64,000 nucleotides of DNA, from contig DJJA01000003.1 in the NCBI GenBank assembly GCA_002433895.1, forward strand, positions 107,185 through 171,184, read 5' to 3'. The notes under the pieces are model-generated. The model saw nothing but the letters and a program-made list of their open reading frames with translations. It ran no database searches and was not told the DNA's origin. Both the position numbers and the translations under genes were made by a program. Shown here one piece after another: positions 1 through 64,000 of the stretch; position 1 is the stretch's first letter, and the number at the start of each line of letters is the position of its first letter. The stretch comes from Candidatus Gottesmanbacteria bacterium UBA6580 (GTDB lineage Bacteria; Patescibacteriota; Microgenomatia; UBA10105; UBA927).

Positions 1-101
1 AAATAGAAAAACAAATACGACAATAATTATTTCCCAAAACACTGAAGAGGTTCGGCGTACCTGTACACGGATGATAATTCTTTATCATGGAAAAATAGTG
101 T

Positions 102-938
102 ATGACGGAAAACCCATACAGAACAATAAAATTAACACTTATTATGCATAACAGCTCAATACGAAGAATTCGCGGTTTATATCTTCATTATCTGTATTCC
201 ATAAAGCGAAATCCTGCCCGCGTTATCGAAATGTTTGTATGGCCCGCATTTGAAATTATGCTCTTTGGTTTCCTCGCTGCAAGCGGGAAAAATATGCCGA
301 CAGAAGCGGCTGTTATTAGCGTTACTATTCTTACCGGCATTGTGTATTGGAACTGCACCGCTCGAGTCATTCAGGAGGCGGTTGCTCAGTTTACCGATGA
401 CTTTGTATCGAAAAATATACAAGGAATACTTGTGGCGCCCATAAGTATTGGAGAGTTGCTCATCGGAATTACCGCAGCATCCCTAACCAAGATAGCCATC
501 TCCCTTACAGTGCTCGGTGGCGTGCTCGTGCTTATATACCCATCGTTCTTTTCTTCGCTGGGGGCACACGCGTTGCTTTGGGTTTTTCAACTCGAACTCG
601 TGGGTGTGGCGTTTTCATACGTTGCGCTATCGGTTGTTTTCTTATTCGGCGAGCGTGTCAGTTTTTCGGGGTGGATAATAAGCACAGTCCTGCAAATTTT
701 CTCGTTGGTTTTTTATGAACGCTCGGCGCTTCCGGGCCTGTTGCATACCGTTTCCTACGCGGTGCCTTCTTCGTACATATTCGAATCGATCCGCGCTTAC
801 CAGTATGGCTCACCGTTGGTAACGAACAGCCACACAATCGCGCTTGCGTTAAGCTTCGCCTATATGATGATAGGCTTTGGCCTTGTTACAATTTCTTATA
901 ATTGGGCAAGAAAAATAGGAACAATTATCAAATCATGA
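102..938 (+). CDS. ABC-2 type exporter permease (Wzm/TagG-like), polysaccharide export
   Basis: 278-aa ORF with about 6 hydrophobic helices and a basic N-terminal segment before the first TM, as in ABC-2 permeases; ATGA start/stop overlap with the downstream glycosyltransferase; the cognate ATPase would lie upstream of the window. Confidence 0.5.
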   Translation: MTENPYRTIKLTLIMHNSSIRRIRGLYLHYLYSIKRNPARVIEMFVWPAFEIMLFGFLAASGKNMPTEAAVISVTILTGIVYWNCTARVIQEAVAQFTDDFVSKNIQGILVAPISIGELLIGITAASLTKIAISLTVLGGVLVLIYPSFFSSLGAHALLWVFQLELVGVAFSYVALSVVFLFGERVSFSGWIISTVLQIFSLVFYERSALPGLLHTVSYAVPSSYIFESIRAYQYGSPLVTNSHTIALALSFAYMMIGFGLVTISYNWARKIGTIIKS

Positions 939-2119
939 ATACCATACCGTTTGATTTTCATGTGCTTCATACGGAGAGCGTCTATTCAAGAGGAGGGGAA
1001 AAGTATCTCTATGAGTTGCTGCTCCGCATTGCCAAAACACAGCGGGTACATTTGTATTTACATGCGATAAGCCCCAAATGGAGGCGTCTGTATAAACAGG
1101 CGAATATATCAGTAACCCAACTTTGGAAACCGCCCCGGCTATTTTGGCTACTCCTTCCTCTCACCCTACTCACCAACTTTCTTCAACTAAAACAAATTTT
1201 AAAACGGGATAGCGTCGTATTTGCTACAAATTTTCCGATGAACTTTCTTGCGGTGCTTCTATCAAAACGGACCATTTGTCATTGTTTTGAACCTCTCGCG
1301 ATTTTCTACGACCCCGTTCGCGTGGCTTCCTTGTCAAAATTTTCACAGCTGTGTGTGGCTGTCGCAAAGCTGCTTTACGCGCCGCTTGATATATGGGCGT
1401 ACAACACCGCAACGATTCTTACGGCTCTCGCTCCGTCTGTTGTGCCTTATATATTAGAAACATACCGAAGAAACCCTGATATTTTCCTCCCCAATGGGGT
1501 AGACACTCGCTTTTTTTCCCCAAAACAACAAAAAAAGAAGGGCCAAATAACCGTCTTAACCATTGGGCATAGCACTGACTACACTATATTTAAGGGAACG
1601 GAAAATTTTTTAGCCATCCTTGTGTCCTTTTCGCGAGCAAATATTCCGTTCGTCGCACATATTTCCGAAAGTATCGCTGACCCTCAAATAAAAAAACAGT
1701 ATCTCTCGTACACTCAGAGACACCACATACATCATCAGGTTCGTTTTATGGGTAACATTGACGAATCTCATCTGGCAGACTATTATCGATCGCTCGATGT
1801 ATTTGTTTACACAGGATCTGTGGTAAGTGCAGGCGGATCAACGGCAAGCCTTTCGGTGTTGGAAGCACAGGCGTGTGGCACGCCCGTTATCCGGAGCATG
1901 GGTGATGATCAGGAAATATGGGAGGGGAAGACGGGGTTTTATATCAATCCACGGAACCACCGGAGGGCGAGCAAAGTAATAGAAAAATTTTTCCGTCTTT
2001 CCGCAAAAGAGAAGAGTGCGATGAGGCGTGCGGCGCGTGAATATGTATGTGCGCGGTTTAGTTGGGACTCGACCAGCAAAGTACTACTGGAAACGGCGAA
2101 AAATCTATATACTCTATGA
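935..2119 (+). CDS. glycosyltransferase family 4 (GT-B, group 1)
   Basis: C-terminal motif EAQACGTPVIRSMGDDQEIWEGKTGFYINP matches the GT1/GT4 E-x7-E nucleotide-sugar binding region; ATG at 935 overlaps the upstream stop (ATGA), so this is the preferred start over 902. Confidence 0.7.
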   Translation: MNTIPFDFHVLHTESVYSRGGEKYLYELLLRIAKTQRVHLYLHAISPKWRRLYKQANISVTQLWKPPRLFWLLLPLTLLTNFLQLKQILKRDSVVFATNFPMNFLAVLLSKRTICHCFEPLAIFYDPVRVASLSKFSQLCVAVAKLLYAPLDIWAYNTATILTALAPSVVPYILETYRRNPDIFLPNGVDTRFFSPKQQKKKGQITVLTIGHSTDYTIFKGTENFLAILVSFSRANIPFVAHISESIADPQIKKQYLSYTQRHHIHHQVRFMGNIDESHLADYYRSLDVFVYTGSVVSAGGSTASLSVLEAQACGTPVIRSMGDDQEIWEGKTGFYINPRNHRRASKVIEKFFRLSAKEKSAMRRAAREYVCARFSWDSTSKVLLETAKNLYTL

Positions 2120-2904
2120 AAATTAACAAATCACTACCCCAGACTTTTTCTTTAACCGCGCCTTTTTACGATCTTATCTATCAACACAGGAATGTCGGTA
2201 AAGAGGTTCGCTTCATCATAAAACACATACACCAACGCCTTCCTCATACCCAAAGACTTTCGCTTTTGGATATAGGGTCGGGAACGGGAACGCACGCAAT
2301 TTTATTCGGAAAACAAGGCTTTGACGTAACAGGGGTAGACCGGTCAGCAGAAATGGTTACCATAGCCAACCATAAATCACTATCCCAAAAAGCCGGGGCC
2401 CGCTTCATACACAAAGATTTTTTAACATTTACATCTTCCACGAAGTACCACGTGGTTGCCTCGTTATTTGACGTCGTCAGCTACATGACAACAAACAATG
2501 ATGTACGCTCCTTTTTTACTAACGCATCGACTTTATTACAGAATAATGGTTTATTGATATTTGACTGCTGGTACGGCCCGGGAGTCTTGCTTTCGCGCCC
2601 AAAAGTAATGCATCAGCGCTACCGCAATGAAAAATTTACCGTGCATAGGAAAAAAACACCCACTATTTCTTACCAAACAAACACTGTTTCAGTTCTTCAT
2701 CAACTTACCGTGCTTGATAAGCTTCGTGAGCGCAAATCGTTTAAAGAAACACACGTTATGCGGTACTTTTTTTATCCTGAGCTGGAAGGCTATCTGCAGC
2801 TTGCGGGTCTAAAAATTATTGAGTGGGGGGTCATCGGCTTTCCGCTCAGGGTTCCTAAAAACCCCCCGTGGAGTATCTATATTGTCGCACAAAAAACGCG
2901 TTAA
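2116..2904 (+). CDS. class I SAM-dependent methyltransferase
   Basis: Motif I LLDIGSGTGTHAILFGKQGFDVTGVDRS (GxGxG Rossmann fold, acidic residue at the end of beta-2); start ATG at 2116 overlaps the upstream TGA. Confidence 0.7.
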   Translation: MKINKSLPQTFSLTAPFYDLIYQHRNVGKEVRFIIKHIHQRLPHTQRLSLLDIGSGTGTHAILFGKQGFDVTGVDRSAEMVTIANHKSLSQKAGARFIHKDFLTFTSSTKYHVVASLFDVVSYMTTNNDVRSFFTNASTLLQNNGLLIFDCWYGPGVLLSRPKVMHQRYRNEKFTVHRKKTPTISYQTNTVSVLHQLTVLDKLRERKSFKETHVMRYFFYPELEGYLQLAGLKIIEWGVIGFPLRVPKNPPWSIYIVAQKTR

Positions 2905-3722
2905 CGGTCTGGAGACACCGACATAATATTTATTTCCACGGCGGTGCCTGCGAACTGAATCCGTGTTTTGTTACCAACACTAATAGGTTGGTAATAATTA
3001 AAATACCGCGAGTCTCCATCTTTCATAACCCGCATCTTCATTGTAAGCGTCACGTCACGAAGCAGCGGATTTTTCCTCGAAAGCGCCTCTCCTTGCCAGG
3101 TGGTGGTCATGACATCTGACAACTCGGTCTTCTTGTTGGTTATCTCCACCACGAGGTCTCCCTTGTTGTCGGTGATTTTTTCTCCGACCTGTATGATGTC
3201 TGCTTCCCAGGGATGAATTTGTATTGCTTTGCCGGTTACTTCCACATATTCGGTATTCCACATGGTGCCAACACCATCTATCCCAACGATTTGCCCAACC
3301 AGAGCAACGTTGTTTGGCGCGATATGAAGAACTTTCCCGATTTGCAAAGATTCCTGGCGAAAAATAAACTGCCTTGTTAGATAATTTCGTTTCGCACGAA
3401 GACGCACCTTCATCCACATAAAGCGCCGGTCGTCTTCACCATATTTAACAACATCAAGAACTTCAACCGCTGGCTTGTTCAGTGCGTCGTATTCGATTGA
3501 TCCTGCAACAACGTCTCTCGCGTTCCAATAATAAGGAGGGGGGACGCCCCACCACCACTCTCCGCCGGAAGCCAACAGCTCAACGGTGACAAGTGTGTCT
3601 TTTTGCATAACTAGCTTTACCACAACACCAATAGAAGCAAGAATAGTTATCACACAAACAATCACAACAATGTCAATGCGGGTAATAAATGAAGAGGGTT
3701 TTTTGCTTGCTGCCGATTTCAT
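2901..3722 (-). CDS. hypothetical membrane-anchored protein (N-terminal TM, extracytoplasmic domain)
   Basis: 273-aa ORF; basic N-terminus then one hydrophobic helix (IDIVVIVCVITILASIGVVV), the rest soluble; no motif recognised. Confidence 0.4.
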   Translation of the reverse strand: MKSAASKKPSSFITRIDIVVIVCVITILASIGVVVKLVMQKDTLVTVELLASGGEWWWGVPPPYYWNARDVVAGSIEYDALNKPAVEVLDVVKYGEDDRRFMWMKVRLRAKRNYLTRQFIFRQESLQIGKVLHIAPNNVALVGQIVGIDGVGTMWNTEYVEVTGKAIQIHPWEADIIQVGEKITDNKGDLVVEITNKKTELSDVMTTTWQGEALSRKNPLLRDVTLTMKMRVMKDGDSRYFNYYQPISVGNKTRIQFAGTAVEINIMSVSPDR

Positions 3723-3786
3723 GTGGTAGAGTGTAACACAACAATAGACGGCGTGTCATCGTGTGTATCAACTACACCAGGAAAGG

Positions 3787-5805
3787 CTAATAAAGCGCGT
3801 CATAAAAATCTCCGGGTGGCAACAATTCTTTATTCATAAAATCTATGCACTGTTTTCTCGCGGACTTATACGCCACACACCTTTGTAAAACCTCTTGTGC
3901 GCCGGCGTCGTCATGCATGCCATGTTGATACAACCGTGCGATTTCAACATGTATCGCTCCAAAGTCAGGTAAGACTTCTTTTGCCAATGTCCACAGTGAC
4001 AATGTTAGGTGTGGGTTGTTTTGCCAATGATATAACCCAGCAACATATAATAACGAGAGATATCTCTCTCGTAGTCTCGGTCGTTCGCGTCCATAATAGT
4101 GCCGAACAGACTCACCGATTTCTCGAGTGTAGGGGTGCAATGCGGTAATCTGATTATCTAAGTGTTTTGGTAGGGCGCGGCGCAACAATGACAAAACCCC
4201 TTTTCCTGACCGGTCAGTATCTAACGAGGCTAAATATGACAAATATTGTGTTACATATTCTATGTTTTGTGGATCAGCAAAAACTGTTTCTTTACTATAA
4301 TACCCATATGCTTCGTAATCTCCTTTGTCTTTCTTTTCTTTGCTTACCTCATAAAGCACCCTGGGAGTTTTTTTATGAAACACGCGAACAAGCCTTTCAC
4401 CAAGCGGGTGTTTGTTTTGCACGGCGCCACCCACATAAATAAGCGCTTGTGTTGTATCAAATGGGGCCAAAAAAAATGCCGCGTCGTATCGTTTCATAAA
4501 TATCCCAACACTGTTTCCTGCCACCCAAAACAAGTAATAAACACTAATAGCCACAACAGCAAGTCCGGCGCTATTATCATGCCGCCCGGCTCTTGCTTCT
4601 TTTATTGAACCAGTGATAAAACCTGTTACCGCCCAAAACAATAACCACACAACAAAATAATCAAGCACAAACTCAAAACAACTATAGATAAAAACGAGAA
4701 CAACCCCCCAAAGCAGCGATCTTCGTGTGGGGTTGCTGTACAAAAGAGTCTTGTGCCTATACCAAAAGCGGGCATGGGAAAATATTAAAAAACCAAACGC
4801 GGCAACCCCAACAAGCCCCATCTCAGCCAACACTTGAAGTGGTTGGCTGTGCGCGAACCAGGAAGACGAAAGAGGGGTGCGCTGGTGACGAAGCGATACA
4901 AGAGAAAATGTGCCGGGGCCATTGCCTAATATCGGGGAGTCAATAAAACCGTCAATTGCTTGTTGCCAATACATGATCCGAACATCCAAAGACCTCGGAC
5001 GGGTATAGAGCTCTTTGGTAGGGGCGTTTCCTCGCGAAGCAACACCTACGTAGCCCACGTAAAAAATGCCGACCGTGCCCAATAATACAATAATATGAAA
5101 GGCTTTTTTATAAAGCCCGGTTTTATAAACCGAACGAAACACAAAAAGCGCATAAAACAACACAATGAGCCATGCCGCCCGCGCCATGGTGGAAAAAAGC
5201 ATAAGAAGATAAAGAATTAATCCGCCCCAACCTGGCTTGGCGCACGCAGAAAACATCTCTAAAAGCACCAATGGAAAAACAAATACAAGAAGATCGGCCA
5301 GATGACTGTGTCCAAAATTTGCGCTCAACAGGTTCATTGAAGGTATAACCGCACGAACGCCGGGGAAAATATGATAACCCAACGACAAGGCGCCGGCAGC
5401 ATAAACCAAAGCCAAAAGACAACGGGAAAAAAATCTCTCGTTTGCGGTGGGAGCCACATCAACAAACAGCCTATACACGACGTACCCGGACAACAACCGC
5501 ACTATCCACGAAAACGAATACCCAACACTAATAGACGTGACCATTGAAATTATGGCCACCACAATAAGCAGTGCCCACGAATAAAATATTTGCCGTGGGA
5601 GGGGGGCGGGCTTGGATTTATTATATATAACACGAAACGCCCACAATATAAGCGTTGCTGCGACGCCGTACACCTCCACGAGGCCCTGTTTTCCGTCGCC
5701 CAGAAGTAACCCTAAAAAAACTAAGAAAAAAAACAGTGCGGCTATCAACTCAGACCTCTGCGCTGTGCTAACTCGCGTCAAAACACGATGAAACAATAGC
5801 TTCAT
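3787..5805 (-). CDS. O-antigen ligase-like (Wzy_C family) polytopic membrane protein with C-terminal soluble helical-repeat domain
   Basis: 672 aa; about 12 hydrophobic helices in the N-terminal 420 aa, then a helical C-terminal domain; architecture typical of O-antigen-ligase-domain proteins in small-genome bacteria. Confidence 0.45.
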   Translation of the reverse strand: MKLLFHRVLTRVSTAQRSELIAALFFFLVFLGLLLGDGKQGLVEVYGVAATLILWAFRVIYNKSKPAPLPRQIFYSWALLIVVAIISMVTSISVGYSFSWIVRLLSGYVVYRLFVDVAPTANERFFSRCLLALVYAAGALSLGYHIFPGVRAVIPSMNLLSANFGHSHLADLLVFVFPLVLLEMFSACAKPGWGGLILYLLMLFSTMARAAWLIVLFYALFVFRSVYKTGLYKKAFHIIVLLGTVGIFYVGYVGVASRGNAPTKELYTRPRSLDVRIMYWQQAIDGFIDSPILGNGPGTFSLVSLRHQRTPLSSSWFAHSQPLQVLAEMGLVGVAAFGFLIFSHARFWYRHKTLLYSNPTRRSLLWGVVLVFIYSCFEFVLDYFVVWLLFWAVTGFITGSIKEARAGRHDNSAGLAVVAISVYYLFWVAGNSVGIFMKRYDAAFFLAPFDTTQALIYVGGAVQNKHPLGERLVRVFHKKTPRVLYEVSKEKKDKGDYEAYGYYSKETVFADPQNIEYVTQYLSYLASLDTDRSGKGVLSLLRRALPKHLDNQITALHPYTREIGESVRHYYGRERPRLRERYLSLLYVAGLYHWQNNPHLTLSLWTLAKEVLPDFGAIHVEIARLYQHGMHDDAGAQEVLQRCVAYKSARKQCIDFMNKELLPPGDFYDALY

Positions 5806-5915
5806 TTACTTCACTATAGCACACAAAACACAGCCGCCTCGACCGCTTGACAAGCTGAGGCTGGTTGTTTAGTATGTGGACAACTTATCCACAGACTGCT
5901 CTTTACCTCATAAAT

Positions 5916-7283
5916 ATGGATTTAAATCGACTATGGAAATCGGTGTTGGCAGAAATTGAGCTTTCCGTCTCAAAGGCCACGTATCACACACACTTCGCCC
6001 ACTCAGAGCTTATCAGTCTTGATGGGGAGGTTGCTTCTGTTGGGTTTCCCAGCCCGATAATGCGCACGCTTGCGGAAACACGGTATTACAGCTTAATTAA
6101 AAGTGTTATTGACCACAAAACAGGAGGAAACACCAGTTTGGTGTTTATGGTGTTACCAAAGAAAGAAACAGGGGGAGGGGACCCCGGACCGCTCTTTACC
6201 CAAACCATAGACACCGAACTAAACACACTAAACCGCGCGAGAAAACTACACATCAATCCTGACCTTACGTTTGATAATTATGCGGTATCCACCACAAACC
6301 AACTTGCCTACGCCGCGGCAACGGCGGTTTCAAAAACCATAGGGAGCGCGTACAATCCATTGTTTTTATACGGCGGGGTTGGGGTTGGAAAAACCCACCT
6401 TATGTATGCGATAGCTAACCACCTGCTTGTCGCTAAACCATCCCTAAAGGTTGTTTACTGCATGGGAGAGGAGTTTTTAAACGAGATTATTGAAGCAATC
6501 CAGACAAAAACAGCGCGTCAATTCAAACAAAAATATAGAGGGGCCGAGCTTCTCATGGTTGACGATGTACAGTTTATCGCCGGCAAACAAACTGCCCAAG
6601 AGGAGTTTTTCCACACGTTTAACGCGGTGTTGCGGGAAGGGGGACAAATACTTCTCACGAGCGATCGGCCGCCCCACGAGATAGCCAGACTTGAAGACCG
6701 GTTGCGGAGCAGGTTTGAGGGTGGGTTAATCGTAGACATTTCTCCACCCGATTTTGAACTTCGCGCGGCTATAGTAAACATAAAAGCAAAAGCGCTTGGA
6801 TTAACCATACCCAGCGACTGCGCGCAGCTGGTTGCAGCAAACGTTGTCGACGCGCGGGCGATAGAAGGGTTTTTACGGAGATTAACGACTGAGCTTGCCA
6901 CGAAACCACAACCAATTACACCAGACCTAATCTCTTCACTTCTTAACACAAAAGTAACCATAAACAATCAGGGTAAAAACGCTCGGCGGGTAACTCCACA
7001 AGAGCTATTGGAGGCGGTTGCAGCGTACTACGACATAAAACCAACACTTCTTAAAGGAGCAAAAAGGGACCGCCCGATCGCAAGACCCAGACAGGTATAT
7101 ATGTACTTATCAAAAATAGAGCTTGGTATGACCTACGATGACATAGGCGGGACACTCAGTGGCAGAGACCACACCACCGTTATGCACGGGGTAGAGACTA
7201 TTACCCAGGAACTGTCCACTAATGAGTCTTTGCGCGCCGCGTTAACGGGGATAAAACAAAAGCTATGGGCCCCCTCATCATGA
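5916..7283 (+). CDS. dnaA: chromosomal replication initiator DnaA
   Basis: Walker A GGVGVGKTHL; Walker B LLMVDDVQF; sensor and box motifs (LTSDRPPHEI, RLRSRFEGGL); C-terminal DNA-binding helix GGTLSGRDHTTVMHG. Start at MDLNRLWKS (5916) is preferred over 5865 because two inverted DnaA boxes (5872-5889) lie just upstream. Confidence 0.95.
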   Translation: MDLNRLWKSVLAEIELSVSKATYHTHFAHSELISLDGEVASVGFPSPIMRTLAETRYYSLIKSVIDHKTGGNTSLVFMVLPKKETGGGDPGPLFTQTIDTELNTLNRARKLHINPDLTFDNYAVSTTNQLAYAAATAVSKTIGSAYNPLFLYGGVGVGKTHLMYAIANHLLVAKPSLKVVYCMGEEFLNEIIEAIQTKTARQFKQKYRGAELLMVDDVQFIAGKQTAQEEFFHTFNAVLREGGQILLTSDRPPHEIARLEDRLRSRFEGGLIVDISPPDFELRAAIVNIKAKALGLTIPSDCAQLVAANVVDARAIEGFLRRLTTELATKPQPITPDLISSLLNTKVTINNQGKNARRVTPQELLEAVAAYYDIKPTLLKGAKRDRPIARPRQVYMYLSKIELGMTYDDIGGTLSGRDHTTVMHGVETITQELSTNESLRAALTGIKQKLWAPSS

Positions 7284-7464
7284 TGTTTCCCACTTATCCA
7301 CATTTATCCGTAAATTATCCACATAGTATTCCACTTTTCCGCGCTCGTTTTCTTCCTAGTTATCCTCATTTTGTTTTATCGGTTTGTCTTGTTGTTGACA
7401 CACAAACTGAAAAAACATACACTTTTCCACGCGTAATTCTTATTACTACTTCTTTTATATCTAT
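7284..7464. promoter_or_regulatory. oriC: DnaA-box cluster plus AT-rich unwinding element between dnaA and dnaN
   Basis: TTATCCACA at 7294-7302 and 7315-7323, TTATCCGTA at 7304-7312, TTATCCTCA near 7349-7357; followed by an AT-rich tract 7370-7464 ending at the dnaN start. Confidence 0.75.
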
Positions 7465-8571
7465 ATGAATATTAAACTCCTTCAAGAAAACATACTGCGG
7501 GCATTAACACATATAACCCGCGTTGTACCGTCAAAGCCCCAACTTCCTATTCTTCAAAATCTGAAGCTTACCGCGACAAAAGAAGGGCTGGAAATTACCG
7601 CAACAAACATGGAAACCACCGAAACCATTTGGGTGGGGGGGAAGGTTGAGAAAGAGGGGTCTGTTTGTGTTTCTGCAAGGGTTCTTTTTGAATTTATTGC
7701 CTCGCTTCCCGCCGACACGGTTCACCTGTCTGTTAAGGAAGAGCAGCTAAGCGTGTCAAGCGGAGGGTTTGAAGCAGAGTTGCCCACCGTATCAGCCACA
7801 GAGTTTCCCTCGTCTCCGGCGTTATTACCTAAAGAAACAGGAAGCGTTGACAAGGAAATGTTTACGAACGCTCTTTCAAGCGTGTTGTTTGCAGCCGCCA
7901 CTGATGAGGGAAGGCCGATGCTTACGGGGGTGAAAGTAATAGAAGAAGACGGAAAAACCACATTTGTCGCAACAGACGGATACAGGCTTTCATTACACAA
8001 AGTGCCGCTTCTAATTAATAAGCTTTCCGGGGCAATAATTCCGGCGAAGGCACTTGCGGAAGTTGTAAAGCTTTCCGGCGAAGACAAGGCGGAAAAGATG
8101 ATACAGGTTGGCCTTGCGGGAGAGCGTCAGGCAGGATTTGTTGTCGGAGAAACAACACTATTGACGAGGTTGCTCGATGGCGAGTATCCCGGGTTTGAAC
8201 GGATTATTCCAAAAACGTTTACCACCCGCGCGCTTATAGAAAAAGAGGGGTTGTTGCGTGCCGTTCGTTCAGCGGCGATTTTTGCCAGAGACAACGCAAA
8301 CATTATTAAATTATCGCTGGATAAACAAAAAATCATCGTCTCTGCTAACGCCGCGCAGGTGGGGAAAAACTCGGTGGAGTTGAGCGCGAAAATTGACGGC
8401 GACGGCGGGGAAATTGCGTTTAATAGCCGGTTTCTTTTAGATTTTTTGACGAATTTTCCTGATGAGGAGTTTTTGTTTGAAATGACAGGCTCGCTAAATT
8501 CTGGGGTTTTTAAACCAGTGAAGCATGATGACTATCTTCACATAATCATGCCTGTCCGGGTTACACCATAG
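7465..8571 (+). CDS. dnaN: DNA polymerase III beta subunit (sliding clamp)
   Basis: 368 aa, typical N-terminus MNIKLLQENILRALTHITRVV, three-domain length, immediately downstream of dnaA and oriC. Confidence 0.92.
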   Translation: MNIKLLQENILRALTHITRVVPSKPQLPILQNLKLTATKEGLEITATNMETTETIWVGGKVEKEGSVCVSARVLFEFIASLPADTVHLSVKEEQLSVSSGGFEAELPTVSATEFPSSPALLPKETGSVDKEMFTNALSSVLFAAATDEGRPMLTGVKVIEEDGKTTFVATDGYRLSLHKVPLLINKLSGAIIPAKALAEVVKLSGEDKAEKMIQVGLAGERQAGFVVGETTLLTRLLDGEYPGFERIIPKTFTTRALIEKEGLLRAVRSAAIFARDNANIIKLSLDKQKIIVSANAAQVGKNSVELSAKIDGDGGEIAFNSRFLLDFLTNFPDEEFLFEMTGSLNSGVFKPVKHDDYLHIIMPVRVTP

Positions 8572-8582
8572 TGGTTTTTTTG

Positions 8583-9581
8583 TTACAACGCGGAGACGAT
8601 TGTGGTGGTGCGGAGCAACGCCGACCCCTCTGTTTCTTCTGCAGACCCCTCAAAGACAAAGACTGGGATAAGATAGTTCTGGAGCGCAGAATAGAAGTAT
8701 CCAAGTGAAACATCGGTAATTTTGATAGCGCTTGGGGCCTCTCCCGTCATAAACTTCTGGTCACCCTGTTTTGTTAAAGAGACGCTGGAAAGCACCCCTC
8801 TGTTTGCCCGCAAGCGGGACACGGCTTCACTATAGGGGACAATCGCGAGGTTTTGTTCAGTGCGTGACACATCTGGTAGTATAAAACCGAGAATTTCGGT
8901 GATGGCGCCGTCACCGTTGATGCTTGCCGAAAAAACGGGCGTGTTTGCGTCGTTTACGTAGAGAGGAATACCATCGAGCGTAACGGTATAGTTTAGACGC
9001 GTAATAACTGCCCCTTGGGGACCGGTTAATTCGGTTGGGTGGGGATCATTAAAAGACAAAAACTGTTGGCTGAGTAGCGTTGTCGTGTAAGGAGCGGGAA
9101 GCACAGAGAGCTCAGTAAGCGCGCTTTGTACTAGTGAGGAGTATGTGTTGAGATCGTTTGAAACAAACCTTCCCGACGTGCTCGCTATCTGAAACGCGAA
9201 AGAAAGCGGGTTTTCAGAGATCAGTCCTGACCTCCCGTTCTGCGAAAAACTTGCATATCTCCCTTTTGATCCGGCTATAACGTTGGGGATAGCGCTGGGA
9301 GCGTAAAGCGCAAACAAACGGGAGCGCTCAGATTCAAAGCTTCTTACGCGGGTTATTTCGTAATATGGCACGCTCGTGGGGAACGTTGCCTCTATGTCTC
9401 CGGAGTAGGTGATAAAGCCACTTGAGAGCGGCTGTGGCATAACCGATGGATTAATGGGTGAAGGGGTAATAAGTTGTGTTTGTCGGCCGCCTTGGGGCAC
9501 CGGAGATCTTTGTATGACTAGCGCCCCGATAAGTAGGAGAAGAAAAACAGTAAGCCCGATAATAATACGTTTTTTATTCAT
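8583..9581 (-). CDS. secreted / membrane-anchored hypothetical protein, last gene of the T4SS-like operon
   Basis: Likely start MNKKRIIIGLTVFLLLLIGALV (signal/anchor) at 9581, directly abutting the stop of the upstream M23 gene (9583); Ser/Thr-rich, beta-rich; no motif recognised. Confidence 0.45.
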   Translation of the reverse strand: MNKKRIIIGLTVFLLLLIGALVIQRSPVPQGGRQTQLITPSPINPSVMPQPLSSGFITYSGDIEATFPTSVPYYEITRVRSFESERSRLFALYAPSAIPNVIAGSKGRYASFSQNGRSGLISENPLSFAFQIASTSGRFVSNDLNTYSSLVQSALTELSVLPAPYTTTLLSQQFLSFNDPHPTELTGPQGAVITRLNYTVTLDGIPLYVNDANTPVFSASINGDGAITEILGFILPDVSRTEQNLAIVPYSEAVSRLRANRGVLSSVSLTKQGDQKFMTGEAPSAIKITDVSLGYFYSALQNYLIPVFVFEGSAEETEGSALLRTTTIVSAL

Positions 9582-9582
9582 A

Positions 9583-11742
9583 TTATTGACACCCCGGAGG
9601 TAGCGGAATAGGAACGTTTTGGTTTGGTCCTTTATACCCCCAATGTAAATGCGTTCCTGTGCCTGGACCGTTGTTGCCATAAGTATACCCTGTTGTATCA
9701 ACATACCCAATAACAGTGCCGGCAGGGATAAGCGTTGGTGAGCCGGAGTTTGCTGCAACCACTGGTGACACATCTAGTAAATGAGCATAATTTGTACAAT
9801 ATTGCTGTTTTGTGGAGGGGTCGGTCGCGACAAGCACCACATTGTTTCCGTAACTTGCCGCCTTGTATTGATACGGTAGATAAGAGTTTGCGTATGAGGC
9901 GATATAGGCGTCGTGAGCTGCAACCACCGGCGTTCCCTGTGCTGCAGCAAAATCCCATGCATTAAGCGTTTTATGAGATCCCGTTGAGGTGAACGGCCCC
10001 TGGCTAATCGGCGCGCGTACCGGGCAAGTGGTGATAGGGGCGACCGGCGAGGTTCCACTCCATACACAACTAAACGTTGTTACATCAGCCGCAACCTCAT
10101 TTATTTCTTGTTTAAGATTTCTCAGTGATGCGAGGATGGCACTCACTTTGGCGCTATGTGAAATAAGGGACAAATTAAGCGGCGAAGGAAAGACAAATAA
10201 AAATATAAGCGCAACAATGACGATTATCGATACGAGAAGCGGCATGTCCTGTCCCATGGGGATGGGAATAGTGGCCGCCCTTCTGGAGCTAGAGAGCTGA
10301 CGGGGGATAAGGGGGTTCGTTAAGAAGAATGACGCTGACCGGTCGACAAACGCGCCTATAGCGCCGCCGACGGCGTTATTAAGCGCGCTTAGTCCAAACC
10401 ACGGGAAAAATGAGGCGCGCACCTTTCTTTTTTGCCGTGCCGTTTTTACGGCCGCCGTCTCGGTAGCGCGAAACACGTCCCACGGGGCAATAGTTGAAGG
10501 TAAGAAGTTCCTTCCTTTTGGTGACGTGGCACTTGCGCGCGCAAGCTCGAAATAATCAAGGACGCGCTCTTTTGTGCCATGAGTAAGAACCGGGCCCAGC
10601 GGCCCCCGGAACACCGAAGAAAACACGTCGCTTACCAGTGACCGTGCCTGTCCCGATTGTTGTCTTTCAGATAGTTGGTGGGTAAGATTTTGAGATATAT
10701 TCGTGAACAATGCGCTATGGACAAAATTTTCTCCAAGCCGGTCAGTAAAGCTTTGCGCGCTTGTTAACATTGATCTGAGCGTGCCATTTACTTTTTCATG
10801 GATAATCATTTCCCGAAGTGGTTCTCCCACAAGAGATAAAACACCATCGGCTCCCTGTTGGAGCCCCTTCGCCGCCCCTTTTGCGTTTGCCGCAGAGAAA
10901 AAGTTTAGTCCACCGTTCCTTTCTTGTTTTGCCTCGAGCGATTCGGCGATGTGCGCCAATTTATTTGCCCGGGCAAGCGATTCGGCGGTTGTTTCAGAAG
11001 GGGGGGCGTTTAACACCACATCGACGAGCACGTCGGGGCGCTTCATATCAATATCGTCATAGAGCGCTGTCGTGAGCGTCGCGGCGCGCTTTGCCTGTTG
11101 TGTGACGCCCGAGACATACGCATTGTTCGCTTCAAGGACGTCGTTAATGGTTGTTTTTAACTGGGCTGCCTGTTCCTGGGTTAATGTGCCCCCGGTTATT
11201 GCGTTTGAGGCAAGTATAAGTTCTGCAAATCTTTCTTTTGTTTGTTGCTGTGTTGCTTCTCCTGATGCTGCGATGAGGGCGCTGTCGGCAACAGCACCCA
11301 CCCGGTCTTCGGAAAGCGTGGGCATGGTCGAGCTAAACCGCGTTACCAGATCATGAACAAACGCGCGCCGCCGCTCTTTTTGACTGGTAACCGAGGTTGC
11401 TGCAGCCTGTTTTATGCGCGATGAGGCGTATTTCCGCACTTCACCCACAGCTTTCACCTCGTTTTCCAACAGCGCTTGGTCGGGAAGTTGCGATTGAAAA
11501 TTAGGGAGTTCTTTTAGTTTTTCTGAGCCCCGGGAAACAATTTCCGTAAACACCTTAACCAATTCGTCTTCCCCCATGATCTCTGCCTGCCCCAGAGATG
11601 TTTTTTGCTCCTCTATGAGTTCCCGAAGATATGAATACTGGCTTGCCGCGGCAATCGCTTCGTATATAGAAATGCTCCCCGAAGCGACGTCAGATAGTAG
11701 GTTATCAGCAAATTCACGGAGCGTTTGAGGATCGTTTGCCAT
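9583..11742 (-). CDS. T4SS-associated cell-wall hydrolase: large helical N-terminal domain, single TM, C-terminal M23 (LytM-type) metallopeptidase
   Basis: C-terminus carries the M23 signature (AWDF, HDAY, YGNNVVLV, YAHLLDV, GTHLHWG = HxxxD ... HxH); TM helix MPLLVSIIVIVALIFLFVF at about aa 495-515; N-terminal 480 aa helical with no motif. Confidence 0.6.
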   Translation of the reverse strand: MANDPQTLREFADNLLSDVASGSISIYEAIAAASQYSYLRELIEEQKTSLGQAEIMGEDELVKVFTEIVSRGSEKLKELPNFQSQLPDQALLENEVKAVGEVRKYASSRIKQAAATSVTSQKERRRAFVHDLVTRFSSTMPTLSEDRVGAVADSALIAASGEATQQQTKERFAELILASNAITGGTLTQEQAAQLKTTINDVLEANNAYVSGVTQQAKRAATLTTALYDDIDMKRPDVLVDVVLNAPPSETTAESLARANKLAHIAESLEAKQERNGGLNFFSAANAKGAAKGLQQGADGVLSLVGEPLREMIIHEKVNGTLRSMLTSAQSFTDRLGENFVHSALFTNISQNLTHQLSERQQSGQARSLVSDVFSSVFRGPLGPVLTHGTKERVLDYFELARASATSPKGRNFLPSTIAPWDVFRATETAAVKTARQKRKVRASFFPWFGLSALNNAVGGAIGAFVDRSASFFLTNPLIPRQLSSSRRAATIPIPMGQDMPLLVSIIVIVALIFLFVFPSPLNLSLISHSAKVSAILASLRNLKQEINEVAADVTTFSCVWSGTSPVAPITTCPVRAPISQGPFTSTGSHKTLNAWDFAAAQGTPVVAAHDAYIASYANSYLPYQYKAASYGNNVVLVATDPSTKQQYCTNYAHLLDVSPVVAANSGSPTLIPAGTVIGYVDTTGYTYGNNGPGTGTHLHWGYKGPNQNVPIPLPPGCQ

Positions 11743-11747
11743 AAAGG

Positions 11748-13664
11748 TTAGCCGGTTTTATTGGTTTGTACGGTTTCGACAGTGAAAATAGGACGATTTG
11801 ATTTCGGAAGCGCAGTCGCTTCCTGTGTCACCGGTTGGGCGTCGTGTTGAGGCGCCTGGTTTACCCCCGGTTTTTCCGCGAGCGCCTCTTGAGGTCTGGT
11901 GGTTGCAACCTCGTGTTCCTCTGGGCTTGCGATGACCCGCATGGCGGCATGCGCGGGACCCGCAAAAAATAACCCTTGTCCCACGTCTGCCGCAAGAAGT
12001 AGGTGTTTTTCTCCTTCAGAAAGATAAAACACCTGCGCGATTGTATCAATCGCCGCAGAAGACTGTTTGAGTAAAATTTGCATACTGCTGTTTTGAATAA
12101 TCGCCTTGCCCATTTCTGTTGCAAGAAAATCTTCCACATCTTGTGTGATGGTTGTAAGCCCAAGATAGTATTTGCGCGCCCGCTTCGCGATACCGTAGAG
12201 AAACTGTGCAGAATCTGGATATTTCATAAGGTACCACGCTTCATCCACGATAAGTAACCGTCGGCGTTTGTTATATCTGATTTTGTTCCAAATAAAATCC
12301 AGGATGAGATACATGGCAATGGGCCGCAGCTCATCTTCCAGATCGCGGATAGAAAACACCGTAAGCTGGTTTCTGATTGCTACATTTGTTTGTTGATCAA
12401 AAATACCCACAAGGCTTCCCCGGACAAATTTTTCTATTCGGTCGGCGAGTCCTTTCGCGAGCACCTCTTCCATGCCGACAAGCGTTTTGTATAAATCCTC
12501 CATTAGTGGTGGCTCTTTTGAGTGTGTGGAGGGGTCGGGGGTAATCCCTTTTTGTTTGTAAGTTAATATAATCGCGCGATCAAGCAACGCATCTTCTGTG
12601 GGGGTGAGCCTCCCCATTACCACCCGGAAAAATCCATGAAGCGACAATATTTTTTGACCCAACTCGCTTTCGTCGTTGCTGCCCCCAGACAGAAGCGCAA
12701 GGTCAAACGGATTTATTTTTGTGGACGATCCGAAACGGAAGCGTATATATTCGCCCCCCAGTGTGTGGGTAAGATTTTCATATTCGTTTTCCGGATCAAT
12801 GATAATTACTTCGGTATCAAACATGAGGCTCCGCATAACCTCAAGCTTCACCATGTAGCTTTTTCCGCCTCCTGACTTACCAAACACAACCGAATTCGCG
12901 TTTTCGAGAGTAAACCGGTCAAAAATAATAAGCGAATCGTTGTGTTCGTTGAGACCATAAAGAATGCCTTCGTTTGCTGTAAGCTCACTTGTCGTGAACG
13001 GGAATGTTGTGGCAAGCGACGTGGTGTCCATGTTTCGTGTTACCACGAGCCGGTCTTTTCCTGTGGGAAGCGTTGTTTTTAGCCCCTCTTCCATCTGAAG
13101 GATGGCTTTTTTCGTGACAATGAGTAGTGATCCTAGTGTTGCTTCCACCTGTTTCGTCGCTTTATCAAGATCCTCGCGGGTTTTAGCGGGGATAGTGACA
13201 TAGAGACCAAATTGGAAAAAGCGCTCAGAGCCTTTTGCCAACTCTTGTTGAAGCGCTAGCGCGTCTTCCAGCGCAACCTGGACTGATGGTTCAATAACGC
13301 GTCCGCGTTTAAGGTCGGACTGTATCGTTGCTTCCATTTCTCCAACTTTGCGCTTAAGGTTTTCGAGAATTTCCTCGCTTCTCGTGGGGTAAATATACAT
13401 GGAAATATCGAGCGTGTGATTAAATGAAATAAGCGGCTCCAGCCAGTTTGCCGAAACAAAACGGGGGTAGCCCGCTACAAAAAGCGTCCGGTAGTACCAG
13501 TCGCCAACCTTAAGCAGGTCAAAATCTACTTCGATTGCGGGCGGCGCAATAACATCAGTAACGGTTAGAGGTTTTTGCCTGAGCGATGCGGCTCCACCCT
13601 TCGGTAGGGGCGGGGACCCCACCATTCGTCCTAGTAACGATGCGATATTTTTTGAATTAGACAT
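11748..13664 (-). CDS. VirB4/TrbE/PrgJ-family type IV secretion ATPase
   Basis: Walker A VVFGKSGGGKSYMVK, Walker B LLIVDEAWYLM, later IITQ motif; N-terminal region like Gram-positive VirB4 homologues; start MSNSKN (13664) is preferred because it just overlaps the upstream gene end. Confidence 0.8.
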   Translation of the reverse strand: MSNSKNIASLLGRMVGSPPLPKGGAASLRQKPLTVTDVIAPPAIEVDFDLLKVGDWYYRTLFVAGYPRFVSANWLEPLISFNHTLDISMYIYPTRSEEILENLKRKVGEMEATIQSDLKRGRVIEPSVQVALEDALALQQELAKGSERFFQFGLYVTIPAKTREDLDKATKQVEATLGSLLIVTKKAILQMEEGLKTTLPTGKDRLVVTRNMDTTSLATTFPFTTSELTANEGILYGLNEHNDSLIIFDRFTLENANSVVFGKSGGGKSYMVKLEVMRSLMFDTEVIIIDPENEYENLTHTLGGEYIRFRFGSSTKINPFDLALLSGGSNDESELGQKILSLHGFFRVVMGRLTPTEDALLDRAIILTYKQKGITPDPSTHSKEPPLMEDLYKTLVGMEEVLAKGLADRIEKFVRGSLVGIFDQQTNVAIRNQLTVFSIRDLEDELRPIAMYLILDFIWNKIRYNKRRRLLIVDEAWYLMKYPDSAQFLYGIAKRARKYYLGLTTITQDVEDFLATEMGKAIIQNSSMQILLKQSSAAIDTIAQVFYLSEGEKHLLLAADVGQGLFFAGPAHAAMRVIASPEEHEVATTRPQEALAEKPGVNQAPQHDAQPVTQEATALPKSNRPIFTVETVQTNKTG

Positions 13665-14319
13665 TTGATTCCTTTCCAAGACTTAACATAGTAACGTCTG
13701 GCGGCGGATTTCCCGGATTGTACATACTGAAAAACAGTTTTACGAGTGCATCAGAGTTAAGTTGTACTGCGTGTAACCCAACTCTCGCGAGCAACCGCAC
13801 AAGGTGATCTCTTTTGGGGAGAAGCACGGTTTGCGCACGGTCGTATATATATGATTTTTCGTAAGGTAGCCCGCCCTTTTTGGGTCCGAATAAAAGTGTA
13901 GAAGATACGCCGAGCTCCACGCTGGAAAACGGAAGGACTATATAGAATTTTTTGTCGAGCACATCCTTTTCTTTTACCATAGACGCGACAAACAGCCGGT
14001 ATCCATGAATACTCTTTGTAAGTTTCGGGTTTTTTTGACGCGCCTCCTGATCTTCGAGCAGCTTGAGGTAGGCAGAAATGTCCTTGTGTTTTGTCTGAAT
14101 AAGAATTTGGATAGGAAATGAAAGGGAGTTGAGTAATCCCGCATACGCGTAAATAATTGCGTCCTGTTCTTTTTCAGAAAGCAGGCCGAAATTGACCGCC
14201 GTTGTGGCAATAACGAGCGAGACTGATCCATCAGCAAACATAACAAGATCACGGTCAATATCGACAATTTCCGTAAATACTTGTGTGGATGCCCGTATGG
14301 GTGTAATTGGTTCTGCCAT
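13657..14319 (-). CDS. hypothetical T4SS operon protein
   Basis: ORF between the PrgI-like gene and virB4; preferred start MAEPITPIR at 14319 (the alternative at 14385 would overlap the upstream gene by 60 nt); no motif. Confidence 0.4.
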   Translation of the reverse strand: MAEPITPIRASTQVFTEIVDIDRDLVMFADGSVSLVIATTAVNFGLLSEKEQDAIIYAYAGLLNSLSFPIQILIQTKHKDISAYLKLLEDQEARQKNPKLTKSIHGYRLFVASMVKEKDVLDKKFYIVLPFSSVELGVSSTLLFGPKKGGLPYEKSYIYDRAQTVLLPKRDHLVRLLARVGLHAVQLNSDALVKLFFSMYNPGNPPPDVTMLSLGKESNV

Positions 14320-14323
14320 ATAA

Positions 14324-15652
14324 TTAAACGGATGTTTTTCCGAAAATTTCCTGGGCGAGCTTTTCGCGCGTGAGCACCTTTTCACTTTTAGCGATTATTT
14401 CGAGTACGGGAACGACCGTGCCATTGAGGGTGATCTGTACCCTGGTAAAAGTAAATCTTCCCCGCGGGTCTTCTATTTCTACAAAGTACACGCCGCTTGT
14501 AAGTGGTGTTGACGCGGCAAATTGTCCGAGCTTGTTTGTTTTGAGCGCGCGCATGGGCACCCCCTCACCGTTTGTGACAGTAACAAGAATGCCGGGCAAC
14601 AAGTTGCCTACGTCATCTTTGACAAGGCCAGTGATCACATTTGGCGCGTTCGTCAGACGCGGTAGCCCCACCTTTACCGCCCCCTCCTCAGTTGTAATGA
14701 CATTAACTGTGCCGCGGGACGACCCCGCAAGGCTATCTTCCCGAGGGGTCGTTGCCCGGGGTGATACTGGCTGTGGCGGAGCCTCCCTGCGTTTGAGTGC
14801 GACCAACTGCTCTTCTGTGTTTGTTTTTGCCGCAAGTGTTTCGGTGAGTTGTTTTTGTAATTCAAGTACCCGCTCTTCCGTCATGGTTTTTGTCGCAAGC
14901 TTTGCTTCGAGAGCCGCGAGGGTTTCCTCAAGCTGTTTAATTTTCTGCTGTGTTTCCTCACTTACCACGCTAGAGGTGGTCTGAGGCGCAGGTGGCGGTG
15001 GCGCCTCGACGTGTTGACCGGTAACCGATGGAACCGGACGCGCAACGGGTGGAGCGGGAGTTGGATGATGTGCGGGTGCTGCTACATGTTTTGGACGGAA
15101 CAAAGACATGATTTCATCGATAAGTGTTACGTGTGGTTTCTGTGCATGCACAGTCATTGGAGAAGTGGGGTGGGGCGTTTGCTGGGCGCCGGCATTTCCC
15201 GGCTGAAACAAGTCAGAAAGCGCGCTTTTCGGGTTCGTTTGTGGTGCTGTTGCGGGTTTTGCCGCTGGTGTCTGCGGAGGGATGACAGGAGCCGCTGACA
15301 CAGCGGCAGCAGGTTTGTTGCCCTGAGGCGTTGGCGGTGCCTTGGCGGCGGGAGGCGTCATTGATGCTTCATGTGACCAAATGTATTGTGTGGGGTTATA
15401 GATGCTTTTAAAGAAAGAAAAAACCCACACATCCATCGGCCGCTCCTCGATTGGGATAAAAGCAAACCCTATACCTAAAAAAGCGAACGCACCGGTAAGC
15501 GGCCAGGTGATAATAAAAGGGAGGGGTAGTTTATACGCGATAAACGCGAGAATTGCTCCGGCACACAAGTAGCCGAATTGTTTCAGCGTCATGTCGCCGA
15601 TCAGCCGAAACTGAAACGTCGTAACATTTTGAGGGACAGGATGTTGTTCCAT
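14324..15652 (-). CDS. PrgI/VirB3-like membrane protein fused to Pro/Ala-rich linker, coiled coil and C-terminal carboxypeptidase-regulatory-like / Cna-B-like beta-sandwich domain
   Basis: N-terminus NVTTFQFRLIGDMTLKQFGYLCAGAILAFIAYKLPLPFIITWP with two TM helices resembles PrgI-family (VirB3 analogue) proteins; then a PAAKAPPTPQ-type low-complexity stretch, a heptad coiled coil (QQKIKQLEETLAALEAKLATKT...), and C-terminal GILVTVTNGEGVPMRALKTNKLGQFAAS..GVYFVEIEDPRGRFTF typical of CarbopepD_reg-like folds. Confidence 0.55.
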   Translation of the reverse strand: MEQHPVPQNVTTFQFRLIGDMTLKQFGYLCAGAILAFIAYKLPLPFIITWPLTGAFAFLGIGFAFIPIEERPMDVWVFSFFKSIYNPTQYIWSHEASMTPPAAKAPPTPQGNKPAAAVSAAPVIPPQTPAAKPATAPQTNPKSALSDLFQPGNAGAQQTPHPTSPMTVHAQKPHVTLIDEIMSLFRPKHVAAPAHHPTPAPPVARPVPSVTGQHVEAPPPPAPQTTSSVVSEETQQKIKQLEETLAALEAKLATKTMTEERVLELQKQLTETLAAKTNTEEQLVALKRREAPPQPVSPRATTPREDSLAGSSRGTVNVITTEEGAVKVGLPRLTNAPNVITGLVKDDVGNLLPGILVTVTNGEGVPMRALKTNKLGQFAASTPLTSGVYFVEIEDPRGRFTFTRVQITLNGTVVPVLEIIAKSEKVLTREKLAQEIFGKTSV

Positions 15653-15774
15653 GTACCCTTCATTGTAGAGGGAAAAATTAAGGTGTTCAATAGCACAAAG
15701 CGCATCAGGACCGTGAAAACTCCACTTTTAGAGTTTTCACGAATGAAAAAAATAATCTATGATAAGATAGCCTC

Positions 15775-17961
15775 ATGAGTGTGTCACCAGTGACGTTGTT
15801 GGAAATTCAAAACGCTAGGGAGAGCGAGGAGTCGCCGCTTGCGATGGAGCAGGTGTTTGCTGCGCTGGGAAGCGGTGGAGCCCACCAGAATATATTCCAG
15901 CGCCTTTTTGGCGGCGGCCATACGCAAGCATCACACTTTAGTCTGGAGATAGTCTCGGTGAATAGTCGGATCCATTTTTTTCTTGCGGCTCCCGATTCAC
16001 TCCGTGAGTATCTCGAGAGCCAGCTCACCGCGCAGTACCCAAGGTTGCTTATTACGAAAATCCCCGACTACATGGAGCATTTTCTTTCGCTTCCACACGC
16101 GTCGGGGCAACTAGTGTACGGGAGCAGCTTTTATTTACCTCTCAAGACATACAAGGACATAAAAGACCTGGATATTCTTTCGGGCGTCGTTGGGCAATTC
16201 GCGAAGTTACAGCCTCAGGAGGCTGTAGCGCTCCAGATACGAGTAGCTCCCGCAGGGAGCGGGTGGCAGCGGTCGATTGCCTCCATGATTGCCAAAGGAG
16301 TGCCCGACCCGAACTCAACCGTTGGGCGCACCAAACAGCACCCGCACGCCAGACTTATGGAAACAAAGATGAACCAGGTGGGTTTTTCAGCGGCGATAAG
16401 GCTTGTCGCTGTTGCGCCAACAGAAGGCCGGGCCAAGCAGGTGCTCCACACGTCCGCAGGTACATTCGGGGTGTACACATCGGGCGAAGGAAACAGCCTG
16501 GTGTTGTCTGAGCCGCAATTTTGGCAAAAAAAGAAATTTGAGCAGTCGTTTTTACTTCGGGGAGATTATTTGCGTCCCCGGTTCCAGGTGTTGGGAGCAA
16601 GCGAGCTATCGTCATTGTGGCATCCGCCCGGCATGGGACTTTCCATGATCAAAAATATTCATTGGGGGGCACGTCTTTTGGGGGAGGCGCCCGCTAACTT
16701 GCCGATTGCGACTGATGATCAGGAAGAAAAACGAAAAATTAATTTTTTTGCAAAAACGGAATACAAAAATACCCCCACCACGTTCGGTGTTAAAAAAGAA
16801 GACCGGAGAAAACACCTCTATGTTATCGGAAAAACTGGCACCGGTAAGTCAACAATGATCGCGAACATGGCAATAAATGATATGAAAAACGGCGAAGGTA
16901 TGGCAGTTATCGATCCACACGGAGATCTCTGTGACATTTTATTACATTATGTACCGTCAAACAGGATAAATGATGTTGCTTACTTGGATCCGTCTGATAT
17001 CGATAACCCGTTTTATTTAAACCCCCTTGAGGTAAAAAATCCGGCGTACCGCGAGTTGATAGCTTCGGGGATCGTGTCGATATTTTATAAGTTGTATCAC
17101 ATGAGTTGGGGGCCGCGGCTTGAGTATATTCTCCGAAACACAATTTTGACCCTAACGCATGTTCCGCAGTCGACATTTCTTGATATACCCGAGCTGCTCA
17201 CCAACGAACGGTTCCGGGAAAAGGTGGTAGAAAAACTTGATGACCGGGTACTCAAAAATTTTTGGCTCAACGAGTTTAATAAGTTGTCTCCACAGCTTAA
17301 AAGCGAGTCGATATCACCAATTCTTAACAAGGTTGGACAATTTCTTTCGTCAAAAACTATTCGAAACATCGTGGGACATCCCACTTCTACCATTGATTTG
17401 GAACACATGATGAACGAGGGGAAGATTGTGATCGTCAATCTTTCTCAGGGGAAGCTCGGGGAAGATAGCAGCGCGTTGTTGGGGGCGATGATTATTACAA
17501 AAATGCAGCTTGCCGCCATGAATAGGGTATATAAATCAGAGGAAGACAGACGGGATTTTTATCTCTATGTCGATGAGTTTCAGAATTTTGCCACGCAGTC
17601 GTTTATAAAGATATTGTCTGAGGCGCGAAAGTACCGTCTAAATCTTTCGCTTGCGAACCAGTATATAGGTCAAATTGATGAAGACGTACAGAAGGCGATT
17701 TTCGGTAACGCAGGCTCAATCGTGTCATTTGCGGTGGGAGCCGCAGACGCGAGGCTTCTGGGGCGTGAATTCGGCGAAAAGTATGAAGAGTCAGAGTTGG
17801 TGGGCCTCGGAAATTTTCAGATAGTCCTAAAGTTATCTATAGACAACCAAACGTCAACGCCGTTTTCGGCAGTTACGTTACCGTTGCCGAAGAGCCGCAA
17901 TGAACATCGTGAGACAGTTATCCGTGTTTCTCGCGAACGGTACACAAAAAAGGTACAATAG
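15775..17961 (+). CDS. type IV coupling-protein-like ATPase (TraG/VirD4/TraD family, TraG-D_C type), no N-terminal TM
   Basis: Walker A YVIGKTGTGKSTMIAN followed by AVIDPHGDL; Walker B / TraG-D_C-like LYVDEFQNFA; divergently transcribed from the virB4 operon; no hydrophobic helices at the N-terminus. Confidence 0.6.
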   Translation: MSVSPVTLLEIQNARESEESPLAMEQVFAALGSGGAHQNIFQRLFGGGHTQASHFSLEIVSVNSRIHFFLAAPDSLREYLESQLTAQYPRLLITKIPDYMEHFLSLPHASGQLVYGSSFYLPLKTYKDIKDLDILSGVVGQFAKLQPQEAVALQIRVAPAGSGWQRSIASMIAKGVPDPNSTVGRTKQHPHARLMETKMNQVGFSAAIRLVAVAPTEGRAKQVLHTSAGTFGVYTSGEGNSLVLSEPQFWQKKKFEQSFLLRGDYLRPRFQVLGASELSSLWHPPGMGLSMIKNIHWGARLLGEAPANLPIATDDQEEKRKINFFAKTEYKNTPTTFGVKKEDRRKHLYVIGKTGTGKSTMIANMAINDMKNGEGMAVIDPHGDLCDILLHYVPSNRINDVAYLDPSDIDNPFYLNPLEVKNPAYRELIASGIVSIFYKLYHMSWGPRLEYILRNTILTLTHVPQSTFLDIPELLTNERFREKVVEKLDDRVLKNFWLNEFNKLSPQLKSESISPILNKVGQFLSSKTIRNIVGHPTSTIDLEHMMNEGKIVIVNLSQGKLGEDSSALLGAMIITKMQLAAMNRVYKSEEDRRDFYLYVDEFQNFATQSFIKILSEARKYRLNLSLANQYIGQIDEDVQKAIFGNAGSIVSFAVGAADARLLGREFGEKYEESELVGLGNFQIVLKLSIDNQTSTPFSAVTLPLPKSRNEHRETVIRVSRERYTKKVQ

Positions 17962-17967
17962 CCCCCT

Positions 17968-18522
17968 ATGAATATAGGACTGTTGGGAGGCGCGTTTAAC
18001 CCGCCGCATTTTGGCCACCTCATGATTGCCCGCCAGGTGTTGGATTTTACCGATACAGACGAGGTGTGGTTTTTGCCTAACTTTGGCCAGATTCCTCCAA
18101 AGCCTGTGGCTGGTGTTGCTGACCGGCTTGCGATGACGAAGTTATTACGGCTTCCAAAAACACGGGTGTCCACGATAGAGATAGACAATTCGCTTGATGG
18201 GGACACGATCCATTTGCTTCCGTATTTGCCCAAAGAGCATAATTTCCGCTTTATTATCGGCTCCGACCAGCTTCCGACGTTTCACTTGTGGGGACGGTGG
18301 GAAGAGTTGCTTCGTTCAATGCCGTTTTTAGTGTTTCCAAGGTATGGGTTTCCCAACGAGCCGTTGTATCCGAACATGACACTCGTTTCTAACGAGCTGC
18401 TTGTGGGAACGAATATTTCATCGACAAAAATCCGCAAGCGGGTTGAGCGCGGGTTGTCCATTGAGGAGTTTGTGCCCCCCAACATTGCTTCGTATATCAC
18501 CTCACATGGGTTATACCGATAA
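17968..18522 (+). CDS. nadD: nicotinate-nucleotide adenylyltransferase
   Basis: GGAFNPPHFGH (HxGH nucleotidyltransferase motif) and ISSTKIRKRV (ISST motif). Confidence 0.85.
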   Translation: MNIGLLGGAFNPPHFGHLMIARQVLDFTDTDEVWFLPNFGQIPPKPVAGVADRLAMTKLLRLPKTRVSTIEIDNSLDGDTIHLLPYLPKEHNFRFIIGSDQLPTFHLWGRWEELLRSMPFLVFPRYGFPNEPLYPNMTLVSNELLVGTNISSTKIRKRVERGLSIEEFVPPNIASYITSHGLYR

Positions 18523-18609
18523 GCTCCCTTGTTCTTCGTGAGATGACAGGATAGAATTATGGTAAGCGCATCTATGCGGCGCGTTGTTTCGTGTAATTTT
18601 ACTTAGTGT

Positions 18610-21600
18610 ATGGCAAACGAAGAATTATTCAAACGGTTGAGTGAAGCAGCCAAAAAAGCAGCGGAGGGTGGCGGACAGCCAAAGCCGCCAGAGGCCCCGC
18701 CGCCACCAGAAGCTCCCGAAGTGAAGCTTGGAGAGCACAATAAGCAGGCCGGTGCAAAAGAGGTCAATAAGGAGCGGGTCGCAAATCTTGCGGCAAAGCT
18801 TGCTGAGGCAACCTCAGAAACCACAAAACGCCTTGTGGGAAGCGAAGTTGATTTTCCGACCGACGAGCGGGTATTTTCTGTCATCGAATCCCTGATTACC
18901 GCCGATGAGTCGCAGCTTGCGGATCCGGAATACATGCGGGGCATCGGGCAGCAGTTGGTGGCATTGGCAAAAGAGTCGGGGCTAACAAGCCCGACCGCGG
19001 TTGAGGCGCGGCGGTATTTACGGAAAATTGTCGCCGAACACCCGAGTCTTAGTGACCTACAGTATGAAGCTGTACCTATTATAGCTGGGGGATCGGGTAA
19101 ACCGGATGAGGAGGCAAACGACGAAGCGACCGTGGACAAGGATCCGGAACTGACCCAAGAGGTGGGTAGATTATTTAATGAGACCGCTGACACCGATCTA
19201 AAAGACACAGCAATTGCCTCTGACTTGCAGGAGCTTCAGTACCGTTTCCGTGTAGATCCGGGAGCCGCATATGACAGTAGGCTTACCGATGATGCGGTGC
19301 GACGCATGGTTGAAAAGGGGAGGCGCGAAGGGCTTGATCCAAAGCTGGTACAGAAAGCAGTGGAGCGGGTGCGTTATTTTGAGCGGTTCACCGACTTGCG
19401 GCACCAGAAATATCAGGAAAAGCTCCGCGGCGGAAGGAGCGTGGCCTGGTCAGAAATCATGGAAAATTCCCCACAGAAGTCGTTGCACGAGCCGGATGAC
19501 GTGTTTACCGATTTCCGATCCATGCCGCCTGCTGATGTAGAAACCATAATTCAGGGGGACGAGGGCGAGGCGAAGTGGTATTTCGATTTTATTGACCAGA
19601 TTTATTCCATGGGACGGGAAGAAACCCGGCCAAGCCTCACCCATGAACAACGCTTTCAGGAGTTTAAAGATTACCTTGTGTGGAAATATGGTAGTGAGTA
19701 TCACATCGCCGTGCAGATGTATCAGAAGCATTGGGATAGCCGCGGACAATATGAATATGCAGTTAAAGGACTCATGTATAACCCGGGCGACGTGAAAGAC
19801 AGGTTAAAGGCGATGTCGTTGTTGCAGGGGGCTGATCTTGACCACCTTTATAAAAACTTTGACCACTCAAACGAAGCATATAGCTTGTACGAACACGTAT
19901 TGTTTGAGCTTATGGCAACCAAGCGCGCGAAATACGGAGAGGCGCTAAAGTATTTGCGCGAAGACATCACATGGAACGGGAAAACCATGAAGCGCGAAGA
20001 CATCCTCAAAGAGCTCAAAGCGAAGCAGCGGATGGAGGGCTATGACCCGACCAAAGGAAAAACACAAAGTCCTCTCTCTATTGAGGATCAGCGGTTGATG
20101 CACGAAATACAACAGCAGATGGATTTAGCGGCGGAAGGTGTCATGTTGTGGGATGACGACGTGCAAAGTTATACCGAGTTACACATCACCCTTACCAAAT
20201 TGCGGAATAGCCGTGAGCAGCTTCTCAAAAAGAAGAGTGCTGGTACCGCGCTTACTGAAAAAGAGGCGGACCAGCTCGGTGAAATTGACAGGCTATATCA
20301 GATCTATTCCCACCGGGAAGAAATGCTTAATGAAAATTTTACCCAGGAGCTATTGGAAACGCGCGGACTTTCCCCGGTCGACATTGAGGTTCGCAAGCGG
20401 TTGGTGGGCTACCTTAAAGCACAGCATCCGGAAGACCCGAACTACAAACCGGCTGAATATGAAGTCCGTATGGCGTTATGGGCATCACGGACCGCCATGA
20501 TTGGCTCAGGACGCATGGCGATGATTGGCGCCATGATGTCGGTGCCTCCCGCTGTCGAATACGGGACATCGTCAGGTAAGCACGTCATGCGCGCGCCGGC
20601 GTTTGAAGATATCCAGCGTATTTTTAATCCGGAAACATTTGCTACCCGTTTTAATATCGGTGGCGACATGGGTATTACCGCGCGGAGCATATTCCGAAAA
20701 AACTTAATGAGAACGAAAGGGATTAATCCTAAAGAGCCTGGATGGTTTAAGAAAATGTCCGGCGCCGCAGAGAGTTTGGGGCGTAAGTTTAAACTCACCA
20801 AAACGAAAGAATGGCATGAGGCGAAGCATCATGAGCATGACAAGCAGCGGCAGCAGTCGATGGAAACATGGGAGTTTGCCGAGGACGCAACCGGTATATC
20901 ATTTAGCGAGTTGTTGGGTCCTGGATTTATGGCAAGCGGAGGATTTTATGATGGAACCGCGTGGCGTCTGGAAAAGGGAGTGGCAGACGAGCTTCGTGGA
21001 AAAATGCTAAGTCTGAAAAAATTGCCCGAAAACGCCGCGCTTTTGGATAATCAGGCGCTTTCTATACAGCTATTGACCGCGGGAAATGCCGCAGAACGCA
21101 AACCAATACTCGACCGCATGCTGCGGCGGAACCCATCGAAGTTTTTGGAGTTGTTGGAGGAAGATACAGAGCGCATATTGACGAAGAATAAGGTGACACA
21201 CGAAGAGTGGAAGAAGTTTAAAGAAGCACTTTCTCTTGCTGAGCTTAAGATGGCTCACGAGAAAGACTGGCAATTTGCACGTATAGATCTTGCTGAGAAA
21301 AAAGATTTTGATGCATTGGTGGTGCCATATCTCAACATATTGAAGCTTGACCCCGCGCGGAGTGAAAGTCTGCGCCAGGTGATCGTCGATATGCAGGCCG
21401 AAATATATCGCGGCCGCAAAGTTGATGCTTCAGGGGGCACCTTTAATAATAAAATGGACGCTATTGCCGCGCTCAAACTTCCACTCACCATGAGCTTGAC
21501 CGACTTTGATTGGAAAGAATCCAACTTTTACCAACTTGGTACCGTTGCTATGCACCGTCGTATTCGAGATGTCGGCGCACAGATGCGTGCCCGTGACGCG

Positions 21601-22221
21601 ATGCTTGGGTTTTTCTCGAATGAAGAGATGGCGCTCTCACCCAATGACTACACGAAATCGCTGCAAAAGATTATGGAGGTGCGCACCGCTATCGTCGATT
21701 ACTCAGGGCCGGATGCTGCGGAGGCGACCGCAAAAGAAATGTTACGGGTATTTTTTGAGATGAACAGACACAGAAGTCTTGGAAGCATTGCCTGGATACC
21801 GGGACTGACGGGGCTGTTACAGCACTGGGAGCCTGATTTCCGGGGGCTCGAAAACAACAAACTTATGCAGTTGCTGATTGGCAAAGAGCGGTGGCAGCAT
21901 TTAGCGAAAGAAAAGATTTCCCATTGGCCACATTCGGTGGCCGAGGCGATTTCATATTCTACGCGGTACACGGGATCACATGGAAATGTGTGGGATGAGG
22001 CCAAGATGGCGGAAATATTGCACACCGCGCATGATATGGGACTGTTTATTAATCACCCTGAGTACCTCAAGGATCTGGAAAAAGAGTTCAAAACCAGCGC
22101 GACGCACCGGTTGAGTGCGTTGTACCGAAAGTATTGGTGGGTGGTGCTCGCTGCGACGGTTGCTATAGCCATAGAGCGGGCGACGAAGGAGCAGGAGAGT
22201 GGGGGCGGAGGAGGACATTAA
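18610..22221 (+). CDS. large (1203 aa) helical protein of unknown function with Pro/Ala-rich N-terminus and C-terminal TM helix
   Basis: Uninterrupted 3.6-kb ORF; N-terminal QPKPPEAPPPPEAPE; predominantly charged/helical; C-terminal YWWVVLAATVAIAIERA hydrophobic helix followed by a GGGGGH tail; no catalytic motif recognised. Confidence 0.5.
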   Translation: MANEELFKRLSEAAKKAAEGGGQPKPPEAPPPPEAPEVKLGEHNKQAGAKEVNKERVANLAAKLAEATSETTKRLVGSEVDFPTDERVFSVIESLITADESQLADPEYMRGIGQQLVALAKESGLTSPTAVEARRYLRKIVAEHPSLSDLQYEAVPIIAGGSGKPDEEANDEATVDKDPELTQEVGRLFNETADTDLKDTAIASDLQELQYRFRVDPGAAYDSRLTDDAVRRMVEKGRREGLDPKLVQKAVERVRYFERFTDLRHQKYQEKLRGGRSVAWSEIMENSPQKSLHEPDDVFTDFRSMPPADVETIIQGDEGEAKWYFDFIDQIYSMGREETRPSLTHEQRFQEFKDYLVWKYGSEYHIAVQMYQKHWDSRGQYEYAVKGLMYNPGDVKDRLKAMSLLQGADLDHLYKNFDHSNEAYSLYEHVLFELMATKRAKYGEALKYLREDITWNGKTMKREDILKELKAKQRMEGYDPTKGKTQSPLSIEDQRLMHEIQQQMDLAAEGVMLWDDDVQSYTELHITLTKLRNSREQLLKKKSAGTALTEKEADQLGEIDRLYQIYSHREEMLNENFTQELLETRGLSPVDIEVRKRLVGYLKAQHPEDPNYKPAEYEVRMALWASRTAMIGSGRMAMIGAMMSVPPAVEYGTSSGKHVMRAPAFEDIQRIFNPETFATRFNIGGDMGITARSIFRKNLMRTKGINPKEPGWFKKMSGAAESLGRKFKLTKTKEWHEAKHHEHDKQRQQSMETWEFAEDATGISFSELLGPGFMASGGFYDGTAWRLEKGVADELRGKMLSLKKLPENAALLDNQALSIQLLTAGNAAERKPILDRMLRRNPSKFLELLEEDTERILTKNKVTHEEWKKFKEALSLAELKMAHEKDWQFARIDLAEKKDFDALVVPYLNILKLDPARSESLRQVIVDMQAEIYRGRKVDASGGTFNNKMDAIAALKLPLTMSLTDFDWKESNFYQLGTVAMHRRIRDVGAQMRARDAMLGFFSNEEMALSPNDYTKSLQKIMEVRTAIVDYSGPDAAEATAKEMLRVFFEMNRHRSLGSIAWIPGLTGLLQHWEPDFRGLENNKLMQLLIGKERWQHLAKEKISHWPHSVAEAISYSTRYTGSHGNVWDEAKMAEILHTAHDMGLFINHPEYLKDLEKEFKTSATHRLSALYRKYWWVVLAATVAIAIERATKEQESGGGGGH

Positions 22222-22264
22222 GAACGCCTCTGTGTTGTGAAGCTGTTGGGCGCGTTTCCCATTT

Positions 22265-23872
22265 TTAGTGGCCGCTGCCACCACCAGTAATGGAGCTGAG
22301 GCCTTTATCAGCGCCCTCACGCGCAATTTGCATCGGCGTTCTCGCTTCCGGCTTGTGGCGGAATGCGCTTGCGATAAAGCTCGCCTGATATCCTAGGTTA
22401 AATAGCGTGCCGACTCCTGATCCCAACGGGCCAACGATAGGTCCGATGCCGCCCGGTACGACCGGTTCTGCCTTAAGTGATTTCTGTAGTCCGGCAACAA
22501 TCGTCGGGATAACCATAAGCATGCCTAGGCCTATAAGACCCGCCATGCCATATGTTCCTTCACCCGTTGAAAGTAGGGGAGGCGCCCAAATAGATGTTGC
22601 GGTGTCCTGAGACGTAAGCACCGCGGTGATGAGGAGTAAGAGCACAGTGATAGGAAATACCAGAATTTTTGATAACAAGTTCCGGAACCACGAGTTAAAC
22701 GCGTTTGTTCCAGGAATTGCCTCCATCATCAGCTGGAACGGGGCGGTGAGCAAGGCGATAATGATGTTAATGTAGGCGTCCAAAAGCATAAAGATAAGCC
22801 GGATGACGCCGAAAAGCAAAATGATAAGGAAGATAACCGCAAGCAGCACCGGGCCGCTTGTTAATCCTAATAATGCCCCGCGTAAACCAAACATATAGCC
22901 AATAACTCCGGGAACCACTGTCCAGCCAGCCACTTTCATCGGATCATTCTGTGTAATCATGGTTCCGATATCGTCATATGCCTGAAAGCCGCTGGCAAAA
23001 AAGAACCGTAGGAGCCCGCTAACGCCACCGTTTAAAAGCAGTCCCGTGGCGTTATCCGGATCTGATGTTGTTGATGGAGCAGAAAAGCTCGGCGGCAATA
23101 AATCGATGTTGAGCGTAGTTGCGAGACTTAATAGTCTACCAAGGTTTCCACCTGACGCGCTGTCTACCGCGGAAGCTGAAAGCACGATGGCAAGATACAT
23201 AAGGTCAATCATGGCTCCTACTATGGCATAGGAGAAGGTGACGAGTCCCAACGCTATGACAATTCTCGGGATGGCATTTTGCACGGTAACCACAGTTTTC
23301 GGGTCAATTTTTTTCCGGAACATCACCATGAAGCCAACGACAATTATAATTGCGGCAAGCAGCGCGTAGGCGATGTTCCGAAATGTTTTCCAGAGAGGTA
23401 GCATGCTTTGGAGTCCGGAAAAACCAATGCCCTGCGCTTCTGCTTTGGGCGGCATAAATCCGAGCGTTCTCCCGACGTCCGCAATATATTCCGAGCTCCG
23501 TGCGGGAGGGTGTTGATACATCGCAAGCGTGCTCCGAGCCATGCCTGCAAGCGCGCTTTTTTGATAGCTTAGTCCGATAGGACAATCCGGATATGCAGCG
23601 TCACAGAGTCCGCGAAATCCCACGAGGAGTTGTACCTGGGCGATAGTGGAAGTGCCGGCGTCCCCAACTTGTTTATTAAGTGCTCCCACTTCCGCGGCCT
23701 TCATAAATCCTGCGATGACGCAGTTTACGTCCATAAACCATGTTGCATCATCACATTCATTTGCTGTTGTGGTGGCGCTATCTGCTCCTTGTGCCAGAGC
23801 GGGCACGGGAATAGCAAGAAATACCACAGCGGCAACAATGAACGCCCAAACATACGTTTTGATACGCGACAT
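22265..23872 (-). CDS. VirB6/TrbL-like polytopic T4SS inner-membrane channel protein
   Basis: Signal peptide MSRIKTYVWAFIVAAVVFLAIPVPALAQG, Cys-containing N-terminal periplasmic segment, then at least 7 hydrophobic helices with long Gly/Ala-rich TMs; terminal gene of the pilin array. Confidence 0.5.
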   Translation of the reverse strand: MSRIKTYVWAFIVAAVVFLAIPVPALAQGADSATTTANECDDATWFMDVNCVIAGFMKAAEVGALNKQVGDAGTSTIAQVQLLVGFRGLCDAAYPDCPIGLSYQKSALAGMARSTLAMYQHPPARSSEYIADVGRTLGFMPPKAEAQGIGFSGLQSMLPLWKTFRNIAYALLAAIIIVVGFMVMFRKKIDPKTVVTVQNAIPRIVIALGLVTFSYAIVGAMIDLMYLAIVLSASAVDSASGGNLGRLLSLATTLNIDLLPPSFSAPSTTSDPDNATGLLLNGGVSGLLRFFFASGFQAYDDIGTMITQNDPMKVAGWTVVPGVIGYMFGLRGALLGLTSGPVLLAVIFLIILLFGVIRLIFMLLDAYINIIIALLTAPFQLMMEAIPGTNAFNSWFRNLLSKILVFPITVLLLLITAVLTSQDTATSIWAPPLLSTGEGTYGMAGLIGLGMLMVIPTIVAGLQKSLKAEPVVPGGIGPIVGPLGSGVGTLFNLGYQASFIASAFRHKPEARTPMQIAREGADKGLSSITGGGSGH

Positions 23873-23909
23873 AGTGTAATTATCCGTGATACATTCCGCT
23901 AAAGTCAAT

Positions 23910-24221
23910 CTACTGGGTTATTGTAAAGTCGGTAACTGTGACACCAGTAAATTTTTCTATAGTGAGAATAATAAGATAGGCGACCGACATAAGAATTATT
24001 CCTGCGATGGCCTGGGTGACTGATCCTTTGGCTGCCTCTAGCTTTTTTTGGTCGCCGGCAGAAAACAGGAAATTAAATCCGCCAACAAGAAGCATGACAA
24101 ATAACGCGACCGCGCCTAGTGATACCACTGCCCGAATAACGCCGGTAACAAGGGGGACAATACATTGAATAGAAGCGACACCTTCGGCTCCCGGTATGTT
24201 TGCGCACGCGTCAGAGTTCAT
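23910..24221 (-). CDS. T4SS pilin-like protein (VirB2/TrbC-like two-helix pilin), paralog 1
   Basis: 103 aa, two hydrophobic helices separated by the conserved FSAGDQKKLEAAK..ITQAIAGIILM loop shared by all paralogs. Confidence 0.6.
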   Translation of the reverse strand: MNSDACANIPGAEGVASIQCIVPLVTGVIRAVVSLGAVALFVMLLVGGFNFLFSAGDQKKLEAAKGSVTQAIAGIILMSVAYLIILTIEKFTGVTVTDFTITQ

Positions 24222-24288
24222 ACTGCTATTATACGAGTATCAGAAGAGGGGTGACAAGCACACTTTTCTGTTTTATACGCTTCGTGTT

Positions 24289-24618
24289 TTAGTAAGGCTT
24301 CGGGAAATTAATTGAGCCGCCAATGATCTGGACGCCCAAGAAGTTTTGGACGAGTGTCATAATGGCCCAAGCAGCGCCCACAATGATGAGTCCGACGATT
24401 GCATGGGTAATCTTATTCCGCGCTTCTTCCATGCCTGCCTTGTCGCCACCTGAGGTGATCCATTTAATACCTCCCAAAATGAGGTAAAGAAATGCCAAAA
24501 GCGCTGCGATAATAAGCACGGTTCCGACAAGCGCGCTGATAAGCTTGCCAACATCGGTAATTTTAATGGAATCCGGCTGCTTAATATCTAATGCGGCCTG
24601 GGCAAATACTTTGTTCAT
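24289..24618 (-). CDS. T4SS pilin-like protein, paralog 2
   Basis: 109 aa; GGIKWITSGGDKAGMEEARNKITHAIVGLIIVGAAWAI core between two TM helices. Confidence 0.6.
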   Translation of the reverse strand: MNKVFAQAALDIKQPDSIKITDVGKLISALVGTVLIIAALLAFLYLILGGIKWITSGGDKAGMEEARNKITHAIVGLIIVGAAWAIMTLVQNFLGVQIIGGSINFPKPY

Positions 24619-24703
24619 AAATGAATCCTTTCGTCAAATCAATACAGCCTTTATTATACCATCATTTACCATTTTTGCGCAACAAAACAAGATTTGTCAA
24701 TCC

Positions 24704-25048
24704 CTAGTTAGTGATTGTTGGGATAGGGAGATTCGGGAAATCGATACCAAAAAAGTTACCCACAATCATCATGACTGCCCAGGACGCGCCCACCACGACC
24801 AACCCGACGAGCGCGTTGGTAATTTTGTCACGGGCAGACTGAAGCTTTGTTTTGTCGCCGCCACTTGTTACCCAGTCAAATCCACCGAGGAGCATGTAAA
24901 GAAGAGTAGAGATAAACGCCAAGATAAGGAATAAACCAACAAGCGCGCTGATCAACGAACCGATAGCCAGCGGACCCACTTCGTTGCCGCCTTGCCCGAG
25001 ATTACCGGGAAGAACGGGATTGACGATTTGTGCGAGGTGTCTATTCAT
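24704..25048 (-). CDS. T4SS pilin-like protein, paralog 3
   Basis: 114 aa; GGFDWVTSGGDKTKLQSARDKITNALVGLVVVGASWAV core. Confidence 0.6.
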   Translation of the reverse strand: MNRHLAQIVNPVLPGNLGQGGNEVGPLAIGSLISALVGLFLILAFISTLLYMLLGGFDWVTSGGDKTKLQSARDKITNALVGLVVVGASWAVMMIVGNFFGIDFPNLPIPTITN

Positions 25049-25050
25049 GG

Positions 25051-25416
25051 TTATTGGTTCGGACTGAGTAGTTCCATCAATCCGCTCGGATCAGACAGTG
25101 TGAAGTCAAAACCAAAGAATGTGCTGGCAAGCGCAAGTATTGCCCAGCCAGCGACAACCACGATAAGCCCGACAAACGAGTTGGTAAGCCGGTCTTTTGA
25201 GCTTTGGAGCTTTGCTTTATCTCCGCCGGAGTTAATCCAATTAAATCCTCCAATGACAAACTGAAATAGAAACCATATACCGGCAGCGACGGTCATGATG
25301 CCAATAACAGAAGACACAACCTTGGTAATGCCGGTAAGCCCGTCTCCTGGCGCGTTGCCGAAAGGCCCCAAGCCTTCACCGCCAATTTGTCCTAATTCAA
25401 GCGCTAAGTATTTCAT
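25051..25416 (-). CDS. T4SS pilin-like protein, paralog 4
   Basis: GGFNWINSGGDKAKLQSSKDRLTNSFVGLIVVVAGWAI core; start MKYLALELGQ at 25416 is preferred because it abuts the upstream gene stop (25418). Confidence 0.55.
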   Translation of the reverse strand: MKYLALELGQIGGEGLGPFGNAPGDGLTGITKVVSSVIGIMTVAAGIWFLFQFVIGGFNWINSGGDKAKLQSSKDRLTNSFVGLIVVVAGWAILALASTFFGFDFTLSDPSGLMELLSPNQ

Positions 25417-25417
25417 G

Positions 25418-25777
25418 TTATTCGTTTGGCCCGTAAATTGTCGGATTGAGAATAAAATCCGCCCGTCCAAATATGAGATGCCCAAATAGCGAAGCTATGG
25501 CAAATGATCCAACAATGATAACGAGACCTAAGAGTGATTGCCATATGCGGCTCCATGCCTCAGCAAGTTTTTTGCTGTCGCCCGCGGCGTTCATGTAGTT
25601 GTAACCGGCGATGATGAAATTAAAGAGTGCATATATGCCTGCGGCGACAAATGCCAAGCGGAGGATGTTCGTGATAAACATGCCGACCGCACCGGTTTGT
25701 ATGCTGCCATACCCGGTGCCCGACAACGGGCTTTCTATTGATCCGACGATGTCTCCAACTTGCGCCAATTCTTTCAT
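25418..25777 (-). CDS. T4SS pilin-like protein, paralog 5
   Basis: 119 aa; AGYNYMNAAGDSKKLAEAWSRIWQSLLGLVIIVGSFAI core. Confidence 0.55.
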   Translation of the reverse strand: MKELAQVGDIVGSIESPLSGTGYGSIQTGAVGMFITNILRLAFVAAGIYALFNFIIAGYNYMNAAGDSKKLAEAWSRIWQSLLGLVIIVGSFAIASLFGHLIFGRADFILNPTIYGPNE

Positions 25778-25784
25778 ACAATAA

Positions 25785-26132
25785 TTATTGCGGGCTCAGT
25801 ATGTTTAGACCGGTGATGACCTCTATGATTTGTATGATCCAAAATGAACCCAATACGATAAGAAGTCCCGCTATCGCGCCGGTGAGCGCCGTTTTGCCTT
25901 GCTGCGCTTTTTTTGCGTCTCCCGCGGCTACTATAACGTTAAATCCGCCGAAAATCAACAAAATGAAGCTTAAAATACCAGCAAGCATGAAGGCATTTTT
26001 TACGATGGCGGTCACCAGCATGCCGAAGTTGGTCAAATTCGGATTAGGTGCTAATTCCTGTAATGACTGGGCAAACACGCGTTCAAGCATACATTCATAT
26101 TTAAGTGTAAGGAATTTGCCCGGGTCAGTCAA
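25785..26132 (-). CDS. T4SS pilin-like protein, paralog 6 (first gene of the array)
   Basis: GGFNVIVAAGDAKKAQQGKTALTGAIAGLLIVLGSFWI core; an alternative start MLERVF lies at 26090. Confidence 0.55.
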   Translation of the reverse strand: MTDPGKFLTLKYECMLERVFAQSLQELAPNPNLTNFGMLVTAIVKNAFMLAGILSFILLIFGGFNVIVAAGDAKKAQQGKTALTGAIAGLLIVLGSFWIIQIIEVITGLNILSPQ

Positions 26133-26158
26133 TTATGCTAAAGTAACCAGATGTTCCC

Positions 26159-26698
26159 ATGAATGACGCAACGCTTATTGCCCGACTATTCGCCCATGAC
26201 CGGCGGGCTGCCGCAGCGTTTTATCAGCAATACGCCCCACAATTGCGCCGCCACATTCTTGCGAAGGTAAAAACCGAAGAGGACGCCGAAGAAATCCTGC
26301 AGGATACGCTTTTTTCATTTTTGGAAGGGCTTAGGGATTTTCAGCAGAAAAGCAGTGTGCGCACATATCTTTTTTCTATTTGCCACCATAAAATTATTGA
26401 TTACTACCGGAGGAAAAAAATAGGGCATTTTGTATTTTCTCAAATGCCACAGCTTGAGATGCTCGTCTCGCCGTTGCTTGGTCCCGAAGCGGAGCTTGAC
26501 GCAACGCTCGTTAAGGAAAAAATACGGCGGGTGCTGGCGCGCATGTTACCGGTTCACCGGCAGGTGCTGATACTTAAATATCTTGATCATGTGTCTGTTG
26601 AAGACATCGCCGAACGGCTCTCCATAACTTTTAAAAGTGCGGAATCGCGGCTCTTTCGGGCAAGACGCGCGTTCGTTGAATTGTTTGTATCGATATAA
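26159..26698 (+). CDS. RNA polymerase sigma-70 factor, ECF subfamily
   Basis: 179 aa; region 2 (YQQYAPQLRRHILAKV ... LQDTLFSF) and region 4 HTH (LILKYLDHVSVEDIAERLSITFKSAESRLFRARRAF). Confidence 0.75.
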   Translation: MNDATLIARLFAHDRRAAAAFYQQYAPQLRRHILAKVKTEEDAEEILQDTLFSFLEGLRDFQQKSSVRTYLFSICHHKIIDYYRRKKIGHFVFSQMPQLEMLVSPLLGPEAELDATLVKEKIRRVLARMLPVHRQVLILKYLDHVSVEDIAERLSITFKSAESRLFRARRAFVELFVSI

Positions 26699-26704
26699 AT
26701 ACTT

Positions 26705-26935
26705 ATGAGTGACGCAACGTACCAAAAATTTGTAAAGCGATGGGAAGAAGTAACTGATATTCCGCCGCAGGCACTCGGGCCATTTACCGGAATCTACAAA
26801 CAAATCACCAAAAGGTTGAAAGTGATGCCGTGGCCATGGTTTGTCGCGGCGAGTATTGGCTTTGTCCTGGCGTTGTATGTTCTTATCGGCTCTACGATCA
26901 CCATCCTCACAAGTTTACTTCAGGGCGGTTTTTAG
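26705..26935 (+). CDS. putative anti-sigma factor (small single-TM protein)
   Basis: 76 aa, cytoplasmic N-terminus then one TM (WFVAASIGFVLALYVLIGSTITIL); immediately downstream of the ECF sigma gene; its 5' coding sequence (ATGAGTGACGCAACG) is nearly identical to that of the sigma gene (ATGAATGACGCAACG). Confidence 0.35.
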   Translation: MSDATYQKFVKRWEEVTDIPPQALGPFTGIYKQITKRLKVMPWPWFVAASIGFVLALYVLIGSTITILTSLLQGGF

Positions 26936-27009
26936 GATTATTGTGGGTATATCATTCCTGTAATAAGGCAACAGCGCGGGTTTTTCGTGCTTTCGTGCGA
27001 CTAACGTAT

Positions 27010-27633
27010 ATGGACCTTATTGGTATGCTTGTTGTGGACGCGGTTGCATTTGGTCGTACCGTGGCGGGTTTAATTATCCGTCCGTACGAAACATATCGGC
27101 GCATCATTAAGCACGGGAAGGTTGGCGAGCTTGTTTTTATTGCGGCCGCGATGGTGCTGTATTTTAGCTTGGCAAGCCTTGTAAAGGTGGCTTCTTTCCG
27201 GCCGTTTTTGTTAACGCAGCAATTTACATTGCTGTTGTGGGCATCAGTAAGCGGGGCACTGCTTTCCGTCGGATGTATTTATGTAACTAGCCGGCTGCTT
27301 CGTGCGCGCACCACTTTTGCGACAGTGCTGATTGCGTGGTCTTACACGCTCATCCCGACTATTTTGTGGTTCCTCACGACATCACTGTTATACGTGATTT
27401 TACCGCCTCCCCGTACGACAAGCGCGCTTGGTATTACATTTAGCCTGCTGTTTTTGATATTTAGCGCGACCCTGTTATGGTGGAAAATAACTCTTTGTTA
27501 TCTCACGCTTCGGTTTAGTCTCAAACTTAATTTAGCAAAAAGCGTGCTGGTTGCGGTTCTATGCGCCCCCGTTCTTGCATGGTGGGCAGTGAATATGTAC
27601 CGATGGGGAGTATTTAAAGTGCCATTTTTATGA
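27010..27633 (+). CDS. polytopic membrane protein (Yip1-like)
   Basis: ATG at 27010 (MDLIGMLVVDAV); 5 hydrophobic helices; ATGA overlap with the HMG-CoA reductase start. Confidence 0.35.
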   Translation: MDLIGMLVVDAVAFGRTVAGLIIRPYETYRRIIKHGKVGELVFIAAAMVLYFSLASLVKVASFRPFLLTQQFTLLLWASVSGALLSVGCIYVTSRLLRARTTFATVLIAWSYTLIPTILWFLTTSLLYVILPPPRTTSALGITFSLLFLIFSATLLWWKITLCYLTLRFSLKLNLAKSVLVAVLCAPVLAWWAVNMYRWGVFKVPFL

Positions 27634-28790
27634 ACATACGGGATTATCAATCGGTGGCAAAACGGCGCGAGGCGGTGGCAAAAGAGCTATCCGTTCCGCT
27701 CGAACATATTGGTTCGTTTACGCTTGATGAAGTTGTTGCAAGCACGAAACATTGTGAAAACATGATAGGAATTGCCCAGGTGCCTATGGGGCTTGCCGGA
27801 CCGCTCACTCTTTTTACATCAGAGGGAACGCGCGTTACTCATTATGTGCCGCTTGCGACGACAGAAGCGGCGCTTGTGGCATCGGTAAGCCGTGGGTGCA
27901 AGGCGATTACCGCAAGCGGGGGAGCTACCGCAGATAGCCATAGAGTGGGAGCAACCCGCGGACCGGTTTTTAAGGTAAGGAATGTAGCAGAAAACAAAAA
28001 ATTACACGATTATTTGGAGCACAATATGCCGCGCCTCAAACAGGTGGCGGAAAAAACATCCGGTCACCTCACCCTCACAGGGGTGAGTTCCGAAGGGGTG
28101 GGACGTTACCGGTACGTGCGGTTTGTTTACGACACACAGGATGCGATGGGGTTAAATATGGTAACTATTGCGACCGACGCCGCTTCAAAGCTCATCGAAG
28201 AGGAAACCGGGGCCGAGTGTGTTGCGCTTTCAGGCAACTTTTGTGTAGACAAGAAACCGTCCTGGAAAAATTTTGTTGAGAACCGGGGCATTAAAGTATG
28301 GGCTGAAGTAGTGCTTACCGAATCCGTGCTCCGTGATGTGCTCAAGACTGACGCCAAACGCGTATATGAAACATGGCTTGCAAAGTGTATGTTGGGAAGC
28401 GCGATGAGCGGATCAATGGGGTTTAATGCACAATACGCTAATATTATAGCCGCTCTTTTTATTGCGACCGGTCAAGATCCCGCGCATACCGTCGAGGGAA
28501 GCGTGGGTATTACCACCGCAGAGGTGATAAACGGTGCCGACCTTTACGTGAGCATATACCTGCCGGATCTTATGGTTGGCACTATTGGTGGAGGCACTGG
28601 ATTAGCAACGCAGAAAGAGGCATTAGGAATTTTGGGGGTTACCGGGGGGACAGGTGGCGAACATGCGACCCGGTTTGCTGAAATTATCGGCGCCACGGTA
28701 CTCGCGGGAGAAATATCATTATTGAGTTCTTTGGAGCAGGGCACATTGGCGCGTGCGCACAGTAAGCTTGCGCGAGGAAAAATTATATGA
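27630..28790 (+). CDS. hmgA: hydroxymethylglutaryl-CoA reductase (class I-like)
   Basis: DAMGLNMVTIATD; catalytic region GTIGGGTGLATQKEALGILGV; ENRGIKVWAEV; about 386 aa soluble catalytic domain. Confidence 0.9.
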   Translation: MNIRDYQSVAKRREAVAKELSVPLEHIGSFTLDEVVASTKHCENMIGIAQVPMGLAGPLTLFTSEGTRVTHYVPLATTEAALVASVSRGCKAITASGGATADSHRVGATRGPVFKVRNVAENKKLHDYLEHNMPRLKQVAEKTSGHLTLTGVSSEGVGRYRYVRFVYDTQDAMGLNMVTIATDAASKLIEEETGAECVALSGNFCVDKKPSWKNFVENRGIKVWAEVVLTESVLRDVLKTDAKRVYETWLAKCMLGSAMSGSMGFNAQYANIIAALFIATGQDPAHTVEGSVGITTAEVINGADLYVSIYLPDLMVGTIGGGTGLATQKEALGILGVTGGTGGEHATRFAEIIGATVLAGEISLLSSLEQGTLARAHSKLARGKII

Positions 28791-29830
28791 TCGGTATCGT
28801 ATCCTATGGTTCATATATACCGCGTTGCCGTATTCCGATTGCGGATATCGCCCGCGCATGGAAAAAAGATGCTAAAGAAGTGGTCCATTCGTTGGGTCTT
28901 ACGGATAAATCAGTGCCCGCGTTTGATGAAGACGCCGCCACGATCGCAATCGAGTCAGCACTATCGTGTTTCGCGCCATTTCATGGCGATCCAACCGATA
29001 TCGACGTGTTATTTGTCGGGAGCGAGAGTCATCCGTACGCCGTTAATCCAACATCAACCATTGTCGGGGAGTTGTTAGGGTTGGGGAATGCCTATCTTGC
29101 CGCTGATTTGGAGTTTGCCTGTAAGGCGGGAACCGCTGCCATGCAGGCAATCGCCGGCTTAGTGGCTGCGGGGCACGCGAAATACGGACTGGCGATCGGC
29201 GCTGACACCGCACAGGGCAAGCCGCATGATTTTTTGGAGTATACGGCGGCAGCCGGAGGAGCTGCTTTTTTGTTGGGAAGTGACCATGTCGCCGCGCGTC
29301 TTTTGGCAGACACTTCCTATTCATCAGACACGCCTGATTTTTGGCGTAGGGATGGTATGCGCTATCCGTCACATGCAGGCAGATTTACGGGAGAGCCCGC
29401 GTATTACAGTCATGTTATGGGCGCCGCGTCACGATTATTTGAGATGACGGGCACAACCGCAGCCGATTACGATTACTGTATTTTTCATATGCCAAACGGC
29501 AAATTCCCGCGGGAGGTGGCAAAACGCCTGGGATTTTCCCGGGAGCAACTCGAGCCGTCACTGCTTGTTGATCATATTGGAAACGCTTATAGCGCAACGA
29601 CGATGTTGGCACTTTCCGCAGTGCTTGATATTGCCCGTGCTGGCCAAAAAATATTTATGGTTTCGTATGGCTCAGGGGCGGGGAGCGACGCGTTTGTATG
29701 GGAGACAACGAGTGAGCTAAATAAAATACAGCAAGTGAGGGAGAAAAAAACATTACGCGTCTCTGATGCCATTAGCAAAAAAACATACGTTGATTATATC
29801 CAGTTTTTAAAATTAACCCATAAATTATGA
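28787..29830 (+). CDS. hydroxymethylglutaryl-CoA synthase (archaeal-type)
   Basis: MIGIVSYGSYIPRCRIPIADIARAW N-terminus and Cys-containing thiolase-fold active-site region (EFACKAGTAAM); translationally coupled to the flanking genes. Confidence 0.85.
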   Translation: MIGIVSYGSYIPRCRIPIADIARAWKKDAKEVVHSLGLTDKSVPAFDEDAATIAIESALSCFAPFHGDPTDIDVLFVGSESHPYAVNPTSTIVGELLGLGNAYLAADLEFACKAGTAAMQAIAGLVAAGHAKYGLAIGADTAQGKPHDFLEYTAAAGGAAFLLGSDHVAARLLADTSYSSDTPDFWRRDGMRYPSHAGRFTGEPAYYSHVMGAASRLFEMTGTTAADYDYCIFHMPNGKFPREVAKRLGFSREQLEPSLLVDHIGNAYSATTMLALSAVLDIARAGQKIFMVSYGSGAGSDAFVWETTSELNKIQQVREKKTLRVSDAISKKTYVDYIQFLKLTHKL

Positions 29831-30966
29831 AAATTTTTGTAAACGGCGCCGCCACAACGCAGTTCGGTGAATTATGGGGCGTATCGCCCCGGTCACTGGC
29901 ACGCGGGTCTGTCTCGAGTGCGTTAAAAGATGCCCGTATTGAGAGCGCCCAGGTGGAGGCGTTGTTTGTGGGCAACATGCTTTCCGGAATGCTTGGTGGT
30001 CAGGAACATTTGGGAGCGTTTTTTGCCGAGGAACTCGGGTTACCGGTCCCGGCATTTAAAGTAGAAGGAGCTTGTGCATCAGGAGGGTTAGCACTTCATA
30101 ATGCGGTCAACAGTTTGCTTTCAGGCCAATACGCTACTGTGGTGGTATTGGGGATAGAAAAAATGACCGACCATAAACCGGAGGATGTAGCAACGGCGCT
30201 GATGGGAGCGGGGAGTGAGGAGGAGCGAAACGCCGGAGCGACGTTCCCGGGGCTATACGCCATTTTAGCCCGTATGCATATGAATGAATTTGGCACGACC
30301 GAGGAGCAGTTAGCAGCAGTCGCGGTCAAAAATCATTACCACGCAAGCTTAAATCCTAACGCCCAGTTTCATAATCTGCTTACCGTGGAGCAGGTAATGA
30401 GAAGCAGTAGGGTAGCAGATCCACTGAAGTTATTGGATTGCTCTCCAATTTCGGATGGCGCCGCCGCGGTGGTGTTGAGCACAAAAAACATAAAAGGCAG
30501 CGTTGAGGTTGCCGCGTCGGTGGTTGCGACCGACACCCTGGGGCTCGCGCAACGAGCTCACCTAACGCAGCTTACCGCAACGCAGCGCGCAGCAGAAAAA
30601 GCGTACCGCATTGCCGGTCTCACCGCAGGCCAGGTAAGTGTGGCAGAGGTGCATGATTGTTTTACGGTAGCTGAAGTGTTAGCGATGGAAGACTTAGGAT
30701 TTTTTCCGCGGGGGAAAGCGGCAGCGGCGATCGAAAAAGGGGAGACGAGGCTGGGAACGTCAGCGGGTATTGTGGTAAATCCGTCCGGAGGACTGAAGGG
30801 GTGCGGACATCCCGTGGGAGCCACCGGAGTAAAACAGGTTGTCGAGCTTGTGGATCAGCTGCGCGGATCCGCGGGGAAGCGGCAGGTAGAGAACGCGACC
30901 ATCGGACTTGCACATAATGTCGGAGGAAGCGGGGCAACCGCTGTTGTACATATTCTTAAAAAATAA
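29827..30966 (+). CDS. acetyl-CoA acetyltransferase (archaeal-type thiolase)
   Basis: Thiolase-like fold with VEGACASGGLALHNAVNSLLSG active-site Cys region and C-terminal GHPVGATG motif. Confidence 0.85.
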   Translation: MKIFVNGAATTQFGELWGVSPRSLARGSVSSALKDARIESAQVEALFVGNMLSGMLGGQEHLGAFFAEELGLPVPAFKVEGACASGGLALHNAVNSLLSGQYATVVVLGIEKMTDHKPEDVATALMGAGSEEERNAGATFPGLYAILARMHMNEFGTTEEQLAAVAVKNHYHASLNPNAQFHNLLTVEQVMRSSRVADPLKLLDCSPISDGAAAVVLSTKNIKGSVEVAASVVATDTLGLAQRAHLTQLTATQRAAEKAYRIAGLTAGQVSVAEVHDCFTVAEVLAMEDLGFFPRGKAAAAIEKGETRLGTSAGIVVNPSGGLKGCGHPVGATGVKQVVELVDQLRGSAGKRQVENATIGLAHNVGGSGATAVVHILKK

Positions 30967-30967
30967 T

Positions 30968-31270
30968 ATGCAATCACCGGTTAAAATTTGGCGGAACCAA
31001 AAAAATATCGCGAGCCTCGTGGGAAAAACGGGGAAGATATTGTCCTGGACAATTGTCCGTGTGCCGCCCGGGGATTTCACCGACCAGGCGCCGTATCCGG
31101 TGGTACTCGTCGAGTTGGAGAGCGGCAAACGGGTGACGTGTCAGCTGGTTGATTATGATGACGCCCATTTGACGTTTGGGCAGAGGGTGGTGACGATTAT
31201 CCGGCGCGTGACGCACCCTGATCCTGACGGCGTTATTCCCTACGGCATTAAAGCTAAACCATTGGTATGA
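30968..31270 (+). CDS. DUF35-family OB-fold protein (thiolase/HMGS complex partner), lacks Zn-ribbon
   Basis: 100-aa ORF starting 1 nt after the thiolase stop; ILSWTIVRVPP..YPVVLVELESGKRVTCQLVD resembles the OB-fold part of archaeal DUF35 scaffold proteins; no CxxC pairs are present. Confidence 0.6.
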   Translation: MQSPVKIWRNQKNIASLVGKTGKILSWTIVRVPPGDFTDQAPYPVVLVELESGKRVTCQLVDYDDAHLTFGQRVVTIIRRVTHPDPDGVIPYGIKAKPLV

Positions 31271-32217
31271 AAAAAGTAACCGTATCTGCTCCTGGCAAGC
31301 TTCATCTATCGGGCGAGCACGCCGTTGTGTATGGTAAACCGGCGTTAGTTGTTGCTACGTCGTTGCGGTTATACACCACATTAGAAACAGGAGCCGGTGC
31401 CACGTTGCTCCGTAAGATGCGCAAAAACGACCGGTATATCGAAGCCATATCGGCAGCGTTTGAAAAAAAATATGGAGCGTCAATTAAGGATGATGTGGGT
31501 ATCACGATTACTTCTTCAATCCCTATAGGAAGCGGCATGGGGTCATCGTCTGCGCTCGCGGTGTCTTTGTCGGGCGCGCTTTGTGTGTGGCATGGTATGC
31601 CGTGGAACCCTCAAGCCGTAAACGATATTGCGTACCAGGCAGAAAAGACAATATACAAAGGCAGTTCCGGAAGTGATCCTGCTGTCTCTACCCACGGCGG
31701 CATCCTATGGTATAGGAAAGAACTGGAGTTCTTGAAAACCCTGTGGCTGTTGCCCTTTAAAATTCCCAAAACATTTGCGCCGTTTGTGCTTATTAATACC
31801 GGAAGAAAAGAAAGCACGGGCGATTTAGTGGCGCACGTTGGTGAGGGAAAAAAGAGAGATGAGAAGAAATTTGCCGTCCTTTTGGACGCAGTGGAAAAGG
31901 TGACAAAACAAACCGCGCAATCAATTCACGATGAAGACGAGAAGGGTTTCCGCCGGTCAATTTCGGAAAATGAACAGTATCTCGAGGAAATGGGCATCGT
32001 GTCCGCACCTGTCCGGGCGTTTATCCGGGCGGTTGAGGAAGCAGGAGGGGTTGCAAAAATCAGCGGCGCCGGAGGGATACAAACAGGCTCCGGGGTGGTG
32101 GTCGCTATCCACGATACGGCACAGAAAATTATTGCTCTGGCAAAAAAGAGAAAATACGAGACATTCCAGGTGGTATTGGGCGGAGAGGGTGTAAAAATGG
32201 AGCAAGCAACAGCATGA
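31267..32217 (+). CDS. mevalonate kinase (GHMP kinase)
   Basis: N-terminal SAPGKLHLSGEHAVVYGKPALV and ATP-binding PIGSGMGSSSALAVS GHMP motif. Confidence 0.8.
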   Translation: MKKVTVSAPGKLHLSGEHAVVYGKPALVVATSLRLYTTLETGAGATLLRKMRKNDRYIEAISAAFEKKYGASIKDDVGITITSSIPIGSGMGSSSALAVSLSGALCVWHGMPWNPQAVNDIAYQAEKTIYKGSSGSDPAVSTHGGILWYRKELEFLKTLWLLPFKIPKTFAPFVLINTGRKESTGDLVAHVGEGKKRDEKKFAVLLDAVEKVTKQTAQSIHDEDEKGFRRSISENEQYLEEMGIVSAPVRAFIRAVEEAGGVAKISGAGGIQTGSGVVVAIHDTAQKIIALAKKRKYETFQVVLGGEGVKMEQATA

Positions 32218-33134
32218 AAAACGTAACCGTTACAGCGCCCGGCAAGCTGTTGTTGATGGGTGACCACGCAGTGGTATACGGCCGTCCATGCTTGGTCACC
32301 GCAGTAAGTGAGCGTATGAGCGTGTGTGTTGAGCAGTCTCCCGACGGGCAACTTCATTTTGACATGCCGGAACATGTGGATACCCGGTTTGTAAGCAGGG
32401 CGCTCGAGACGGCAAGAGCCCACTGGCGTTTACCCATTTCCGATATCACTATCCGTACGGCGAGCCAGTTTTCCGGCAATGTCGGTTTGGGTTCGTCCGC
32501 CGCCGTAACTGTGGGGATGATTGCCGCATTACGTGAGTATTTGGGGAAAAAAGACAGTCTTAAAACATTGTTCACGCTTTCTTACCGGACTATTTTGGAT
32601 GTTCAGGGAAAGGGATCGGGTTTTGATGCCGCAGCAGCGCTTTTTGGCGGAACGTTATATTTTGTGACCGCAGGAAAAACAATTGAACCATTGTCCGTCA
32701 ATAATATGCGGCTAATTGTCGGGTTTACCGGGGTCAAGGCAGATACCGTGACACTTGTGCGGGAGGTAGAAGAAAAAATGAAAGCGCAACCCGAGCGCGT
32801 TAATAGAATATACGACGCGATAGCAAAGCTTGTCGAAGAAGCGAAACCAAAGATGGTAGAAGGAGATTGGGAACGGGTGGGTAAACTTATGGATTTTAAT
32901 CAGGAATACTTGCGGGATCTGGGAGTAAGCTCTGAAAAACTAGAATCGCTGATCGCGGCTTCCAAAAAAGCGGGCGCATGGGGCGCGAAATTGTCAGGAG
33001 CGGGAGGCGGGGATTGCATGATTGCGCTTGTTTCTGACGATAAGCAGCCGGCAGTACAAGAAGCAATTACACAAGCTGGTGGACAAGTTATCCACATTTC
33101 ACCAAATGCGCAGGGAGCGAGGATTGAGCCATGA
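32214..33134 (+). CDS. second GHMP kinase (phosphomevalonate kinase candidate)
   Basis: TAPGKLLLMGDHAVVYGRPCLV and GLGSSAAVTVGMIAAL GHMP motif; located between mevalonate kinase and the decarboxylase. Confidence 0.6.
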   Translation: MKNVTVTAPGKLLLMGDHAVVYGRPCLVTAVSERMSVCVEQSPDGQLHFDMPEHVDTRFVSRALETARAHWRLPISDITIRTASQFSGNVGLGSSAAVTVGMIAALREYLGKKDSLKTLFTLSYRTILDVQGKGSGFDAAAALFGGTLYFVTAGKTIEPLSVNNMRLIVGFTGVKADTVTLVREVEEKMKAQPERVNRIYDAIAKLVEEAKPKMVEGDWERVGKLMDFNQEYLRDLGVSSEKLESLIAASKKAGAWGAKLSGAGGGDCMIALVSDDKQPAVQEAITQAGGQVIHISPNAQGARIEP

Positions 33135-34111
33135 AACAAACCGCCAAGGCACCGGCCAACATTGCGTTTATCAAATATTGGGGCAAATCTGATGCCGCTC
33201 TCCGGTTGCCGCTTAATGATTCCCTTTCCATGAATATGTCGGGAGCGTATACGGTTACCACCGTAGAGTTTTCCGTTGATTTTCATAAAGATGAGGTCGC
33301 GCTGCTCGGTGGGGAATTTTCGGACCACGAGGTGTTCCGCGTCATCGAAGGACTTAATAGGATCCGCGGGAGGGCAGGGGTAAAGCATTATGCGCGGGTG
33401 GTTACGAAAAACACCTTTCCCAAAGGTGCCGGATCTGCGGCCTCTGCTTCAGGATTTGCCGCGTTAACACTTGCGGGTTTTGCGTCGCTTGGATCACGCA
33501 TTCCGGAAAAAGAGCTCACGATATTTGCCAGGTTGGGAAGTGGGTCGGCATGCCGGAGTATACCGGACGGATTTGTCGTCTGGGAAAAGGGGAATGATAA
33601 CGAAACATCGTATGCACGCTCTCTTTTTCCATCAACGTATTGGGATATCCGTGATGTCCTTGTTATTGTGGATAAACGCATGAAAAAGGTGTCAACGACA
33701 GAGGGCATGGAAACGGTTACGACCAGCCCGCACCTTTCTTCGCGTCTTGCTGCGGTGCCACCACGTATGGCGGCTATACAACAGGCGATGAACGAGAAAA
33801 ATTTTGTCAGATTCGGAGAAATTACCGAGGAAGATTGCCTCGATATGCATCGGGTGATGCAGACACAGAATCCACCGCTTTTTTACTGGAATGAGGCGAC
33901 TGAACGCATCATGTCGGCGGTGAAGAGTTGGAGAAACGCGTCATTGCCCGTATACTTTACCATTGACGCGGGTCCCAACGTGCATTTGCTGTGCGAAGGG
34001 AAAGACGAAGCCCGGCTCCTTGAGATGATAAAGACGCTGCGGGGCGTTGAGGAGGTTATCTTGAATAAGCCGGCGGAAGGGGCGAAGATTATTAGCGAAC
34101 ACTTGTTTTAA
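33131..34111 (+). CDS. mvaD: diphosphomevalonate decarboxylase
   Basis: APANIAFIKYWGK N-terminus, GSGSACRS motif, GHMP fold. Confidence 0.85.
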   Translation: MKQTAKAPANIAFIKYWGKSDAALRLPLNDSLSMNMSGAYTVTTVEFSVDFHKDEVALLGGEFSDHEVFRVIEGLNRIRGRAGVKHYARVVTKNTFPKGAGSAASASGFAALTLAGFASLGSRIPEKELTIFARLGSGSACRSIPDGFVVWEKGNDNETSYARSLFPSTYWDIRDVLVIVDKRMKKVSTTEGMETVTTSPHLSSRLAAVPPRMAAIQQAMNEKNFVRFGEITEEDCLDMHRVMQTQNPPLFYWNEATERIMSAVKSWRNASLPVYFTIDAGPNVHLLCEGKDEARLLEMIKTLRGVEEVILNKPAEGAKIISEHLF

Positions 34112-34117
34112 CATGTT

Positions 34118-34801
34118 ATGAAATCAGGCAACATACCAGCGCATATCGCAATTATTATGGACGGTAACCGCAGGTGGGCACGTGAGCACAATTTGCAGGT
34201 GCTTGCAGGGCACCAGAAGGTTGCTGATGAGGTGTTGGAGCCGCTTGTCGAACATGCCGCGGCGAGAGGAGTGAAATACATTACTTTTTGGGCTTTTTCG
34301 ACTGAAAATTGGATGCGTGAGCCGAAGGAAGTAGAGGGGATTATGTCGATATTCCGTCACACTATCCGAAAACGCTGGCAGCGGTTGCACGAAAAAGGAG
34401 TCCGTGTTCGGGTGATCGGGGATATTTCTAAATTTGCGCCAGATATCAGGAAGGCGTTGGAAGATGTGATGCAGCAAACCGAACACAACACAAAAATTAC
34501 GGCAATATTCGCACTTAACTATGGCGGAAGGGATGAGTTGGTCCGCGCTGTCCGGCAATTTGCCGATTGTGGGCACGTGAGCGAACATGATATTTCTGAC
34601 GCGCTGGATACAAAGGGTATTCCCGATCCCGACCTTATCATCCGCACGAGCGGTGAGCAGCGGCTAAGCGGGTTTTTGCCTTGGCAGGGCGTATATAGCG
34701 AGCTATATTTTCCGTCGTGGCACATGCCGGACTTTACTCCGCAAAAGCTAGACAAAGCATTGGCAGAGTACGGCAAAAGGAAACGAAGATTCGGGAAGTG
34801 A
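34118..34801 (+). CDS. uppS: undecaprenyl diphosphate synthase (cis-prenyltransferase)
   Basis: HIAIIMDGNRRWA, ITFWAFSTENW, and C-terminal RTSGEQRLSGFLPWQ motifs. Confidence 0.9.
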   Translation: MKSGNIPAHIAIIMDGNRRWAREHNLQVLAGHQKVADEVLEPLVEHAAARGVKYITFWAFSTENWMREPKEVEGIMSIFRHTIRKRWQRLHEKGVRVRVIGDISKFAPDIRKALEDVMQQTEHNTKITAIFALNYGGRDELVRAVRQFADCGHVSEHDISDALDTKGIPDPDLIIRTSGEQRLSGFLPWQGVYSELYFPSWHMPDFTPQKLDKALAEYGKRKRRFGK

Positions 34802-34803
34802 TA

Positions 34804-35154
34804 TTACTGGAAGATTTGCCCGATGGAGGTTTCCCACCCCAAAACCACACCGAGGATCTGGACAATCCAAAATGCTCCAAAAATGAGGATAAATCCCACA
34901 ATGGAGTTGGTAAGCGTCATTCTGCCCTGTGCTAATTTTTTTGCATCTCCGGCACTCGTCATGATGGAAAATCCGCTGCTGATGATCATGAGAAGCAATC
35001 CTATTCCTGCTGCCGCAAAAATATAGGGGAGTGCCTGGCCGACGATGACGCCGATTGTGGCGTCGCCAAAATTAAAGTTAACCGGTCCTTCAATGGATAC
35101 ATTGGAGCCACCGTTTCCTTCGATATTAACTACTTGGGCAAGGAGTGTGCGCAT
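34804..35154 (-). CDS. T4SS pilin-like protein, paralog 7
   Basis: 116 aa; SGFSIMTSAGDAKKLAQGRMTLTNSIVGFILIFGAFWIV core shared with the 23.9-26.1 kb array. Confidence 0.55.
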   Translation of the reverse strand: MRTLLAQVVNIEGNGGSNVSIEGPVNFNFGDATIGVIVGQALPYIFAAAGIGLLLMIISSGFSIMTSAGDAKKLAQGRMTLTNSIVGFILIFGAFWIVQILGVVLGWETSIGQIFQ

Positions 35155-35156
35155 AG

Positions 35157-35630
35157 TTAGCCCCTGCTAAATCCTGGTAACTGTAATATATCGACTCCAA
35201 TAAGCCTGAGCAAGAATACGGAAAAAATGATAAGTAATAACCCCGAGATCGCTGCGGTCATGAGCTCCTTTGCTTCATGCAGTTTTTCCGGGTTTCCCGC
35301 GCTCGTAATGCGTTGAAAACCGGAAAATAGAATAAGCAGGAATGCGACACCTCCGCCCAGCCCTGTGCCGAGCCTGATAAATGATGCGATAAACGCGTTT
35401 GGGCTATCACCACCAAAACAACCAATTGCCGTCCACGCACCTCCGCCATCAAAACAGGATTTACATTCGCCGTTTTGTGTGGTCACCGACCGGCACGCCG
35501 CCTCTCCCAGGGACTGATCGACGACTGCTTCAGCATAGGCAACCCTCCCTGTACCGGAAAAAGCCGGGATTACGAGGAGAGATACCAGGCTCATAAAAAA
35601 TAAAAATAGCGATAGTACCGCCCGTTTCAT
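35157..35630 (-). CDS. pilin-like protein with signal peptide and Cys-rich N-terminal extension, paralog 8
   Basis: Start MKRAVLSLFLFFMSLVSLLVIPAFSG at 35630; 4 Cys in CRSVTTQNGECKSCFDGGGAWTAIGCFGG; C-terminal ILFSGFQRITSAGNPEKLHEAKELMTAAISGLLLIIFS pilin core. Confidence 0.5.
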   Translation of the reverse strand: MKRAVLSLFLFFMSLVSLLVIPAFSGTGRVAYAEAVVDQSLGEAACRSVTTQNGECKSCFDGGGAWTAIGCFGGDSPNAFIASFIRLGTGLGGGVAFLLILFSGFQRITSAGNPEKLHEAKELMTAAISGLLLIIFSVFLLRLIGVDILQLPGFSRG

Positions 35631-35712
35631 GCTTCTTAAGTGTAGCAAATTATGCGGTATAAGAAAAGACGAGGGGTAGAGTTTCATGGGTCTGGTACAA
35701 TGGAAAGACCTT

Positions 35713-37476
35713 ATGAAGTTTTCCCGTTTTTTCGTTGGTTTTCTGCTTGTGTTGATCACACTGTCCGTCCCTCTTGCCACGTATGCCCAAAGCTGCGACA
35801 CGTCTTGCGGAGATCCGGACGAGTGTTCGCGGAAAATTGCGAAATGTCAGGAAGAATGGAACGCCATGGAAAAGGCGAAAGCGCCGCATGTATCGGCGCT
35901 TAGTAAAATGGAGGCGGATATTCTCGCGTTCCAAAACCGGATAAAAGGTATAGAGGTGGATTTAGTGAAGAAAGCGTCGGCAATAGTTGAAGCAGAAAAA
36001 GAGCTGGCGTCAGTGCTCGCACTTGCCACGAGGCGTATCGCCGCACTCTACCGGAGAACACAAACGTATAACCCCCTGTTGCCATTTCTGACCTCAACCG
36101 ACGTGGGGGCGGTGCTTCGGGCGTTTACCTATCAGCACGTGGTGATTGATGAGGACAAAAAAAGTATTGCACAGACCGCGGTAGCCATCCGCGATCTAGA
36201 GGCCCGGAAGTCCAGCCTGGAAAAGGAGAGGAATACTCTGGGTTCTCTCAAAGAAGACTTGGACCGCCGCGCGATATCAGTCCGGAAATTAGTGGGCGAC
36301 GCCTCCGCTTACCAGACAAAGCTATCATCAGCTATTGCCGCACTGTCCGCTAAACAGCAATCATTTTTGGCGGCAAAACTTTCCGGTCTTAATCTGCCGT
36401 CCAGCTTAGGCGCCGGGCCGTTGTATTGTACGGACGACCGGAATTTAAACCCCGGATTTTCCCCGGCATTCGCATTTTTTACATATGGCATTCCGCACCG
36501 GGTTGGCATGAACCAGTATGGCGCGTTGGGGAGGGCAAACGATGGGCATGATTATGACAAAATATTGCGGGCATACTTTAACTTTGATGATTATCAGGAC
36601 AAAGGCAATATCACGATAAAAGTAAATAATGGCGGGGGAGTAAATCAGGGATCGGTGATCTGGTCGGGGAGCCTCGAGGAATATGTGAAAAGGATTTATG
36701 AAGTGCCTGCGAGCTGGCCAGCGGAAGCGCTGAAGGCGCAAGCAATAGCTGCCCGATCGTACGCGCTGTATTCTACTGACAATGGCAACAATTCAATATG
36801 TGCCACTCAAAGTTGCCAGGTATTTAAGACCGATCCCAAAGGCGGCGCGTGGGAACAGGCAGTAAATGACACGTCAGGAAAGGTGATGGTGCAGGGAGGC
36901 CAGGCAATTGCGGCATGGTTTTCGTCGACTGATGGAGGCTACACGTTCCAAAACAACGATGTGTGGGGAGGAAGCCACCGGTCGTGGACGAAGCGCACCC
37001 GCGACGTAAATGGGGACATTGCCAGCTTTTCGGATTTACAGAGCAAAGCATACGACCGCAGCTCCCCCTGTTTTTATGCGGCGCAGGGATACCGTAATGA
37101 ATACGGAAAAAGCGCGTGGCTCAAAAGCGAAGAGGTTGCTGATATCGCGAACGTAATTTTGCTGGCGCGTAAGGACAGCGGCACCAAGGAACATCTGTAT
37201 CAGCCGGACAAGCCTAATCCTGCGGGTACTGACACGTGGGATAGGGATAGGGTAAAGCAGGAGCTGAAGAACCGTGGAGGAACACCGTTTAGTTCTGTAT
37301 CGAGCGTGACCGTTTCAGGTGTTGATTGGGGGCTTGGGAGAACCACCGGTATCACCATAAGCGGAGACGCAGGAACGATGACATTTGAAGGCGTTGAATT
37401 TAAAGACTTTTTTAATCTTCGGGCGCCGGCAAACATCCAGATTGTCGGTCCATTGTTTAACATCGAGAAGAAGTAG
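35713..37476 (+). CDS. SpoIID/LytB-domain protein with N-terminal signal peptide and coiled-coil region
   Basis: AIAARSYALYSTDNGNNSICATQSCQVFK ... AWFSSTDGGYTFQNNDVWGG is the SpoIID/LytB amidase-enhancer signature; start MKFSRFFVGFLLVLITLSVPLATYAQS. Confidence 0.7.
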   Translation: MKFSRFFVGFLLVLITLSVPLATYAQSCDTSCGDPDECSRKIAKCQEEWNAMEKAKAPHVSALSKMEADILAFQNRIKGIEVDLVKKASAIVEAEKELASVLALATRRIAALYRRTQTYNPLLPFLTSTDVGAVLRAFTYQHVVIDEDKKSIAQTAVAIRDLEARKSSLEKERNTLGSLKEDLDRRAISVRKLVGDASAYQTKLSSAIAALSAKQQSFLAAKLSGLNLPSSLGAGPLYCTDDRNLNPGFSPAFAFFTYGIPHRVGMNQYGALGRANDGHDYDKILRAYFNFDDYQDKGNITIKVNNGGGVNQGSVIWSGSLEEYVKRIYEVPASWPAEALKAQAIAARSYALYSTDNGNNSICATQSCQVFKTDPKGGAWEQAVNDTSGKVMVQGGQAIAAWFSSTDGGYTFQNNDVWGGSHRSWTKRTRDVNGDIASFSDLQSKAYDRSSPCFYAAQGYRNEYGKSAWLKSEEVADIANVILLARKDSGTKEHLYQPDKPNPAGTDTWDRDRVKQELKNRGGTPFSSVSSVTVSGVDWGLGRTTGITISGDAGTMTFEGVEFKDFFNLRAPANIQIVGPLFNIEKK

Positions 37477-37505
37477 CGGCACATATCGTTCATGGTGTAC
37501 AATAC

Positions 37506-38141
37506 GTGCTGATGCCCACTGTATTCGAAGAAAAGAAAAAAAGAAAAATCCTCCAAGACCCGTCCGTTGTTGAACGGACAATTATGACTCCGTTGACGAG
37601 CTTTGCGGTAAGTCCCGATGGCGTCCGTTTTGAAACACAGGAAGATCAAGAAGAGGTGGTGTTGTTTTTGCGTCAACACATCGTCGTGCTTTTAGGACCG
37701 TTTCTCCTCGTGGTATTCCTTGCTCTTGCTCCTGTTTCGTTTTTCCCCTTGTTATCCCGGCTTCTTGTGTTGCCTGTTACCATACCCCTCAACTACATCA
37801 TTGTTGGCACTGCTTTTTGGTATGTGGTCACGTTTGGCTTTGCACTCATGAGTTTTCTGCGGTGGTTTTTCAATATTTATATCGTTACCAATAGACGCAT
37901 CGTTGATATAGATTTTGTCCACCTGCTTTATAAGGAATTTTCCGAAGCGAGATTGGATAAAATTCAGGATATTACCTATAAAAGCAGCGGGATATTTTCC
38001 GTGTTTTTTGATTTTGGTGACGCATTTGTACAGACAGCGGGTGGAAATATTCCCAATATTGAATTTTTCACCGTCCCGTATCCTGCTAAAGTGGTAAAAA
38101 CCATTAGTGAGCTTTTAGAAAAGCAGAAATCATCATTATGA
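37506..38141 (+). CDS. membrane protein with bacterial PH (bPH_2/YdbT-like) domain
   Basis: Two TM helices followed by IYIVTNRRIVDIDFVHLLY...DAFVQTAGGNIPNIEFFTVPYP, typical of DUF304/bPH_2. Confidence 0.45.
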   Translation: MLMPTVFEEKKKRKILQDPSVVERTIMTPLTSFAVSPDGVRFETQEDQEEVVLFLRQHIVVLLGPFLLVVFLALAPVSFFPLLSRLLVLPVTIPLNYIIVGTAFWYVVTFGFALMSFLRWFFNIYIVTNRRIVDIDFVHLLYKEFSEARLDKIQDITYKSSGIFSVFFDFGDAFVQTAGGNIPNIEFFTVPYPAKVVKTISELLEKQKSSL

Positions 38142-38356
38142 GCCCGGATATTACCAATATCGCCTTTATTATTTTCAAATTTTTTGTCCTTTTTGGTTTT
38201 GGCCTCTATATCGTATTTGCCGCGGTCATATTCCGTCAGGAACAGTTGATGGCTAATGTGCTTGAAGAGTCATTTGAGCCGGTGCTACGATTTGCCGCCG
38301 GTTTACATTTTATCGCTGCTCTTGCTGTTTTTCTTCTCGCGCTTCTAATTCTCTGA
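38138..38356 (+). CDS. small membrane protein
   Basis: 72 aa, two hydrophobic helices, overlaps the upstream stop. Confidence 0.3.
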   Translation: MSPDITNIAFIIFKFFVLFGFGLYIVFAAVIFRQEQLMANVLEESFEPVLRFAAGLHFIAALAVFLLALLIL

Positions 38357-38388
38357 CGATTTCGTGATACGATAGATTAGAGAACGAT

Positions 38389-40221
38389 ATGGTAGATCAC
38401 ATTCGACCGGTAACTGCTTCGGTGGTCGCGCTTGCGACAGAGACGAAATGGGGGCAGGTGCTTCAGACGCCCCATGCGTACGGAGTGGTGGAAGTGTATG
38501 TGCCTGATGGGGTGGCGCGCGTCCGTGGGGTGCAGCTTCTGACAAAACTTACCCATGCTTTTGATGCGGCACCGGTGTCCCTTGCCGCGCTCACTGCTAT
38601 TGCGGATGAGGTGATGAGTGATGATATTGTGAGCCTCGTATTACTCGTTCCTGTAGGGAGTACGATATATTTAGTCTCACGCGGCCGTGGGTGTGTGTAT
38701 TTGAAACGCGAAAATAAGCTCGCAAAGCTATTGGAGAATGCAGATTCCCTTTCCGGCAGCGTGCGGCCGGAAGACACCATTATCGCGGCAACAAACGGGT
38801 TTACCCGGACATTAACCCAAGAGGAAATAGTTGGCGTATTTGATCATCTAACACCCACTGAGGTTGCCGAAAAGCTTACGATACGGTTGCATGAACGAAA
38901 CACCGATGAAGGGGGAGCAGCCGCACTTATTTTTCAGGCGGTAGAAGAAGTGGTTACTGATCCGCAAAACGAAGATATACGTGAGGCGATTACCCATGCC
39001 CCCAAGATAAGCAGGACAATTCTCCTTACCCGGGCAAAAGCGATTGGCCGGCGCTTTATGACCGTAAACCAGCGGATGAAGGTGCGCCGGATGGTGACTA
39101 CTATGCGTGCCCGCAACATGCTGTCGCGCCGGCATTTACTGGTGTATACAATCGTCGGGCTGTTTATCATAAGCGTCATACTTGGTATCCGGAGACAGAT
39201 ACTATCCAATACAAAGACAGCGGTGTCCGAAATACTCGTTGAGGCACAACATTCGTTTGATGAGGGGATGGCGCTGTTGGAGTTAAATCCCGTGAAGGGC
39301 CGCGAGCGGTTGGCTGCCGCGCGCGATTTATTGGATCCGGTGATAGCCAAAAAGCTTCGGTCAGAAGAAGGAAAAAAGGCGAAGGAGCTTTACGACGAGG
39401 TAGCGAAAAATCTTACCCGCGCTATGCGGGTGACCAAGGTTGCTCCCGAGTTATATTTTGATATGTCGTTGTTAAAAAGCGGAGCAAAAGCGACCGATTT
39501 GTCGCTTTTTAACGAAGTAATCGGCGTGTTGGACTCCCAGGGAAAAACCGCGTTTACGCTGGGGGCTGTTTCCAAAAAAAGTGACATTGTCGGAGGAGGA
39601 GAAAATTTTTCGGGTAGCACACAGATAGCTGCGTATGGGGATAAATTATATGTATGGACGCCGCAAGGCATACATCAAATCCGTCTATCAGATCAAAAAA
39701 CAGTAGCAAATATCATACCCGCTTCTGATGAGTGGGGAAGTATCGCGGATATGGCCGCGTTTGGAGGAAACATTTACCTTCTCGACACGGGAAAAAGCAG
39801 AATATGGAAATACGTAGCGGCAGAGCAGGGATTTAGCACATTATTTGAATATTTAAATCCCGACACATTGCCTGATTTATCCAGGGCAACCAGCATGTCG
39901 ATAGACGGGTCAGTGTGGCTGGGGACTGCCACAGGCAACATATTGCGGTTTACCGCAGGGAAAGAGAACAGCTACACCCCACAAGGAGCAGATACCGCTT
40001 TAGGCTCATTGCTTATGGTGTATACCGATGATGAAGCGAAGCTGGTGTATGTGCTGGATCCGGAACGCCATCGGGTTGTGGTCTTTGATAAAGACGGATT
40101 GTATATATCCCAATATGTTTGGGAAGCGTCATTTTCTCCTACAAAGATAGTCGCCTCAGAAAGCACAAAAAAGCTGTTTTTGCTTGCGGAAGGCAAAATC
40201 TACACCATTCCGCTACAATAG
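38389..40221 (+). CDS. hypothetical single-pass membrane protein with C-terminal NHL/SMP-30-like beta-propeller repeats
   Basis: 610 aa; central TM (LLVYTIVGLFIISVILGI); C-terminal repeated motifs (LYVWTPQGIHQI, NIYLLDTGKSRIWKY, LVYVLDPERHRVVVFDKDG). Confidence 0.35.
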   Translation: MVDHIRPVTASVVALATETKWGQVLQTPHAYGVVEVYVPDGVARVRGVQLLTKLTHAFDAAPVSLAALTAIADEVMSDDIVSLVLLVPVGSTIYLVSRGRGCVYLKRENKLAKLLENADSLSGSVRPEDTIIAATNGFTRTLTQEEIVGVFDHLTPTEVAEKLTIRLHERNTDEGGAAALIFQAVEEVVTDPQNEDIREAITHAPKISRTILLTRAKAIGRRFMTVNQRMKVRRMVTTMRARNMLSRRHLLVYTIVGLFIISVILGIRRQILSNTKTAVSEILVEAQHSFDEGMALLELNPVKGRERLAAARDLLDPVIAKKLRSEEGKKAKELYDEVAKNLTRAMRVTKVAPELYFDMSLLKSGAKATDLSLFNEVIGVLDSQGKTAFTLGAVSKKSDIVGGGENFSGSTQIAAYGDKLYVWTPQGIHQIRLSDQKTVANIIPASDEWGSIADMAAFGGNIYLLDTGKSRIWKYVAAEQGFSTLFEYLNPDTLPDLSRATSMSIDGSVWLGTATGNILRFTAGKENSYTPQGADTALGSLLMVYTDDEAKLVYVLDPERHRVVVFDKDGLYISQYVWEASFSPTKIVASESTKKLFLLAEGKIYTIPLQ

Positions 40222-40234
40222 CCCCGGAGCCATC

Positions 40235-40690
40235 ATGAAGATAGTAAACAAAAAAGCATTGTTTGATTACCAAATCCTCGATCGGTTAGAGGCAGGAGTG
40301 AGCCTCACTGGAGCCGAGGTAAAGTCGTTGCGCAGCGGTCACGCGAAGCTCGACGGTTCATTTGTGCGTATTATCGGTACGGAAGCGTACCTTATCAACG
40401 CACAGATATTTCCCTATACCTACGCCAGTCCGCCAGCTGGCGGAGGAACCTATGACCCAAAGCGCACACGGAAGCTACTGTTTCACCGGAAAGAGCTCGT
40501 AAGCCTAAAAAGCAAGATAGATGGCGCTAATTTGACCCTTATTCCTCTGAGCTGGTATACTAAAGGCCCCTTTGTGAAGCTCGAAGTAGGACTTGCCAGA
40601 GGCAAGAAACAATACGAAAAACGGGAGAAAATGCGTCAGGATGTGCAAAAAAGAGAGCTTGAGCGGGACTTCCGGGGGAAAGTGAAATAG
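40235..40690 (+). CDS. smpB: SsrA-binding protein
   Basis: MKIVNKKALFDYQILDRLEAGVSLTGAEVKSLR ... LVSLKSKI; canonical SmpB. Confidence 0.9.
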   Translation: MKIVNKKALFDYQILDRLEAGVSLTGAEVKSLRSGHAKLDGSFVRIIGTEAYLINAQIFPYTYASPPAGGGTYDPKRTRKLLFHRKELVSLKSKIDGANLTLIPLSWYTKGPFVKLEVGLARGKKQYEKREKMRQDVQKRELERDFRGKVK

Positions 40691-41107
40691 GGGATGCATC
40701 AGATCGACGATGCGGGCACGTTAAAAAACAGCAAGCCGGCGATGACAAAAGAGCCGCAAAAATTATTGTCAATTATAATTGCTAATACACTTAGCGAGCT
40801 TGAGGAAAAGTACGCCTACCTTGTAGAACGGCTTATGCTCAAGCGATCACAGTCAGCTTACGCTTACGCGTACGCCAACTAAGATCCATCCCGATTATTC
40901 TTTCGTCTGGTGAGGATTTTTGGGGTGTAAACAAAGCCAGGCCGTCAGGTTACTCATGATCGGGAGTAACCGGAGTATTATTTCGATCAACCCTCTAGAA
41001 AAGTATTTGTCCGCTTTTTTCTTTTCTAGAGAACTAAACGGACTACGCTTGTAGAAGTTTTTGATGTACTCCTTCGGACCCGGGCTCAACACCCGGCATC
41101 TCCACCC
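40690..41107 (+). ncRNA. ssrA: transfer-messenger RNA (ssrA)
   Basis: 5' GGGGATGCATCAGATCGACGATGCGGG resembles the E. coli tmRNA 5' end GGGGCUGAUUCUGGAUUCGACGGG; 3' end TCGGACCCGGGCTCAACACCCGGCATCTCCACCCA gives a T-arm (CCGGG/CTCAACA/CCCGG) and an acceptor strand CATCTCC pairing with GGGGATG including a G3:U70 wobble, discriminator A; a GCCGCAAAAA element about 65 nt from the 5' end as in E. coli; begins at the last nt of the smpB stop codon. Confidence 0.75.
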
Positions 41108-41180
41108 ATTCGCGTCCGCCACCTGGCGGATCGGGCAAGCAATGCTGCCTCCTTGTACAATGGTATAAGGAGGCTTTATT

Positions 41181-41867
41181 GTGGCGGTTTTGGACTATAT
41201 CTTCCCGAAACGGTGCCTCAGTTGCGGCAGCGTGGGCGCGTATTTTTGTGCCAGATGCAGACCCGGAGTTCGTCATATTTTACCCACTGAAGCAATATGT
41301 CCCGTGTGTGGGCGGCCGGCAATTGATGGCAAGACACACCCGCGGTGCCGGTCCCGCTACAGTTTGGACGGCCTTACGAGTTTTTTCCGTTACGATGGTA
41401 TCGTAAAGAAAGCGGTCACCTCACTGAAATACCGTGGTGTTTTTGATCTTGCCGCAGCGTTCATTGCGCTTATTTCTTCTGGATATAGCGGGTTGCCGGG
41501 CATTTCCGGTAGGGATGATGTTGTGCTCGTACCTATACCACTTCATACACACCGGCAGAGAACGCGCGGGTTTAATCAGGCAGAGATTTTGGGAAGTACG
41601 CTCGCGCAACGATTGCACATAAAAATGCATACGGGTATACTCAGGCGCATTGCTGATACACCGCCACAGGTTTCTATGCAAGAGCGGAGCGCCCGGTTTA
41701 TAAACCTCCGGCGGGCATTTACGTGTGAAAGCGATGGTTTAGAGCGTTACAACAGTATAATATTGTTAGACGACGTCTACACAACCGGGGCGACCATGCG
41801 ATCTGCGGGACATACGCTAAAGCGGGCAGGCGCGCGTTTTGTGTGGGCGGTGACTATGGCACGATAA
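41181..41867 (+). CDS. comF: ComF family protein (phosphoribosyltransferase domain)
   Basis: GTG start with AAGGAGG 8 nt upstream; N-terminal Zn-finger CLSCGS..CARCR; C-terminal PRTase motif ILLDDVYTTGATM. Confidence 0.8.
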   Translation: MAVLDYIFPKRCLSCGSVGAYFCARCRPGVRHILPTEAICPVCGRPAIDGKTHPRCRSRYSLDGLTSFFRYDGIVKKAVTSLKYRGVFDLAAAFIALISSGYSGLPGISGRDDVVLVPIPLHTHRQRTRGFNQAEILGSTLAQRLHIKMHTGILRRIADTPPQVSMQERSARFINLRRAFTCESDGLERYNSIILLDDVYTTGATMRSAGHTLKRAGARFVWAVTMAR

Positions 41868-41868
41868 T

Positions 41869-42537
41869 ATGAACAATAGATTATCCGGACAATCCAAAGT
41901 GATCGCGATAGTAGCTGGTGGAGTGATACACAACGGACAACGGAAGGCTATCCGCGCGTCAGATGTCGTTATCGGGGTTGACCGCGGGGCGCTGTGGCTG
42001 GTGCGGCGGGGAATACCTCCTGATATCGCCATAGGCGATTTTGATTCGGTAACGGTCGTGGAAAAAAAACGTATTCACGACATATCCCGCGTGTACATTG
42101 AGTACCTGCCACACAAAGACGTGACGGATCTCGAACTTGCTATAGAAGAGGCAATTCGGCTGCGGGCGAAGGAAGTGCGCATATTTGGGGCATTAGGAAG
42201 GCGGTTTGATCACGCAATGGCAGCAACACAGTTATTGGGGAGGCTAGAGTCGCACAATATTTATGGAATAATTGTGGATAACTTTAATAAAATACATATT
42301 GTGCGTCGTCAATTGACCTTGCCAAAGACGCATGACCTCCGGTACGTTTCGGTAATTCCTCTGCATACACAGGCAACGGTTAGTCTCTCGGGATTTGCCT
42401 ATGATGTGTCGCGCAGAACATTTCATTCTGGTTCTACTTTGGGTATTAGTAACGAAATAGTCGCCAGGTTTGCGACGATCACCGTTCATTCAGGGAAGGT
42501 TTTAATCATTCAAAGCAATGATGTACCGGTTAGGTGA
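41869..42537 (+). CDS. thiamine pyrophosphokinase
   Basis: VIAIVAGG..VIGVDRGALWL..PDIAIGDFDSV (GDFDS motif) and KDVTDLELA. Confidence 0.7.
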   Translation: MNNRLSGQSKVIAIVAGGVIHNGQRKAIRASDVVIGVDRGALWLVRRGIPPDIAIGDFDSVTVVEKKRIHDISRVYIEYLPHKDVTDLELAIEEAIRLRAKEVRIFGALGRRFDHAMAATQLLGRLESHNIYGIIVDNFNKIHIVRRQLTLPKTHDLRYVSVIPLHTQATVSLSGFAYDVSRRTFHSGSTLGISNEIVARFATITVHSGKVLIIQSNDVPVR

Positions 42538-42569
42538 CCCACCGGTTTCTTGGTATAATGACGCGTACG

Positions 42570-42660
42570 GGAGGAGTCGCATAGCCCGGTCCATTGCGAG
42601 GGTTTGCTAAACCCTTGAGCCGATGAGGCTCGCGTGGGTTCGAATCCCACCTCCTCCGCC
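42570..42660 (+). tRNA. tRNA-Ser(GCU)
   Basis: Acceptor GGAGGAG/CTCCTCC, discriminator G, anticodon stem AGGGT/ACCCT with loop TTGCTAA, long variable arm, T-loop GGTTCGAATCC. Confidence 0.85.
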
Positions 42661-42682
42661 GGGTTTTACATGGTGTGTATTT

Positions 42683-42769
42683 GGAAGGGTCGCATAGTGG
42701 ACTAGTGCACTTGTCTTGAAAACAAGCGTCGGCGCAAGCTGACCGTGGGTTCGAATCCCACCCCTTCCG
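42683..42769 (+). tRNA. tRNA-Ser(UGA)
   Basis: Acceptor GGAAGGG/CCCTTCC, anticodon stem CTTGT/ACAAG with loop CTTGAAA, long variable arm, T-loop GGTTCGAATCC. Confidence 0.85.
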
Positions 42770-42843
42770 CTCGAAGAGAGGCCTTGTCTCCTTTGCGTGA
42801 GGGTTGTAGGAAATGGATAATACGAGGGGTTGTTGCAGAGACA

Positions 42844-42928
42844 GGAGAGGTCGCATAGTGGCCTAGTGCAGAAGTTTACTAAACTTCCGTATCGCAAGAT
42901 ACCGTGGGTTCAAATCCCACCCTCTCCG
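42844..42928 (+). tRNA. Ser-type (class II) tRNA with apparent ACU anticodon
   Basis: Acceptor GGAGAGG/CCTCTCC, discriminator G, long variable hairpin GTATCGCAAGATAC, T-loop GGTTCAAATCC; anticodon stem GAAGT/ACTTC encloses loop TTACTAA, i.e. A34-C35-U36. Confidence 0.65.
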
Positions 42929-42951
42929 CTGATACATACGCGAAGCAGGAG

Positions 42952-44259
42952 CTATCTCCATGGGTACAACCACGTCAGGCTGGTGGCGATTGTGTGCCCC
43001 ACGCGGTTAAACGCCGGAGCAGTGGTATCCGGAAACGCGACTTCATCCTCGGTATATCGCCGCGCTTTAAACAGAAAGTTAATCGGGAAGGCTCCGCTCA
43101 TTTTTGTGGTAAACGGGCTGATGATATCCCAAACGATTTCTTTTTCCGGTGTTACTTCAAATATGTGTCCCCGGGGGCCATCGGTGATAAGTACGTTCCC
43201 GTTGGGAAGCTGTTGTGCCCCGCCGACCAGCGGTCCATAGAAAGCGAGCTTATCCATCACACCCGGCCCTCCGTCAAAAGTCCATGTGACGGTGTTGGTT
43301 TTGGGGTCTATCACTACGACGCGGCTGCCGTATAACGGTATGGGTGACGGGGTTCGGGTGAATCCATTGTCAAATACCATAATAGCACCGTTCGGAAGCA
43401 CGCTTGGATCATGTTGGGTGTTTAGTATTCCTTTCGGTGAACGCCATATTATTTCCCCATCCCGCTTCCGTATAAGTATGACGGTGTTTATGGACCGTAT
43501 GCTCACAAGATATGCCTCTTCTCCATCGATTGGATTTTCCGGAACGTGGCTTATGCCGTTAATATACGTCCAACCCGAGCGGGATAGCGATTGGTCAATG
43601 ATATCTATGGCAGGACGTAGGTGTTCGTGCGCGTGCCAACTCCACACAGTGTTTCCGGCGGGGTCCAGCTCTATTATTTCGTCGGACCATATATCACCCT
43701 TGAGTTCCGTACCAGGAATCCCCCCACGGATTTCCTGTGCAATAGAGCGTGGCAGTTTTTCCCAGCTCGCAAAGGCAATGTTGCCGTTTTGTAAAACCGC
43801 TACATCGTGGTGTGCGGATTCATGAACTATTTCCCGTACTACCCGGGAACTCCAATCAAGCTCTTGAATAACGCCGGTGTTGCCTCCGCCGGGATACATC
43901 TCAGAATACCGGGGAGCCTCCATAGCGACGAGAAGGTGATTATTAGGCAATAGTTGGGCGGATAACACTTGGCGGTCAGTAGTCCAAGAGTGGACTGGCC
44001 GGCCAAGCATATCGGTAAGATATACAGCGCCCTTGTTTTTTGCGTCGGCATTCAGCGCGTTATTATATGGCGCAATGAGCGTATAACCAGCGGAGACACG
44101 GTCAGGGTTGCGGATTGCCGGAGTGTGAAAAATGCTCACGGGAGCTATATACGGCCGTACGATAAAAGCATATATGCCTATATATGCAGCGGCCATGACG
44201 ATAAGGATGGTGAGCGGGCGATTTTTCCGCATGAAAAAGATAAATACTTCATTTATCAT
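42952..44259 (-). CDS. membrane-anchored beta-propeller protein, arylsulfotransferase (ASST)-like
   Basis: N-terminal TM; repeated hydrophobic beta-strand motifs; HESAHHDVAVLQNGNI resembles the His-rich ASST active-site region; weak call. Confidence 0.35.
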   Translation of the reverse strand: MINEVFIFFMRKNRPLTILIVMAAAYIGIYAFIVRPYIAPVSIFHTPAIRNPDRVSAGYTLIAPYNNALNADAKNKGAVYLTDMLGRPVHSWTTDRQVLSAQLLPNNHLLVAMEAPRYSEMYPGGGNTGVIQELDWSSRVVREIVHESAHHDVAVLQNGNIAFASWEKLPRSIAQEIRGGIPGTELKGDIWSDEIIELDPAGNTVWSWHAHEHLRPAIDIIDQSLSRSGWTYINGISHVPENPIDGEEAYLVSIRSINTVILIRKRDGEIIWRSPKGILNTQHDPSVLPNGAIMVFDNGFTRTPSPIPLYGSRVVVIDPKTNTVTWTFDGGPGVMDKLAFYGPLVGGAQQLPNGNVLITDGPRGHIFEVTPEKEIVWDIISPFTTKMSGAFPINFLFKARRYTEDEVAFPDTTAPAFNRVGHTIATSLTWLYPWR

Positions 44260-44313
44260 ACTGCGTCCTAACCAGAACGCAAATTATGAATAGGCCCTCT
44301 TTTTTATGTGTTG

Positions 44314-45981
44314 TTAATAATGAAACAGCCGTTGTTGTTGTTCCGGGGTTGGCAGAGGAAGGGATTCGGCCGTGTTTTGTGGGTATGATAAGGTTCGGCC
44401 GTTGTTAAACTTGTGGTGGATTTGTTTGAGATACCACACGACAAAAGGGTGTTTGTCTGCGACATTTGTGGTGTCCCATGGATCATTGATGACGTCGTAC
44501 AATTCAATATCCGATGATGAAGTGCCGTCGAGTGACCGTAGGTACATTTTCCAACGCGAAGTGGTGATTGCTCTTTGACGTAACGGCACCGAAGCATTTT
44601 TTGGGTTAAAAGAGTTGTAATATTCTGATATGACCGGCCGAAAAAGCCGTAAGGTTGGCAGCCCCATAACGGCGTCCGAGAGATCCTGTCCCTCAAGCGA
44701 CCGGATGTTCGGTAAACCCAAGAGGCCGACAATTGTGGGATATATGTCAATTATTCCTACTGGTTGGTGAATAACTTTCGGATGTACCTGAGGAACGGAT
44801 AGTATGAGCGGGACGCGAAGCACTCCGCCATAAAGTGACCGGTGCATAAGATCACCGTGCTCCATGAATTCTTCACCGTGATCGGAAGTAATGATAAGGA
44901 TAGTGTCATGCGAAAGCATCGGCTGTAATTGTGCGAGAATATCCGATAGTTGGGTGTCGAGCTGAAAAATTAACTCATCATATAGCGCCTTCATGTACGC
45001 GACATCCTGCGGATTATCTTTTTGTTGGGTATAAAAATATTCGGCTTCCAGACAGTAGTTTTTGCAGTCGCCGCTTGTTAAATCGTTATACAGCCGGCGC
45101 GCGGTTTCATAGTCATCTGTGGCCATATACTTTGAAAAAAGAGATGAAAGATTTTGTGTCATGGGAGGGTTCTGACGGAAAAATCGTTTTGTAAACTCCA
45201 TAAACTCAGGAGTGAAGCTAAAGTATTCGTCTTTTGTCACCGGAATTTTTTGACTACTGTCATTACTGAAGTGGAAGGGCCGAGTTCCAGGTAGGTATGG
45301 TTGGTGGACATAATAGGTGTGGAGAAAAAGAAAAGTCGGTTCACCTTTTTTTCGATTTTCATCCAGTTTATCTATTCCTCTTTTCCAATTATCGAGCCCG
45401 TATTCCCGTTCGTAGTCATATTCGGCATCAATATAGGTAAATCCACGGGCAAAGCCCCTGTTGAGCGGAAGATATTCGCTATCAATAGGTCCGTAGTATA
45501 GCGTAGCGTATCCGGCATTTTTTAGTGTTTCGGCAAGCGTAACACTGGATTGGGGAAGCTGAGAAGTCCCCGCTTCTAGCATGCCGTGGGTAGAAGGATA
45601 TTGTGAAGTGAAAAGGGACATATGGCTAGGTAGGGTGAAATAGCTTTGTGAACTTGCATTGGTAAAGTAGGTATTGCGTTTTGCAAACCCACAAAGGTTC
45701 GGCGCGGTATTTTTCGGGTATCCATAGCAGGGCAGGTGTAAGCCGGATAATGTGTCGAGGGATATGACGACGACATTACAGCGGTCACAAATAGGGGCGC
45801 GAAGCACTTTTTTCTTTAGGGATGCAGGAAGCGCCGTTAGTGTAAGCGCAATGAGGGTTGTGCAAACTACTCCGGTGGCAATCAGGGCGATGAGGCGGAG
45901 GCGTGACCACTTGGTCGTAATGTGTTTTTTCTTTTTTACGGGCATAATGGCAGTGTAGGAGTAGCGTGTGGTGGCTGTCAA
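44314..45981 (-). CDS. sulfatase-family (alkaline-phosphatase superfamily) hydrolase/transferase, membrane-anchored, Thr at nucleophile position
   Basis: N-terminal TM; CNVVVISLDTLSGLHLPCYGY metal-binding start; SQSYFTLPSHMSLFTSQYP aligns to the sulfatase C-T-P-S-R-x-S-L-L-T-G-R-Y-P signature with T for C/S and H for R; C-terminal ILIITSDHGEEF. Confidence 0.7.
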   Translation of the reverse strand: MTATTRYSYTAIMPVKKKKHITTKWSRLRLIALIATGVVCTTLIALTLTALPASLKKKVLRAPICDRCNVVVISLDTLSGLHLPCYGYPKNTAPNLCGFAKRNTYFTNASSQSYFTLPSHMSLFTSQYPSTHGMLEAGTSQLPQSSVTLAETLKNAGYATLYYGPIDSEYLPLNRGFARGFTYIDAEYDYEREYGLDNWKRGIDKLDENRKKGEPTFLFLHTYYVHQPYLPGTRPFHFSNDSSQKIPVTKDEYFSFTPEFMEFTKRFFRQNPPMTQNLSSLFSKYMATDDYETARRLYNDLTSGDCKNYCLEAEYFYTQQKDNPQDVAYMKALYDELIFQLDTQLSDILAQLQPMLSHDTILIITSDHGEEFMEHGDLMHRSLYGGVLRVPLILSVPQVHPKVIHQPVGIIDIYPTIVGLLGLPNIRSLEGQDLSDAVMGLPTLRLFRPVISEYYNSFNPKNASVPLRQRAITTSRWKMYLRSLDGTSSSDIELYDVINDPWDTTNVADKHPFVVWYLKQIHHKFNNGRTLSYPQNTAESLPLPTPEQQQRLFHY

Positions 45982-46200
45982 CGAAGGGTGTTCGGTTTCC
46001 CGCGCCGCAAAATTTTGTCTCCCGTTTTAAAAAGACCGCCTGCGTTTTTGGAATAATCCAGCATGACCGTTACTAGACATGGCGGTATGCCCCGCCGTGA
46101 GAAGTACGGCGCGGATTATTACCGTATTTTCCGCTCTTCTGTCATCCAATGTATATGTAGGCTGCATTGCAATTTCGGTTCATCTCGGTATACTGAATAT

Positions 46201-46716
46201 ATGAAGACCGCAGCGCAATCAGAGCCGAAAGACGAAGAAGTATATGTGATGTGGAGCTCCCCTTCGCGGCTGTTTAAGAAACGGGACCGGGAATTTTTTG
46301 TTAATATTCTCGCGATCGTATTTTTGTTATCCGTTATTCTTGTTTTTGTCCGGGAATTTGTGCTTATCGCGACGGTATTGTCGATTGTGTTTTTAATCTA
46401 TGTACTCTCCACCGTTCCGCCTGAAGATGTAAAACACCGCATCACTAACCTTGGGATAGAGAGCGCTGGGCATTTTTATCGGTGGGAAGAGTTTGCCGAT
46501 TTTTGGTTTGACGAACAATGGGGACAAAAAATGGCGGTACTCAGGCCATTTATGTCGCCGAGGATTATTATACTTTTGGGTGATCAAAAGCCGGAAAAAA
46601 TCAGAGAATATATCGCGCAGCATATCCCGTTCCGTGAAGAGCCGGATCGGACTTGGGTGGACAATGCCGCACGATGGATATCGGAAAAAATCCCGCTGGA
46701 AAAGCCCCAAGCCTAG
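46201..46716 (+). CDS. hypothetical two-TM membrane protein
   Basis: ATG at 46201 (MKTAAQSEPK); two hydrophobic helices (FFVNILAIVFLLSVILVF, LIATVLSIVFLIYVLS). Confidence 0.3.
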   Translation: MKTAAQSEPKDEEVYVMWSSPSRLFKKRDREFFVNILAIVFLLSVILVFVREFVLIATVLSIVFLIYVLSTVPPEDVKHRITNLGIESAGHFYRWEEFADFWFDEQWGQKMAVLRPFMSPRIIILLGDQKPEKIREYIAQHIPFREEPDRTWVDNAARWISEKIPLEKPQA

Positions 46717-46756
46717 CCACGATACGCTCTATTGGTGTACAATACGCTAGTATTTC

Positions 46757-46828
46757 GCGCCCATAGTTCAATGGATAGAATAGGAGCTTGCGGAGCTTCT
46801 GATACAGGTTCGACTCCTGTTGGGCGTA
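46757..46828 (+). tRNA. tRNA-Arg(GCG) (anticodon assignment tentative)
   Basis: Acceptor GCGCCCA/TGGGCGT (G1:U72), D-arm GTTCAATGGATAGAAT, anticodon stem GGAGC/GCTTC (one G:U) with loop TTGCGGA, T-arm ACAGG TTCGACT CCTGT, discriminator A; 72 nt. Confidence 0.65.
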
Positions 46829-46835
46829 CAAGAAT

Positions 46836-47249
46836 ATGATAATTGCTCTCTGCGGCAGCCTTGCTTTTCACAAAGAAATGCGTCTCGCACAGCGGGAGTT
46901 AACGTCGTTCGGTCACCGCGTATTTGTTCCCAAAAGCCTCGATTTGATAGAAAAAGAAGGATTTGTTAAACCTACAACGGTGGATGAACGGCTTCGTGCG
47001 GAAAAAAAATACGATTTCATCCGTGAACACTTCCGTAAAATCACAAAAGCAGATGCGATACTCGTTATAAACCCAACGCATCACGGGGTGAAAGGATACA
47101 TCGGCGGCAATACCTTTTTAGAGATGGGAATCGCGTTTTATTTGGGAAAAACAATTTATCTTATCAATCCGGTACCAAAGATGGACTATGAATTAGAGCT
47201 AGCCGCCATGCACCCTATTGTTCTTGACGGTGATCTCCGCGCTCTCTGA
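46836..47249 (+). CDS. nucleoside 2-deoxyribosyltransferase-like protein (YtoQ/NDT-superfamily), paralog A
   Basis: 137 aa; IALCGSLAFHKEM ... GYIGGNTFLEMGIAFYLGKTIYLI matches the NDT flavodoxin-like fold with catalytic Glu in the TFLEMG loop. Confidence 0.5.
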   Translation: MIIALCGSLAFHKEMRLAQRELTSFGHRVFVPKSLDLIEKEGFVKPTTVDERLRAEKKYDFIREHFRKITKADAILVINPTHHGVKGYIGGNTFLEMGIAFYLGKTIYLINPVPKMDYELELAAMHPIVLDGDLRAL

Positions 47250-47296
47250 TTTTTTCAGATCGGCGAGCTTTTGAAGTATAATTGGTGGGTGGTATT

Positions 47297-47387
47297 GGAG
47301 AGGTGCAGGGAATGGCTATCCGGACAGTCTCGAAAACTGTTATCTCCGTCAGGGGATTTGTGGGTTCGAGTCCCACCCTCTCCGCCA
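47297..47387 (+). tRNA. tRNA-Ser(CGA)
   Basis: Acceptor GGAGAGG/CCTCTCC, discriminator G then CCA, anticodon stem ACAGT/ACTGT with loop CTCGAAA, long variable arm, T-loop GGTTCGAGTCC. Confidence 0.8.
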
Positions 47388-47400
47388 GAAAAGAGGAACT

Positions 47401-47817
47401 ATGACCATTACAATTTGCGGAAGTATGCAGTTTCATAAAGAAATGGCGTTTATGCGTGACGAGTTGTTGTCGCGCGGGTTTACCGTGTATGTGCCGGGCG
47501 AACTCGATGATATTCATAAAAATGAATCATATATGGATAGCGATGAAGAGCGGATCACCGCAAAAATTGAATACAATTTCATCCGTGAGCATTTCAAAAA
47601 AATCGAGATAGCGGACGCTATCCTTATCCTGAATTATGAAAAAAAGGGGATCCCCGGATATATCGGTGGTAATACATTTTTAGAGATGGGGTACGCGTTT
47701 GGATTAGGAAAAAAAGTATATTTGCTGTATCCCGTTCCCGACATGGATTACAAGACTGAAATGCACGCAATACAGCCGATTGTTATTAACGGTGACTTGT
47801 CCCAAATTACCCCTTAA
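47401..47817 (+). CDS. nucleoside 2-deoxyribosyltransferase-like protein, paralog B
   Basis: 138 aa; ITICGSMQFHKEM ... GYIGGNTFLEMGYAFGLGKKVYLL; about 55 percent identical by eye to paralog A. Confidence 0.5.
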   Translation: MTITICGSMQFHKEMAFMRDELLSRGFTVYVPGELDDIHKNESYMDSDEERITAKIEYNFIREHFKKIEIADAILILNYEKKGIPGYIGGNTFLEMGYAFGLGKKVYLLYPVPDMDYKTEMHAIQPIVINGDLSQITP

Positions 47818-49895
47818 GGCTCTACATCTTTTCCGTCTGTTTTAGTTGCGTTGATGTATGTTGTCACGATGTTTCCCTGCGCATCTTTCAGCGTGAGGGT
47901 GCCGCCGTTTAGTCCTTTAAGCGTATTATTTTTTAATTTTTCGACCCCGGAAGTGCCATCATAGGTTGTTGATGAGTAAAGCCATGTGCAGCATTCGGCG
48001 TAAAAACTGTTTTGGACCACGCCTATTTCAACGATGTCGCTTGTATTGGTGATACGCGTTATCGCCGGAGTAAAGGTGATGCCATCAAAGGCGGCGAGCG
48101 TGACTACTTCCGGATCCGCCGGCTTCCGGGGAATAACGCCGATGGCTACCGGTTTATCAGGCAACGAATTTCCCACGATGCGTTGGTGAAGCGCAACTTT
48201 GATGAGCTTTCCGTTAAATACGTTCTCCAGTAGCGTCAGCAGTTCTGTTTCTTTTGCTTTGTTTATTCGCCCGGGCGTCACCCATACCATAACTCCGGGT
48301 ACGTCTTCTGCGAGTGGCTTTTTGTCGCTGCTGATAATTGATCCCCTGCGCGCGGGAGAAACCCGTGTTTCAAGGCGAGAGGTGTCATCAAGTCCCGGTA
48401 AAAGCAGAGACCAGTCCCATGGAATACGCCACCTATTGTCTTCCTTCACAAAAGGCACATCGGTGTCGACGGTGAATGTCCCGAGTTGCCGGGTAAAGTA
48501 GGTAAACGTCATTGGCACAAATTGTGGCGATTGGCGACTGGTTATTACCTTCCCTTTTTGTTCGATGTTTATAAATTCAATTTCTCCGTCTGCCATAATG
48601 CTATGAGCAAATCTACGGAACCCGTCTCTTGTTGCGGTGCTCCGGAAATGTTTTGTGGTGTCTTCATACACGTCCGCAAACAGGAAATGTTCTGTGTTGT
48701 AGACAAACTGGTTAATGACCGATTGTGGTGAGGGAAATAATATGGGGATAGATGAAATGACATTTGCCGTCAGTAGTACGCCGTATACAACGGCTCCAAC
48801 ACGCTGGGGCAGCTTTGTGATGATGGCGCCGCCGGTAATATAGAGAAGCGGGAGAATGACGACAAGATACCGCACCCAAAAGGGGACTACAGCGTAGAGT
48901 ACGAGGGTAACAAAAAGTATGCCGATAACCACCCCCCAACCCGCGTCTGTTGCTTTGTCGCGAAGCTTCGTGAAGCCAGCGGCGACTGCAGAAAAAAATA
49001 GTATCCCCCATGTGGGGCTCCACTCAGGCGCGATTTCCCAACGGTGTGAAAAAATATTTTGATATCTGCCGGTAATAAGGGTAACGATATCGCTTCCCCA
49101 GGTGGGTGCCAGATTTGCGTTGCGGTAGAAGCTGATGGTCCATTTTTGTATTTTTATCCAGTCAAGCAGGGTATGCCCATGGGTGAAATAGCCGGTGTAC
49201 GGAACGAGATACCCAATAAGTCCGCCGACAAAAAGCATAACGATAAGACGTGGCGAGCGGGTAGAGACATGGATATACCAGATGGCGGCAGCCATGATAA
49301 CGGGTGTGAGTACCGGTAATTTTGTGGCGGAAAATAATCCGAGCGCCACACCGGAAGCGAGCGCCAACGCCGGCTGGTGACGCTTTGTGCGGCCGGCGCA
49401 TATGATGAGTGACAGAAACAGTACGAGGAGACCCGCCTGTAACGCATCCATCATGGTAAGGGCAAATTGGTTGGTTATCAGTGGGTCGGTTGCAAGAAGC
49501 ACAGTGAGCATAAGCGCGGGGACTGTTTTTTTGATCAGCAGAAGCGCCAAAAAGTACGTGCCGATAAGAAGAGAGACCGTGGTGATAAGGCCGTAGAGGT
49601 ACCCGTTATTCAGCGATATGATGCTGAGGCCGATAAGGTATTTTCCTAGCGGGGGCATTTCAGCGTTTGTGCTGGTAGGGTCTCCTCCGCTGATAAGCCG
49701 GTACCCTTCATAGAGATATAATCCGTCGTCGCCGATCGTGCGAAGCGAAAGCGGGAGTTTCCATTGGGACTGTTCGTACCTATCTTTCCAATATGCTTCG
49801 TCAAACTGCGAAAAAAACAGCGCGCGATGCGCATAAACGACCAAACTGAGATACGAGACAAGAAGTACAAGAAATAGAATAAAGGCACGTCGCAT
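47814..49895 (-). CDS. GT-C fold membrane glycosyltransferase (ArnT/PMT, GT39/GT83-like) with C-terminal extracytoplasmic domain
   Basis: FDEAYW (DE motif in the first loop) and PPLGKYLIGLSI characteristic of PMT_2/ArnT-type enzymes; about 11 TM helices, then a 270-aa soluble C-terminal domain. Confidence 0.55.
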   Translation of the reverse strand: MRRAFILFLVLLVSYLSLVVYAHRALFFSQFDEAYWKDRYEQSQWKLPLSLRTIGDDGLYLYEGYRLISGGDPTSTNAEMPPLGKYLIGLSIISLNNGYLYGLITTVSLLIGTYFLALLLIKKTVPALMLTVLLATDPLITNQFALTMMDALQAGLLVLFLSLIICAGRTKRHQPALALASGVALGLFSATKLPVLTPVIMAAAIWYIHVSTRSPRLIVMLFVGGLIGYLVPYTGYFTHGHTLLDWIKIQKWTISFYRNANLAPTWGSDIVTLITGRYQNIFSHRWEIAPEWSPTWGILFFSAVAAGFTKLRDKATDAGWGVVIGILFVTLVLYAVVPFWVRYLVVILPLLYITGGAIITKLPQRVGAVVYGVLLTANVISSIPILFPSPQSVINQFVYNTEHFLFADVYEDTTKHFRSTATRDGFRRFAHSIMADGEIEFINIEQKGKVITSRQSPQFVPMTFTYFTRQLGTFTVDTDVPFVKEDNRWRIPWDWSLLLPGLDDTSRLETRVSPARRGSIISSDKKPLAEDVPGVMVWVTPGRINKAKETELLTLLENVFNGKLIKVALHQRIVGNSLPDKPVAIGVIPRKPADPEVVTLAAFDGITFTPAITRITNTSDIVEIGVVQNSFYAECCTWLYSSTTYDGTSGVEKLKNNTLKGLNGGTLTLKDAQGNIVTTYINATKTDGKDVEP

Positions 49896-50054
49896 ACTGA
49901 TAACCCAATTCTAGCAGAGAGCAGGCATAGGCGGTATAATAAGGCTTGTACATCGCTTATTGATGTATGCATTCGGTCGTGGGAGTGGAGGATGCACAAC
50001 TCGCGACACGAAAATGGCAATATCAGGAAAAACCACACGGTTTTGTCCGGTAAG

Positions 50055-50126
50055 GCTCTCGTAGTTCAATGGATAGAATGCGGCCCTCCGAAGGCTGTGA
50101 TGGCAGTTCGACTCTGCCCGGGAGTA
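50055..50126 (+). tRNA. tRNA-Arg(CCG)
   Basis: Acceptor GCTCTCG/CGGGAGT, same D-arm as the 46757 tRNA, anticodon stem CGGCC/GGCTG with loop CTCCGAA, T-arm GGCAG TTCGACT CTGCC, discriminator A. Confidence 0.8.
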
Positions 50127-50148
50127 CTCAGGCTGATATACTATATTT

Positions 50149-50745
50149 ATGAAGGATCAAAAGAGGCTAACGAACCTTATCTATGAAGCGGCAAACGTCA
50201 AACGGATGCTCCGGACCGGTTGGCAGCGCCTTGGTGATAATGAAGAAGGCGTTGGCGAGCACTCGTTTATGACTGCGGTTATTGCGTATTTACTTGCCCG
50301 GGAAATAAATGCCGTGGGTGACGCTTCGCGGAACGTATCGATGGAAAAAATTATGTTAATGAGTATATTCCATGATTTTCATGAGGGGCGGACCGGTGAG
50401 ATGGATAAGGTGGCGAAACTGTATATGACCCGGCATGAAGACAAAGCAAACGAAGATATTTTTAAAGGCGTAGATGACGATCTGCTGACATTGTTAAGCG
50501 AATATGAGGCACGAAAATCACTTGATGCCCAAGTAGTATATGAAGCAAATGTGATTGCGTTCGGAGTGGAGTGCAAAATTTTGATGGAAAAAGGAAATAC
50601 GCATGCTAAGGAGTGGATGGATGCAAATTCCAAAAGAGTGCGGCTACCTGAGTCTATTGAACTTATGACCTCTCTTGCAGTCACCGACTCGCAGGATTGG
50701 TGGAAAGATATCCGTGAAGCTATCCACGAAGAATTTGCTAAGTGA
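50149..50745 (+). CDS. HD-domain phosphohydrolase (YfbR-like 5'-deoxynucleotidase family)
   Basis: EHSFMTAVIAYLLA ... IFHDFHEGRTGEMDKV carries the H..HD metal-binding signature. Confidence 0.6.
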   Translation: MKDQKRLTNLIYEAANVKRMLRTGWQRLGDNEEGVGEHSFMTAVIAYLLAREINAVGDASRNVSMEKIMLMSIFHDFHEGRTGEMDKVAKLYMTRHEDKANEDIFKGVDDDLLTLLSEYEARKSLDAQVVYEANVIAFGVECKILMEKGNTHAKEWMDANSKRVRLPESIELMTSLAVTDSQDWWKDIREAIHEEFAK

Positions 50746-51666
50746 TTATTCCCCCTCCTTAAATAACACCGCCGCCATTTTTTTTGTAATCCGGCTGCTT
50801 GTTGCAAATACTACCCCGACAATAATGAGTGCTGCTCCGAGAAGGTAGGTAAGTGTAAGGCGTTCGCCCAGGATAACCGCGTTTATCGCGACAGCTATCA
50901 CCAGTTGTATGTATTCTTTCAGCGATGCTGTTGAGGCAGAAACGTGTTGTACTCCCCACTGAAACAGGAAAAAAGTAATAATAGTAATTCCGACCGCCGC
51001 GTACAACAACACGCCGGTATATGAAGGGATAGTGAGAGCAGGTGAAAGGAGTGTTTGGCCGGCAAGAAGTGCGGCGGCGGTTGCCGCAATCGTGACGGTA
51101 AAAATATTGACTGATGTGGACAGAATAGGAGAAAAATCCCCGTGTAAGAGTATGCGCCGTGAAAAAATAATATACATTGTCCAGCACAGAAGACTTCCAA
51201 CCATAAATATGTTACCCAGCAAATTCCCTGACGTAATATTTCCTTTGTCTATCATTGGTAACAGCACGATACAGAGTGCGCCGATAAGACCGATACATAT
51301 GCCCGCCAGTTTATTTTTCTGGATGGGCTCGTTTAAAAATAATGGAGAGAAAAGCGCTACAGTGATGGGAATTGTTGTGCCAAGTATGCTCCCCGTATTT
51401 GCCGTAGTAAGCGAGAGTCCTAAATAATAAAACAAAATATTTCCCGTGTTGAATAATCCAAGCGGTAGCAGCGCGCGCCAAAAACCTTTTGGTTTATTGG
51501 TACGGAGAAAAAAAGGGAGAATTATCAGTGATGCCAAAATAAACCGGTGGCTGGCGGCAACAAATGGTGGTACCTCCATGAAAAGCAATTTGGAAACCGA
51601 TCCGGCACTTGCCCATAAACCAGCGGAAACAAGGATAGCCAGCAGTGCTTTGGTGTGAATTGACAT
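50746..51666 (-). CDS. EamA/DMT-superfamily transporter
   Basis: 306 aa, 10 hydrophobic helices in two 5-TM halves, typical EamA duplication. Confidence 0.7.
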   Translation of the reverse strand: MSIHTKALLAILVSAGLWASAGSVSKLLFMEVPPFVAASHRFILASLIILPFFLRTNKPKGFWRALLPLGLFNTGNILFYYLGLSLTTANTGSILGTTIPITVALFSPLFLNEPIQKNKLAGICIGLIGALCIVLLPMIDKGNITSGNLLGNIFMVGSLLCWTMYIIFSRRILLHGDFSPILSTSVNIFTVTIAATAAALLAGQTLLSPALTIPSYTGVLLYAAVGITIITFFLFQWGVQHVSASTASLKEYIQLVIAVAINAVILGERLTLTYLLGAALIIVGVVFATSSRITKKMAAVLFKEGE

Positions 51667-51710
51667 GAGAAGTATTATATTCCTCCCCGTGTCATGAAAC
51701 TACTTCAGCT

Positions 51711-52490
51711 TCACTTTTTGGCAGATTTTCTCGTTTGTTCTTTCATCCAGGTGAGCAGCTTGCCGTGCGTGTCATACGGAAACGTTGTCCGTTTCCAGAA
51801 CTCAAGTGTGTTGCTCTTACGAACAGCGGGAGAGTTAAGGTGTGCCATTATCCCCGGCGCTTCCATGGGATCATGCGCGACGATGACGTCTTCTGCGGCA
51901 AATCCATTGGCTGCCACGTCCCATCCGCAGGTGAGTATCATGGTGCGCGCAAGATGTGACGCTGTGGTAAACACTGCTACCCGTCGCAGCTGCTGCTGAT
52001 TGACGATAATTGATAGGCTTTCCGCGTTTTTGGATGTATTTGCTGCCTGTTCATTGATAATTGCACCATCCGGTACGGTCACGCGGTTATTTGATATTTC
52101 AGCGACATATTTCCGGAATACCCAGTCATATGAACCGTTTATTCGTTTGCCTTCGCCATTTAACATTATGACCTGTTTCGGCGTTTTTCCTTCGAGCGCC
52201 CACTCCACATACTTGATGGCAGCTGCTTTCAGCCGTTTTTTGGTGATGCCATTCGGGAACGGTAGTCCATTTTTTCCATACGATGGACCGCCGTCAAATA
52301 CCGCAATCGCGTCAAAGGGAATGTTGCCACTGTTATCGGCGCAATGTACCGGTTGGCCAAAGGCCGCCGTTATCACACGGTGGGTCGTGTCAAAATTAAT
52401 AGCCGGCGGAGCCAACAGCGCGATTGCTCCGGTCAGAAGCAGCGCTTTTCTCCCGGTGAGTCTTTTTTGTCTACCATGTTCTTTGCGCAT
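51711..52490 (-). CDS. DUF218 (YdcF/ElyC/SanA-like) protein with signal anchor
   Basis: NTSKNAESLSIIVNQQQLRRVAVFTTASHLARTMI matches the conserved DUF218 core. Confidence 0.5.
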   Translation of the reverse strand: MRKEHGRQKRLTGRKALLLTGAIALLAPPAINFDTTHRVITAAFGQPVHCADNSGNIPFDAIAVFDGGPSYGKNGLPFPNGITKKRLKAAAIKYVEWALEGKTPKQVIMLNGEGKRINGSYDWVFRKYVAEISNNRVTVPDGAIINEQAANTSKNAESLSIIVNQQQLRRVAVFTTASHLARTMILTCGWDVAANGFAAEDVIVAHDPMEAPGIMAHLNSPAVRKSNTLEFWKRTTFPYDTHGKLLTWMKEQTRKSAKK

Positions 52491-52569
52491 ACGTTTGTTG
52501 TGAGAAAAATTACAATGGTGGCTATTATAGCATCAGATCAAGCTCTATAAATGATATAATTGCCATATT

Positions 52570-52654
52570 GGAGGAGTGGCCCAGCGGCTACGGCATACGC
52601 TTGGAAAGCGTACGGGAGCAATCCCTCGCAGGTTCGAGTCCTGTCTCCTCCGCA
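52570..52654 (+). tRNA. tRNA-Ser(GGA)
   Basis: Acceptor GGAGGAG/CTCCTCC, discriminator G, anticodon stem TACGC/GCGTA with loop TTGGAAA, long variable arm, T-loop GGTTCGAGTCC. Confidence 0.8.
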
Positions 52655-52713
52655 CGTTACCAGTTTTTTGTTCATGTGTAACACAATTCAGCAATTGGTG
52701 AGATAATGGGCAA

Positions 52714-54279
52714 GTGAAGCGTTTTTTCTTCGGTGATTTCCGGTTTGTTCATATACTATTTACGATATTTTGGTTTGGATTTCTCCTTACCGGCTTACGA
52801 GTTTTCCCCGATTATGGCGTTCCCATAGACGAATACTCCCAGATAGACATCGGCCGGGTAAATTATGAGCGTATTGTTCATGGAAATATGGAAATACAAA
52901 CGCATTTCGACCGGTATTATGGACCGGCGTTTGAGGTGCCACTCTATCTTGTGAGCAATAGCATTACCGATTGGCTTGGTATCGATATCATGAGCGCGCG
53001 GCATTTGGGGATATTTTTATTTTTCGCTTGTTCGCTTATCGTTTTTTATGTGCTGCTTGCCGCCATACACCATAACCCGGTATACGGACTGCTCGGCGTC
53101 ATTTTGCTCGTTATTACTCCCCGGTTTTTTGCGGAGGGATTTTATAACACGAAAGATATGGCGTTTTTATCGATGACCATTTGGGTGTTATACGCGGGTT
53201 TTTGGGTAAATCCCAAAAAGTGGATGACGGTAGCTGTCGCGGGGATTGTGACCGGCCTTGCCATATCGGTGCGCGCGCAAGGCCTTCTGTTGCTTATGGC
53301 GGTGGCGCTGACGATGGCGCTGCATAAGGATGTGGGTATCTGGAGGAGGGCGGCGGTAGCGACGGGGTATATTGCCGTATCACTCGTGACACTGTTTTTT
53401 ACTTTTCCCGTTTTTTGGAACGATACACTCCGGAATATTATTGGATTTTGGCAGTCAGCCGCAAATCCCGTTGGTGTCCCGACGTTATATTTCGGTACAT
53501 GGTATATCAGTCCGAATTTACCATGGCATTACCATTTTGTGTGGGTTGGTATTACCGGTTTATTATCGGTTATAGGCACTGCTATTGCAGGGATTGGATG
53601 GTATGTGGCGAAGTCAATCAGGACGGGGAAATACCATACTTCGGAATACCGGACGAACTTTACGATGATTGCCATAATCGTCGGGACATTTGCGGTGTCG
53701 GTATTTTTTAATCCGCGTTCTTATGATGGATGGCGTCACATATATTATATATATCCGTGCCTGATTGGATTTTCAGTTTATTTTTTCCGGGCAGTATATG
53801 AACGTCAAGCGTCTGTTTTGTTGCGGGGGTTGTTTTTTGGAGTGACCGTTGCGGTATGCGTGGACTGTTTTTTTGCCCTGGCGTTTATAGTGCGTAATCA
53901 CCCGAACCAGTATGTATATTTTAATATGCTTGCAGGTGGGTACAAAAACGCAAAGGAAAATTTTGATATGGATTACTGGGGGATTTCCCAAAAACAAGCG
54001 CTTGAACATCTTGTTACATGGCCGGATAATCCTTCCCGGTTCGTCTATTTTGATCAAATGCTTCCGTATGCGCGGTATGGTATGCTGCCGCGGTTGTTAA
54101 AAAAAGGGTGGATATACACCGAGTCGATTAGTAATGCTGATATGTATATTGCCGCGTACCGGGATTATAAAACGGTGTCTCTGAAGAATTTTTCAAAAGT
54201 GTATTCGGTTATGGTTGAGGGGGTAGATATTTCCGCCGTATACGCATCCCAGCCATACGTTTCACTGCTAAAACAATGA
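52714..54279 (+). CDS. polytopic membrane protein, GT-C-like glycosyltransferase candidate
   Basis: 521 aa, at least 11 TM helices; PIDEYSQID loop with DE motif after TM1 as in GT-C enzymes; weak. Confidence 0.4.
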   Translation: MKRFFFGDFRFVHILFTIFWFGFLLTGLRVFPDYGVPIDEYSQIDIGRVNYERIVHGNMEIQTHFDRYYGPAFEVPLYLVSNSITDWLGIDIMSARHLGIFLFFACSLIVFYVLLAAIHHNPVYGLLGVILLVITPRFFAEGFYNTKDMAFLSMTIWVLYAGFWVNPKKWMTVAVAGIVTGLAISVRAQGLLLLMAVALTMALHKDVGIWRRAAVATGYIAVSLVTLFFTFPVFWNDTLRNIIGFWQSAANPVGVPTLYFGTWYISPNLPWHYHFVWVGITGLLSVIGTAIAGIGWYVAKSIRTGKYHTSEYRTNFTMIAIIVGTFAVSVFFNPRSYDGWRHIYYIYPCLIGFSVYFFRAVYERQASVLLRGLFFGVTVAVCVDCFFALAFIVRNHPNQYVYFNMLAGGYKNAKENFDMDYWGISQKQALEHLVTWPDNPSRFVYFDQMLPYARYGMLPRLLKKGWIYTESISNADMYIAAYRDYKTVSLKNFSKVYSVMVEGVDISAVYASQPYVSLLKQ

Positions 54280-54968
54280 ATGCCGCAAGAGAACTACTGA
54301 CCCGTATATATGCCGATAAGGAATTCGCCAACGCGATAGCGCCTGATCTTTTTCCCGTATCGATTAATGCCACGCAAGGCGCATTTTTGGTTCATATCAT
54401 AGAGCAGTATAAACCGAAAGTTATCGTAGAGCTGGGTTTTCGTTATGGTATTTCATCTTTATGGATACAAAGTGCCGCGCACCTTCCTCATCGCCATATT
54501 ATTATTGATCCCTATCATCACATTCCAAATCCCCCAAAACGATACACAATAGACACGTTTATTAAGAAGCAAAAAGGCGTGATACAAGAAGAAGGGATGA
54601 CGAGTCAGGAGTATCTCGCGGGACTGTTGAGTAAAAAAATACAAGTCGATATGGTGTTTATCGATGCCAGCCAATGGTTTGATAGCGTGATGACCGACAT
54701 GTATTTCGTAAGTAGAATACTGCGGGTGCGGGGAATAGTGGTTATCCGAAATATTTGGAGCAAACCTGTACGCCGCGCGGTTATGTATTATCTGAAAAAT
54801 CTCCCGTTTCGTGTTGTTGGTATTGCCCCCTGGCAAGGGTGGATCATCGCGCATGTTCCCGTGTTTGGTGAACTATTGCTCCGGGCAGTTATAAGGCCTT
54901 TGGATTTATGTGTGATGCAACTCACCCGTAACGACAACAGGGAATGGAATTCATATATTCCGTTTTAA
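54276..54968 (+). CDS. class I SAM-dependent methyltransferase-like protein
   Basis: VIVELGFRYGISSL (motif I-like) and MVFIDASQWFDSV (motif II/III-like), similar to the O-methyltransferase / CmcI-type Rossmann fold. Confidence 0.45.
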   Translation: MNAARELLTRIYADKEFANAIAPDLFPVSINATQGAFLVHIIEQYKPKVIVELGFRYGISSLWIQSAAHLPHRHIIIDPYHHIPNPPKRYTIDTFIKKQKGVIQEEGMTSQEYLAGLLSKKIQVDMVFIDASQWFDSVMTDMYFVSRILRVRGIVVIRNIWSKPVRRAVMYYLKNLPFRVVGIAPWQGWIIAHVPVFGELLLRAVIRPLDLCVMQLTRNDNREWNSYIPF

Positions 54969-54975
54969 TCATTGT

Positions 54976-55446
54976 ATGATTACCTGTGCGTTTGAAAATG
55001 GAAAAGCAGCGAACCTCCGTCATGTTGTGGTTCATGCGATTGTCGAAAGGGACGGTGCGTTGCTTTTAGTTAAGCGGTCGCCCGGTATATCAGAAGGCGG
55101 TAAGTGGTCATTACCCTCCGGGTATTTAGACCGTGACGAAACAGCCGCACAGGGTGCGCTCCGCGAGCTCAAAGAAGAGACCGGCTGGGATGGAGAGGTG
55201 CGATCACTATTTATTATTAAAACTGATCCCCACCGACCGCATGAAGATAGACAAAATGTATCCTTCCATTTTCTTATTACTCCAACGAAGCAAGCAGGTG
55301 TAAAAGATGGGGAATCAACTGCGGTCGCCTGGGTGCCAATACGCGAGCTCCCGCCGCTTTACGGATTAGCTTTTGACCATGGCGAAGCGGTGGAGTGGTA
55401 TCTCCGTTACCGGTCCCAAGAGTTTTCACTTCCTCTGGTGATGTAA
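54976..55446 (+). CDS. NUDIX hydrolase
   Basis: NUDIX box GGKWSLPSGYLDRDETAAQGALRELKEETGW. Confidence 0.8.
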   Translation: MITCAFENGKAANLRHVVVHAIVERDGALLLVKRSPGISEGGKWSLPSGYLDRDETAAQGALRELKEETGWDGEVRSLFIIKTDPHRPHEDRQNVSFHFLITPTKQAGVKDGESTAVAWVPIRELPPLYGLAFDHGEAVEWYLRYRSQEFSLPLVM

Positions 55447-55548
55447 ACTGGCCGTTGTAACAGATGCAACAGAAGCAAATGATGCTTGCTCTGGCAGACG
55501 GCAGATATTAGAAATCCTTCACTTAGTGTGTTATTCTGCGCTCATTAT

Positions 55549-57330
55549 ATGACTGATGTTGATGAGATCAAATCAAGACTAAATATTGTTGATATTGTCG
55601 GAGCCCGCGTGCAGCTCAAGAACGCAGGACGGAACTTTAAAGGGCTTTGTCCTTTTCATAGCGAAAAAACTCCGTCGTTTATGGTAAGCCCCGACCGGCA
55701 GACATTTCATTGTTTCGGATGTGGCAAGGGAGGGAGTATTTTTGATTTTATCATGCTTTCAGAGCATGTTGATTTTTCTGAAGCGCTTGAAACGCTTGCT
55801 GAGCGTGCTGGTGTCAAGCTGGAACGCCGGGCAACAGATACTCCAGAGGCAAAAATGAGACAGAAGCTGCTGGAGGTAAATCACCTGGCGAGTGAGTACT
55901 ATCATTTTTTGCTGACAAAGCATCAGGTAGGAGAGAACGCTATGGACTACCTGAAGCATCGCGGTATTTCTGATAAATCGATAAAAACATTTACCTTGGG
56001 ATATAGCCCGAATAATTGGGATGGCCTGTTGGGATTTCTCAAGAAAAAAGGATATGAAGAGCGCGTGCTGGAGACTGCAGGTTTGGTTATCCGGGGTAAC
56101 CGTGGATACTATGACCGGTTCCGGGGTAGGGTCATGTTTACCCTAAAAGATCACCGGGGCAACGTGGTAGGATTTTCGGGAAGGGTACTCGACCCGGCCG
56201 CAAAAGAAGCTAAGTATATAAACACATCAGAAACTCCGGTCTATACAAAGGGCAAAGTGTTGTATGCACTTGATGTCACGAAAGATGCCATCCAAAAAAG
56301 TAATGAAGCAGTACTTATGGAGGGGGAGCTCGATGTCATTTCTTCTTTTCAGGCAGGAATATCCAATGTCGTCGCGATAAAGGGGTCAGCAGTGACGGAA
56401 GACCATGCCAGATTACTCCGCCGTTTTGCTGAACGTCTTGTATTTGCCCTAGATAGCGATCTTGCGGGCGACGCGGCAGCACGAAGAGGTATAGAAATTG
56501 CCGAACGGATAGGATTTGATATGCGGGTCGCGGTGATGCCGTCAGGAAAAGATCCTGATGAAGCCGCCCGGGAAAATCCCGGACTCCTGAAAAAAGCGAT
56601 TAAAGAGGCGGCGCCGATTTATGACTACTTTTTATCATCCGCGCTTTCCCGGTACGATATTTCAAGTTCGTACGGCAAACGGAAAGTATCCGATGAGTTT
56701 ATTCCGGTGCTTATGAAAATGGATAATCCCATTGTGCAGGGACACTATGCCCGAAAGCTCGCGGTAGGATTGGGGTTATCGGAAGAAACAATCCAACAGG
56801 GGATGAGTAAGTATAGAACCGGAAGAGGCGGGCAAACGAGGGAAAAACAGGAACAGCTGGCAGAAAAAAAGATGCTGTCGCTGGTGGAAAAATCCGAAGT
56901 GTATCTTTTGGCGCTGCTGCTGCAGGGCAAAACACATGATTTGTTACCTGTTTGTATGGCTGCTATTCCGGTCAATGAGTTTCATTTTAAGCCGCTCCGT
57001 TTAATTATGGAAAAATTAGAGCTCTTCATGAACGAGCGAAAGACATTTGTGGCGAAAGATTTTGCCGAGACACTGCCAAGCGAGCTTATCCCGACATTTG
57101 ACGAGGCGTTTTTAACCGATGTGTCTGATTTTGTTGAAGATGACGTGCGGTTTAGCCGTGCGTGGGATAAAGCTATCCGCAAAGTCCGTCTTGAACATAT
57201 CAATGTCCGCTTGGAAGAAATTAGCAGGAAACAGCGTGATCCGGATATATCCAACGAAGAACGCGCCGCATATGATCAGGAATTTATGGAGCTGACCCAA
57301 AAACGGGCAGCCATAGAAAAAGGCAAGTAA
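55549..57330 (+). CDS. dnaG: DNA primase
   Basis: CHC2 zinc finger CPFHSEKTPSFMVSPDRQTFHCFGCGKGG; TOPRIM motif AVLMEGELDVIS ... FALDSD; start MTDVDEIKSRLNIVDIV. Confidence 0.9.
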   Translation: MTDVDEIKSRLNIVDIVGARVQLKNAGRNFKGLCPFHSEKTPSFMVSPDRQTFHCFGCGKGGSIFDFIMLSEHVDFSEALETLAERAGVKLERRATDTPEAKMRQKLLEVNHLASEYYHFLLTKHQVGENAMDYLKHRGISDKSIKTFTLGYSPNNWDGLLGFLKKKGYEERVLETAGLVIRGNRGYYDRFRGRVMFTLKDHRGNVVGFSGRVLDPAAKEAKYINTSETPVYTKGKVLYALDVTKDAIQKSNEAVLMEGELDVISSFQAGISNVVAIKGSAVTEDHARLLRRFAERLVFALDSDLAGDAAARRGIEIAERIGFDMRVAVMPSGKDPDEAARENPGLLKKAIKEAAPIYDYFLSSALSRYDISSSYGKRKVSDEFIPVLMKMDNPIVQGHYARKLAVGLGLSEETIQQGMSKYRTGRGGQTREKQEQLAEKKMLSLVEKSEVYLLALLLQGKTHDLLPVCMAAIPVNEFHFKPLRLIMEKLELFMNERKTFVAKDFAETLPSELIPTFDEAFLTDVSDFVEDDVRFSRAWDKAIRKVRLEHINVRLEEISRKQRDPDISNEERAAYDQEFMELTQKRAAIEKGK

Positions 57331-57395
57331 ATACGCTATAATACGTTTAATCGAAGCTTTAATGTTGCGTGCGACATTGGCTTTCGGAGAACACC

Positions 57396-58484
57396 ATGCA
57401 AAAACCGAAATCCGCGGGAACCGCTCCCAATCTTATTAAACAAGGCAAATCAAACGGATTTGTCACGCAGGACGACATTCTGGCACTTTTCCCCAAACCT
57501 GAAGATAAAATTACCGAACTAGACCATCTCTATGACCAGCTTATCCGCGCAGGGGTTGATGTGTTTGAAACCACGAGCGCCGATATTGAACAGGAAGCAA
57601 GAAAAAGTATTGCCGATTTGGAAAAAGAAATAGAGGCGTTAGTGCGGGCAAGTGATGAGGGTATTTCTGATCCCGTGAGGATGTATCTAAAAGAAATCGG
57701 GCGTATTCCCCTCCTTACATTTGCTGACGAGATGAGCCTTGCGAAGCGCTACGAAAAAGGTGACCGGCGGGCAAAAAAGAAACTCATCGAAAGTAATTTG
57801 CGGCTCGTCGTTTCCATCGCGAAAAAATATATCGGTCGCGGTATGAGCTTATTGGATTTGATACAGGAAGGTAATCAGGGGTTAATTAGGGCTGTTGAGA
57901 AATACGATTGGCGCAAGGGATTTAAGTTTTCGACATACGCCACGTGGTGGATCCGGCAGGCGATCACCCGGGCTATTGCCGATCAGGCGAGGACGATCCG
58001 TATTCCGGTGCATATGGTTGAGACAATCAACCGGTTTGCGCGCATAAGCCGCAGGCTCATGCAGGATTTGGGCCGTGAGCCCACACCCGAAGAAATCGCA
58101 AAGGCAATGGAAGTAGATGTGGTGAAAGTCCGCGAGATCATGAAAGTTTCACAAGAACCCACCAGTCTGGAAACCCCAGTGGGTGATGAAGAAGATTCTC
58201 ATTTAGGAGACTTTATATCAGATCCCGGCCCGACGCCGTATGATCAGACATCCCGCCAGTTGCTGAAAGAACACATGGAAGAGGTGCTGGCCACGCTGTC
58301 GGACCGCGAAAAGAAAGTATTAATTCTCCGGTTTGGATTGGAAGACGGTCGACCCCGCACCCTCGAAGAAGTCGGCGCGCAGTTTGGAGTCACCCGTGAG
58401 CGCATCCGGCAGATCGAGGCCAAAGCCTTACGGAAATTGCGTCATCCATCGCGCAGCAAAAAACTCAAAGATTACCTCGAGTAA
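57396..58484 (+). CDS. rpoD: RNA polymerase sigma factor RpoD (sigma-70/SigA)
   Basis: Region 2 [51 protein letters not shown]; region 4 [30 protein letters not shown]; ATG at 57396 preceded by GGAGA. Confidence 0.9.
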
Positions 58485-58514
58485 CACAGCAGAGATATTT
58501 TCCCGGAGAATAAG

Positions 58515-60350
58515 TTATATTGTGGATGCGCCTCTGGCGGAACGGACCCGGTTCACTTTTGAAAGATGAATTTTTCTAAGCCGTAGTGAAAGGGGAGTGA
58601 TTTCCAAAAGTTCATCATCCTCGATAAAATCAAGCGCTTGCTCTAGGCTCATTTGTAGTGGGGGATCAAGTTGGATAGCAATATCTGCGTTTGCAGAGTG
58701 GATGTTGGTAAGCCGTTTGGATTTGCATACGTTGATATCGATATCTTCACTTCTGTTATTTATTCCGATAATCATACCTTCATAGACCGGCACGCCCGGA
58801 CCGATTAATGCCTTTCCCCGTTCTTGGACAGTAGTTAACGCGTAGCCGGTGGATTTCCCGCTTTCGATTGCGATAAGTACACCATTTCTTGCTTTTGCTT
58901 TTTTCGGTGTAATAGGGAAATAGCCGATGATACGGGTGGCGATAATACCGCTGCCGCGGGTTTTCGTCATGATATCTCCTCTAAACCCAAGGAGATTTCT
59001 GGTTGAAATTTTATAGACCATTTTTGTTACGCCGCGTTCGTTGGTGTGAGTGTCGAGCATTTCACCGTGACGTTTTCCCATTTCTTCGGTGATTATACCG
59101 ACGAGCGAGCCATCGAGTTCTATCGTAAGCTCTTCGTACGGCTCATGGATAACACCATCTATTTCTTTAACGATGACTTCGGGCTTGCCAACCTGGCACT
59201 CAAATCCCTCACGCCGCATTGTTTCAAGAAGGACGGCAATATGCAGCTCTCCCCGGCCGGAAACAAGGAATCCGTTACTTGTCTGGCTCGGTTCAATTTT
59301 CAGTCCGACATTTGTTTCGATTTCGCGGGTAAGTCTGTCAGCTAGTTGAGTGGGCGTGCCAAATTTTGATTCCTTACCGGCAAATGGGGAAGTGTTCGGA
59401 CCGACCAGCACTTTAAGGGTAGGTTCCTCGATTGACATTTTCGGAAATCCGGTAGGGTCTACGGGGTCAGATAATGTCTGTCCTATAGACACATCACCAT
59501 TTCCGGTAATCGCGATGATGTCACCTGTTTCGCCTACGGAAGCAGGTACCCGGTTGAGACCGACACTCGTAAACACTTCATCTACCCGGAGTGTTCCGCG
59601 TGATTCATTTTCGTCTAAGATCAGGAGGGAGTCACCTTTTTTCACTTTACCCTGGGACACCTTGCCTATGGCAAATTTTCCTTTGTGTGTATCAAAATCA
59701 AGCGTCGTGACAAGCATTTTAAATGGCTTTTCGCCGTCTCCGGCGGGCGCGGGAATATGCTTGATGATTGCTTCAAATAACGGTTCGAGTGTGGCGTGCT
59801 CCTCCGCATGCTCGGGGAATGTTGCCCACGCTTTTTCTTCGCGGCCAATGGCGTACAGCACCGGGAAATTAAGGTGGCCTTCATGGTGGGCAAGATGCAG
59901 GAACAACTCTTCAACTTCGTGAAGAACTTCCTGAGGTCTTGCGTCTTTGCGGTCAATTTTATTTATTACCACAATGACGGTCAGGTTGTGTTCCAATGCT
60001 TTTTGGAGAACAAAATGAGTTTGCGGCAACGGGCCTTCTGCAGCATCAACAATAAGGAGTGCTCCGTCAGCCATATTTATGACGCGCTCGACTTCACCTG
60101 AAAAATCGGAGTGTCCCGGGGTGTCGATAATGTTAATTTTGGTGGTTTTGTAGTGAACCGATGTATTTTTGGCAAGTATAGTAATACCCTTTTCCCGTTC
60201 CAGATCGTTACTATCGAGGATAGTGCTCGCCGTCATTTCCGCCTGGTTTTCTCTGAACGTGTGGGTTTGTTTCAGCATGCCGTCCACGAGCGTAGTTTTT
60301 CCGTGATCCACGTGGGCAATAATCGCGATATTTCGGATATCCTGTTTCAT
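58515..60350 (-). CDS. typA: translational GTPase TypA/BipA
   Basis: [19 protein letters not shown] (G1), [19 protein letters not shown] (G3), NKIDR (G4), and the BipA-specific C-terminal domain; start MKQDIRN at 60350. Confidence 0.9.
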
Positions 60351-60448
60351 AAATGGAGTTCGAAAACGGGGTGACGGGCACGAACACACGAGGCATCCAC
60401 CTGAGACACGGCCATTGACGATACGCGCTAGTATACCAGAAATTGGGG

Positions 60449-61279
60449 TTAGTCCGCAACTTCGCGCGCCTGGGTTTTTTCTTTACGTACGAATACCCAC
60501 CAGCTCATAAAGGCGATATAGCTACCATAGATAGCGAGCTGTGTAATGTCCATCGTGTGGCTTATTCCGAAAATAGCTTTTATCATGTCCCCAGCGATGG
60601 TAGCTTTTGCCGGAAGAAAAGCGAGCGTTACAGTGGTTAGCTCAGGAATCACACCGGCTTCGGCAAATTCATGCACACCACGCGCAAACAAACCGGCGGC
60701 AAAGAATATAAGCAGTATGCTCGTTGTCCTGAAAGCGAGTAGGATGGGGAGCCGAATGGTAGCGGCAAATAGCCCCGCAGAAATGAATAGTCCGCCGACA
60801 AGTCCGCCGGCAAACCCAGTGAATATTTCTTGAGGATTAGCGGAGAAGAAAATAGTTGAGAGAAAAAGTACAATTTCAAAACCCTCCCGGAACACAGCGG
60901 TGAATGCGAGCCAAAATAGGCCTTTTTGTTCTTCCTGTTTTATCGTTTCACTAATTTTGACGATGAGCCGGGTTTTGTAGCCTGCAAAATATTTATGTAG
61001 GAAAAACACCGCCCAGGTGATAAATACCGCTGAAGTTACCATAAAAATACCCTCGATAAATTCTTCTATTTTTCCGGAATACAGTTCCTGAATTTTAATT
61101 CCGAAAACGCTTCCTAATCCAAGTAATCCGACACTACACACCGCAGCAAACATGGTCGCTAACCAAACGGTACGGACGCTTTTTTGCTGATTGAGCTTGA
61201 TAAGAATACCAAGTATCGTAGCAACGATAAGCGACGCCTCAATAACTTCCCGCAAAGTGATAAGAAACGCAGCAATCAT
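60449..61279 (-). CDS. FTR1/EfeU-family high-affinity iron permease
   Basis: Two RExxE motifs in TM1 and TM4 (REVIEAS, REGFEIV); 7 TM helices. Confidence 0.75.
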   Translation of the reverse strand: MIAAFLITLREVIEASLIVATILGILIKLNQQKSVRTVWLATMFAAVCSVGLLGLGSVFGIKIQELYSGKIEEFIEGIFMVTSAVFITWAVFFLHKYFAGYKTRLIVKISETIKQEEQKGLFWLAFTAVFREGFEIVLFLSTIFFSANPQEIFTGFAGGLVGGLFISAGLFAATIRLPILLAFRTTSILLIFFAAGLFARGVHEFAEAGVIPELTTVTLAFLPAKATIAGDMIKAIFGISHTMDITQLAIYGSYIAFMSWWVFVRKEKTQAREVAD

Positions 61280-61444
61280 ATTTCCTCTCTTTTTTGCATA
61301 AAAAAACGACCCCTTAGGTGCAAGGCCGTTATGGTTTTTGATCGAGGACGGGAGCGATCCCCGTTGTATGTGCTCCCTTTACGAGAAAAACAGTGAACTC
61401 ATGTAATGTACATTACTAAATAATGGTACGCGGCGCAAGTGGTT

Positions 61445-61789
61445 TTATATCTGAGTTCTGACCGTGAGGAACACGAGGCTTTCATCATCGGTATTTTTGA
61501 CGCTATGTGCATGAGAAGGGGGAACGGTGACGAAATCACCGGCGGTTACGTCAAACCAATCATTGCCGACAAGCATCTGCCCTTTTCCTTCCAGAAAGAA
61601 ATAAAACTCTTCCCCGTCAGCGTGTTCGTGTGGGGTGAGTTGCCTACCCGGTTCGAGCCACGCATAGTTCATTGTCGCTACATTGCCCTGATGGTGTCCA
61701 TGCGGCGGGACAAGGCGTTTCACTTGCGTTGTTCCCTCATGGGTGGTTTCTGTTGGGATGGTATCAATATTTTTAATAGGATGAGTCAT
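61445..61789 (-). CDS. cupin-domain protein
   Basis: 114 aa; HEHADGEEFYFFLEGKG ... GDFVTVPPSHAHSV (cupin motifs 1 and 2 with His ligands). Confidence 0.6.
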   Translation of the reverse strand: MTHPIKNIDTIPTETTHEGTTQVKRLVPPHGHHQGNVATMNYAWLEPGRQLTPHEHADGEEFYFFLEGKGQMLVGNDWFDVTAGDFVTVPPSHAHSVKNTDDESLVFLTVRTQI

Positions 61790-61975
61790 ATAGACTGCCG
61801 CTATCGCGTTATGCGTGAAAGCGGATATTGCCTTACCGTTATAATTATTTACGGTAATTATGTTTTGTATATATGCGCGTATTATATCCTATCCCGCCTA
61901 AGGCTATGCAGCGGTTTGGATACATATACGTATTGCTTGCTGCGGAGCGATCATATTCATAGAATGAGATAACAC

Positions 61976-63466
61976 ATGTTTAATAATTTCCTGCGATACG
62001 CTTGTTTATTTATTATTACCGCGGTTGTCGCAGGGTTCATCATTGTAGGGCAAAAAGAGCACCGTATAGAGTGTAAAAAATGTAACGTTATATTTATTTC
62101 ACTCGATCAGGTCCGTGCAAAAAGCCTGCCGTGTTTTGGATATACAAAAGATACGATGCCTAATCTTTGCCGGTTTGCGGCGAACTCAAGAATTTTTTCC
62201 CGTGCCTATGCTACCGCGGCCCGTACGATGGATAGCCATTTTTCTATGATGACCTCTCTGTATCCGAGCGCCCATACGATGAATCTACCTTACAGTAGTG
62301 TGTTGCCAAACGATATTCCGACCCTCGCGCAACTCATGAAGGAAGGGGGATACCGGACGTATTTTTTGGGACCAACCACCGATCCCCATTTACCGCTTAC
62401 CCATGGGATGGAGCGGGGATTTGACGAGATTTTTGAGGCGGATGAGCCCCGTATATGGACAGAAACGCTTGACGTGGTCGCAACATTATCCGGCCGGTTG
62501 GACAAGCCATCTTTCTTTTTTATGCACACTTATCTCGCGCACGAGCCATATATGCCGGCAAACGAACATGTGCGGTTGTTTCATGACGGACCCGACAGAA
62601 AGCGAATGACGTTTGAGGACTTATGCAGGTTTACCTACCTTAAACTGAGATCGCTGCATCCGGATGCTGTTTTCCGGTTAACCGGAGACGCTTACGCATA
62701 TTGCGAACGTCTTGATTCGTATCAGAGCGCATCCCAATCGTACGAAATATTTGATGATGGCTATACGATTTTTAACGACGAGTATTGGCGGCAATTTGAC
62801 GAGTTGCCACAAGCGGAAAAGGGTGAATACACCCACGCGTTATATGCCGCAACACTTTTTGAGCTGGATATTCAACTTGGAGAATTTTTCGAAGGCCTGA
62901 AACAGAAAGGAATGCTGGAAAATACTGTCATAGTAATTGTGGGAGATCAGGGTGATGAATTTTTTGAACATGGCGCTTACTCACACGGATGGTCATTATA
63001 TAACGAGGTATTGCGCGTTCCGTTTATTGTGTATGTCCCGGGATATCCGTCCGGCCGGTCAGACAAACTGGTCTCGCTTGTCGATGTCATGCCCACTATT
63101 TTGGGCATTACCGGGAAAAAAATACCGGCAAATATTTCAGGCTTCGATGTGTTTTCCGGGCGAACTCATCCTTTGGTTATCGCCGAGCACCTCAATGGTG
63201 GGCCATTAAGTGTACGGACAGACCGGCATAGCCTCATGGTGTACGACACCGATCTGGAAACAGAAATCGAGTTATACGATATAAATGTTGATCCTGATGA
63301 ACGAACGAATATCGCGGAGGGAAACCGGTCACTCGTGCAACGCTTACTGAAAGCGTATAAGAAATTAAAGTCAGCATTTCCTGAATATTCGCGCGCGTCG
63401 TATCCGCTACCCACCTGGATTAACGAACAGGACCGGCAAAAGCTTATTGAGAGCGGATATTTTTAG
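61976..63466 (+). CDS. sulfatase-family hydrolase/transferase, membrane-anchored, Thr at nucleophile position (paralog of 44314-45981)
   Basis: N-terminal TM; CNVIFISLDQVRAKSLPCFGY; TAARTMDSHFSMMTSLYP aligns to the sulfatase signature with T for C/S and H for R; IVIVGDQGDEFFEHGAYSHG. Confidence 0.7.
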   Translation: MFNNFLRYACLFIITAVVAGFIIVGQKEHRIECKKCNVIFISLDQVRAKSLPCFGYTKDTMPNLCRFAANSRIFSRAYATAARTMDSHFSMMTSLYPSAHTMNLPYSSVLPNDIPTLAQLMKEGGYRTYFLGPTTDPHLPLTHGMERGFDEIFEADEPRIWTETLDVVATLSGRLDKPSFFFMHTYLAHEPYMPANEHVRLFHDGPDRKRMTFEDLCRFTYLKLRSLHPDAVFRLTGDAYAYCERLDSYQSASQSYEIFDDGYTIFNDEYWRQFDELPQAEKGEYTHALYAATLFELDIQLGEFFEGLKQKGMLENTVIVIVGDQGDEFFEHGAYSHGWSLYNEVLRVPFIVYVPGYPSGRSDKLVSLVDVMPTILGITGKKIPANISGFDVFSGRTHPLVIAEHLNGGPLSVRTDRHSLMVYDTDLETEIELYDINVDPDERTNIAEGNRSLVQRLLKAYKKLKSAFPEYSRASYPLPTWINEQDRQKLIESGYF

Positions 63467-64000
63467 CGCTGCCACGAAGGGTACTGTAGCGGGATATCGT
63501 CAGGTGATACGACAGGTGTTCCCTGAAAAAGTAATGCAGTTGCGTTTTTGATAAGTGTATTCCCCAAAATAATAAGTGATTGCGGTGATGCTGGATCGAT
63601 TGACAACGCAGTTTCGTTTTGGGTAAGCGTGTTACGGGCGATAACGGAGTTGTTATGGCGGCTAGCATGCGCAGCGGGATCTGTGTCGGCATCTCCAGCG
63701 CCGCTTTCCAGCGCAATACCCACAAGAGAGTTTGCCGCGGTGTTTGCGTAAAAGATATTATCGGTTGCAGGCATTTGGCGGGTAAATGCAAGGAACGCAG
63801 AACCCGTATTGTTTATCGACTGGTTGTGAACGACTTTTATACCGCTGGCGTTACTGATAAACACGCCCATACCAAAACCATTGCGTTTGTCCCGCGCCTC
63901 GACACAATAGGACCAGCCTTGAGTATCCCGGAGCGTATTATTTTTAATAAATGTATCTGAAAACTGCCCTCCGAATATTTTTAGTGCTGCACATCCAGAT
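63463..64000 (-). CDS. right-handed parallel beta-helix repeat protein (NosD/pectate-lyase-like), 5' end beyond the window
   Basis: C-terminal 135 aa show repeated N-x-[ILV]-x-x-N-x-x beta-helix rungs (NNSVIARNTLTQNETALSI, LGNTLIKNATALLF); the ORF continues past the window edge. Confidence 0.4.
   Translation of the reverse strand, partial: SGCAALKIFGGQFSDTFIKNNTLRDTQGWSYCVEARDKRNGFGMGVFISNASGIKVVHNQSINNTGSAFLAFTRQMPATDNIFYANTAANSLVGIALESGAGDADTDPAAHASRHNNSVIARNTLTQNETALSIDPASPQSLIILGNTLIKNATALLFQGTPVVSPDDIPLQYPSWQR

Follow-up and report, generated by a model that had tools for sequence, protein, structure and literature searches.

The eight small membrane-protein genes encoded close to the replication origin of Candidatus Gottesmanbacteria bacterium UBA6580 raise the question of whether divergent pilin-like paralogs constitute a repertoire of exchangeable variants or the dedicated parts of a single machine. 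We addressed this question by analyzing the window, a stretch of 64,000 nucleotides of contig DJJA01000003.1, together with the corresponding loci of related genomes and metagenomes. The eight open reading frames (ORFs) announced by a preliminary description of this DNA were confirmed as real; all are on the minus strand, with six in tandem (23910-26132) and two more at 34804-35630, and we lettered them A to H, with A to F in transcription order. Between the array and the H-G pair lie an ECF sigma factor gene and a mevalonate block. Hydropathy analysis recovered the two-helix topology that had been described, with two hydrophobic segments around a polar loop in each of the eight proteins, which range in length from 101/103 to 157 aa.

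The identity of these proteins was addressed with curated and custom profiles. All eight matched the Pfam family T4SS_pilin (PF18895), with E-values from 1e-10 to 1.5e-4, and thus were not assigned by the HMMs to an unrelated family of small membrane proteins. Paralogs E (42.1 bits), G (29.0 bits), H (28.6 bits), and F (27.3 bits) passed the gathering score of 26.6 bits; A to D scored slightly under it, at 22.2-25.4 bits (E 1.5e-5 to 1.5e-4), and were tied to the other paralogs at E 1e-19 to 1e-28 when each was left out of the HMM in turn. Weak matches to NCBIfam NF045849 (Mbov_0395 family pilin-like conjugal transfer protein) were likewise obtained for all eight, at 16-29 bits compared with a cutoff of 40. 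As these proteins are short and hydrophobic, and four of them lie just below the Pfam gathering score, one might suppose that they are unrelated small membrane proteins that resemble each other only through the composition of their transmembrane helices. However, an HMM built from all eight picked out just these eight among the 844 ORFs of the window, and when each paralog was omitted in turn and an HMM was built on the other seven, the omitted paralog was recovered at E 1e-12 to 1e-28, compared with 0.03-0.6 for the best unrelated ORF; no other of the 836 ORFs in the window, many membrane proteins included, scored better than E=0.03. The similarity is therefore not an artefact of transmembrane composition. 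The conserved signal also takes in the polar loop (S/A-G-D-x-K-K), the same two curated families are matched throughout, and the type IV secretion system (T4SS) surroundings described below are conserved, and we regard a compositional origin of the likeness as practically eliminated. These results indicated that the eight genes, as judged by profile similarity, are T4SS_pilin-family (VirB2-like) paralogs, and "pilin" in the preliminary description holds in the T4SS sense, for VirB2-like PF18895 proteins in a T4SS locus, and not in the sense of type IV pili. As a separate observation, a type IV pilin identity (T4P/T2SS) was considered and rejected: the eight sequences contain no class III signal peptide motif (G|FxxxE), have two hydrophobic helices, and gave no N_methyl/pilin Pfam match, and the prepilin peptidase motif was absent from all eight.

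The degree of conservation among the paralogs was lower than first described. The core that had been called nearly invariant retained only five invariant columns in the eight-paralog alignment, and the identity between pairs was 18-52% (mean 30%), with D as the closest paralog of E at 52%. The core motif that had been proposed, with 22 specified positions, was exact in C and D and carried two mismatches in E, but five to seven in A, B, F, G, and H. The greater divergence of the N- and C-terminal tails compared with the cores was borne out. An AF2 model of E is a helical hairpin (helix 20-55, loop 56-59, helix 60-94), with 49 residues at pLDDT >=90; a fold search with so simple a hairpin was uninformative.

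Each gene nevertheless bears features of its own. Paralog A (25785-26090; PF18895 E=1.5e-4; leave-one-out HMM E=3.6e-25), the first gene of the A-D operon, has orthologs in 30 genome loci; its reading frame is open as far as a TTG at 26132 (25785-26132), but because this TTG forms the -35 hexamer of the A promoter, the start is probably the ATG at 26090 (MLERVFAQ...). Paralog B (25418-25777; PF18895 E=3.1e-5) has a conserved C-terminal NPTIYGP motif, an orthogroup mean identity of 65%, and dN/dS values of 0.03-0.07. The orthogroup mean identity of C (25051-25416; PF18895 E=1.5e-5), which has a conserved N-terminal GGEGLGPFG motif, is 60%. Paralog D (24704-25048) is marked by a conserved N-terminal LAQxxNPVLP motif, and E (24289-24618) is both the best PF18895 match and the most conserved member. 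Paralog F (23910-24221) invariably closes the array, directly upstream of a polytopic membrane protein, and its N-terminal tail contains a Cys-x13-Cys loop, with the Cys pair kept in 21 of 33 sequences, the window counted. Paralog G (34804-35154) is the second gene of the H-G pair, and G-like genes were found upstream of arrays in loci L034, L065, L083, L088, L100, and L117; genes like H (35157-35630) were found in L034, L083, L088, L093, L096, L099, L100, and L105. The four-Cys N-terminal module reported for H is present (Cys 46, 56, 59, and 71), and H alone among the eight has a full Sec-type signal peptide. Paralogs A to G start M-x-x-(x)-[LF]-A-Q without an h-region, with 0-5 codons upstream to the preceding stop; an E-like gene in locus L107 retains a full leader, ending AVYAQ.

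The array is part of an origin-proximal chromosomal T4SS of Candidatus Gottesmanbacteria (Microgenomatia, Patescibacteria), which resembles the conjugation machinery of monoderm bacteria. Directly downstream of F lies the gene for the polytopic membrane protein (22265-23872, minus strand; 535 aa from the ATG at 23872), which has a signal peptide ending ALAQ and adjoins the array in all 36 genome loci; it gave no Pfam, NCBIfam, or PDB match, and we presume it to be VirB6/PrgH-like, a role assigned from its position and from PMC12102498. A VirB4-like ATPase of the CD1110 family (11748-13679, minus strand) matched NF045971 at 402.6 bits compared with a cutoff of 325, along with the Pfam families TraG P-loop and AAA_10. 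It is accompanied by a TrsD/TraD-like protein, the N-terminal VirB4-associated part (13657-14385, minus strand; NF041427 E=1e-4, under cutoff), whose gene is syntenic in ~25 loci, by a PrgI (VirB3-like) protein with a C-terminal CarboxypepD_reg-like domain (14324-15652, minus strand; PF12666 E=1.8e-5; PF13620), and by a VirD4-like coupling protein (15775-17961, plus strand; Pfam TrwB_AAD_bind, TraG-D_C, and DUF87, with a weak NF045973 match). An M23 peptidase-domain protein (9583-11742, minus strand; PF01551 E=3.7e-9) probably acts as a cell-wall hydrolase of the system. The VirB4, TrsD-like, PrgI, and coupling protein genes lie 6-14 kb from the array on the same contig, with dnaA and dnaN adjacent, and the synteny of the whole region extends across ~30 Gottesmanbacteria loci. 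A 1203-aa ORF and a 396-aa ORF had no Pfam or NCBIfam match, a 547-aa neighbour ORF had no exact match in the assembly index, and no relaxase domain was found among ~45 large ORFs scanned across the window.

To follow the array across relatives, we compared ~60 related loci, among them 32 genome loci and 31 metagenome loci with a length of 9 kb or more; the eight-paralog alignment was too divergent to seed the metagenome scan, and a second alignment was used. In 31 of the 32 genome loci, the membrane protein gene was preceded by exactly six pilin genes, and in all of those 31 loci best-hit assignment gave one-to-one orthologs in the order A-B-C-D-E-F. The same six-gene order was observed in 20 of the 31 metagenome loci. 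Thus, a search of relatives for copy-number variation, which had been suggested as a check, instead returned a constant arrangement. In more distant lineages, arrays of seven or two genes were observed with less clear orthology, and the fixed set accordingly holds within the Gottesmanbacteria lineage, not phylum-wide; in the lineage of L106 and L107, only E and F are present, followed by a VirB6L-like gene (32% identity). In a Saccharibacteria locus (L035), VirB4, PrgI, and TrsD were present, and no pilin match was found within the 15 kb examined.

Selection on the pilins was estimated from orthologs rather than paralogs, because synonymous sites are saturated at the ~30% identity between paralogs. 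The dN/dS ratio was 0.00-0.14 for every paralog, the closest genomes included, with the limit that dS was often >1 or undefined even among orthologs. The tails carry paralog-specific motifs that are conserved across genomes, and no partial pilin copies turned up when the window was scanned with the HMM.

These observations bear directly on the suggestion, made in the preliminary description, of an antigenic- or host-variation repertoire, in which exchangeable pilus subunits would allow the cell to evade recognition or to attach to different host strains. A variation repertoire has also been suggested for such arrays by analogy with the VirB2 paralogs of Bartonella and Anaplasma (PMC12102498), and it would fit the low pairwise identity of 18-52%, the greater divergence of tails than cores, and the range of array sizes across the phylum (2-11 genes; PMC12102498), including the seven- and two-gene arrays of distant lineages. 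However, copy number and order are constant within the lineage across ~50 loci with one-to-one positional orthologs, every paralog shows dN/dS <=0.14 even between the closest genomes, the presumably exposed tails keep their paralog-specific motifs, silent or partial cassettes are absent, and no repeats were noticed. Moreover, the pilins of S. epibionticum are reported to be essential, which argues against redundancy (PMC10633639). The comparative data contradict the repertoire, which we consider very improbable, and favour the other reading that had been offered, a multi-subunit or heteropolymeric pilus. On this reading, the eight are no interchangeable variants, and A to F are six ancient, distinct paralogs under purifying selection.

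Among these paralogs, E stands out. Its orthogroup mean identity is 81%, compared with 58-65% in the other paralogs, and reaches 92-93% in the loop and TM2; its dN is the lowest, ~3-5 times below that of the other paralogs. More than 1200 database homologs of E were found, the top 120 of them at 73-95% identity. PF26067 is precomputed on many E orthologs. E also has its own conserved promoter-like region (24653-24700, minus strand), in which TTGACA (24700-24695) and TATAAT (24658-24653) are followed by a Shine-Dalgarno (SD) sequence; between the hexamers lies a unique palindrome, TTGCGCAA, inside TTGCGCAAAAAT (24682-24671). This architecture was seen in 21 of 32 loci, and TTGCGCAAnAAT occurred in exactly one copy per locus in 18 loci, always in the E promoter-like region. 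An SD-like sequence was present at E in 30 of 32 loci, with a consensus SD, and a terminator-like hairpin followed E in seven loci. From this conservation and from the separate promoter-like region, we suggest that E is likely the major subunit; the same pattern of high conservation and a private promoter could fit E as an essential low-copy adaptor.

The other transcription units of the set have promoter-like sites of different design. At F, a TTGTCA-18-TATAAT site (24228-24257, minus strand; 11 of 12 consensus positions) has its -10 element only 6 nt short of the ATG, a spacing that suggests a leaderless F mRNA; a -10-like hexamer ending 4-10 nt before the start codon was found in 20 of 33 F sequences, and an SD-like sequence in 1 of 33. 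The mRNA of the presumed VirB6-like protein is likewise predicted to be leaderless. Upstream of A, a conserved TTGAC-N17-TACACT promoter was observed, represented in the window by TTGACT-17-TACACT (26104-26132, minus strand) and extended to TACACTTAA, which occurs three times in the window compared with 0.31 expected, two of the three just upstream of A and H. Over the whole region, promoter-like sites showed no excess over shuffled sequence (6 vs 5.9); these sites are consensus matches, and their support comes from positional conservation. Divergent from A are the genes for an ECF-type sigma factor (26159-26698, plus strand; Sigma70_r2/r4_2 matches) and an adjoining 76-aa membrane protein (26705-26935, plus strand), a candidate regulator pair that adjoins the array in ~30 loci.

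Separate promoters for A-D, E, F, and H-G and an adjacent ECF sigma factor could also mean that the paralogs are stage-specific alternative subunits, so that one machine would take different pilins at different stages of the life cycle, for example, in free or swarmer cells and in host-attached cells. This would be in keeping with the distinct architectures (TACACTTAA common to A and H, TTGCGCAA at E only, and F apparently leaderless), with the sigma factor and small membrane protein found beside A in ~30 loci, and with the finding that some T4SS genes of TM7x are expressed differently at first contact and in stable symbiosis (bioRxiv 10.1101/2022.03.25.485537). However, the promoters are consensus matches only, and such staging is compatible with multi-subunit assembly, not exclusive of it; as an explanation in its own right, we judge it unlikely.

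Taken together, we proposed that A to H are structural subunits of the T4SS in a fixed assembly of several subunits, of which E would be the major one, a model that we consider probable. In this model, A to F would act jointly as a pilus or a cell-wall-spanning conduit. VirB4 would power this structure, and the neighbouring polytopic protein, presumed to be VirB6-like, would be its base. The core would be formed by E as the major subunit; A-D, F, and the H-G pair would be less abundant and specialised for initiation, tip, base, or adaptor roles, much as major and minor pseudopilins divide the work in type II secretion. The helix-loop-helix core (GGF..SGGDxxK) would serve packing and recognition by the machine, and the outward-facing N- and C-terminal tails would bear the paralog-specific motifs. 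We infer co-assembly, filament formation, topology, and system function from the sequence comparisons, and export of the paralogs and their polymerisation into a filament are putative; membrane insertion and topology are assumed, because, unlike in VirB2, the signal peptide is absent in seven of the eight.

The same absence of a cleavable signal peptide is relevant to another explanation, in which the paralogs are membrane-embedded channel parts only, hairpins packed around the VirB6-like protein in the cytoplasmic membrane that never form an extracellular filament. The T4SSs of monoderms are usually said to have no pili (PMC12102498, PMC12857230), and among named proteins the nearest relatives are those called "pilin-like" in the ICEs of Mycoplasma, which has no cell wall. 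However, a simple channel lining would hardly seem to need as many as six to eight conserved paralogs, with conserved hydrophilic tails 20-45 residues long, and pilus-like appendages that might contain such proteins have been reported on ultrasmall CPR cells, according to work cited in bioRxiv 10.1101/2022.03.25.485537. A channel without a filament has, in our estimate, a low but real chance of being the correct description.

A bolder form of the multi-subunit assembly may be put forward tentatively, as a possibility that could well prove wrong: an obligately heteromeric T4SS filament or conduit, for which no other T4SS would offer a precedent and in which the major subunit E would be joined by five to seven dedicated minor subunits that replace the missing VirB5 tip/initiation complex and bridge to the VirB6-like platform. 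E and F would then be the ancestral minimal set, and A-D and H-G later lineage-specific additions. If true, this would represent a major/minor-pilin logic convergent with that of type II secretion and type IV pili. Those systems employ sets of major and minor subunits, GspG with GspH-K in type II secretion and PilA with minor pilins in type IV pili. The logic is shared in that small paralogous subunits form a fixed ordered set in which orthology is one-to-one, one major member is highly conserved, and no member can be spared; however, the family and the machine are unrelated, and the analogy is functional only.

Compared with the classical VirB2/TrbC/TraA pilins (PF04956) of the T-pilus and F-pilus, the Gottesmanbacteria paralogs are similarly small, with two hydrophobic helices, a short basic loop, and a place in a T4SS gene cluster. 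They differ in that the long cleavable leader of the classical pilins is absent in seven of the eight, that the host is monoderm and lacks an outer-membrane core complex and VirB5, and that multiple obligate paralogs stand in place of one major pilin. Alignment by hhalign with four annotated VirB2/TrbC proteins gave a homology probability of 0.7%, with a narrow VirB2 alignment (Neff 1.8), and a remote relationship may yet exist; the best Pfam TrbC match was E=0.067, and a PDB search with the pilin profile returned no pilin, only chance matches (designed proteins, EmrE). With the PF18895/NF045849 proteins of Mycoplasma ICEs, the paralogs share a two-helix hairpin with a short polar loop, and both are associated with a monoderm-type VirB4, although the paralogs score under the NF045849 cutoff. 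Bartonella and Anaplasma phagocytophilum also have several divergent VirB2-type genes in tandem in a host-interaction T4SS (cited in PMC12102498); those arrays are read as antigenic or host-adaptation variation, whereas the Gottesmanbacteria orthologs are fixed and under purifying selection.

The closest likeness is to the arrays of VirB2-like pilins already described for Patescibacteria, of which 441 with 2-11 genes have been reported (Quinonero-Coronel et al. 2025, PMC12102498); the Gottesmanbacteria locus had not previously been described individually. It has the composition by which those arrays were defined, at least two genes in tandem or one gene apart and of low identity (here six and two contiguous genes at 18-52%), and their location, chromosomal and within 20 genes on either side of a Patescibacteria-type virB4 and MPF_FATA parts. 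In both, divergent PF18895/VirB2-like genes lie in tandem (mean identity 25% published, PMC12102498, vs 30% here), and the surrounding T4SS locus is chromosomal, MPF_FATA-like, close to dnaA, and lacks a relaxase. Microgenomatia are rich in such arrays. The T4SS locus of Southlakia epibionticum ML1 likewise contains six divergent pilins, which are essential (Wang et al. 2023, PMC10633639; PMC12857230), and this homologous Saccharibacteria T4SS is essential for epibiotic growth. The Gottesmanbacteria locus differs in its added, detached H-G pair and in a recognisable coupling protein, which is reported absent in S. epibionticum. Beyond the cited papers, our results add strict positional orthology, purifying selection, and a privileged status of E, none of which was found in text searches of PMC12102498 and PMC10633639. 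Much of bacterial diversity belongs to the Patescibacteria, whose cells live attached to a host, and in their sole genetically tractable species the T4SS and its pilin array are essential. The locus represents no new kind of system, but the comparison narrows the hypotheses for such arrays and moves the expectation away from a variation repertoire and towards a multi-subunit machine, with E and the E+F minimal pair as concrete targets for study in cultivable relatives.

Six small genes on the minus strand form a back-to-back tandem array (23910-26132), in transcription order A (25785-26132 as an ORF), B (25418-25777), C (25051-25416), D (24704-25048), E (24289-24618), and F (23910-24221); two further minus-strand paralogs, H (35157-35630) and then G (34804-35154), lie approximately 9 kb upstream. 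All eight matched PF18895 (Type IV secretion system pilin) in a Pfam profile search, which confirmed their preliminary description as pilin paralogs; E, F, G, and H passed the gathering score of 26.6, and A-D scored slightly under it (22-25 bits). Weak matches of all eight to the NCBIfam model of a Mycoplasma ICE "pilin-like conjugal transfer protein" hint that these hairpin proteins may be native to a monoderm T4SS lineage rather than borrowed from diderm systems. As had been described, two hydrophobic segments flank a polar loop in every paralog by hydropathy, and H additionally carries a signal peptide and four cysteines. An artefact of hydrophobic composition was rejected: an HMM from the eight paralogs retrieved these eight only among the 844 ORFs of the window, and leave-one-out HMMs recovered each withheld paralog at E values of 1e-12 to 1e-28, compared with 0.03-0.6 for the top unrelated ORF. 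The shared core was thus upheld, but "nearly invariant" overstated it: the alignment has five invariant columns and pairwise identities of 18-52%, and the proposed motif is exact in C and D only.

The proteins A-G start with M-x-x-(x)-[LF]-A-Q, with neither a hydrophobic h-region nor upstream room for one. In H, a complete signal peptide ends at the aligned position (AYA/E); the E-like protein of a metagenomic lineage (L106/L107) keeps a full Sec signal peptide, ending AVYAQ/G in L107, and the leader of the membrane protein adjoining F ends ALAQ/G. By comparison with these, the short N-termini of A-G appear to be what is left of a signal-peptide cleavage region. The start of A is probably the ATG at 26090 (MLERVFAQ), as judged from orthologs; the TTG at 26132 falls in the -35 hexamer of a promoter-like site of A.

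The pilin genes are part of a type IV secretion locus that also encodes a CD1110-family VirB4 (402 bits vs. a cutoff of 325), TrsD-like and PrgI/VirB3-like proteins, a VirD4-like coupling protein, and an M23 peptidase. In the minus-strand region 13657-15652, the 242-aa TrsD-like protein is apparently separate from VirB4 (the ORFs overlap by 23 nt), and at 442 aa the PrgI/VirB3-like protein, which has a CarboxypepD_reg-like C-terminal domain, is unusually long. Directly downstream of F is a 535-aa polytopic membrane protein with no profile match in Pfam or NCBIfam and no PDB match, which we infer, by position only, to be VirB6-like. Between its gene and the coupling protein lies a plus-strand 1203-aa ORF (18610-22221) with no match in Pfam or NCBIfam. 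Many related loci keep it in synteny, at 23-94% identity, and it may be either an adhesin or a T4SS component not yet recognised as such. The secretion locus and pilin array are origin-proximal, since dnaA (5865-7283) and dnaN (7465-8571) directly adjoin the T4SS genes; the same position is reported for such loci in some Patescibacteria (PMC12102498). Further housekeeping genes in the window are dnaG, rpoD, and typA, and no relaxase domain was found among the window ORFs scanned. A search with the membrane protein yielded 36 genome loci, most of them under the label Candidatus Gottesmanbacteria (closest UBA5942, 94%). Approximately 30 of them kept the whole arrangement, in the order mevalonate operon, ECF sigma factor, six pilins, membrane protein, 1203-aa ORF, cytidylyltransferase, T4CP, PrgI, TrsD-like protein, and VirB4; therefore, the locus belongs to the core chromosome rather than to a mobile element. 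Many MAG records with a Gottesmanbacteria-type locus (L002, L004, L005, L009, L014, L016, and others; protein identity as high as 85%) carry the title "uncultured Gammaproteobacteria bacterium", an apparent taxonomic mislabel.

Divergent from A are genes for a sigma factor of ECF type, a membrane protein of 76 aa that is a possible anti-sigma, and a Yip1-domain membrane protein (26159-27633), a neighbourhood kept in approximately 30 loci. The mevalonate operon (27630-34801), syntenic with the array in approximately 28 Gottesmanbacteria loci, has an archaeal-style trio of HMG-CoA synthase-like protein (28787-29830), thiolase (29827-30966), and small OB-fold DUF35/ChsH2_C protein (30908-31270), together with HMG-CoA reductase, two kinases, a decarboxylase, and UPP synthase. 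H-like or G-like genes were found upstream of arrays in approximately 10 other loci. Both are present in L034, L088, L100, and L083, and the last of these has them contiguous with A; the eight paralogs therefore belong together, and the separation of H-G from the array by the sigma factor and mevalonate block is a rearrangement in the window. A plus-strand gene divergent from H (35686-37476) encodes a SpoIID-domain protein that has a signal peptide and whose N-terminus is coiled-coil; H-like genes have this neighbour in L034 and L099 as well. The window also encodes two proteins of the sulfatase family and one of the arylsulfotransferase family (42952-45981 and 61976-63466), which are unexpected for a small-genome CPR bacterium.

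The array had been proposed to be an antigenic- or host-variation repertoire, with copy number in relatives as one check. Exactly six pilin genes precede the membrane protein in 31 of the 32 genome loci with enough upstream DNA, and by best-hit assignment the order was A-B-C-D-E-F in each six-gene genome locus, even with the neighbouring protein 35-45% identical. The same order was observed in 20 of 31 metagenome loci of at least 9 kb, from a scan seeded on E with genes classified by orthogroup HMMs and BLAST. Fixed orthology of A-F within this lineage is shown by these loci. More distant lineages have seven pilin genes, the extra copy being D/E-like, and L106/L107 (7932-10188) has an E-like and an F-like gene alone, followed by a VirB6L-like gene at 32% identity, which may be the ancestral minimal arrangement. 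Against the nearest genomes, dN/dS was 0.00-0.14 for all six of A-F, which shows purifying selection. The tails are less conserved than the cores (0.36-0.61 vs. 0.54-0.93), yet not hypervariable: their motifs are paralog-specific, with NPTIYGP conserved in B orthologs, GGEGLGPFG in C, and LAQxxNPVLP in D, and a Cys-x9-17-Cys loop in the F tail of 21 of 33 sequences, the window included. For this lineage, fixed number and order, low dN/dS, and paralog-specific tails contradict a variation repertoire.

The expression signals are consensus matches supported by positional conservation alone; over the whole region, promoter-like matches showed no excess over shuffled sequence. The A-D genes are tightly spaced, 1-7 nt apart; the spacer is 85 nt ahead of E and 67 nt ahead of F. 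Upstream of E on the minus strand is TTGACA-N12-TTGCGCAAAAAT-N12-TATAAT followed by a Shine-Dalgarno (SD), an architecture found in 21 of 32 sequences (SD-like sequence in 30 of 32). The perfect palindrome TTGCGCAA (24671-24682, minus) lies between its -35-like and -10-like elements; each of 18 loci has the palindrome-containing TTGCGCAAnAAT exactly one time, in every case at this place, which suggests an operator for some regulator. The F site (24221-24257, minus; TTGTCA-18-TATAAT) ends 6 nt before the ATG; of 33 sequences, 20 have a -10-like hexamer 4-10 nt before the start and only 1 has an SD-like sequence, a pattern that points to a leaderless mRNA. The membrane-protein site (23872-23908, minus) has the same layout, its -10-like hexamer ending 6 nt before the ATG, and in the window no SD was found ahead of either gene; both transcripts are probably leaderless. 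A and H have TACACTTAA in common approximately 10 nt before their start codons; it occurs three times in the window (0.31 expected), the third copy (63206-63214, minus), inside a plus-strand sulfatase ORF, being probably a chance match. A terminator-like hairpin follows E in seven distant loci.

E stands apart: it is the strongest PF18895 match of the eight, its orthogroup mean identity is 81% vs. 58-65% for the others, its dN is three to five times lower, and it has >1,200 database homologs, the best 120 of these at 73-95% identity. Membership of the pilin family, the T4SS setting, fixed orthology, and purifying selection are shown, and from them we infer that the paralogs would be nonredundant parts of one assembly, with E likely the major subunit and the others specialised minor subunits. 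The observation of divergent pilin paralogs was real, and of its two proposed readings the comparison favours the heteropolymer as a multisubunit assembly. The pilins may form an extracellular filament or may remain in a membrane channel, and subsets may be used at different life stages.

Arrays of this type have been published. Using the same PF18895 model on 3,035 Patescibacteria genomes, Quinonero-Coronel et al. (2025, PMC12102498) found VirB2-like pilins near virB4 in 1,135 assemblies and 441 arrays of 2-11 pilin genes, above all in Microgenomatia and Saccharimonadia, with a mean pilin identity of 25%, often near dnaA and usually without a relaxase, and speculated on antigenic variation or host-range versatility. 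The T4SS and pilin series are essential in Southlakia epibionticum (Wang et al. 2023, PMC10633639), which has six divergent pilins according to a 2025 review (PMC12857230). The array is therefore of a known kind, and the present locus is its Gottesmanbacteria instance. An assembly of E as major and the others as minor subunits would resemble in its logic the way type II secretion combines major and minor pseudopilins.

Follow-up and report, generated by a model that had tools for sequence, protein, structure and literature searches.

The mevalonate (MVA) gene set of CPR bacteria and its synteny with cis-IPPS were described by Hoshino and Gaucher in 2018 (Mol Biol Evol; PMC6107057). The deep origin of CPR MVA genes is the subject of a published and ongoing debate (PMC6107057 versus PMC11052028), and the literature that we searched held no experiment on any CPR MVA enzyme. 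An archaeal complex of thiolase, HMG-CoA synthase (HMGS) and a DUF35 protein (6ESQ) was also published in 2018 and is cited by PMC12960953 and PMC6392133. A zinc ribbon is present in the structurally characterised thiolase-complex DUF35 proteins that these accounts describe, namely those of 6ESQ, PhlB and MucC. The bacterial systems PhlABC, MucABC, BbsAB and Ltp2-ChsH2 have HMGS-like subunits without the catalytic Glu/Cys/His/Asn and thiolase-like subunits without HDxF (PMC12960953).

The locus described here lies in a 64-kb stretch of DNA, referred to as the window. We conclude, with a probability of about 0.8, that it is the lineage-typical MVA operon of Ca. Gottesmanbacteria (Microgenomates, CPR/Patescibacteria), inherited vertically within that clade of ultra-small bacteria known without cultivation. 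The eight genes that a first-pass annotation had placed between positions 27630 and 34801 were all recovered there, with their families, by Pfam and NCBIfam profiles (Table 1). Successive genes are joined, as had been described, by ATGA overlaps or short gaps: overlaps occur at six junctions (27630, 28787, 29827, 31267, 32214 and 33131), and gaps of 1 nt and 6 nt separate thiolase from DUF35 and decarboxylase from uppS, respectively. The tightly coupled run begins one gene earlier than proposed, with a gene for a Yip1-domain protein (202 aa from the ATG at 27025 in public gene calls) whose stop codon overlaps the HMG-CoA reductase (HMGR) start in the ATGA at 27630. The run ends with uppS, whose stop codon lies 3 nt from the beginning of a convergent gene. 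Across the clade, a −4 overlap is the type of junction met most often. Stop and start codons that overlap in this way imply that the genes are co-transcribed and are probably also translationally coupled. Promoter and terminator scans at the locus gave results at chance level only. Directly upstream of the run, on the same strand, lies an ECF sigma factor gene, whose position makes it a possible regulator of the operon; the 76-aa ORF that follows has no family match and would be anti-sigma-like by position. The ORFs scanned in the 64 kb yielded no IDI, IDI-2, IPK or trans-prenyltransferase, in agreement with the earlier statement that IPP isomerase and a trans-prenyltransferase are absent from the window.

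Table 1. Genes of the MVA locus and its upstream region (window coordinates).
Feature	Coordinates	Strand	Basis
ECF-type sigma factor	26159..26698	+	Pfam Sigma70_r2 and r4_2
76-aa ORF	26705..26935	+	hydrophobic segment at C-terminus
Yip1-domain polytopic membrane protein	27025..27633	+	PF04893, 32 bits, above cut-off
HMG-CoA reductase (HMGR), class I, NADPH type	27630..28790	+	PF00368, TIGR00533
HMG-CoA synthase (HMGS), archaeal type	28787..29830	+	TIGR00748
Acetoacetyl-CoA thiolase, archaeal (SCP-x-like) type	29827..30966	+	NF004720
Short DUF35 protein, 100 aa	30968..31270	+	PF01796
GHMP kinase 1, divergent mevalonate-kinase paralogue	31267..32217	+	TIGR00549
GHMP kinase 2, mevalonate kinase	32214..33134	+	TIGR00549
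Mevalonate 5-diphosphate decarboxylase (probable)	33131..34111	+	TIGR01240
uppS, cis-prenyltransferase (undecaprenyl-diphosphate synthase family)	34118..34801	+	PF01255, TIGR00055

The upper-pathway enzymes are readily classified. HMGR matches PF00368 with 381 bits and scores 410 bits against TIGR00533 (NADPH, class I) versus 47 bits against TIGR00532 (class II), and among solved structures 6HR7 comes nearest to it (362 bits). Residues E43, D207, K208 and H377, which we take to be the catalytic set of class I HMGR, are conserved in 68/68 orthologues. HMGS exceeds the cut-off of the archaeal model TIGR00748 (438 bits, versus 117 bits for the bacterial model TIGR01835) and keeps E80, C112 and H234 in all 74 orthologues and N266 in 73 of them. 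The thiolase is above the cut-off of NF004720 (463 bits) and scores 435 bits with NF053570 (M. thermolithotrophicus type) and 95 bits with TIGR01930 (thiolase II); C83, H328 and the HDCF motif at 276-279 are invariant (76/76 orthologues). Each member of the HMGS/thiolase/DUF35 trio finds its nearest solved relative in a different chain of 6ESQ, the M. thermolithotrophicus complex: HMGS in chain I (371 bits), thiolase in chain A (307 bits) and DUF35, across its OB fold, in chain E (53 bits). This upholds the proposal that the trio is of archaeal type. At the far end of the operon, uppS matches PF01255 (247 bits) and TIGR00055 (221 bits) with its DGNRRW and ENW motifs conserved.

The DUF35 assignment passes the profile search (PF01796, 59 bits), and the protein is truncated in the manner first described. 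It keeps the N-terminal helix with its motif and the OB fold, and the Cys4 zinc ribbon is deleted, leaving a clean 32-residue gap in the alignment exactly where long forms have CxxC...CxxC. A start at the TTG of the longest ORF was rejected; the ATG at 30968 fits the homologues, which are 99-100 aa long and start MxSPVKIWRNQK. An AF2 model (pLDDT 81.6) shows a helix at 4-17 plus the OB fold, and Foldseek ranks 6ESQ DUF35 chains on top, with structures of bacterial DUF35 thiolase-like complexes also matching. Ribbon-bearing DUF35 proteins occur in two related loci of the same gene order (L087 and L095). The ribbon-less form is clade-wide and appears to be undescribed so far, and it is a modest variant. 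Since the ribbon is missing, complex formation by this DUF35 is an assumption, and the protein is best regarded as a putative scaffold of a thiolase/HMGS complex.

The two kinases stand in the reverse of the order first given, in which mevalonate kinase (MVK) preceded another GHMP kinase. Kinase 2 scores 206 bits with TIGR00549 and 157 bits with M. mazei MVK 6MDE, versus 165 bits (cut-off 163) and 88 bits for kinase 1; judged by these scores, kinase 2 is the real MVK. Kinase 1 forms a separate orthologous group with 26% identity to kinase 2 and is far nearer to MVKs than to any characterised phosphomevalonate kinase (PMK): PMK models stay far under their cut-offs, and a profile of 37 orthologues scores 132 bits with MVKs and 34 bits with S. 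pneumoniae PMK. Kinase 1 is thus an MVK paralogue, and pathway logic gives it a putative role as phosphomevalonate kinase.

For the decarboxylase, the family named in the first pass is retained (TIGR01240, 265 bits, above cut-off), but the substrate is less straightforward. By comparison with Table 4 of PMC3857490 and with the sequences of 6N0X and 6N0Z, K19 and M193 are in the MDD state, whereas R25 and T189 match MPDs. The window enzyme has D279; Asn stands in place of the decarboxylase Asp in 15 of 66 relatives but not in the window. The best solved relative is the Chloroflexi phosphomevalonate decarboxylase of A. thermophila (6N0X and 6N0Z, 270 and 275 bits, versus 204 bits for S. aureus MDD, the best MDD), and 6N0X is that enzyme bound to MVA5P (PMC9254496). 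The lower half might accordingly follow the Chloroflexi/haloarchaeal route, in which MVK yields MVAP, the decarboxylase converts it to isopentenyl phosphate and a kinase forms IPP, the last enzyme being either kinase 1, in the role of an isopentenyl-phosphate kinase of GHMP type, or an IPK whose gene lies elsewhere. We consider this unlikely, although several features besides the closest match fit it: Arg25 and Thr189 conform to the MPD pattern, kinase 1 is not recognisable as a PMK, His occupies position 193 in 18/66 orthologues as in wild-type AthPMD, and IPK homologues have been noted in CPR (PMC6107057). However, Lys19 is conserved in MDDs, Chloroflexi MPDs having Leu or Asn there, and 19 and 193 are the very sites that distinguish variant 6N0Z from wild-type 6N0X; the window enzyme, with Met193, scores higher against the variant. 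In addition, Ser137 and Ser139 follow the MDD pattern, an IPK of the amino-acid kinase family was neither found in the window nor noted in related loci, and a second phosphate-adding kinase is kept between MVK and decarboxylase, as the classical route needs. From its residues, the decarboxylase probably acts on mevalonate 5-diphosphate, with activity on the monophosphate also conceivable.

We compared the locus with 80 GTDB loci encoding the short DUF35, and with 86 loci in a wider count. The order Yip1-HMGR-HMGS-THL-DUF35-GHMP1-GHMP2-decarboxylase-uppS is found in 60/86 loci (58 of the 80 from GTDB), and the 22 GTDB loci without the full array are mostly cut by contig ends. The Yip1 gene precedes HMGR in 66 of the 80, an ECF sigma homologue occupies the same position in 68, the 76-aa ORF follows the sigma gene in 68, and the flanks are collinear across the clade as well. 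These 80 loci are labelled Gottesmanbacteria, Microgenomates, Woesebacteria, Patescibacteria or 'uncultured Gammaproteobacteria', the last being taken to be binning-project placeholders. The nearest genome is Ca. Gottesmanbacteria UBA5942 (83-93% amino-acid identity), and the window itself bears marks of a CPR bacterial host (tmRNA, SmpB, DUF5657 and VirB2-like pilin arrays). In NJ trees, the window HMGS and thiolase fall inside the Gottesmanbacteria clade, which excludes archaea and the ribbon-bearing relatives. The GC content of the operon (0.51; GC3 0.53) is within about 1 s.d. of that of 27 other window genes (0.48±0.02; GC3 0.50±0.04). The array in 58/80 loci, the nested trees and the native composition therefore identify this operon as the CPR-type MVA cluster of PMC6107057.

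These observations do not support the earlier suggestion, as worded, that an archaeal-type trio in a bacterial chromosome points to horizontal acquisition. That the window genome recently acquired an archaeal operon would accord with upper-pathway enzymes that score far higher on archaeal than on bacterial models and whose nearest solved relatives come from a methanogen. We nonetheless hold such an event to be extremely improbable. The identical nine-gene array and flanks occur in at least 58 species-level relatives, with identities falling together gene by gene; the window is nested in the clade in both trees, and its base composition is native. Identity to M. thermolithotrophicus (51% for HMGS, 45% for thiolase) is not above that to distant Gottesmanbacteria, and the one archaeal locus inspected (L090) has only HMGS-THL-DUF35 contiguous, with the lower genes and uppS arranged otherwise. 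The operon thus uses archaeal-type enzymes that came down within the lineage and were not recently imported, which makes it largely ordinary.

If the genes did pass from archaea to bacteria, they would have done so long ago, no later than the base of the lineage. Transfer of archaeal MVA genes into the CPR/Microgenomates ancestor, followed by vertical descent, bears only on the deep origin and does not conflict with vertical inheritance within the clade; we put it at somewhat less than even odds. PMC11052028 argues that the MVA genes of bacteria, CPR included, came horizontally from archaea; the HMGS-THL-DUF35 order recurs in archaeal locus L090, and L087 and L095 encode DUF35 proteins that bear a ribbon. 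Conversely, PMC6107057 traces the genes back to the CPR ancestor and possibly further, CPR sequences making up a clade of their own for most enzymes, and the small NJ trees presented here give no root for this question. The trio is also found in a flagellated non-CPR bacterium (L091) and is therefore not confined to archaea.

The small genes bracketing the operon are pilin genes on both sides, as first noted, but they encode VirB2-like T4SS pilins (PF18895) and not type IV pilins. The accompanying proposal, that the operon may be needed for the lipid carrier of the surface machinery, would accord with this adjacency, which is kept in 52-70/80 loci, and with T4SS genes 10-18 kb upstream. Such a functional tie, for example through a dedicated carrier, appears quite improbable. 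The entire 20-kb neighbourhood is collinear in the clade, so that pilin adjacency carries no specific signal, and the pilin genes lie on the opposite strand. A polyprenyl-phosphate carrier is required for peptidoglycan and glycan synthesis anyway. Moreover, CPR in general have tandem arrays of VirB2-like pilin genes, and T4SS genes close to the origin (10.1101/2025.01.22.634366).

Read as a lineage-typical MVA operon, the locus suggests the following pathway. Thiolase and HMGS, as assigned from sequence, would convert three acetyl-CoA to HMG-CoA, probably while linked through the short DUF35 in a complex like archaeal 6ESQ, and class I HMGR would form mevalonate. Kinase 2 is predicted to phosphorylate mevalonate, and kinase 1 would most likely add the second phosphate. 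The decarboxylase would then give IPP, its family being clear and its substrate suggested by two MDD-type residues, and uppS, a clear family member with a predicted product, would use IPP for a polyprenyl-phosphate lipid carrier for envelope synthesis. IPP isomerase and the trans-prenyltransferase that would make the allylic primer must come from genes elsewhere or from another source.

Among known systems, PhlABC, MucABC, BbsAB and Ltp2-ChsH2 share the three-protein architecture with DUF35, but the window HMGS and thiolase keep the catalytic residues that those systems lack. Because these residues are all kept within a complete MVA operon, repurposing of the trio for other chemistry is unlikely. 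In agreement with the archaeal 6ESQ system, the three genes are adjacent, in the order of archaeal locus L090, and the HMGS Glu/Cys/His/Asn and thiolase Cys/His/HDxF sets are kept. The differences are that the window host is a bacterium, the trio lies inside a full pathway operon and the DUF35 is without the 32-residue Cys4 zinc ribbon. The Anaerolinea thermophila/Roseiflexus route (PMC3857490; 6N0X) offers the decarboxylase closest overall, and the window enzyme matches it in having Arg at site 'Ile27' and Thr at site 'Ser192', yet K19 and M193, a second kinase in the operon and the lack of an IPK among the window ORFs scanned set the locus apart. Compared with the CPR cluster of PMC6107057, which is described without DUF35 (0 occurrences), a Yip1 gene or an ECF sigma gene, and with IDI-I universal in CPR, the window has no IDI-I, its 'PMVK' is an MVK paralogue and its decarboxylase is nearest to Chloroflexi PMD. 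Otherwise the two agree in an archaeal-type AACT replacing thiolase II, HMGS, class I HMGR, MVK, a 'PMVK' GHMP kinase and DPMD, and in the cis-prenyltransferase synteny that, according to that paper, typifies CPR and is found especially often in Microgenomates.

The eight mevalonate (MVA) and uppS genes recognized in the first-pass annotation occupy 27630-34801 on the plus strand, and every family assignment is borne out by profile scores (see table). Their tight coupling is also evident, with six ATGA overlaps, one 1-nt gap and one 6-nt gap. The coupled run opens one gene before HMGR, at a Yip1 gene, rather than at the HMGR start noted earlier. At the other end, uppS begins 6 nt past the decarboxylase gene, and the two are neighbors in 63 related loci. 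With its start at ATG 30968, the DUF35 gene encodes a 100-aa protein, matching homologues of 99-100 aa that have the common N-terminus MxSPVKIWRNQK. Since they lie across conserved genes, antisense ORFs in the operon (e.g. 31926-32423, 32900-33388 and 34124-34588, minus strand) were taken to be spurious. A promoter and terminator scan of 25400-36000 gave the same counts as expected from shuffled sequence, and an Rfam scan found no RNA family within the operon or adjoining it.

Features of the mevalonate operon and its immediate flanks (window coordinates)
Feature	Position	Strand	Remarks
VirB2-like T4SS pilin genes, ~6 paralogues in tandem (PF18895)	23910-26132	-	upstream of operon
ECF-type sigma factor	26159-26698	+	directly 5' of Yip1 region
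76-aa ORF, hydrophobic C-terminus	26705-26935	+	adjoins ECF sigma gene, same strand
Yip1-domain membrane protein	27025-27633	+	ATGA overlap with HMGR start
HMG-CoA reductase (HMGR), class I (NADPH)	27630-28790	+	410 bits vs 47 for class II
HMG-CoA synthase (HMGS), archaeal type	28787-29830	+	TIGR00748 438 bits vs bacterial model 117
Thiolase, archaeal/SCP-x type	29827-30966	+	NF004720 463, NF053570 435; thiolase II 95 bits
DUF35 OB-fold protein	30968-31270	+	PF01796 59 bits
GHMP kinase 1	31267-32217	+	TIGR00549 165 bits (cut-off 163)
GHMP kinase 2, predicted mevalonate kinase	32214-33134	+	TIGR00549 206 bits
Decarboxylase, MDD family	33131-34111	+	TIGR01240 265 bits
uppS, cis-prenyltransferase	34118-34801	+	PF01255 247 bits
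Two further pilin genes (PF18895)	34804-35801	-	downstream of operon

The description of HMGS, thiolase and DUF35 as an archaeal-type trio is upheld by their closest solved relatives, which are the three chains of 6ESQ/6ET9 (371, 307 and 53 bits, respectively), 6ESQ being the Methanothermococcus thermolithotrophicus complex. As compared with the 6ESQ-type module, the window carries HMGS, an SCP-x-type thiolase and DUF35 adjacent at 28787-31270, in that order, which is common to the window and the archaeal comparison locus L090. The HMGS residues E80, C112, H234 and N266 are present and are kept in 73-74 of 74 orthologues, and thiolase C83, H328 and the HDCF motif at 276-279 are invariant (76/76 orthologues). 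The HMGS Glu-Cys-His-Asn set is lost in the repurposed PhlA/MucA, and PhlABC and MucABC lack these HMGS/thiolase catalytic residues (PMC12960953). In contrast, both window enzymes keep what those systems have lost, and thus bona fide HMG-CoA synthesis by the trio is the sensible reading of these conserved residues. A Friedel-Crafts-type repurposing of the trio was weighed and rejected, since every catalytic residue missing from PhlA/MucA and PhlC/MucB is kept here.

Profile HMM searches support the assignment of the fourth operon protein to DUF35 (PF01796), and the lack of a Zn-ribbon, also noted at first pass, appears as a clean 32-residue gap at the ribbon position. Characterized DUF35 proteins combine a helical segment at the N-terminus with a rubredoxin-like Cys4 ribbon and an OB fold (PMC6392133, PMC12960953). 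Unlike the 6ESQ-type DUF35, the window protein keeps the helix motif (SPxKIWRxQK) and OB fold without the Cys4 ribbon, and in this loss it differs from every characterized member described in PMC6392133 and PMC12960953. An AF2 model (pLDDT 81.6) has a helix at residues 4-17 and an OB fold, and the top Foldseek matches to this model are the 6ESQ DUF35 chains. The short form makes up a large family: 514 homologues were found, the best 120 of which lack CxxC, and 117 of the 150 top representatives from a 50%-identity clustered library are both short and Cys-free. Because ribbon-bearing DUF35 proteins occur in related loci collected for comparison, among them L087 (with a CPR-like N-terminus and the same gene order) and L095, the zinc ribbon was probably lost within this radiation. 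L087:708-4502 (GC 0.37) encodes its 135-aa DUF35 in the order thiolase-DUF35-kinase 1-kinase 2-decarboxylase. Our literature searches returned no paper pairing DUF35 with CPR terms. Whether the DUF35 zinc ribbon is dispensable for the thiolase/HMGS channelling complex is a question that can be tested with this operon.

The host carries bacterial markers in the window (tmRNA beside smpB; dnaA, dnaN, dnaG and rpoD) together with marks of the CPR (DUF5657 and VirB2-like pilin arrays), and its nearest genomes are Ca. Gottesmanbacteria. A scan for the short DUF35 in one genome per GTDB species yielded 80 loci, which are labelled Gottesmanbacteria, Microgenomates, Woesebacteria or Patescibacteria, or else ‘uncultured Gammaproteobacteria’, a binning-project title that we take as a placeholder. 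As judged by tblastn with nine proteins, the order Yip1-HMGR-HMGS-thiolase-DUF35-kinase 1-kinase 2-decarboxylase-uppS is found in 60 of all 86 loci, including 58 of the 80 from GTDB, with departures mostly at contig ends, and a -4 overlap is the most frequent junction clade-wide. The flanks are likewise collinear in relatives, comprising the tandem VirB2-like pilin array, sigma gene and 76-aa ORF upstream, and two further pilin-like genes, SpoIID, a 211-aa protein and DUF5657 downstream; each flank gene is present in 36-70 of the 80 loci. The nearest relative, Ca. Gottesmanbacteria UBA5942, shows 83-93% amino-acid identity over the operon, and 17 public contigs, including one of >1 Mb, encode an identical HMGS protein. 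Local variants are also seen: uppS directly follows DUF35 in L039:8001-9173 and L043:8001-8737, where both kinases and the decarboxylase are missing from the locus, and an ~840-nt insert with a SAM-methyltransferase-like ORF separates kinases 1 and 2 in L009:9236-10072.

Horizontal acquisition by this genome, as proposed at first pass, is contradicted by these data. In neighbor-joining (NJ) trees of HMGS and thiolase, the window is nested within the Gottesmanbacteria clade. Outside the clade fall L095 and L089, both related loci with a ribbon-bearing DUF35, and then archaeal L090 (its DUF35 matches a Thermofilum sp. protein at NCBI exactly), M. thermolithotrophicus and L091 from a flagellated bacterium. 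Operon GC and GC3 lie within ~1 s.d. of 27 other window genes. Since clade-wide gene order, collinear flanks, NJ nesting and native composition all oppose recent transfer, the cluster is native to the lineage. An archaeal source for the MVA genes of the CPR ancestor is the subject of a published dispute (PMC6107057 versus PMC11052028). A bacterial operon of archaeal appearance that suggests horizontal transfer is ordinary for Microgenomates, as already published, and calls for no particular explanation. L091:2777-5402 encodes HMGS, thiolase and a zinc-ribbon DUF35 on a contig that also has flagellar FliJ, FliL and FliM, which marks it as coming from a non-CPR bacterium; hence the archaeal-type trio extends beyond archaea and the CPR.

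Two GHMP kinases are present as first described, but the order in which mevalonate kinase (MVK) precedes the second kinase does not hold, as kinase 2 (32214-33134) is the predicted MVK. The M. mazei MVK structure scores 157 bits to kinase 2 and 88 bits to kinase 1, and the MVK model TIGR00549 likewise scores kinase 2 higher, with kinase 1 just over the cut-off. Kinase 1 also falls far under the cut-offs of two phosphomevalonate kinase (PMK) models (61 and 43 bits, against 166 and 500). Because a profile built from 37 kinase 1 orthologues favors MVKs (132 bits) over S. pneumoniae PMK (34 bits), kinase 1 is best described by its profile matches as an MVK paralogue, and pathway logic and position suggest a putative role as PMK. 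The two kinases form distinct orthologous groups and share 26% identity. Identity among kinase 1 orthologues is bimodal (61-67% versus 35-44%). Replacement of the gene, giving two types, was rejected in favor of one orthologous group with fast-evolving subgroups, as clustering keeps all members together and apart from kinase 2. Kinase 1 evolves far faster than its neighbors, being 35-44% identical where HMGS and thiolase are 70-84% identical, and at 45% identity its orthologues fall into three subgroups (10, 53 and 12 members). The division of roles among CPR GHMP paralogues is open to direct test.

Among proteins of solved structure, the one closest to the decarboxylase is the phosphomevalonate decarboxylase (PMD) of Anaerolinea thermophila (6N0X, 270 bits; 6N0Z, 275 bits), compared with 204 bits for the S. 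aureus mevalonate diphosphate decarboxylase (MDD). The 6N0X entry is the A. thermophila enzyme with MVA5P bound (PMC9254496). Two substitutions distinguish the deposited pair of A. thermophila sequences (Asn to Lys in YWGN and His to Met in TQGH), and at these sites K19 and M193 of the window enzyme are the MDD-shared states. Diagnostic MDD residues for diphosphate binding are Tyr, Lys, Ser, Ser and Ser (PMC3857490, Table 4); by this comparison Tyr16, Lys19, Ser137 and Ser139 are MDD-like, whereas Arg25, and Thr189 in place of Ser, are MPD-like. We consider a classical route, from MVK through a PMK-like kinase to MDD, likelier than a PMD route, with a probability of roughly two in three. A PMD route, equivalent to the Chloroflexi/haloarchaeal lower pathway, would be in keeping with the A. 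thermophila match and the two MPD-like residues. However, the window enzyme differs from Chloroflexi/haloarchaeal PMD in keeping K19 rather than Leu or Asn, and in contrast to the MVK-PMD-IPK pathway of those organisms, no AA_kinase-family protein, and no isopentenyl-phosphate kinase (IPK), was detected among the window ORFs scanned, and we regard this route as improbable. It is also conceivable, albeit unlikely, that Gottesmanbacteria have a pathway distinct in structure and enzymes, in which the ribbon-less DUF35, with its helix and OB fold retained, holds together a minimal thiolase/HMGS complex, and in which an MVK paralogue rather than a canonical PMK supplies the second phosphate. The substrate of this paralogue could be mevalonate 5-phosphate or, following a PMD-like decarboxylation, isopentenyl phosphate, and such a pathway, if true, would be intermediate between the classical and Chloroflexi-type routes. 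The operon also allows the CPR decarboxylase to be tested as an MDD-like ancestor of Chloroflexi PMDs. Asn takes the place of the catalytic Asp (window D279) in some 15 of the 66 decarboxylase orthologues, all of them from distant relatives (L046, L058, L064, L065 and L072-L086), and in most of these window position 193 is Gln as well, raising the question whether they still decarboxylate.

The reported absence of IPP isomerase (IDI) and trans-prenyltransferase from the window was corroborated, as no IDI-1, IDI-2 or trans-prenyltransferase was found among the scanned ORFs and a tblastn search of the window with a CPR IDI gave no match at E≤10. The sole NUDIX protein in the window (54976-55446) was rejected as an IDI because it is MutT/NUDIX-hydrolase-like and matches no IDI model. 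A canonical-IDI scan of JGI metagenomes, using two short peptide patterns only, gave 77 loci, none from sample 3300005669, which includes a 385-kb contig of the window's organism. In 24 of the 80 relatives (L011, L012, L015, L031, L055 and 19 others; e.g. L012:9261-10634), the mevalonate kinase reading frame continues, uninterrupted by a stop codon, into a ~140-aa NUDIX domain before the decarboxylase, a fusion missing in the window and its nearest relatives. The fused domain is 29-38% identical to CPR IDI. With a canonical Nudix-hydrolase box but without the IDI catalytic Cys, this domain may act as a hydrolase and not as an isomerase. L087 has a canonical IDI-1-like gene (WSNTACSHP, EHEHD) at the position of uppS in the window.

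The operon is indeed flanked by pilin genes, kept in 52-70 of the 80 related loci, but these are not type IV pilins, a class recognized by its class III signal peptide or prepilin N-terminal domain: the small proteins score 25-29 bits with PF18895 (T4SS_pilin, VirB2-like), and none matches a family of type IV pilins. The proposed tie between the operon and surface or pilin machinery gains no specific evidence from this adjacency, which is uninformative on function because the entire neighborhood is collinear in the clade. The arrays correspond to the ‘VirB2 arrays’ reported in Microgenomates and Saccharibacteria. Both VirB2-like genes in tandem and T4SS genes near the origin are described as general CPR features, particularly of Microgenomates (10.1101/2025.01.22.634366). 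Near dnaA, 10-18 kb 5' of the operon, are genes for a VirB4/TraG-like ATPase, a PrgI-like protein, a VirD4-like coupling protein and an M23 peptidase. These T4SS-like genes (9583-17961) are within 10 kb of dnaA/dnaN, as in the origin-proximal CPR arrangement. Since dnaA and dnaN (5865-8571) coincide with the cumulative GC-skew minimum (~7-8 kb), the replication origin is probably near 7-8 kb. Two large ORFs, at 18610-22221 (1203 aa) and 22265-23908 (547 aa), have no Pfam match, and in 18 related loci the latter is conserved beside the pilin array. The window also encodes two sulfatases and an arylsulfotransferase-family protein (42952-45981 and 61976-63466), unexpectedly much sulfate-ester metabolism for a ~1.2-Mb genome.

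The initial view of this operon is thus partly supported, in that the module is archaeal-type, yet was not imported horizontally by this genome. The ribbon-less DUF35, the MVK-paralogue ‘PMK’ and the PMD-like decarboxylase with MDD residues are modest, testable refinements rather than surprises, as is the conserved Yip1 and ECF-sigma head of the operon. The CPR-type MVA cluster has been described as having an archaeal AACT for thiolase II, class I HMGR, synteny with cis-prenyltransferase, and IDI-I (PMC6107057). The 64-kb window differs in having no IDI-I. In other respects the likeness is close: the host is likewise a member of the CPR/Patescibacteria, an archaeal-type thiolase and class I HMGR are likewise present, and the MVA genes are syntenic with a cis-prenyltransferase gene, uppS.

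Follow-up and report, generated by a model that had tools for sequence, protein, structure and literature searches.

The transfer-messenger RNA (tmRNA) SsrA of Escherichia coli and the Rfam family RF00023 share with the gene described here an acceptor stem with a G3:U70 pair, a T-arm, helix 2, the pseudoknot PK1, an AUAA-type element and an alanine resume codon near position 90, as well as a helix-5-like hairpin at the end of the open reading frame (ORF), the pseudoknots PK2 to PK4 and an smpB partner gene, which here adjoins ssrA. In work by Felden and colleagues from 1997, the coding sequence of the E. coli tmRNA is said to begin at the apex of one stem-loop and to finish at that of another. 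The gene differs from E. coli SsrA in several ways: the T-loop reads CUCAACA here and UUCGAAU there, the D-loop here holds a single G, CCA is not encoded, the tag comprises 33 amino acids rather than 10 and ends in YAN rather than LAA, and the ORF contains an extra central hairpin and closes with a single stop codon.

Aromatic and alanine residues (YAFA) close the Mycoplasma tag, an end that resembles the YAYA, AFA and AYA found in tags of the lineage studied here. Mycoplasmas also share with this lineage a reduced genome and a long tag, the 27 amino acids of M. pneumoniae having been called unusually long (PMC2570983; PMC8403727). Mycoplasmas, however, have been shown to lack ClpXP and to use Lon; nor has the regular heptad helix of the Gottesmanbacteria tags been described for the Mycoplasma tag, and many Gottesmanbacteria tags end in Asn. 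A further parallel is offered by Carsonella ruddii, in which the smpB coding sequence runs into ssrA (PMC4131195), but there SmpB is degenerate (without the central loop and the C-terminal tail) and intrudes variably into ssrA, whereas here SmpB is intact and the overlap amounts to exactly one nucleotide (UAG/GGG), an arrangement shared by 15 of the loci examined in genomes and metagenomes.

The locus lies in a stretch of 64,000 nucleotides (hereafter the window) from the assembly of Candidatus Gottesmanbacteria bacterium UBA6580. Taken as a whole, the evidence makes it probable that the region is a functional ssrA gene encoding a one-piece tmRNA with a conserved 33-codon tag; its identity as a tmRNA, its structure and its tag frame are established at the level of sequence comparison. 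We regard it as an ordinary gene of a well-known RNA family in a variant specific to this lineage: its T-loop is degenerate, its tag frame is expanded and structured, its tag combines a heptad helix with a non-canonical end, and it is tightly coupled to smpB. A literature search on tmRNA in Microgenomates or Patescibacteria found no description of such a variant, none of its 15 top results making mention of tmRNA or ssrA.

A tmRNA gene adjoining smpB

Infernal (Rfam 15) matched the complete RF00023 tmRNA model (1-374/374) on the forward strand with 109.2 bits (E 8.9e-42), the gathering score being 47 bits, at coordinates identical to those (40690-41107) from which the initial annotation had proposed a tmRNA, so that the covariance model provides a strong full-length match for that proposal. 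The same annotation had placed the gene downstream of smpB, which indeed lies directly 5' of it, and had described it as going unannotated under ORF calls, as is borne out by the ORFs that public gene callers place there. The features discussed below are collected in Table 1.

Table 1. Features of the smpB-ssrA locus, in positions of the window.
Feature	Positions	Strand	Basis
smpB, 151 aa	40235-40690	+	PF01668 (Pfam)
Promoter-like site in smpB, TTGACC-18 nt-TGgTATACT	40532-40561	+	Scan: 10/12 matches, extended -10
ssrA, one-piece tmRNA, 418 nt	40690-41107	+	Rfam RF00023 full-length match and pairing in 31 relatives
Acceptor stem, 5' strand GGGGAUG	40690-40696	+	Pairs with CAUCUCC 41097-41103; includes G3:U70
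PK1	40737-40771	+	Stem 1 CGGC 40737-40740/GCCG 40753-40756; stem 2 UGACAA 40743-40748/UUGUCA 40766-40771
AUAA tetramer, frame-setting upstream element	40775-40778	+	-6 to -3 of resume codon; sequence
Hairpin A, UUGCUAA/UUAGCGA, encloses resume codon	40779-40797	+	RNAfold
Tag frame: GCU resume codon, 33 codons ANTLSELEEKYAYLVERLMLKRSQSAYAYAYAN, TAA 40880-40882	40781-40882	+	Translation
Hairpin B, outer stem GCUUGAG/CUCAAGC, encodes heptad helix (codons 7-22)	40798-40844	+	Fold and pairing in relatives
Hairpin C, helix-5 equivalent, closed by GAUC/GAUC, carries degron codons	40845-40886	+	Fold and pairing in relatives
PK2, PK3, PK4 region	40887-41043	+	Rfam alignment and sequence
T-arm, stem CCGGG/CCCGG, T-loop CUCAACA (C replaces U54)	41080-41096	+	Stem covariation
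Intrinsic-terminator-like hairpin, 12 pairs, then TTTATT	41147-41180	+	Sequence; ~40 nt past tmRNA 3' end

One genome per species was scanned, yielding 49 loci with SmpB relatives; 40 of these were scanned for tmRNA, and with Rfam a tmRNA was found beside smpB in 30 of them. The nearest SmpB relatives, from 93% down to about 70% identity, belong to Candidatus Gottesmanbacteria (Microgenomates, candidate phyla radiation), although among the records of this similarity several carry the label Gammaproteobacteria.

ARAGORN, when run on the window and on the excised gene, reported only tRNAs in the window and no tmRNA at this locus, and it recognised 6 of 31 lineage tmRNAs supplied as excised sequences. 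The miss is due to the degenerate T-loop (CUCAACA) and D-loop. In-silico swaps illustrate the point: once a canonical T-loop is put in place of the native one, ARAGORN calls the same coordinates and the same 33-aa tag, and C54U combined with a canonical D-loop likewise restores detection, whereas C54U alone, addition of CCA, a canonical D-loop alone or deletion of the central hairpin do not. Pipelines relying on ARAGORN will therefore report the tmRNA of this lineage as absent and deposit spurious proteins in its stead.

tRNA-like domain and pseudoknots

A hand-drawn secondary structure was tested on a MAFFT alignment of 31 tmRNA sequences of the lineage, in which 88.7% of the cells are paired, compared with 37-50% in controls with slid partners, and both sides have changed in 38 of the pairs. 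Covariation in these 31 relatives supports the acceptor stem, the T-arm, helix 2, PK1 and PK2. All seven acceptor-stem pairs hold in 31 of 31 relatives, the stem being invariant save for one covarying pair, and the G3:U70 alanine identity pair, to which the initial annotation had drawn attention, sits within this stem and is likewise present in every one of the 31. The T stem is paired in 100% of cases and all five of its pairs covary; acceptor stem and T-arm thus both pair, and the 3' end folds with the 5' end. After the stem the 3' end continues with the discriminator A and then CCC, and since it reads ACCC the terminal CCA is not fully encoded.

The loops of the tRNA-like domain are less orthodox. 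The D-loop analogue at 40697-40705 reads CAUCAGAU, with one G where GG is typical, and the combination of a canonical T-loop (U54-U55-C56) and a D-loop GG, features that are typical of the tmRNA family and not strictly defining, was looked for and not found. This degenerate variant of the T-loop and D-loop is common to the closest relatives in the lineage. As read from the sequence, a T-loop with C54 and a D-loop without GG depart from canonical tmRNA, and we count them against the explanation that we consider best.

As regards the pseudoknots, stem 2 of PK1 is 93% paired in the 31 relatives and all six of its pairs covary. Stem 1 covaries by eye (CGGC/GCCG, CGACU/AGUCG, CGAAUA/UAUUCG, CGAGUU/AACUCG), its count of 58% paired being too low because MAFFT misaligns its 3' arm. 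The two stems of PK2, CAUCCC/GGGGUG and GUCUGG/CCAGGC, each show changes on both sides at five of six pairs. Those of PK3 (GGUUACUC/GAGUAACC and GAUCG/CGAUC) and PK4 (CUCUAGAAAAG/CUUUUCUAGAG and GUCCG/CGGAC) were read from the sequence and the Rfam alignment.

Resume codon and tag frame

The tetramers AUAG and AUAA are strongly preferred upstream of the resume codon, at -6 to -3 in E. coli numbering (PMC4236655). With PK1 located, an AUAA is found in precisely this register ahead of the GCU at 40781, which corresponds to tmRNA position 92; the initial annotation had chosen this codon, about 92 nt from the 5' end, and the tag ANTLSELEEKYAYLVERLMLKRSQSAYAYAYAN that follows from it, and both are upheld by translation and by conservation. 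The frame begins with an Ala codon, has neither a start codon nor a Shine-Dalgarno sequence, ends at a single stop codon and is conserved as a peptide. Ten related genomes retain a frame of 33-35 codons, together with the position of its stop, in spite of many synonymous differences, and pN/pS amounts to 0.31 in codons 1-23 and 0.41 in codons 24-33.

The suggestion that the true tag might be shorter does not hold up against these observations: the AUAA fixes the register, there is no in-frame stop between GCU 40781 and 40880, the frame is conserved with pN/pS of 0.31-0.41, and ARAGORN, on the sequence with a repaired T-loop, also gives 33 amino acids. We thus take the tag to be the full 33 residues. 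The other two frames were rejected, one reading UGC-UAA and the other being a 15-codon frame without an Ala start or conservation.

A family of long tags with a heptad pattern

A metagenome scan with the T-arm pattern of the lineage retrieved 92 contigs, 70 of them with complete tmRNAs, and the genome and metagenome sets together comprise 85 distinct tags of 10-40 aa (median 31). Reviews give known tag lengths as 8-35 aa (PMC8012679, PMC3968760), and according to a 2014 tmRNA survey the terminal tag residue is usually hydrophobic (PMC4131195); the tags of this lineage reach 40 aa, carry a regular heptad helix and include Asn and Cys termini. The first residue is Ala in 79 tags, Val in 4 and Gly in 2, the tags starting with AN, AD or AK like canonical ones; 64 tags end in A, 12 in N, 7 in V and 2 in C, and 51 of the 85 carry an A[YF]A motif among their final 10 residues.

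In the window the tag ends in AYAYAYAN, without a C-terminal Ala-Ala (LAA/VAA), and was thus rightly singled out at the outset as having an atypical end. Comparison among related genomes reveals that the frame is conserved and that long helical tags and Asn ends recur. Some related tags end in FALAA, YALAA or PLAA, and close relatives vary their endings among YAN, YVN, ATA and ASA, a switching that suggests that the last residue is weakly constrained.

A further regularity concerns the long tags (28 aa or more, n=51), which, as tags under comparison, are not phylogenetically independent: 49% of them are hydrophobic at all five a-d-a-d-a heptad positions versus 1.3% of composition-matched shuffles, and 80% versus 21% are so in at least four of the five. 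They correspond to L4, L7, Y11, L14 and L18 in the tag of the window. The heptad a/d count is the informative measure here, the helical hydrophobic moment lying weakly above that of the shuffles (0.41 versus 0.35, sd 0.10). AlphaFold returns one helix over residues 4-31 with a pLDDT of 95.8, which amounts to weak evidence because it is a prediction from a single sequence and short peptides are readily predicted as helical. The tag reads as AN, a putative helix of about three heptads, a basic/polar linker KRSQS and an Ala/Tyr repeat ending in Asn, and the long tags of the lineage share a predicted leucine-zipper-like heptad helix followed by an aromatic/alanine end.

Which protease might read the tag

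Among the top 100 C-terminal 5-mer degrons of E. coli, 91% have Ala-Ala at their end, and ClpX no longer recognises the tag directly once its terminal Ala is replaced by Asp (PMC10862746); in mycoplasma cells without ClpXP the 27-aa tag is degraded mainly by Lon (PMC8403727). The tag of the window is long, at 33 aa, and terminates in an aromatic/Ala motif, AYAYAYAN, as a Mycoplasma-like Lon-type tag does. Since E. coli ClpX needs the C-terminal residues, relatives switch their endings and mycoplasma Lon sets a precedent, we tentatively suggest that the tag may be recognised along its length, either by an adaptor or by a protease of the Lon or FtsH type, and not through the E. coli-type binding of a terminal Ala-Ala carboxylate by ClpX, a reading to which we would give slightly less than an even chance.

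That this is an ordinary ClpXP degron, with the ClpX of the lineage tolerating C-terminal Asn, Val or Cys and the helix serving as an SspB-like adaptor site, is a serious rival because some relatives' tags end in ALAA, and ClpXP may well be present in the group for the same reason. The FALAA, YALAA and PLAA ends, the canonical AN, AD or AK beginnings and a two-part layout resembling that of the E. coli tag, an SspB site followed by a ClpX site (PMC8403727), all speak for it. We nevertheless consider it doubtful, given the effect of the Ala-to-Asp change in E. coli and the dominance of Ala-Ala among the strongest 5-mer degrons (PMC10862746), as well as the switching of close relatives between YAN, YVN, ATA and ASA; moreover, clpX, clpP and sspB were not seen within the visible ~5% of the genome.

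About 5% of a genome of roughly 1.2 Mb was visible, and Pfam identifies no AAA+ protease gene among the ten largest ORFs of the window, which comprise Wzy_C (O-antigen ligase family), an M23 peptidase, TraG/VirD4-like ATPases, a PBP-dimerisation-domain protein, a primase, BipA, a sulfatase and two without a Pfam match. A tblastn search with E. coli ClpP, ClpX, Lon and FtsH against the window and 147 loci (1 Mb) gave a single weak AAA+ match and no protease gene, and a literature search on proteases of candidate-phyla-radiation bacteria found no usable account.

RNA structure within the coding region

The segment 40772-40888 folds in RNAfold into three hairpins at -37.8 kcal/mol, with z = -4.44 relative to dinucleotide shuffles. 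In 25 of 31 lineage tmRNAs there is a stem that, like hairpin A around the resume codon, begins at -2 to 0 and runs for 4-8 contiguous pairs (6-8 pairs in 20 of them), with differing sequences; the helix of hairpin B (helix 2 of A2) is 91% paired, with five pairs changing on both sides; and the stem of hairpin C has the stop codon at its 3' base. Over the coding region of 11 close relatives, 91% of the pairs are formed compared with 25-39% in slid controls, a fraction inflated because the structure was derived from one of these sequences itself, and double-sided changes affect 10 pairs compared with 2.5 in shuffles.

These hairpins could explain part of the conservation of the tag sequence, and a reading that takes this to its conclusion holds that RNA structure gave rise to the long midsection of the tag chiefly as a by-product: the insertion of a hairpin would have expanded the ORF and kept the mRNA-like domain compact or nuclease-resistant, so that only the C-terminal Ala/aromatic residues would matter as peptide. 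The stability of the three hairpins (z = -4.44), the pairing (91% versus 25-39%) and the double changes (10 versus 2.5) fit such a reading, as do the long tags of other sublineages, which likewise lie within long hairpins, and the first 13 codons, which are almost without synonymous change among the nine closest relatives. We judge it unlikely, however, in view of the recurrence of the heptad a/d pattern in very different nucleotide sequences (49% versus 1.3% at five of five positions), of a 3-4 periodicity that complementarity between the arms does not predict, and of the pN/pS of 0.31 in codons 1-23; the two constraints may also act together. The pairing of the hairpins and the conservation of the peptide, taken in conjunction, indicate that the tag region is constrained both as RNA and as peptide.

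Overlapping ORFs

The initial annotation had listed a 62-aa ORF on the plus strand and two on the minus strand as spurious. The former is present at 40694-40882 and is the tag frame extended 5' to an ATG inside GGGGATG; the count for the minus strand needs revision, as three ORFs of 70-77 aa (40560-40772, 40895-41122 and 41043-41276), plus shorter ones, overlie the tmRNA. That they are spurious is confirmed by the RF00023 match and the covarying helices, and for the 62-aa ORF also by the relatives, in which the resume codon lies at positions 89-93 and the upstream extension is therefore not kept in frame. Public gene calls on same-species contigs place either the 62-aa ORF or a shortened form of 46 aa over the tmRNA, one assembly also having an 88-aa ORF there on the minus strand, and the 62-aa product is present without a name in a public protein collection (NCBI, JGI/IMG, ENA, Logan), on 22 contigs. 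There is practically no chance that the 62-aa ORF is a real small-protein gene and the tmRNA call a coincidence, for although gene callers predict it and protein collections hold it on those 22 contigs, the covariance-model match (E 9e-42) and the covarying RNA helices argue for a tmRNA, its first 29 codons traverse the acceptor stem, helix 2 and PK1, relatives differ by non-multiples of 3 in how far the ATG lies from the resume codon, so that the tag part alone stays in frame, and the 46-aa version is called in its place in three of the six same-species contigs shown.

smpB, the junction and transcription

SmpB is intact, with its basic C-terminal tail present, and identical copies of smpB occur on many public contigs, including a 1.23-Mb NCBI contig. 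The stop codon TAG (40688-40690) shares its G with G1 of the tmRNA. The same one-nucleotide overlap was found in 6 of the 25 genome loci in which ssrA follows smpB in the same orientation; of 67 metagenome loci that have an ORF of 110 codons or more upstream, 9 show it too. Gaps of 1-4 nt between the two genes are common as well in the loci examined. [quoted passage not shown] With the overlap here, cleavage by RNase P would likewise turn the smpB mRNA into a non-stop substrate of tmRNA-SmpB, but genome compaction alone could also explain the tight spacing.

At synonymous sites, 15-16 of 16 relatives preserve both hexamers of the promoter-like site within smpB, whereas the codons of the spacer vary freely, and in one relative (L010) a Thr-to-Asn change in SmpB yields a perfect TATAAT. 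The codons involved are rare ones: in the window ACT accounts for 14% of the codons for Thr and TTG for 17% of those for Leu. A promoter of ssrA embedded in smpB, with a leader of ~120 nt, is therefore likely.

Proposed mechanism

By analogy with established tmRNA biology, from which the steps of processing and rescue are inferred, ssrA would be transcribed from the promoter embedded towards the 3' end of smpB, with read-through from smpB contributing as well. RNase P would cut at G1 (40690), the 3' trailer would be trimmed and the CCA completed, whereupon the tmRNA would be charged with alanine through G3:U70. The alanyl-tmRNA would enter stalled ribosomes together with SmpB, and translation would resume at GCU 40781 in the frame set by AUAA, the ribosome unwinding the three hairpins and appending A-ANTLSELEEKYAYLVERLMLKRSQSAYAYAYAN. 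The first part of the appended peptide would form an amphipathic helix of about three heptads (L4, L7, Y11, L14, L18), and in the second the C-terminal Ala/Tyr repeat, ending in Asn, would play the role of the usual YALAA degron.

Implications

The main practical lesson of this analysis is that Infernal with Rfam recovers the tmRNA genes of the lineage, most of which are missed by ARAGORN-based annotation. The recurrent TAG/G overlap and the promoter inside smpB, in turn, constitute a testable case of self-regulation.

A bolder proposal, which we regard as decidedly improbable, is that the heptad helix may be a functional module and not a passive spacer and that, separately, the smpB/ssrA overlap may limit the synthesis of SmpB. 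Such a helix may form a coiled coil that oligomerises or sequesters the tagged polypeptides, or it may dock them to a lineage-specific adaptor or to membrane-bound FtsH; if this were true, the helix module would represent a different way for bacteria of the candidate phyla radiation to dispose of the products of rescue. The lineage offers a natural series of degron variants from very small genomes, and its tags could show how rescue products are recognised under a reduced repertoire of proteases and could supply orthogonal degradation tags.

Probable expression signals of ssrA and labelling of its relatives

A sigma-70-like promoter lies within the smpB coding sequence. In 15-16 of the 16 relatives compared, synonymous positions retain both of its hexamers, even though ACT and TTG are rare codons in the window; the smpB-internal element is likely to be the promoter of ssrA, the gene for the one-piece tmRNA. 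Beyond the other end of ssrA lies the terminator hairpin, and the next gene is ComF-like: AAGGAGG forms part of the 3' arm of the hairpin and stands 8 bases before the GTG start (41181) of this gene, so that the stem of the terminator would sequester its ribosome-binding site. In one relative, a match to the LOOT RNA (RF03000; 66 bits) occurs downstream of ssrA (L008, 5845-5959; L-numbers denote related genome or metagenome contigs).

Features of the window
Feature	Position	Strand
M23 peptidase protein	9583-11742	
Two large ATPases	11748-17961	
Sigma-70-like promoter, TTGACC-18 nt-TGgTATACT	40532-40561	
smpB stop codon TAG	40688-40690	
Terminator hairpin and start of next gene	41147-41183	
tRNA-Ser, anticodon ACU	42844-42929	+
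tRNA-Arg(GCG)	46757-46829	

The tmRNA itself varies among the relatives. The resume codon, the first of the tag, is Val (GUA or GUC) rather than Ala or Gly in L015, L033, L037, L038 and L091, with ARAGORN concurring for L015, L037 and L038, and pseudoknot PK1 carries insertions of about 25-45 nt, placed between the 3' arms of stems 1 and 2, in L011 (about 3815-3840) and L025 (minus strand). The record titles of several TPA metagenome-assembled genomes (among them L002, L005, L007, L011 and L012) name 'uncultured Gammaproteobacteria' or 'Saccharibacteria'; these titles are probably wrong, because the SmpB sequences of the genomes so titled are 70-82% identical to that of Gottesmanbacteria and their tmRNA and tag are the same.

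tRNA genes and other features of the window

All seven tRNA genes of the window (42570-52653) are for Ser or Arg. In bacteria, A at position 34 is unusual except in tRNA-Arg(ACG); it is present here in tRNA-Ser(ACU), which adjoins tRNA-Ser(GCU) and tRNA-Ser(UGA) and is conserved in roughly a dozen genomes or contigs of relatives (L004-L007, L015, L028, L063, L072, L080, L109, L127, L134). No tRNA-Arg(ACG) was seen across 1 Mb of related loci; tRNA-Arg(GCG) is found in the window and in 30 of them. Separately, two large ATPases with TraG P-loop/AAA_10 and HerA/TrwB-like domains, similar to type IV secretion and conjugation proteins, adjoin an M23 peptidase protein.

The smpB/ssrA junction

The G of the smpB stop codon is also the first base of the tmRNA, an overlap of smpB and ssrA previously reported from Carsonella only (PMC4131195). 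The same one-base sharing recurs in genome loci L001, L004, L005, L006 and L024 and in metagenome loci that include L063, L069, L086, L107, L111, L127 and L141, and gaps of 1-4 nt are likewise common among relatives. Because this G belongs to the tmRNA, cleavage by RNase P would leave the smpB mRNA without a stop codon.

Follow-up and report, generated by a model that had tools for sequence, protein, structure and literature searches.

Does a bacterial serine tRNA gene whose anticodon starts with a genome-encoded adenosine encode a functional tRNA, and if so, which codons does it read? In the 64,000-nucleotide stretch of Candidatus Gottesmanbacteria bacterium UBA6580 analysed here (the window), this question is raised by the third gene of a tandem serine tRNA cluster, for which a preliminary description had read the anticodon as ACU. 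In a survey of tRNA genes, ANN anticodons in split boxes (except Ile), including A34 in the Ser/Arg box, are described as universally missing (PMC8007984), and a 2026 preprint frames the universal absence of seven split-box ANN tRNAs as ancient purifying selection (10.64898/2026.05.15.725136). CPR is not among the phyla listed for the survey, and the text of the preprint contains no match for "CPR" or "Patescibacteria".

The tRNA-Ser(ACU) gene and its genomic context

The feature is confirmed as an intact class II bacterial tRNA-Ser with a genome-encoded A34. ARAGORN, which had been proposed as a check, calls a tRNA-Ser(act) at 42844-42929 on the forward strand with the anticodon at tRNA position 35, i.e. 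at 42878-42880 of the window, and the Rfam model RF00005 matches 42844-42928 with a score of 52.9 bits (gathering score 29; E 1.6e-08 over the whole window). Both the RF00005 alignment and ARAGORN assign UUACUAA (42876-42882) to the 7-nt anticodon loop with A34-C35-U36 as the anticodon, in agreement with the preliminary description, and no alternative fold or shifted stem presenting a standard anticodon, which had been raised as a way to refute this reading, was found. The gene comprises 85 nt up to the discriminator G73, CCA is not encoded, and the predicted fold of its strand is a cloverleaf that includes a variable-arm hairpin (-33.5 kcal/mol, z-score -4.76); none of 200 shuffled sequences is as stable.

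The acceptor stem has 7 bp, including G1-C72, G2-C71 and A3-U70, and is followed by G73; the D stem consists of G10-C25, C11-G24, A12-U23 and a wobble pair U13-G22; the anticodon stem is GAAGU/ACUUC; the variable arm forms a 5-bp stem (GUAUC/GAUAC) with the loop GCAA; and the T arm is canonical (GUGGG-UUCAAAU-CCCAC). The features on which the Ser assignment had been based, namely G73, the long variable hairpin and the D stem, can indeed be read from the sequence. Across all five serine tRNAs of the window, G1, G2, A3, U70, C71, C72 and G73 are invariant, and the same columns are also invariant in alignments with the serine tRNAs of relatives. SerRS recognises its substrates by their long variable arm, by G73 and by the acceptor pairs, and the anticodon plays no part in this. 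Since these identity elements are all present, tRNA-Ser(ACU) is most likely charged by SerRS.

ARAGORN reports seven tRNA genes in the window, two for Arg (GCG, CCG) and five for Ser (GCU, UGA, ACU, CGA, GGA), the latter exactly as counted before. The gene order is smpB, tmRNA, a comF-like gene, the thiamin pyrophosphokinase (TPK) gene and the cluster Ser(GCU)-Ser(UGA)-Ser(ACU), followed by Arg(GCG), Ser(CGA), Arg(CCG) and Ser(GGA). The TPK gene (41869..42537, forward strand; Pfam TPK_catalytic and TPK_B1_binding) lies directly upstream of the cluster and served as synteny anchor. The cluster starts with tRNA-Ser(GCU), the ordinary AGY reader (42570..42660, forward strand; ARAGORN), whose start lies 274 nt upstream of tRNA-Ser(ACU) and thus matches the distance of about 270 nt given previously. 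It continues with tRNA-Ser(UGA) (42683..42770, forward strand; ARAGORN), which in the alignment is the closest paralogue of tRNA-Ser(ACU) in the window (76% identity). tRNA-Arg(GCG) is located at 46757..46829 on the forward strand (ARAGORN). A promoter and terminator scan around the cluster returned no informative sites. Two ORFs antisense to the three tRNA genes, at 42530-42856 (108 aa) and 42607-42897 (96 aa) on the reverse strand, are almost certainly spurious.

Several further features of the window were noted. The tmRNA gene right after smpB (40690-41107, forward strand) scores 109 bits with Rfam; ARAGORN made no tmRNA call in the window, yet called that of another locus (L014). dnaA and dnaN at 5865-8571 (forward strand) coincide with the minimum of the cumulative GC skew, and the replication origin probably lies within the window. 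The window also harbors T4SS-like pilin and ATPase genes and genes of the mevalonate-pathway type (GHMP kinase, mevalonate-diphosphate-decarboxylase-like and prenyltransferase genes), the latter identified via the syntenic loci. Downstream of the tRNA cluster, at 42952-45981 on the reverse strand, arylsulfotransferase-like and sulfatase genes are present in the window and its 98% relatives; at the same site, L002 encodes two unrelated ORFs without Pfam match and other relatives have yet other genes, indicating a variable island. The Pfam scan covered the 38 of 55 window ORFs that lie outside 27630-35154 and 61439-63870 (17 ORFs); neither deaminases nor SerRS were detected among the 38 ORFs scanned.

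Conservation, covariation and origin of the ACU family

The ACU anticodon is one substitution away from GCU, and both loops are otherwise identical. The gene could therefore have arisen recently from tRNA-Ser(GCU) by a G34A mutation, be a pseudogene, or reflect a sequencing or assembly error, as had partly been suggested before. To address this, we collected syntenic loci via contigs encoding TPK homologues. The window is part of the chromosome of a CPR bacterium of the Microgenomates type; relatives with a name are MAGs assigned to "Candidatus Gottesmanbacteria" or "Patescibacteria group", and several carriers of tRNA-Ser(ACU) lie on contigs of 0.9-1.2 Mb. The gene was found in L001-L005 and L007 (TPK 98% and 77% identical), L008 (63%), L011 (63%) and L030 (54%). 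It is 100% identical in the window, L002, L008, L011 and L023, whereas TPK identity is only 63-77%. The arrangement GCU-UGA-ACU is common to the window and its relatives, and the spacer between the UGA and ACU genes diverges from 73 nt in the window and L004 to 3 nt in L002 while the tRNA is still identical. L030, which was obtained by synteny alone, has another acceptor stem and the anticodon stem ACGGU/ACCGU around the same loop UUACUAA. The equivalent stretch of L012, L013 and L031 lacks the gene in that stretch, and the contigs of L009 and L029 terminate at tRNA-Ser(UGA). In L008, tRNA-Ser(UGA) is directly followed by 14 nt from the 5' end of the ACU tRNA (GGAGAGGTCGCATA; 10906-10920), with the full copy about 85 nt further on; the fragment looks like the leftover of an insertion or partial duplication.

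The family was then found to extend well beyond these relatives. We scanned one genome per GTDB species with the pattern GCAGAAGTTTNNNAAACTTCCGT, in which the anticodon was left free (NNN). This yielded 14 loci, comprising nine full tRNA-Ser(ACT) genes, one gene cut at a contig end and four chance matches without a tRNA; every real match carried ACT. A looser pattern, again with NNN as anticodon, was applied to metagenomes and revealed at least 27 further unique tRNA-Ser(ACT) sequences, besides GCU, CGA, UGU and UGA tRNAs of other kinds. Together with the loci found by synteny, this amounts to at least 39 unique ACU sequences in at least 46 loci. With the anticodon free in both scans, all listed members of this tRNA body family have ACT. 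That loop positions 32, 33, 37 and 38 and two stem pairs do not vary in the scanned sequences, on the other hand, is imposed by the scan patterns; for these loop positions, only the synteny-derived L030 is an independent observation. Among the at least 39 sequences, G1, G2, A3, the U-C-C of the 3' acceptor strand and G73 are all invariant.

The stems of the family covary. In nine distinct sequences, all cells of the 24 cloverleaf pairs are paired (100%) and six pairs have changed on both sides (19 cells); none of 500 shuffles reached the observed score, and slid controls dropped to 40-60% pairing. Seven variants of the anticodon stem occur across the at least 39 sequences, all of them perfectly complementary, and the variable-arm stems of the orthologues have 4-6 bp with compensatory changes. 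Conservation of the family, invariance of its ACU anticodon and covariation of its stems are thus directly observed, and the gene is under purifying selection throughout the clade.

From the identity of the gene in independent assemblies of several species, and from orthologues that keep ACU with compensated stems, we conclude that tRNA-Ser(ACU) is neither an error nor a pseudogene. The intact pairs (24 of 24 in the nine distinct sequences) and the identity of the gene across species while its spacers diverge led us to reject the pseudogene, and the recurrence of the same gene in independent assemblies disposes of a G34A sequencing error. A recurrent G34A origin from tRNA-Ser(GCU) was likewise rejected, as all ACU sequences group in one clade and their body resembles that of UGA tRNAs more closely (76% identity in the window, compared to 71% for the GCU tRNA). 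Overall, we consider an explanation by decay, recent mutation or error to be extremely improbable.

Two loci of the genome scan, L014 and L016, have records titled "uncultured Gammaproteobacteria" or "Pseudomonadales", but their SpoIID-NHL-SmpB-ComF gene order is that of the window, with 30-46% identity between the proteins. From this CPR-type synteny at such low identity we conclude that the ACU family spans a deep divergence and that these taxonomic labels are unreliable. The same kind of record title is also found on L020, L021 and L024-L027. A further tRNA-Ser(ACU) lies in a contig classed as viral (L152, IMG/VR UViG_3300032046_005581; 483-567, reverse strand) within an array Pro-Ser(ACU)-Asn-Leu-Leu that adjoins PNKP-phosphatase and RlaP RNA-repair genes. 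This contig could stem from a phage that infects a CPR host, or could be a fragment that was misclassified; in its tRNA-Ser(ACU), the topmost position of the anticodon stem is an A-A mismatch.

Within the ACU family (at least 39 sequences), mean identity is 0.80, compared to 0.56-0.62 to other serine tRNAs of the same loci. In a neighbor-joining tree, the ACU sequences form one clade that also holds a single CGA tRNA, a clustering which is partly favoured by the search patterns. One node above, the clade additionally includes eight UGA tRNAs and one GGA tRNA, which makes UGA tRNAs eight of the ten non-ACU members. In L098, a tRNA-Ser(CGA) at 1670 and the tRNA-Ser(ACU) at 4430 have nearly one body, with the same acceptor, anticodon stem and T arm, which suggests concerted evolution or anticodon switching among serine isoacceptors. 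Since the ACU body is nearest to UGA tRNAs and is shared with the CGA tRNA in L098, we conclude that this old family of single origin arose by duplication inside the serine tRNA cluster, with isoacceptor bodies presumably being exchanged or anticodons switched.

Codon meaning and the state of A34

If A34 were converted to inosine, the tRNA could reach AGA in addition to AGU and AGC, and the meaning of AGA is therefore central to the function of tRNA-Ser(ACU). The window uses 6.1 AGA, 5.5 AGG, 7.3 AGU and 13.9 AGC per 1000 codons. We aligned the window ORFs to the syntenic loci and, for 18 other carriers, their ORFs to every locus collected. In comparison with five relatives, 14-21 of 22-28 AGA codons of the window face Arg (often CGN), followed by Lys, and none faces Ser. 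For the 18 other carriers, the alignments include 2587 AGA codons, of which 48% face Arg (CGN 33%, AGR 14%), 16% Lys and 4.7% Ser, a profile like that of CGA, while the profile of AGU resembles that of UCU. AGG behaves like AGA in that both align with CGN, AGR and Lys codons at CGN-like rates, Ser being at background. In addition, AGA reaches 25-33 per 1000 codons in several ACU carriers. From the alignment profiles and the AGA frequency we conclude that AGA encodes arginine and AGU serine, without reassignment. A look at AGA versus CGN usage had been proposed as a check, and AGA proves to be a major Arg codon in several carriers, used at up to 33 per 1000.

These data bear directly on whether AGA or AGR might have been reassigned to Ser, as they are in the code of invertebrate mitochondria, an idea that the presence of a serine tRNA whose anticodon, if modified, could reach AGA might bring to mind. 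The codon alignments led us to reject such a reassignment of AGA for the window and the 18 other carriers. In the passages considered here of a screen of 250,000 genomes, AGG, CGA and CGG are the only sense codons named as newly reassigned in bacteria, and a change of AGA/AGG to Ser comes up for mitochondria alone (PMC8629427). We regard the chance of a reassignment as close to nil.

The reading that we favour, and hold to be probably correct, is that tRNA-Ser(ACU) is a genuine, functional elongator that reads AGU, presumably with an unmodified A34. SerRS would serylate the tRNA via the variable arm, G73 and the acceptor pairs, and the serine codon AGU would be read through an A34:U Watson-Crick pair; tRNA-Ser(GCU) would keep AGC and, by wobble, AGU, while A34 would most likely be left unmodified and AGA and AGG would remain arginine codons. 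tRNA-Ser(GCU) accompanies tRNA-Ser(ACU) in 29 of the 46 loci listed. In E. coli, an orthogonal M. jannaschii tRNA that carries ACU as its anticodon stays free of inosine and decodes AGU with a U:C discrimination of at least 95:5, AGA being below detection and AGG at 0.36% (PMC11066159). Overexpression of Ser-tRNA(ACU) in E. coli was not harmful and was fitness neutral or beneficial (10.64898/2026.05.15.725136). An unmodified AGU reader had also been considered in the preliminary description, which called it redundant. The unmodified AGU reader is the reading that survives, while "redundant" undersells the gene, because clade-wide purifying selection shows that it matters.

The main competitor of an unmodified A34 is its deamination to inosine, for instance by a TadA-family enzyme retargeted from tRNA-Arg(ACG), so that ICU would read AGU, AGC and AGA and some Ser would be inserted at AGA, as had been proposed earlier. 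Positions 33-38 of the ACU loop differ from those of E. coli tRNA-Arg(ACG) only at position 36. The bacterial TadA recognition loop is U33-A34-C35-G36, and it is precisely G36 that is replaced by U in tRNA-Ser(ACU), which makes the deamination mechanism unlikely, in line with the lack of modification by E. coli TadA of the ACU-anticodon tRNA mentioned above (PMC11066159). A34 tRNAs across life generally co-occur with A34 deaminases (PMC8007984), and E. coli is reported to convert an engineered split-box tRNA-Phe(AAA) to I34 (preprint 10.64898/2026.05.15.725136), both of which would speak for deamination. Codon boxes and tRNA sets of the ACU carriers speak against it. While I34 is expected where U-, C- and A-ending codons share one amino acid, AGA occupies Arg/Lys positions, clearly encodes Arg and is frequent in carriers. 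A G34 isoacceptor is usually absent from a box with an A34/I34 tRNA, and yet tRNA-Ser(GCU) is kept here, although ICU would make it redundant.

The gene content was considered as well. In most bacteria, tRNA-Arg(ACG) is found where this lineage has tRNA-Arg(GCG). tRNA-Arg(GCG) is present in 19 of the 46 ACU-bearing loci listed and tRNA-Arg(ACG) in none of them (0 of 46), and among 443 tRNAs over all loci collected, the only anticodons starting with A are those of Ser(ACU) (46) and of Arg(ACG) (three, in unrelated loci). A tblastn search with E. coli TadA found no homologue in the window or the ACU-bearing loci, which represent a small part of each genome; matches occurred solely in unrelated loci, the one in L057 looking like an FCY1-type cytosine deaminase. 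In six unrelated metagenome loci of about 70% GC (L081, L109, L053, L151, L104 and L038), tRNA-Ser(GCU) and tRNA-Arg(GCG) are encoded near a TadA-like gene, which is 34-37% identical to E. coli TadA. Since tRNA-Arg(GCG) and a TadA-like gene coexist in these loci, GCG is only a weak proxy for TadA loss.

Taken together, we consider deamination of A34, with some low-level insertion of Ser at AGA through ICU, to be unlikely; serylation, the decoding of AGU and the absence of deamination are inferred. A related and slightly less probable scenario is that an A34-modifying enzyme, either of the TadA family or new, was retargeted to or kept for tRNA-Ser(ACU) after the change from Arg(ACG) to Arg(GCG), in which case the mature anticodon would be ICU or contain a new A34 derivative. 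If true, this would imply either a natural Ser/Arg ambiguity at AGA or a new wobble modification enforcing U-only reading in a split box.

As a point against the favoured reading, AGU is not enriched in carriers, either compared to other two-fold boxes or compared to non-carriers, its share of AGY being 0.35 in the window versus 0.40 in the non-carrier L012. Carriers without a shift in AGU usage could be taken to mean that the serylated tRNA acts mainly outside decoding, for instance by supplying serine to cell-wall or other tRNA-dependent transferases, or in a regulatory or decoy role, and reviews have proposed non-canonical roles for "missing" tRNAs (PMC8007984). Nevertheless, ACU is invariant in at least 39 distinct sequences while the stems covary. 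A pure donor would let the anticodon drift because SerRS ignores it. Moreover, T loop and T stem are canonical, and no Fem/MurM-type or other tRNA-dependent transferase was found by Pfam among the 38 window ORFs scanned. We therefore judge a main role outside decoding to be improbable, more so than a modified A34, and retain the decoding of AGU as the preferred function.

Relation to known systems and meaning of the exception

Among the closest known systems is the ordinary bacterial tRNA-Ser(GCU), with which tRNA-Ser(ACU) has in common its class II body, G73, the GGA/UCC acceptor ends, the loop U32-U33-N34-C35-U36-A37-A38, the codon box and the gene cluster. tRNA-Ser(ACU) differs from it by A34 instead of G34 and by a body closer to the UGA isoacceptor, and would read AGU alone rather than AGC and AGU. 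With tRNA-Arg(ACG), which TadA converts to tRNA-Arg(ICG), it shares the A34-C35 start and nearly the same loop, but it has U36 instead of G36 and Ser instead of Arg identity, and the NNA codon of its box, AGA, stands for another amino acid. Furthermore, in contrast to the tRNA-Arg(ACG)/TadA system, the lineage uses tRNA-Arg(GCG), and the window and the ACU-bearing loci yielded no TadA.

Genome-encoded A34 in bacteria is also known from Mycoplasma tRNA-Thr(AGU) and from Leu(AAG) and Thr(AGU) of some Firmicutes (PMC8007984). In the Mycoplasma tRNA, A34 is read as unmodified A, according to a study cited in PMC11066159. These tRNAs belong to four-fold boxes, in which misreading is synonymous, whereas tRNA-Ser(ACU) belongs to the split Ser/Arg box. 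The engineered tRNAs with the anticodon ACU in E. coli (PMC11066159; 10.64898/2026.05.15.725136) are laboratory constructs, in contrast to the natural, ancient and conserved gene described here. In the literature searched, we found neither a natural tRNA-Ser(ACU) nor a survey of CPR tRNAs or TadA, though such records may exist in tRNA databases or other papers.

From these results we conclude that tRNA-Ser(ACU) is a clade-wide exception in Patescibacteria to the rule that A34 is missing from split boxes, of which we found no earlier report. For annotation, this means that tRNA-Ser(ACT) calls in CPR MAGs should not be dropped as pseudogenes or errors. Kept with compensated stems across a deep clade of Patescibacteria, the tRNA is a natural counter-example to the A34 rule. 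It becomes testable why A34 is normally avoided, be it due to off-target deamination, superwobble misreading or another reason, whether the loss of tRNA-Arg(ACG)/TadA lifts the constraint on A34, and what specificity an unmodified A34 attains when it decodes a split box in a living cell.
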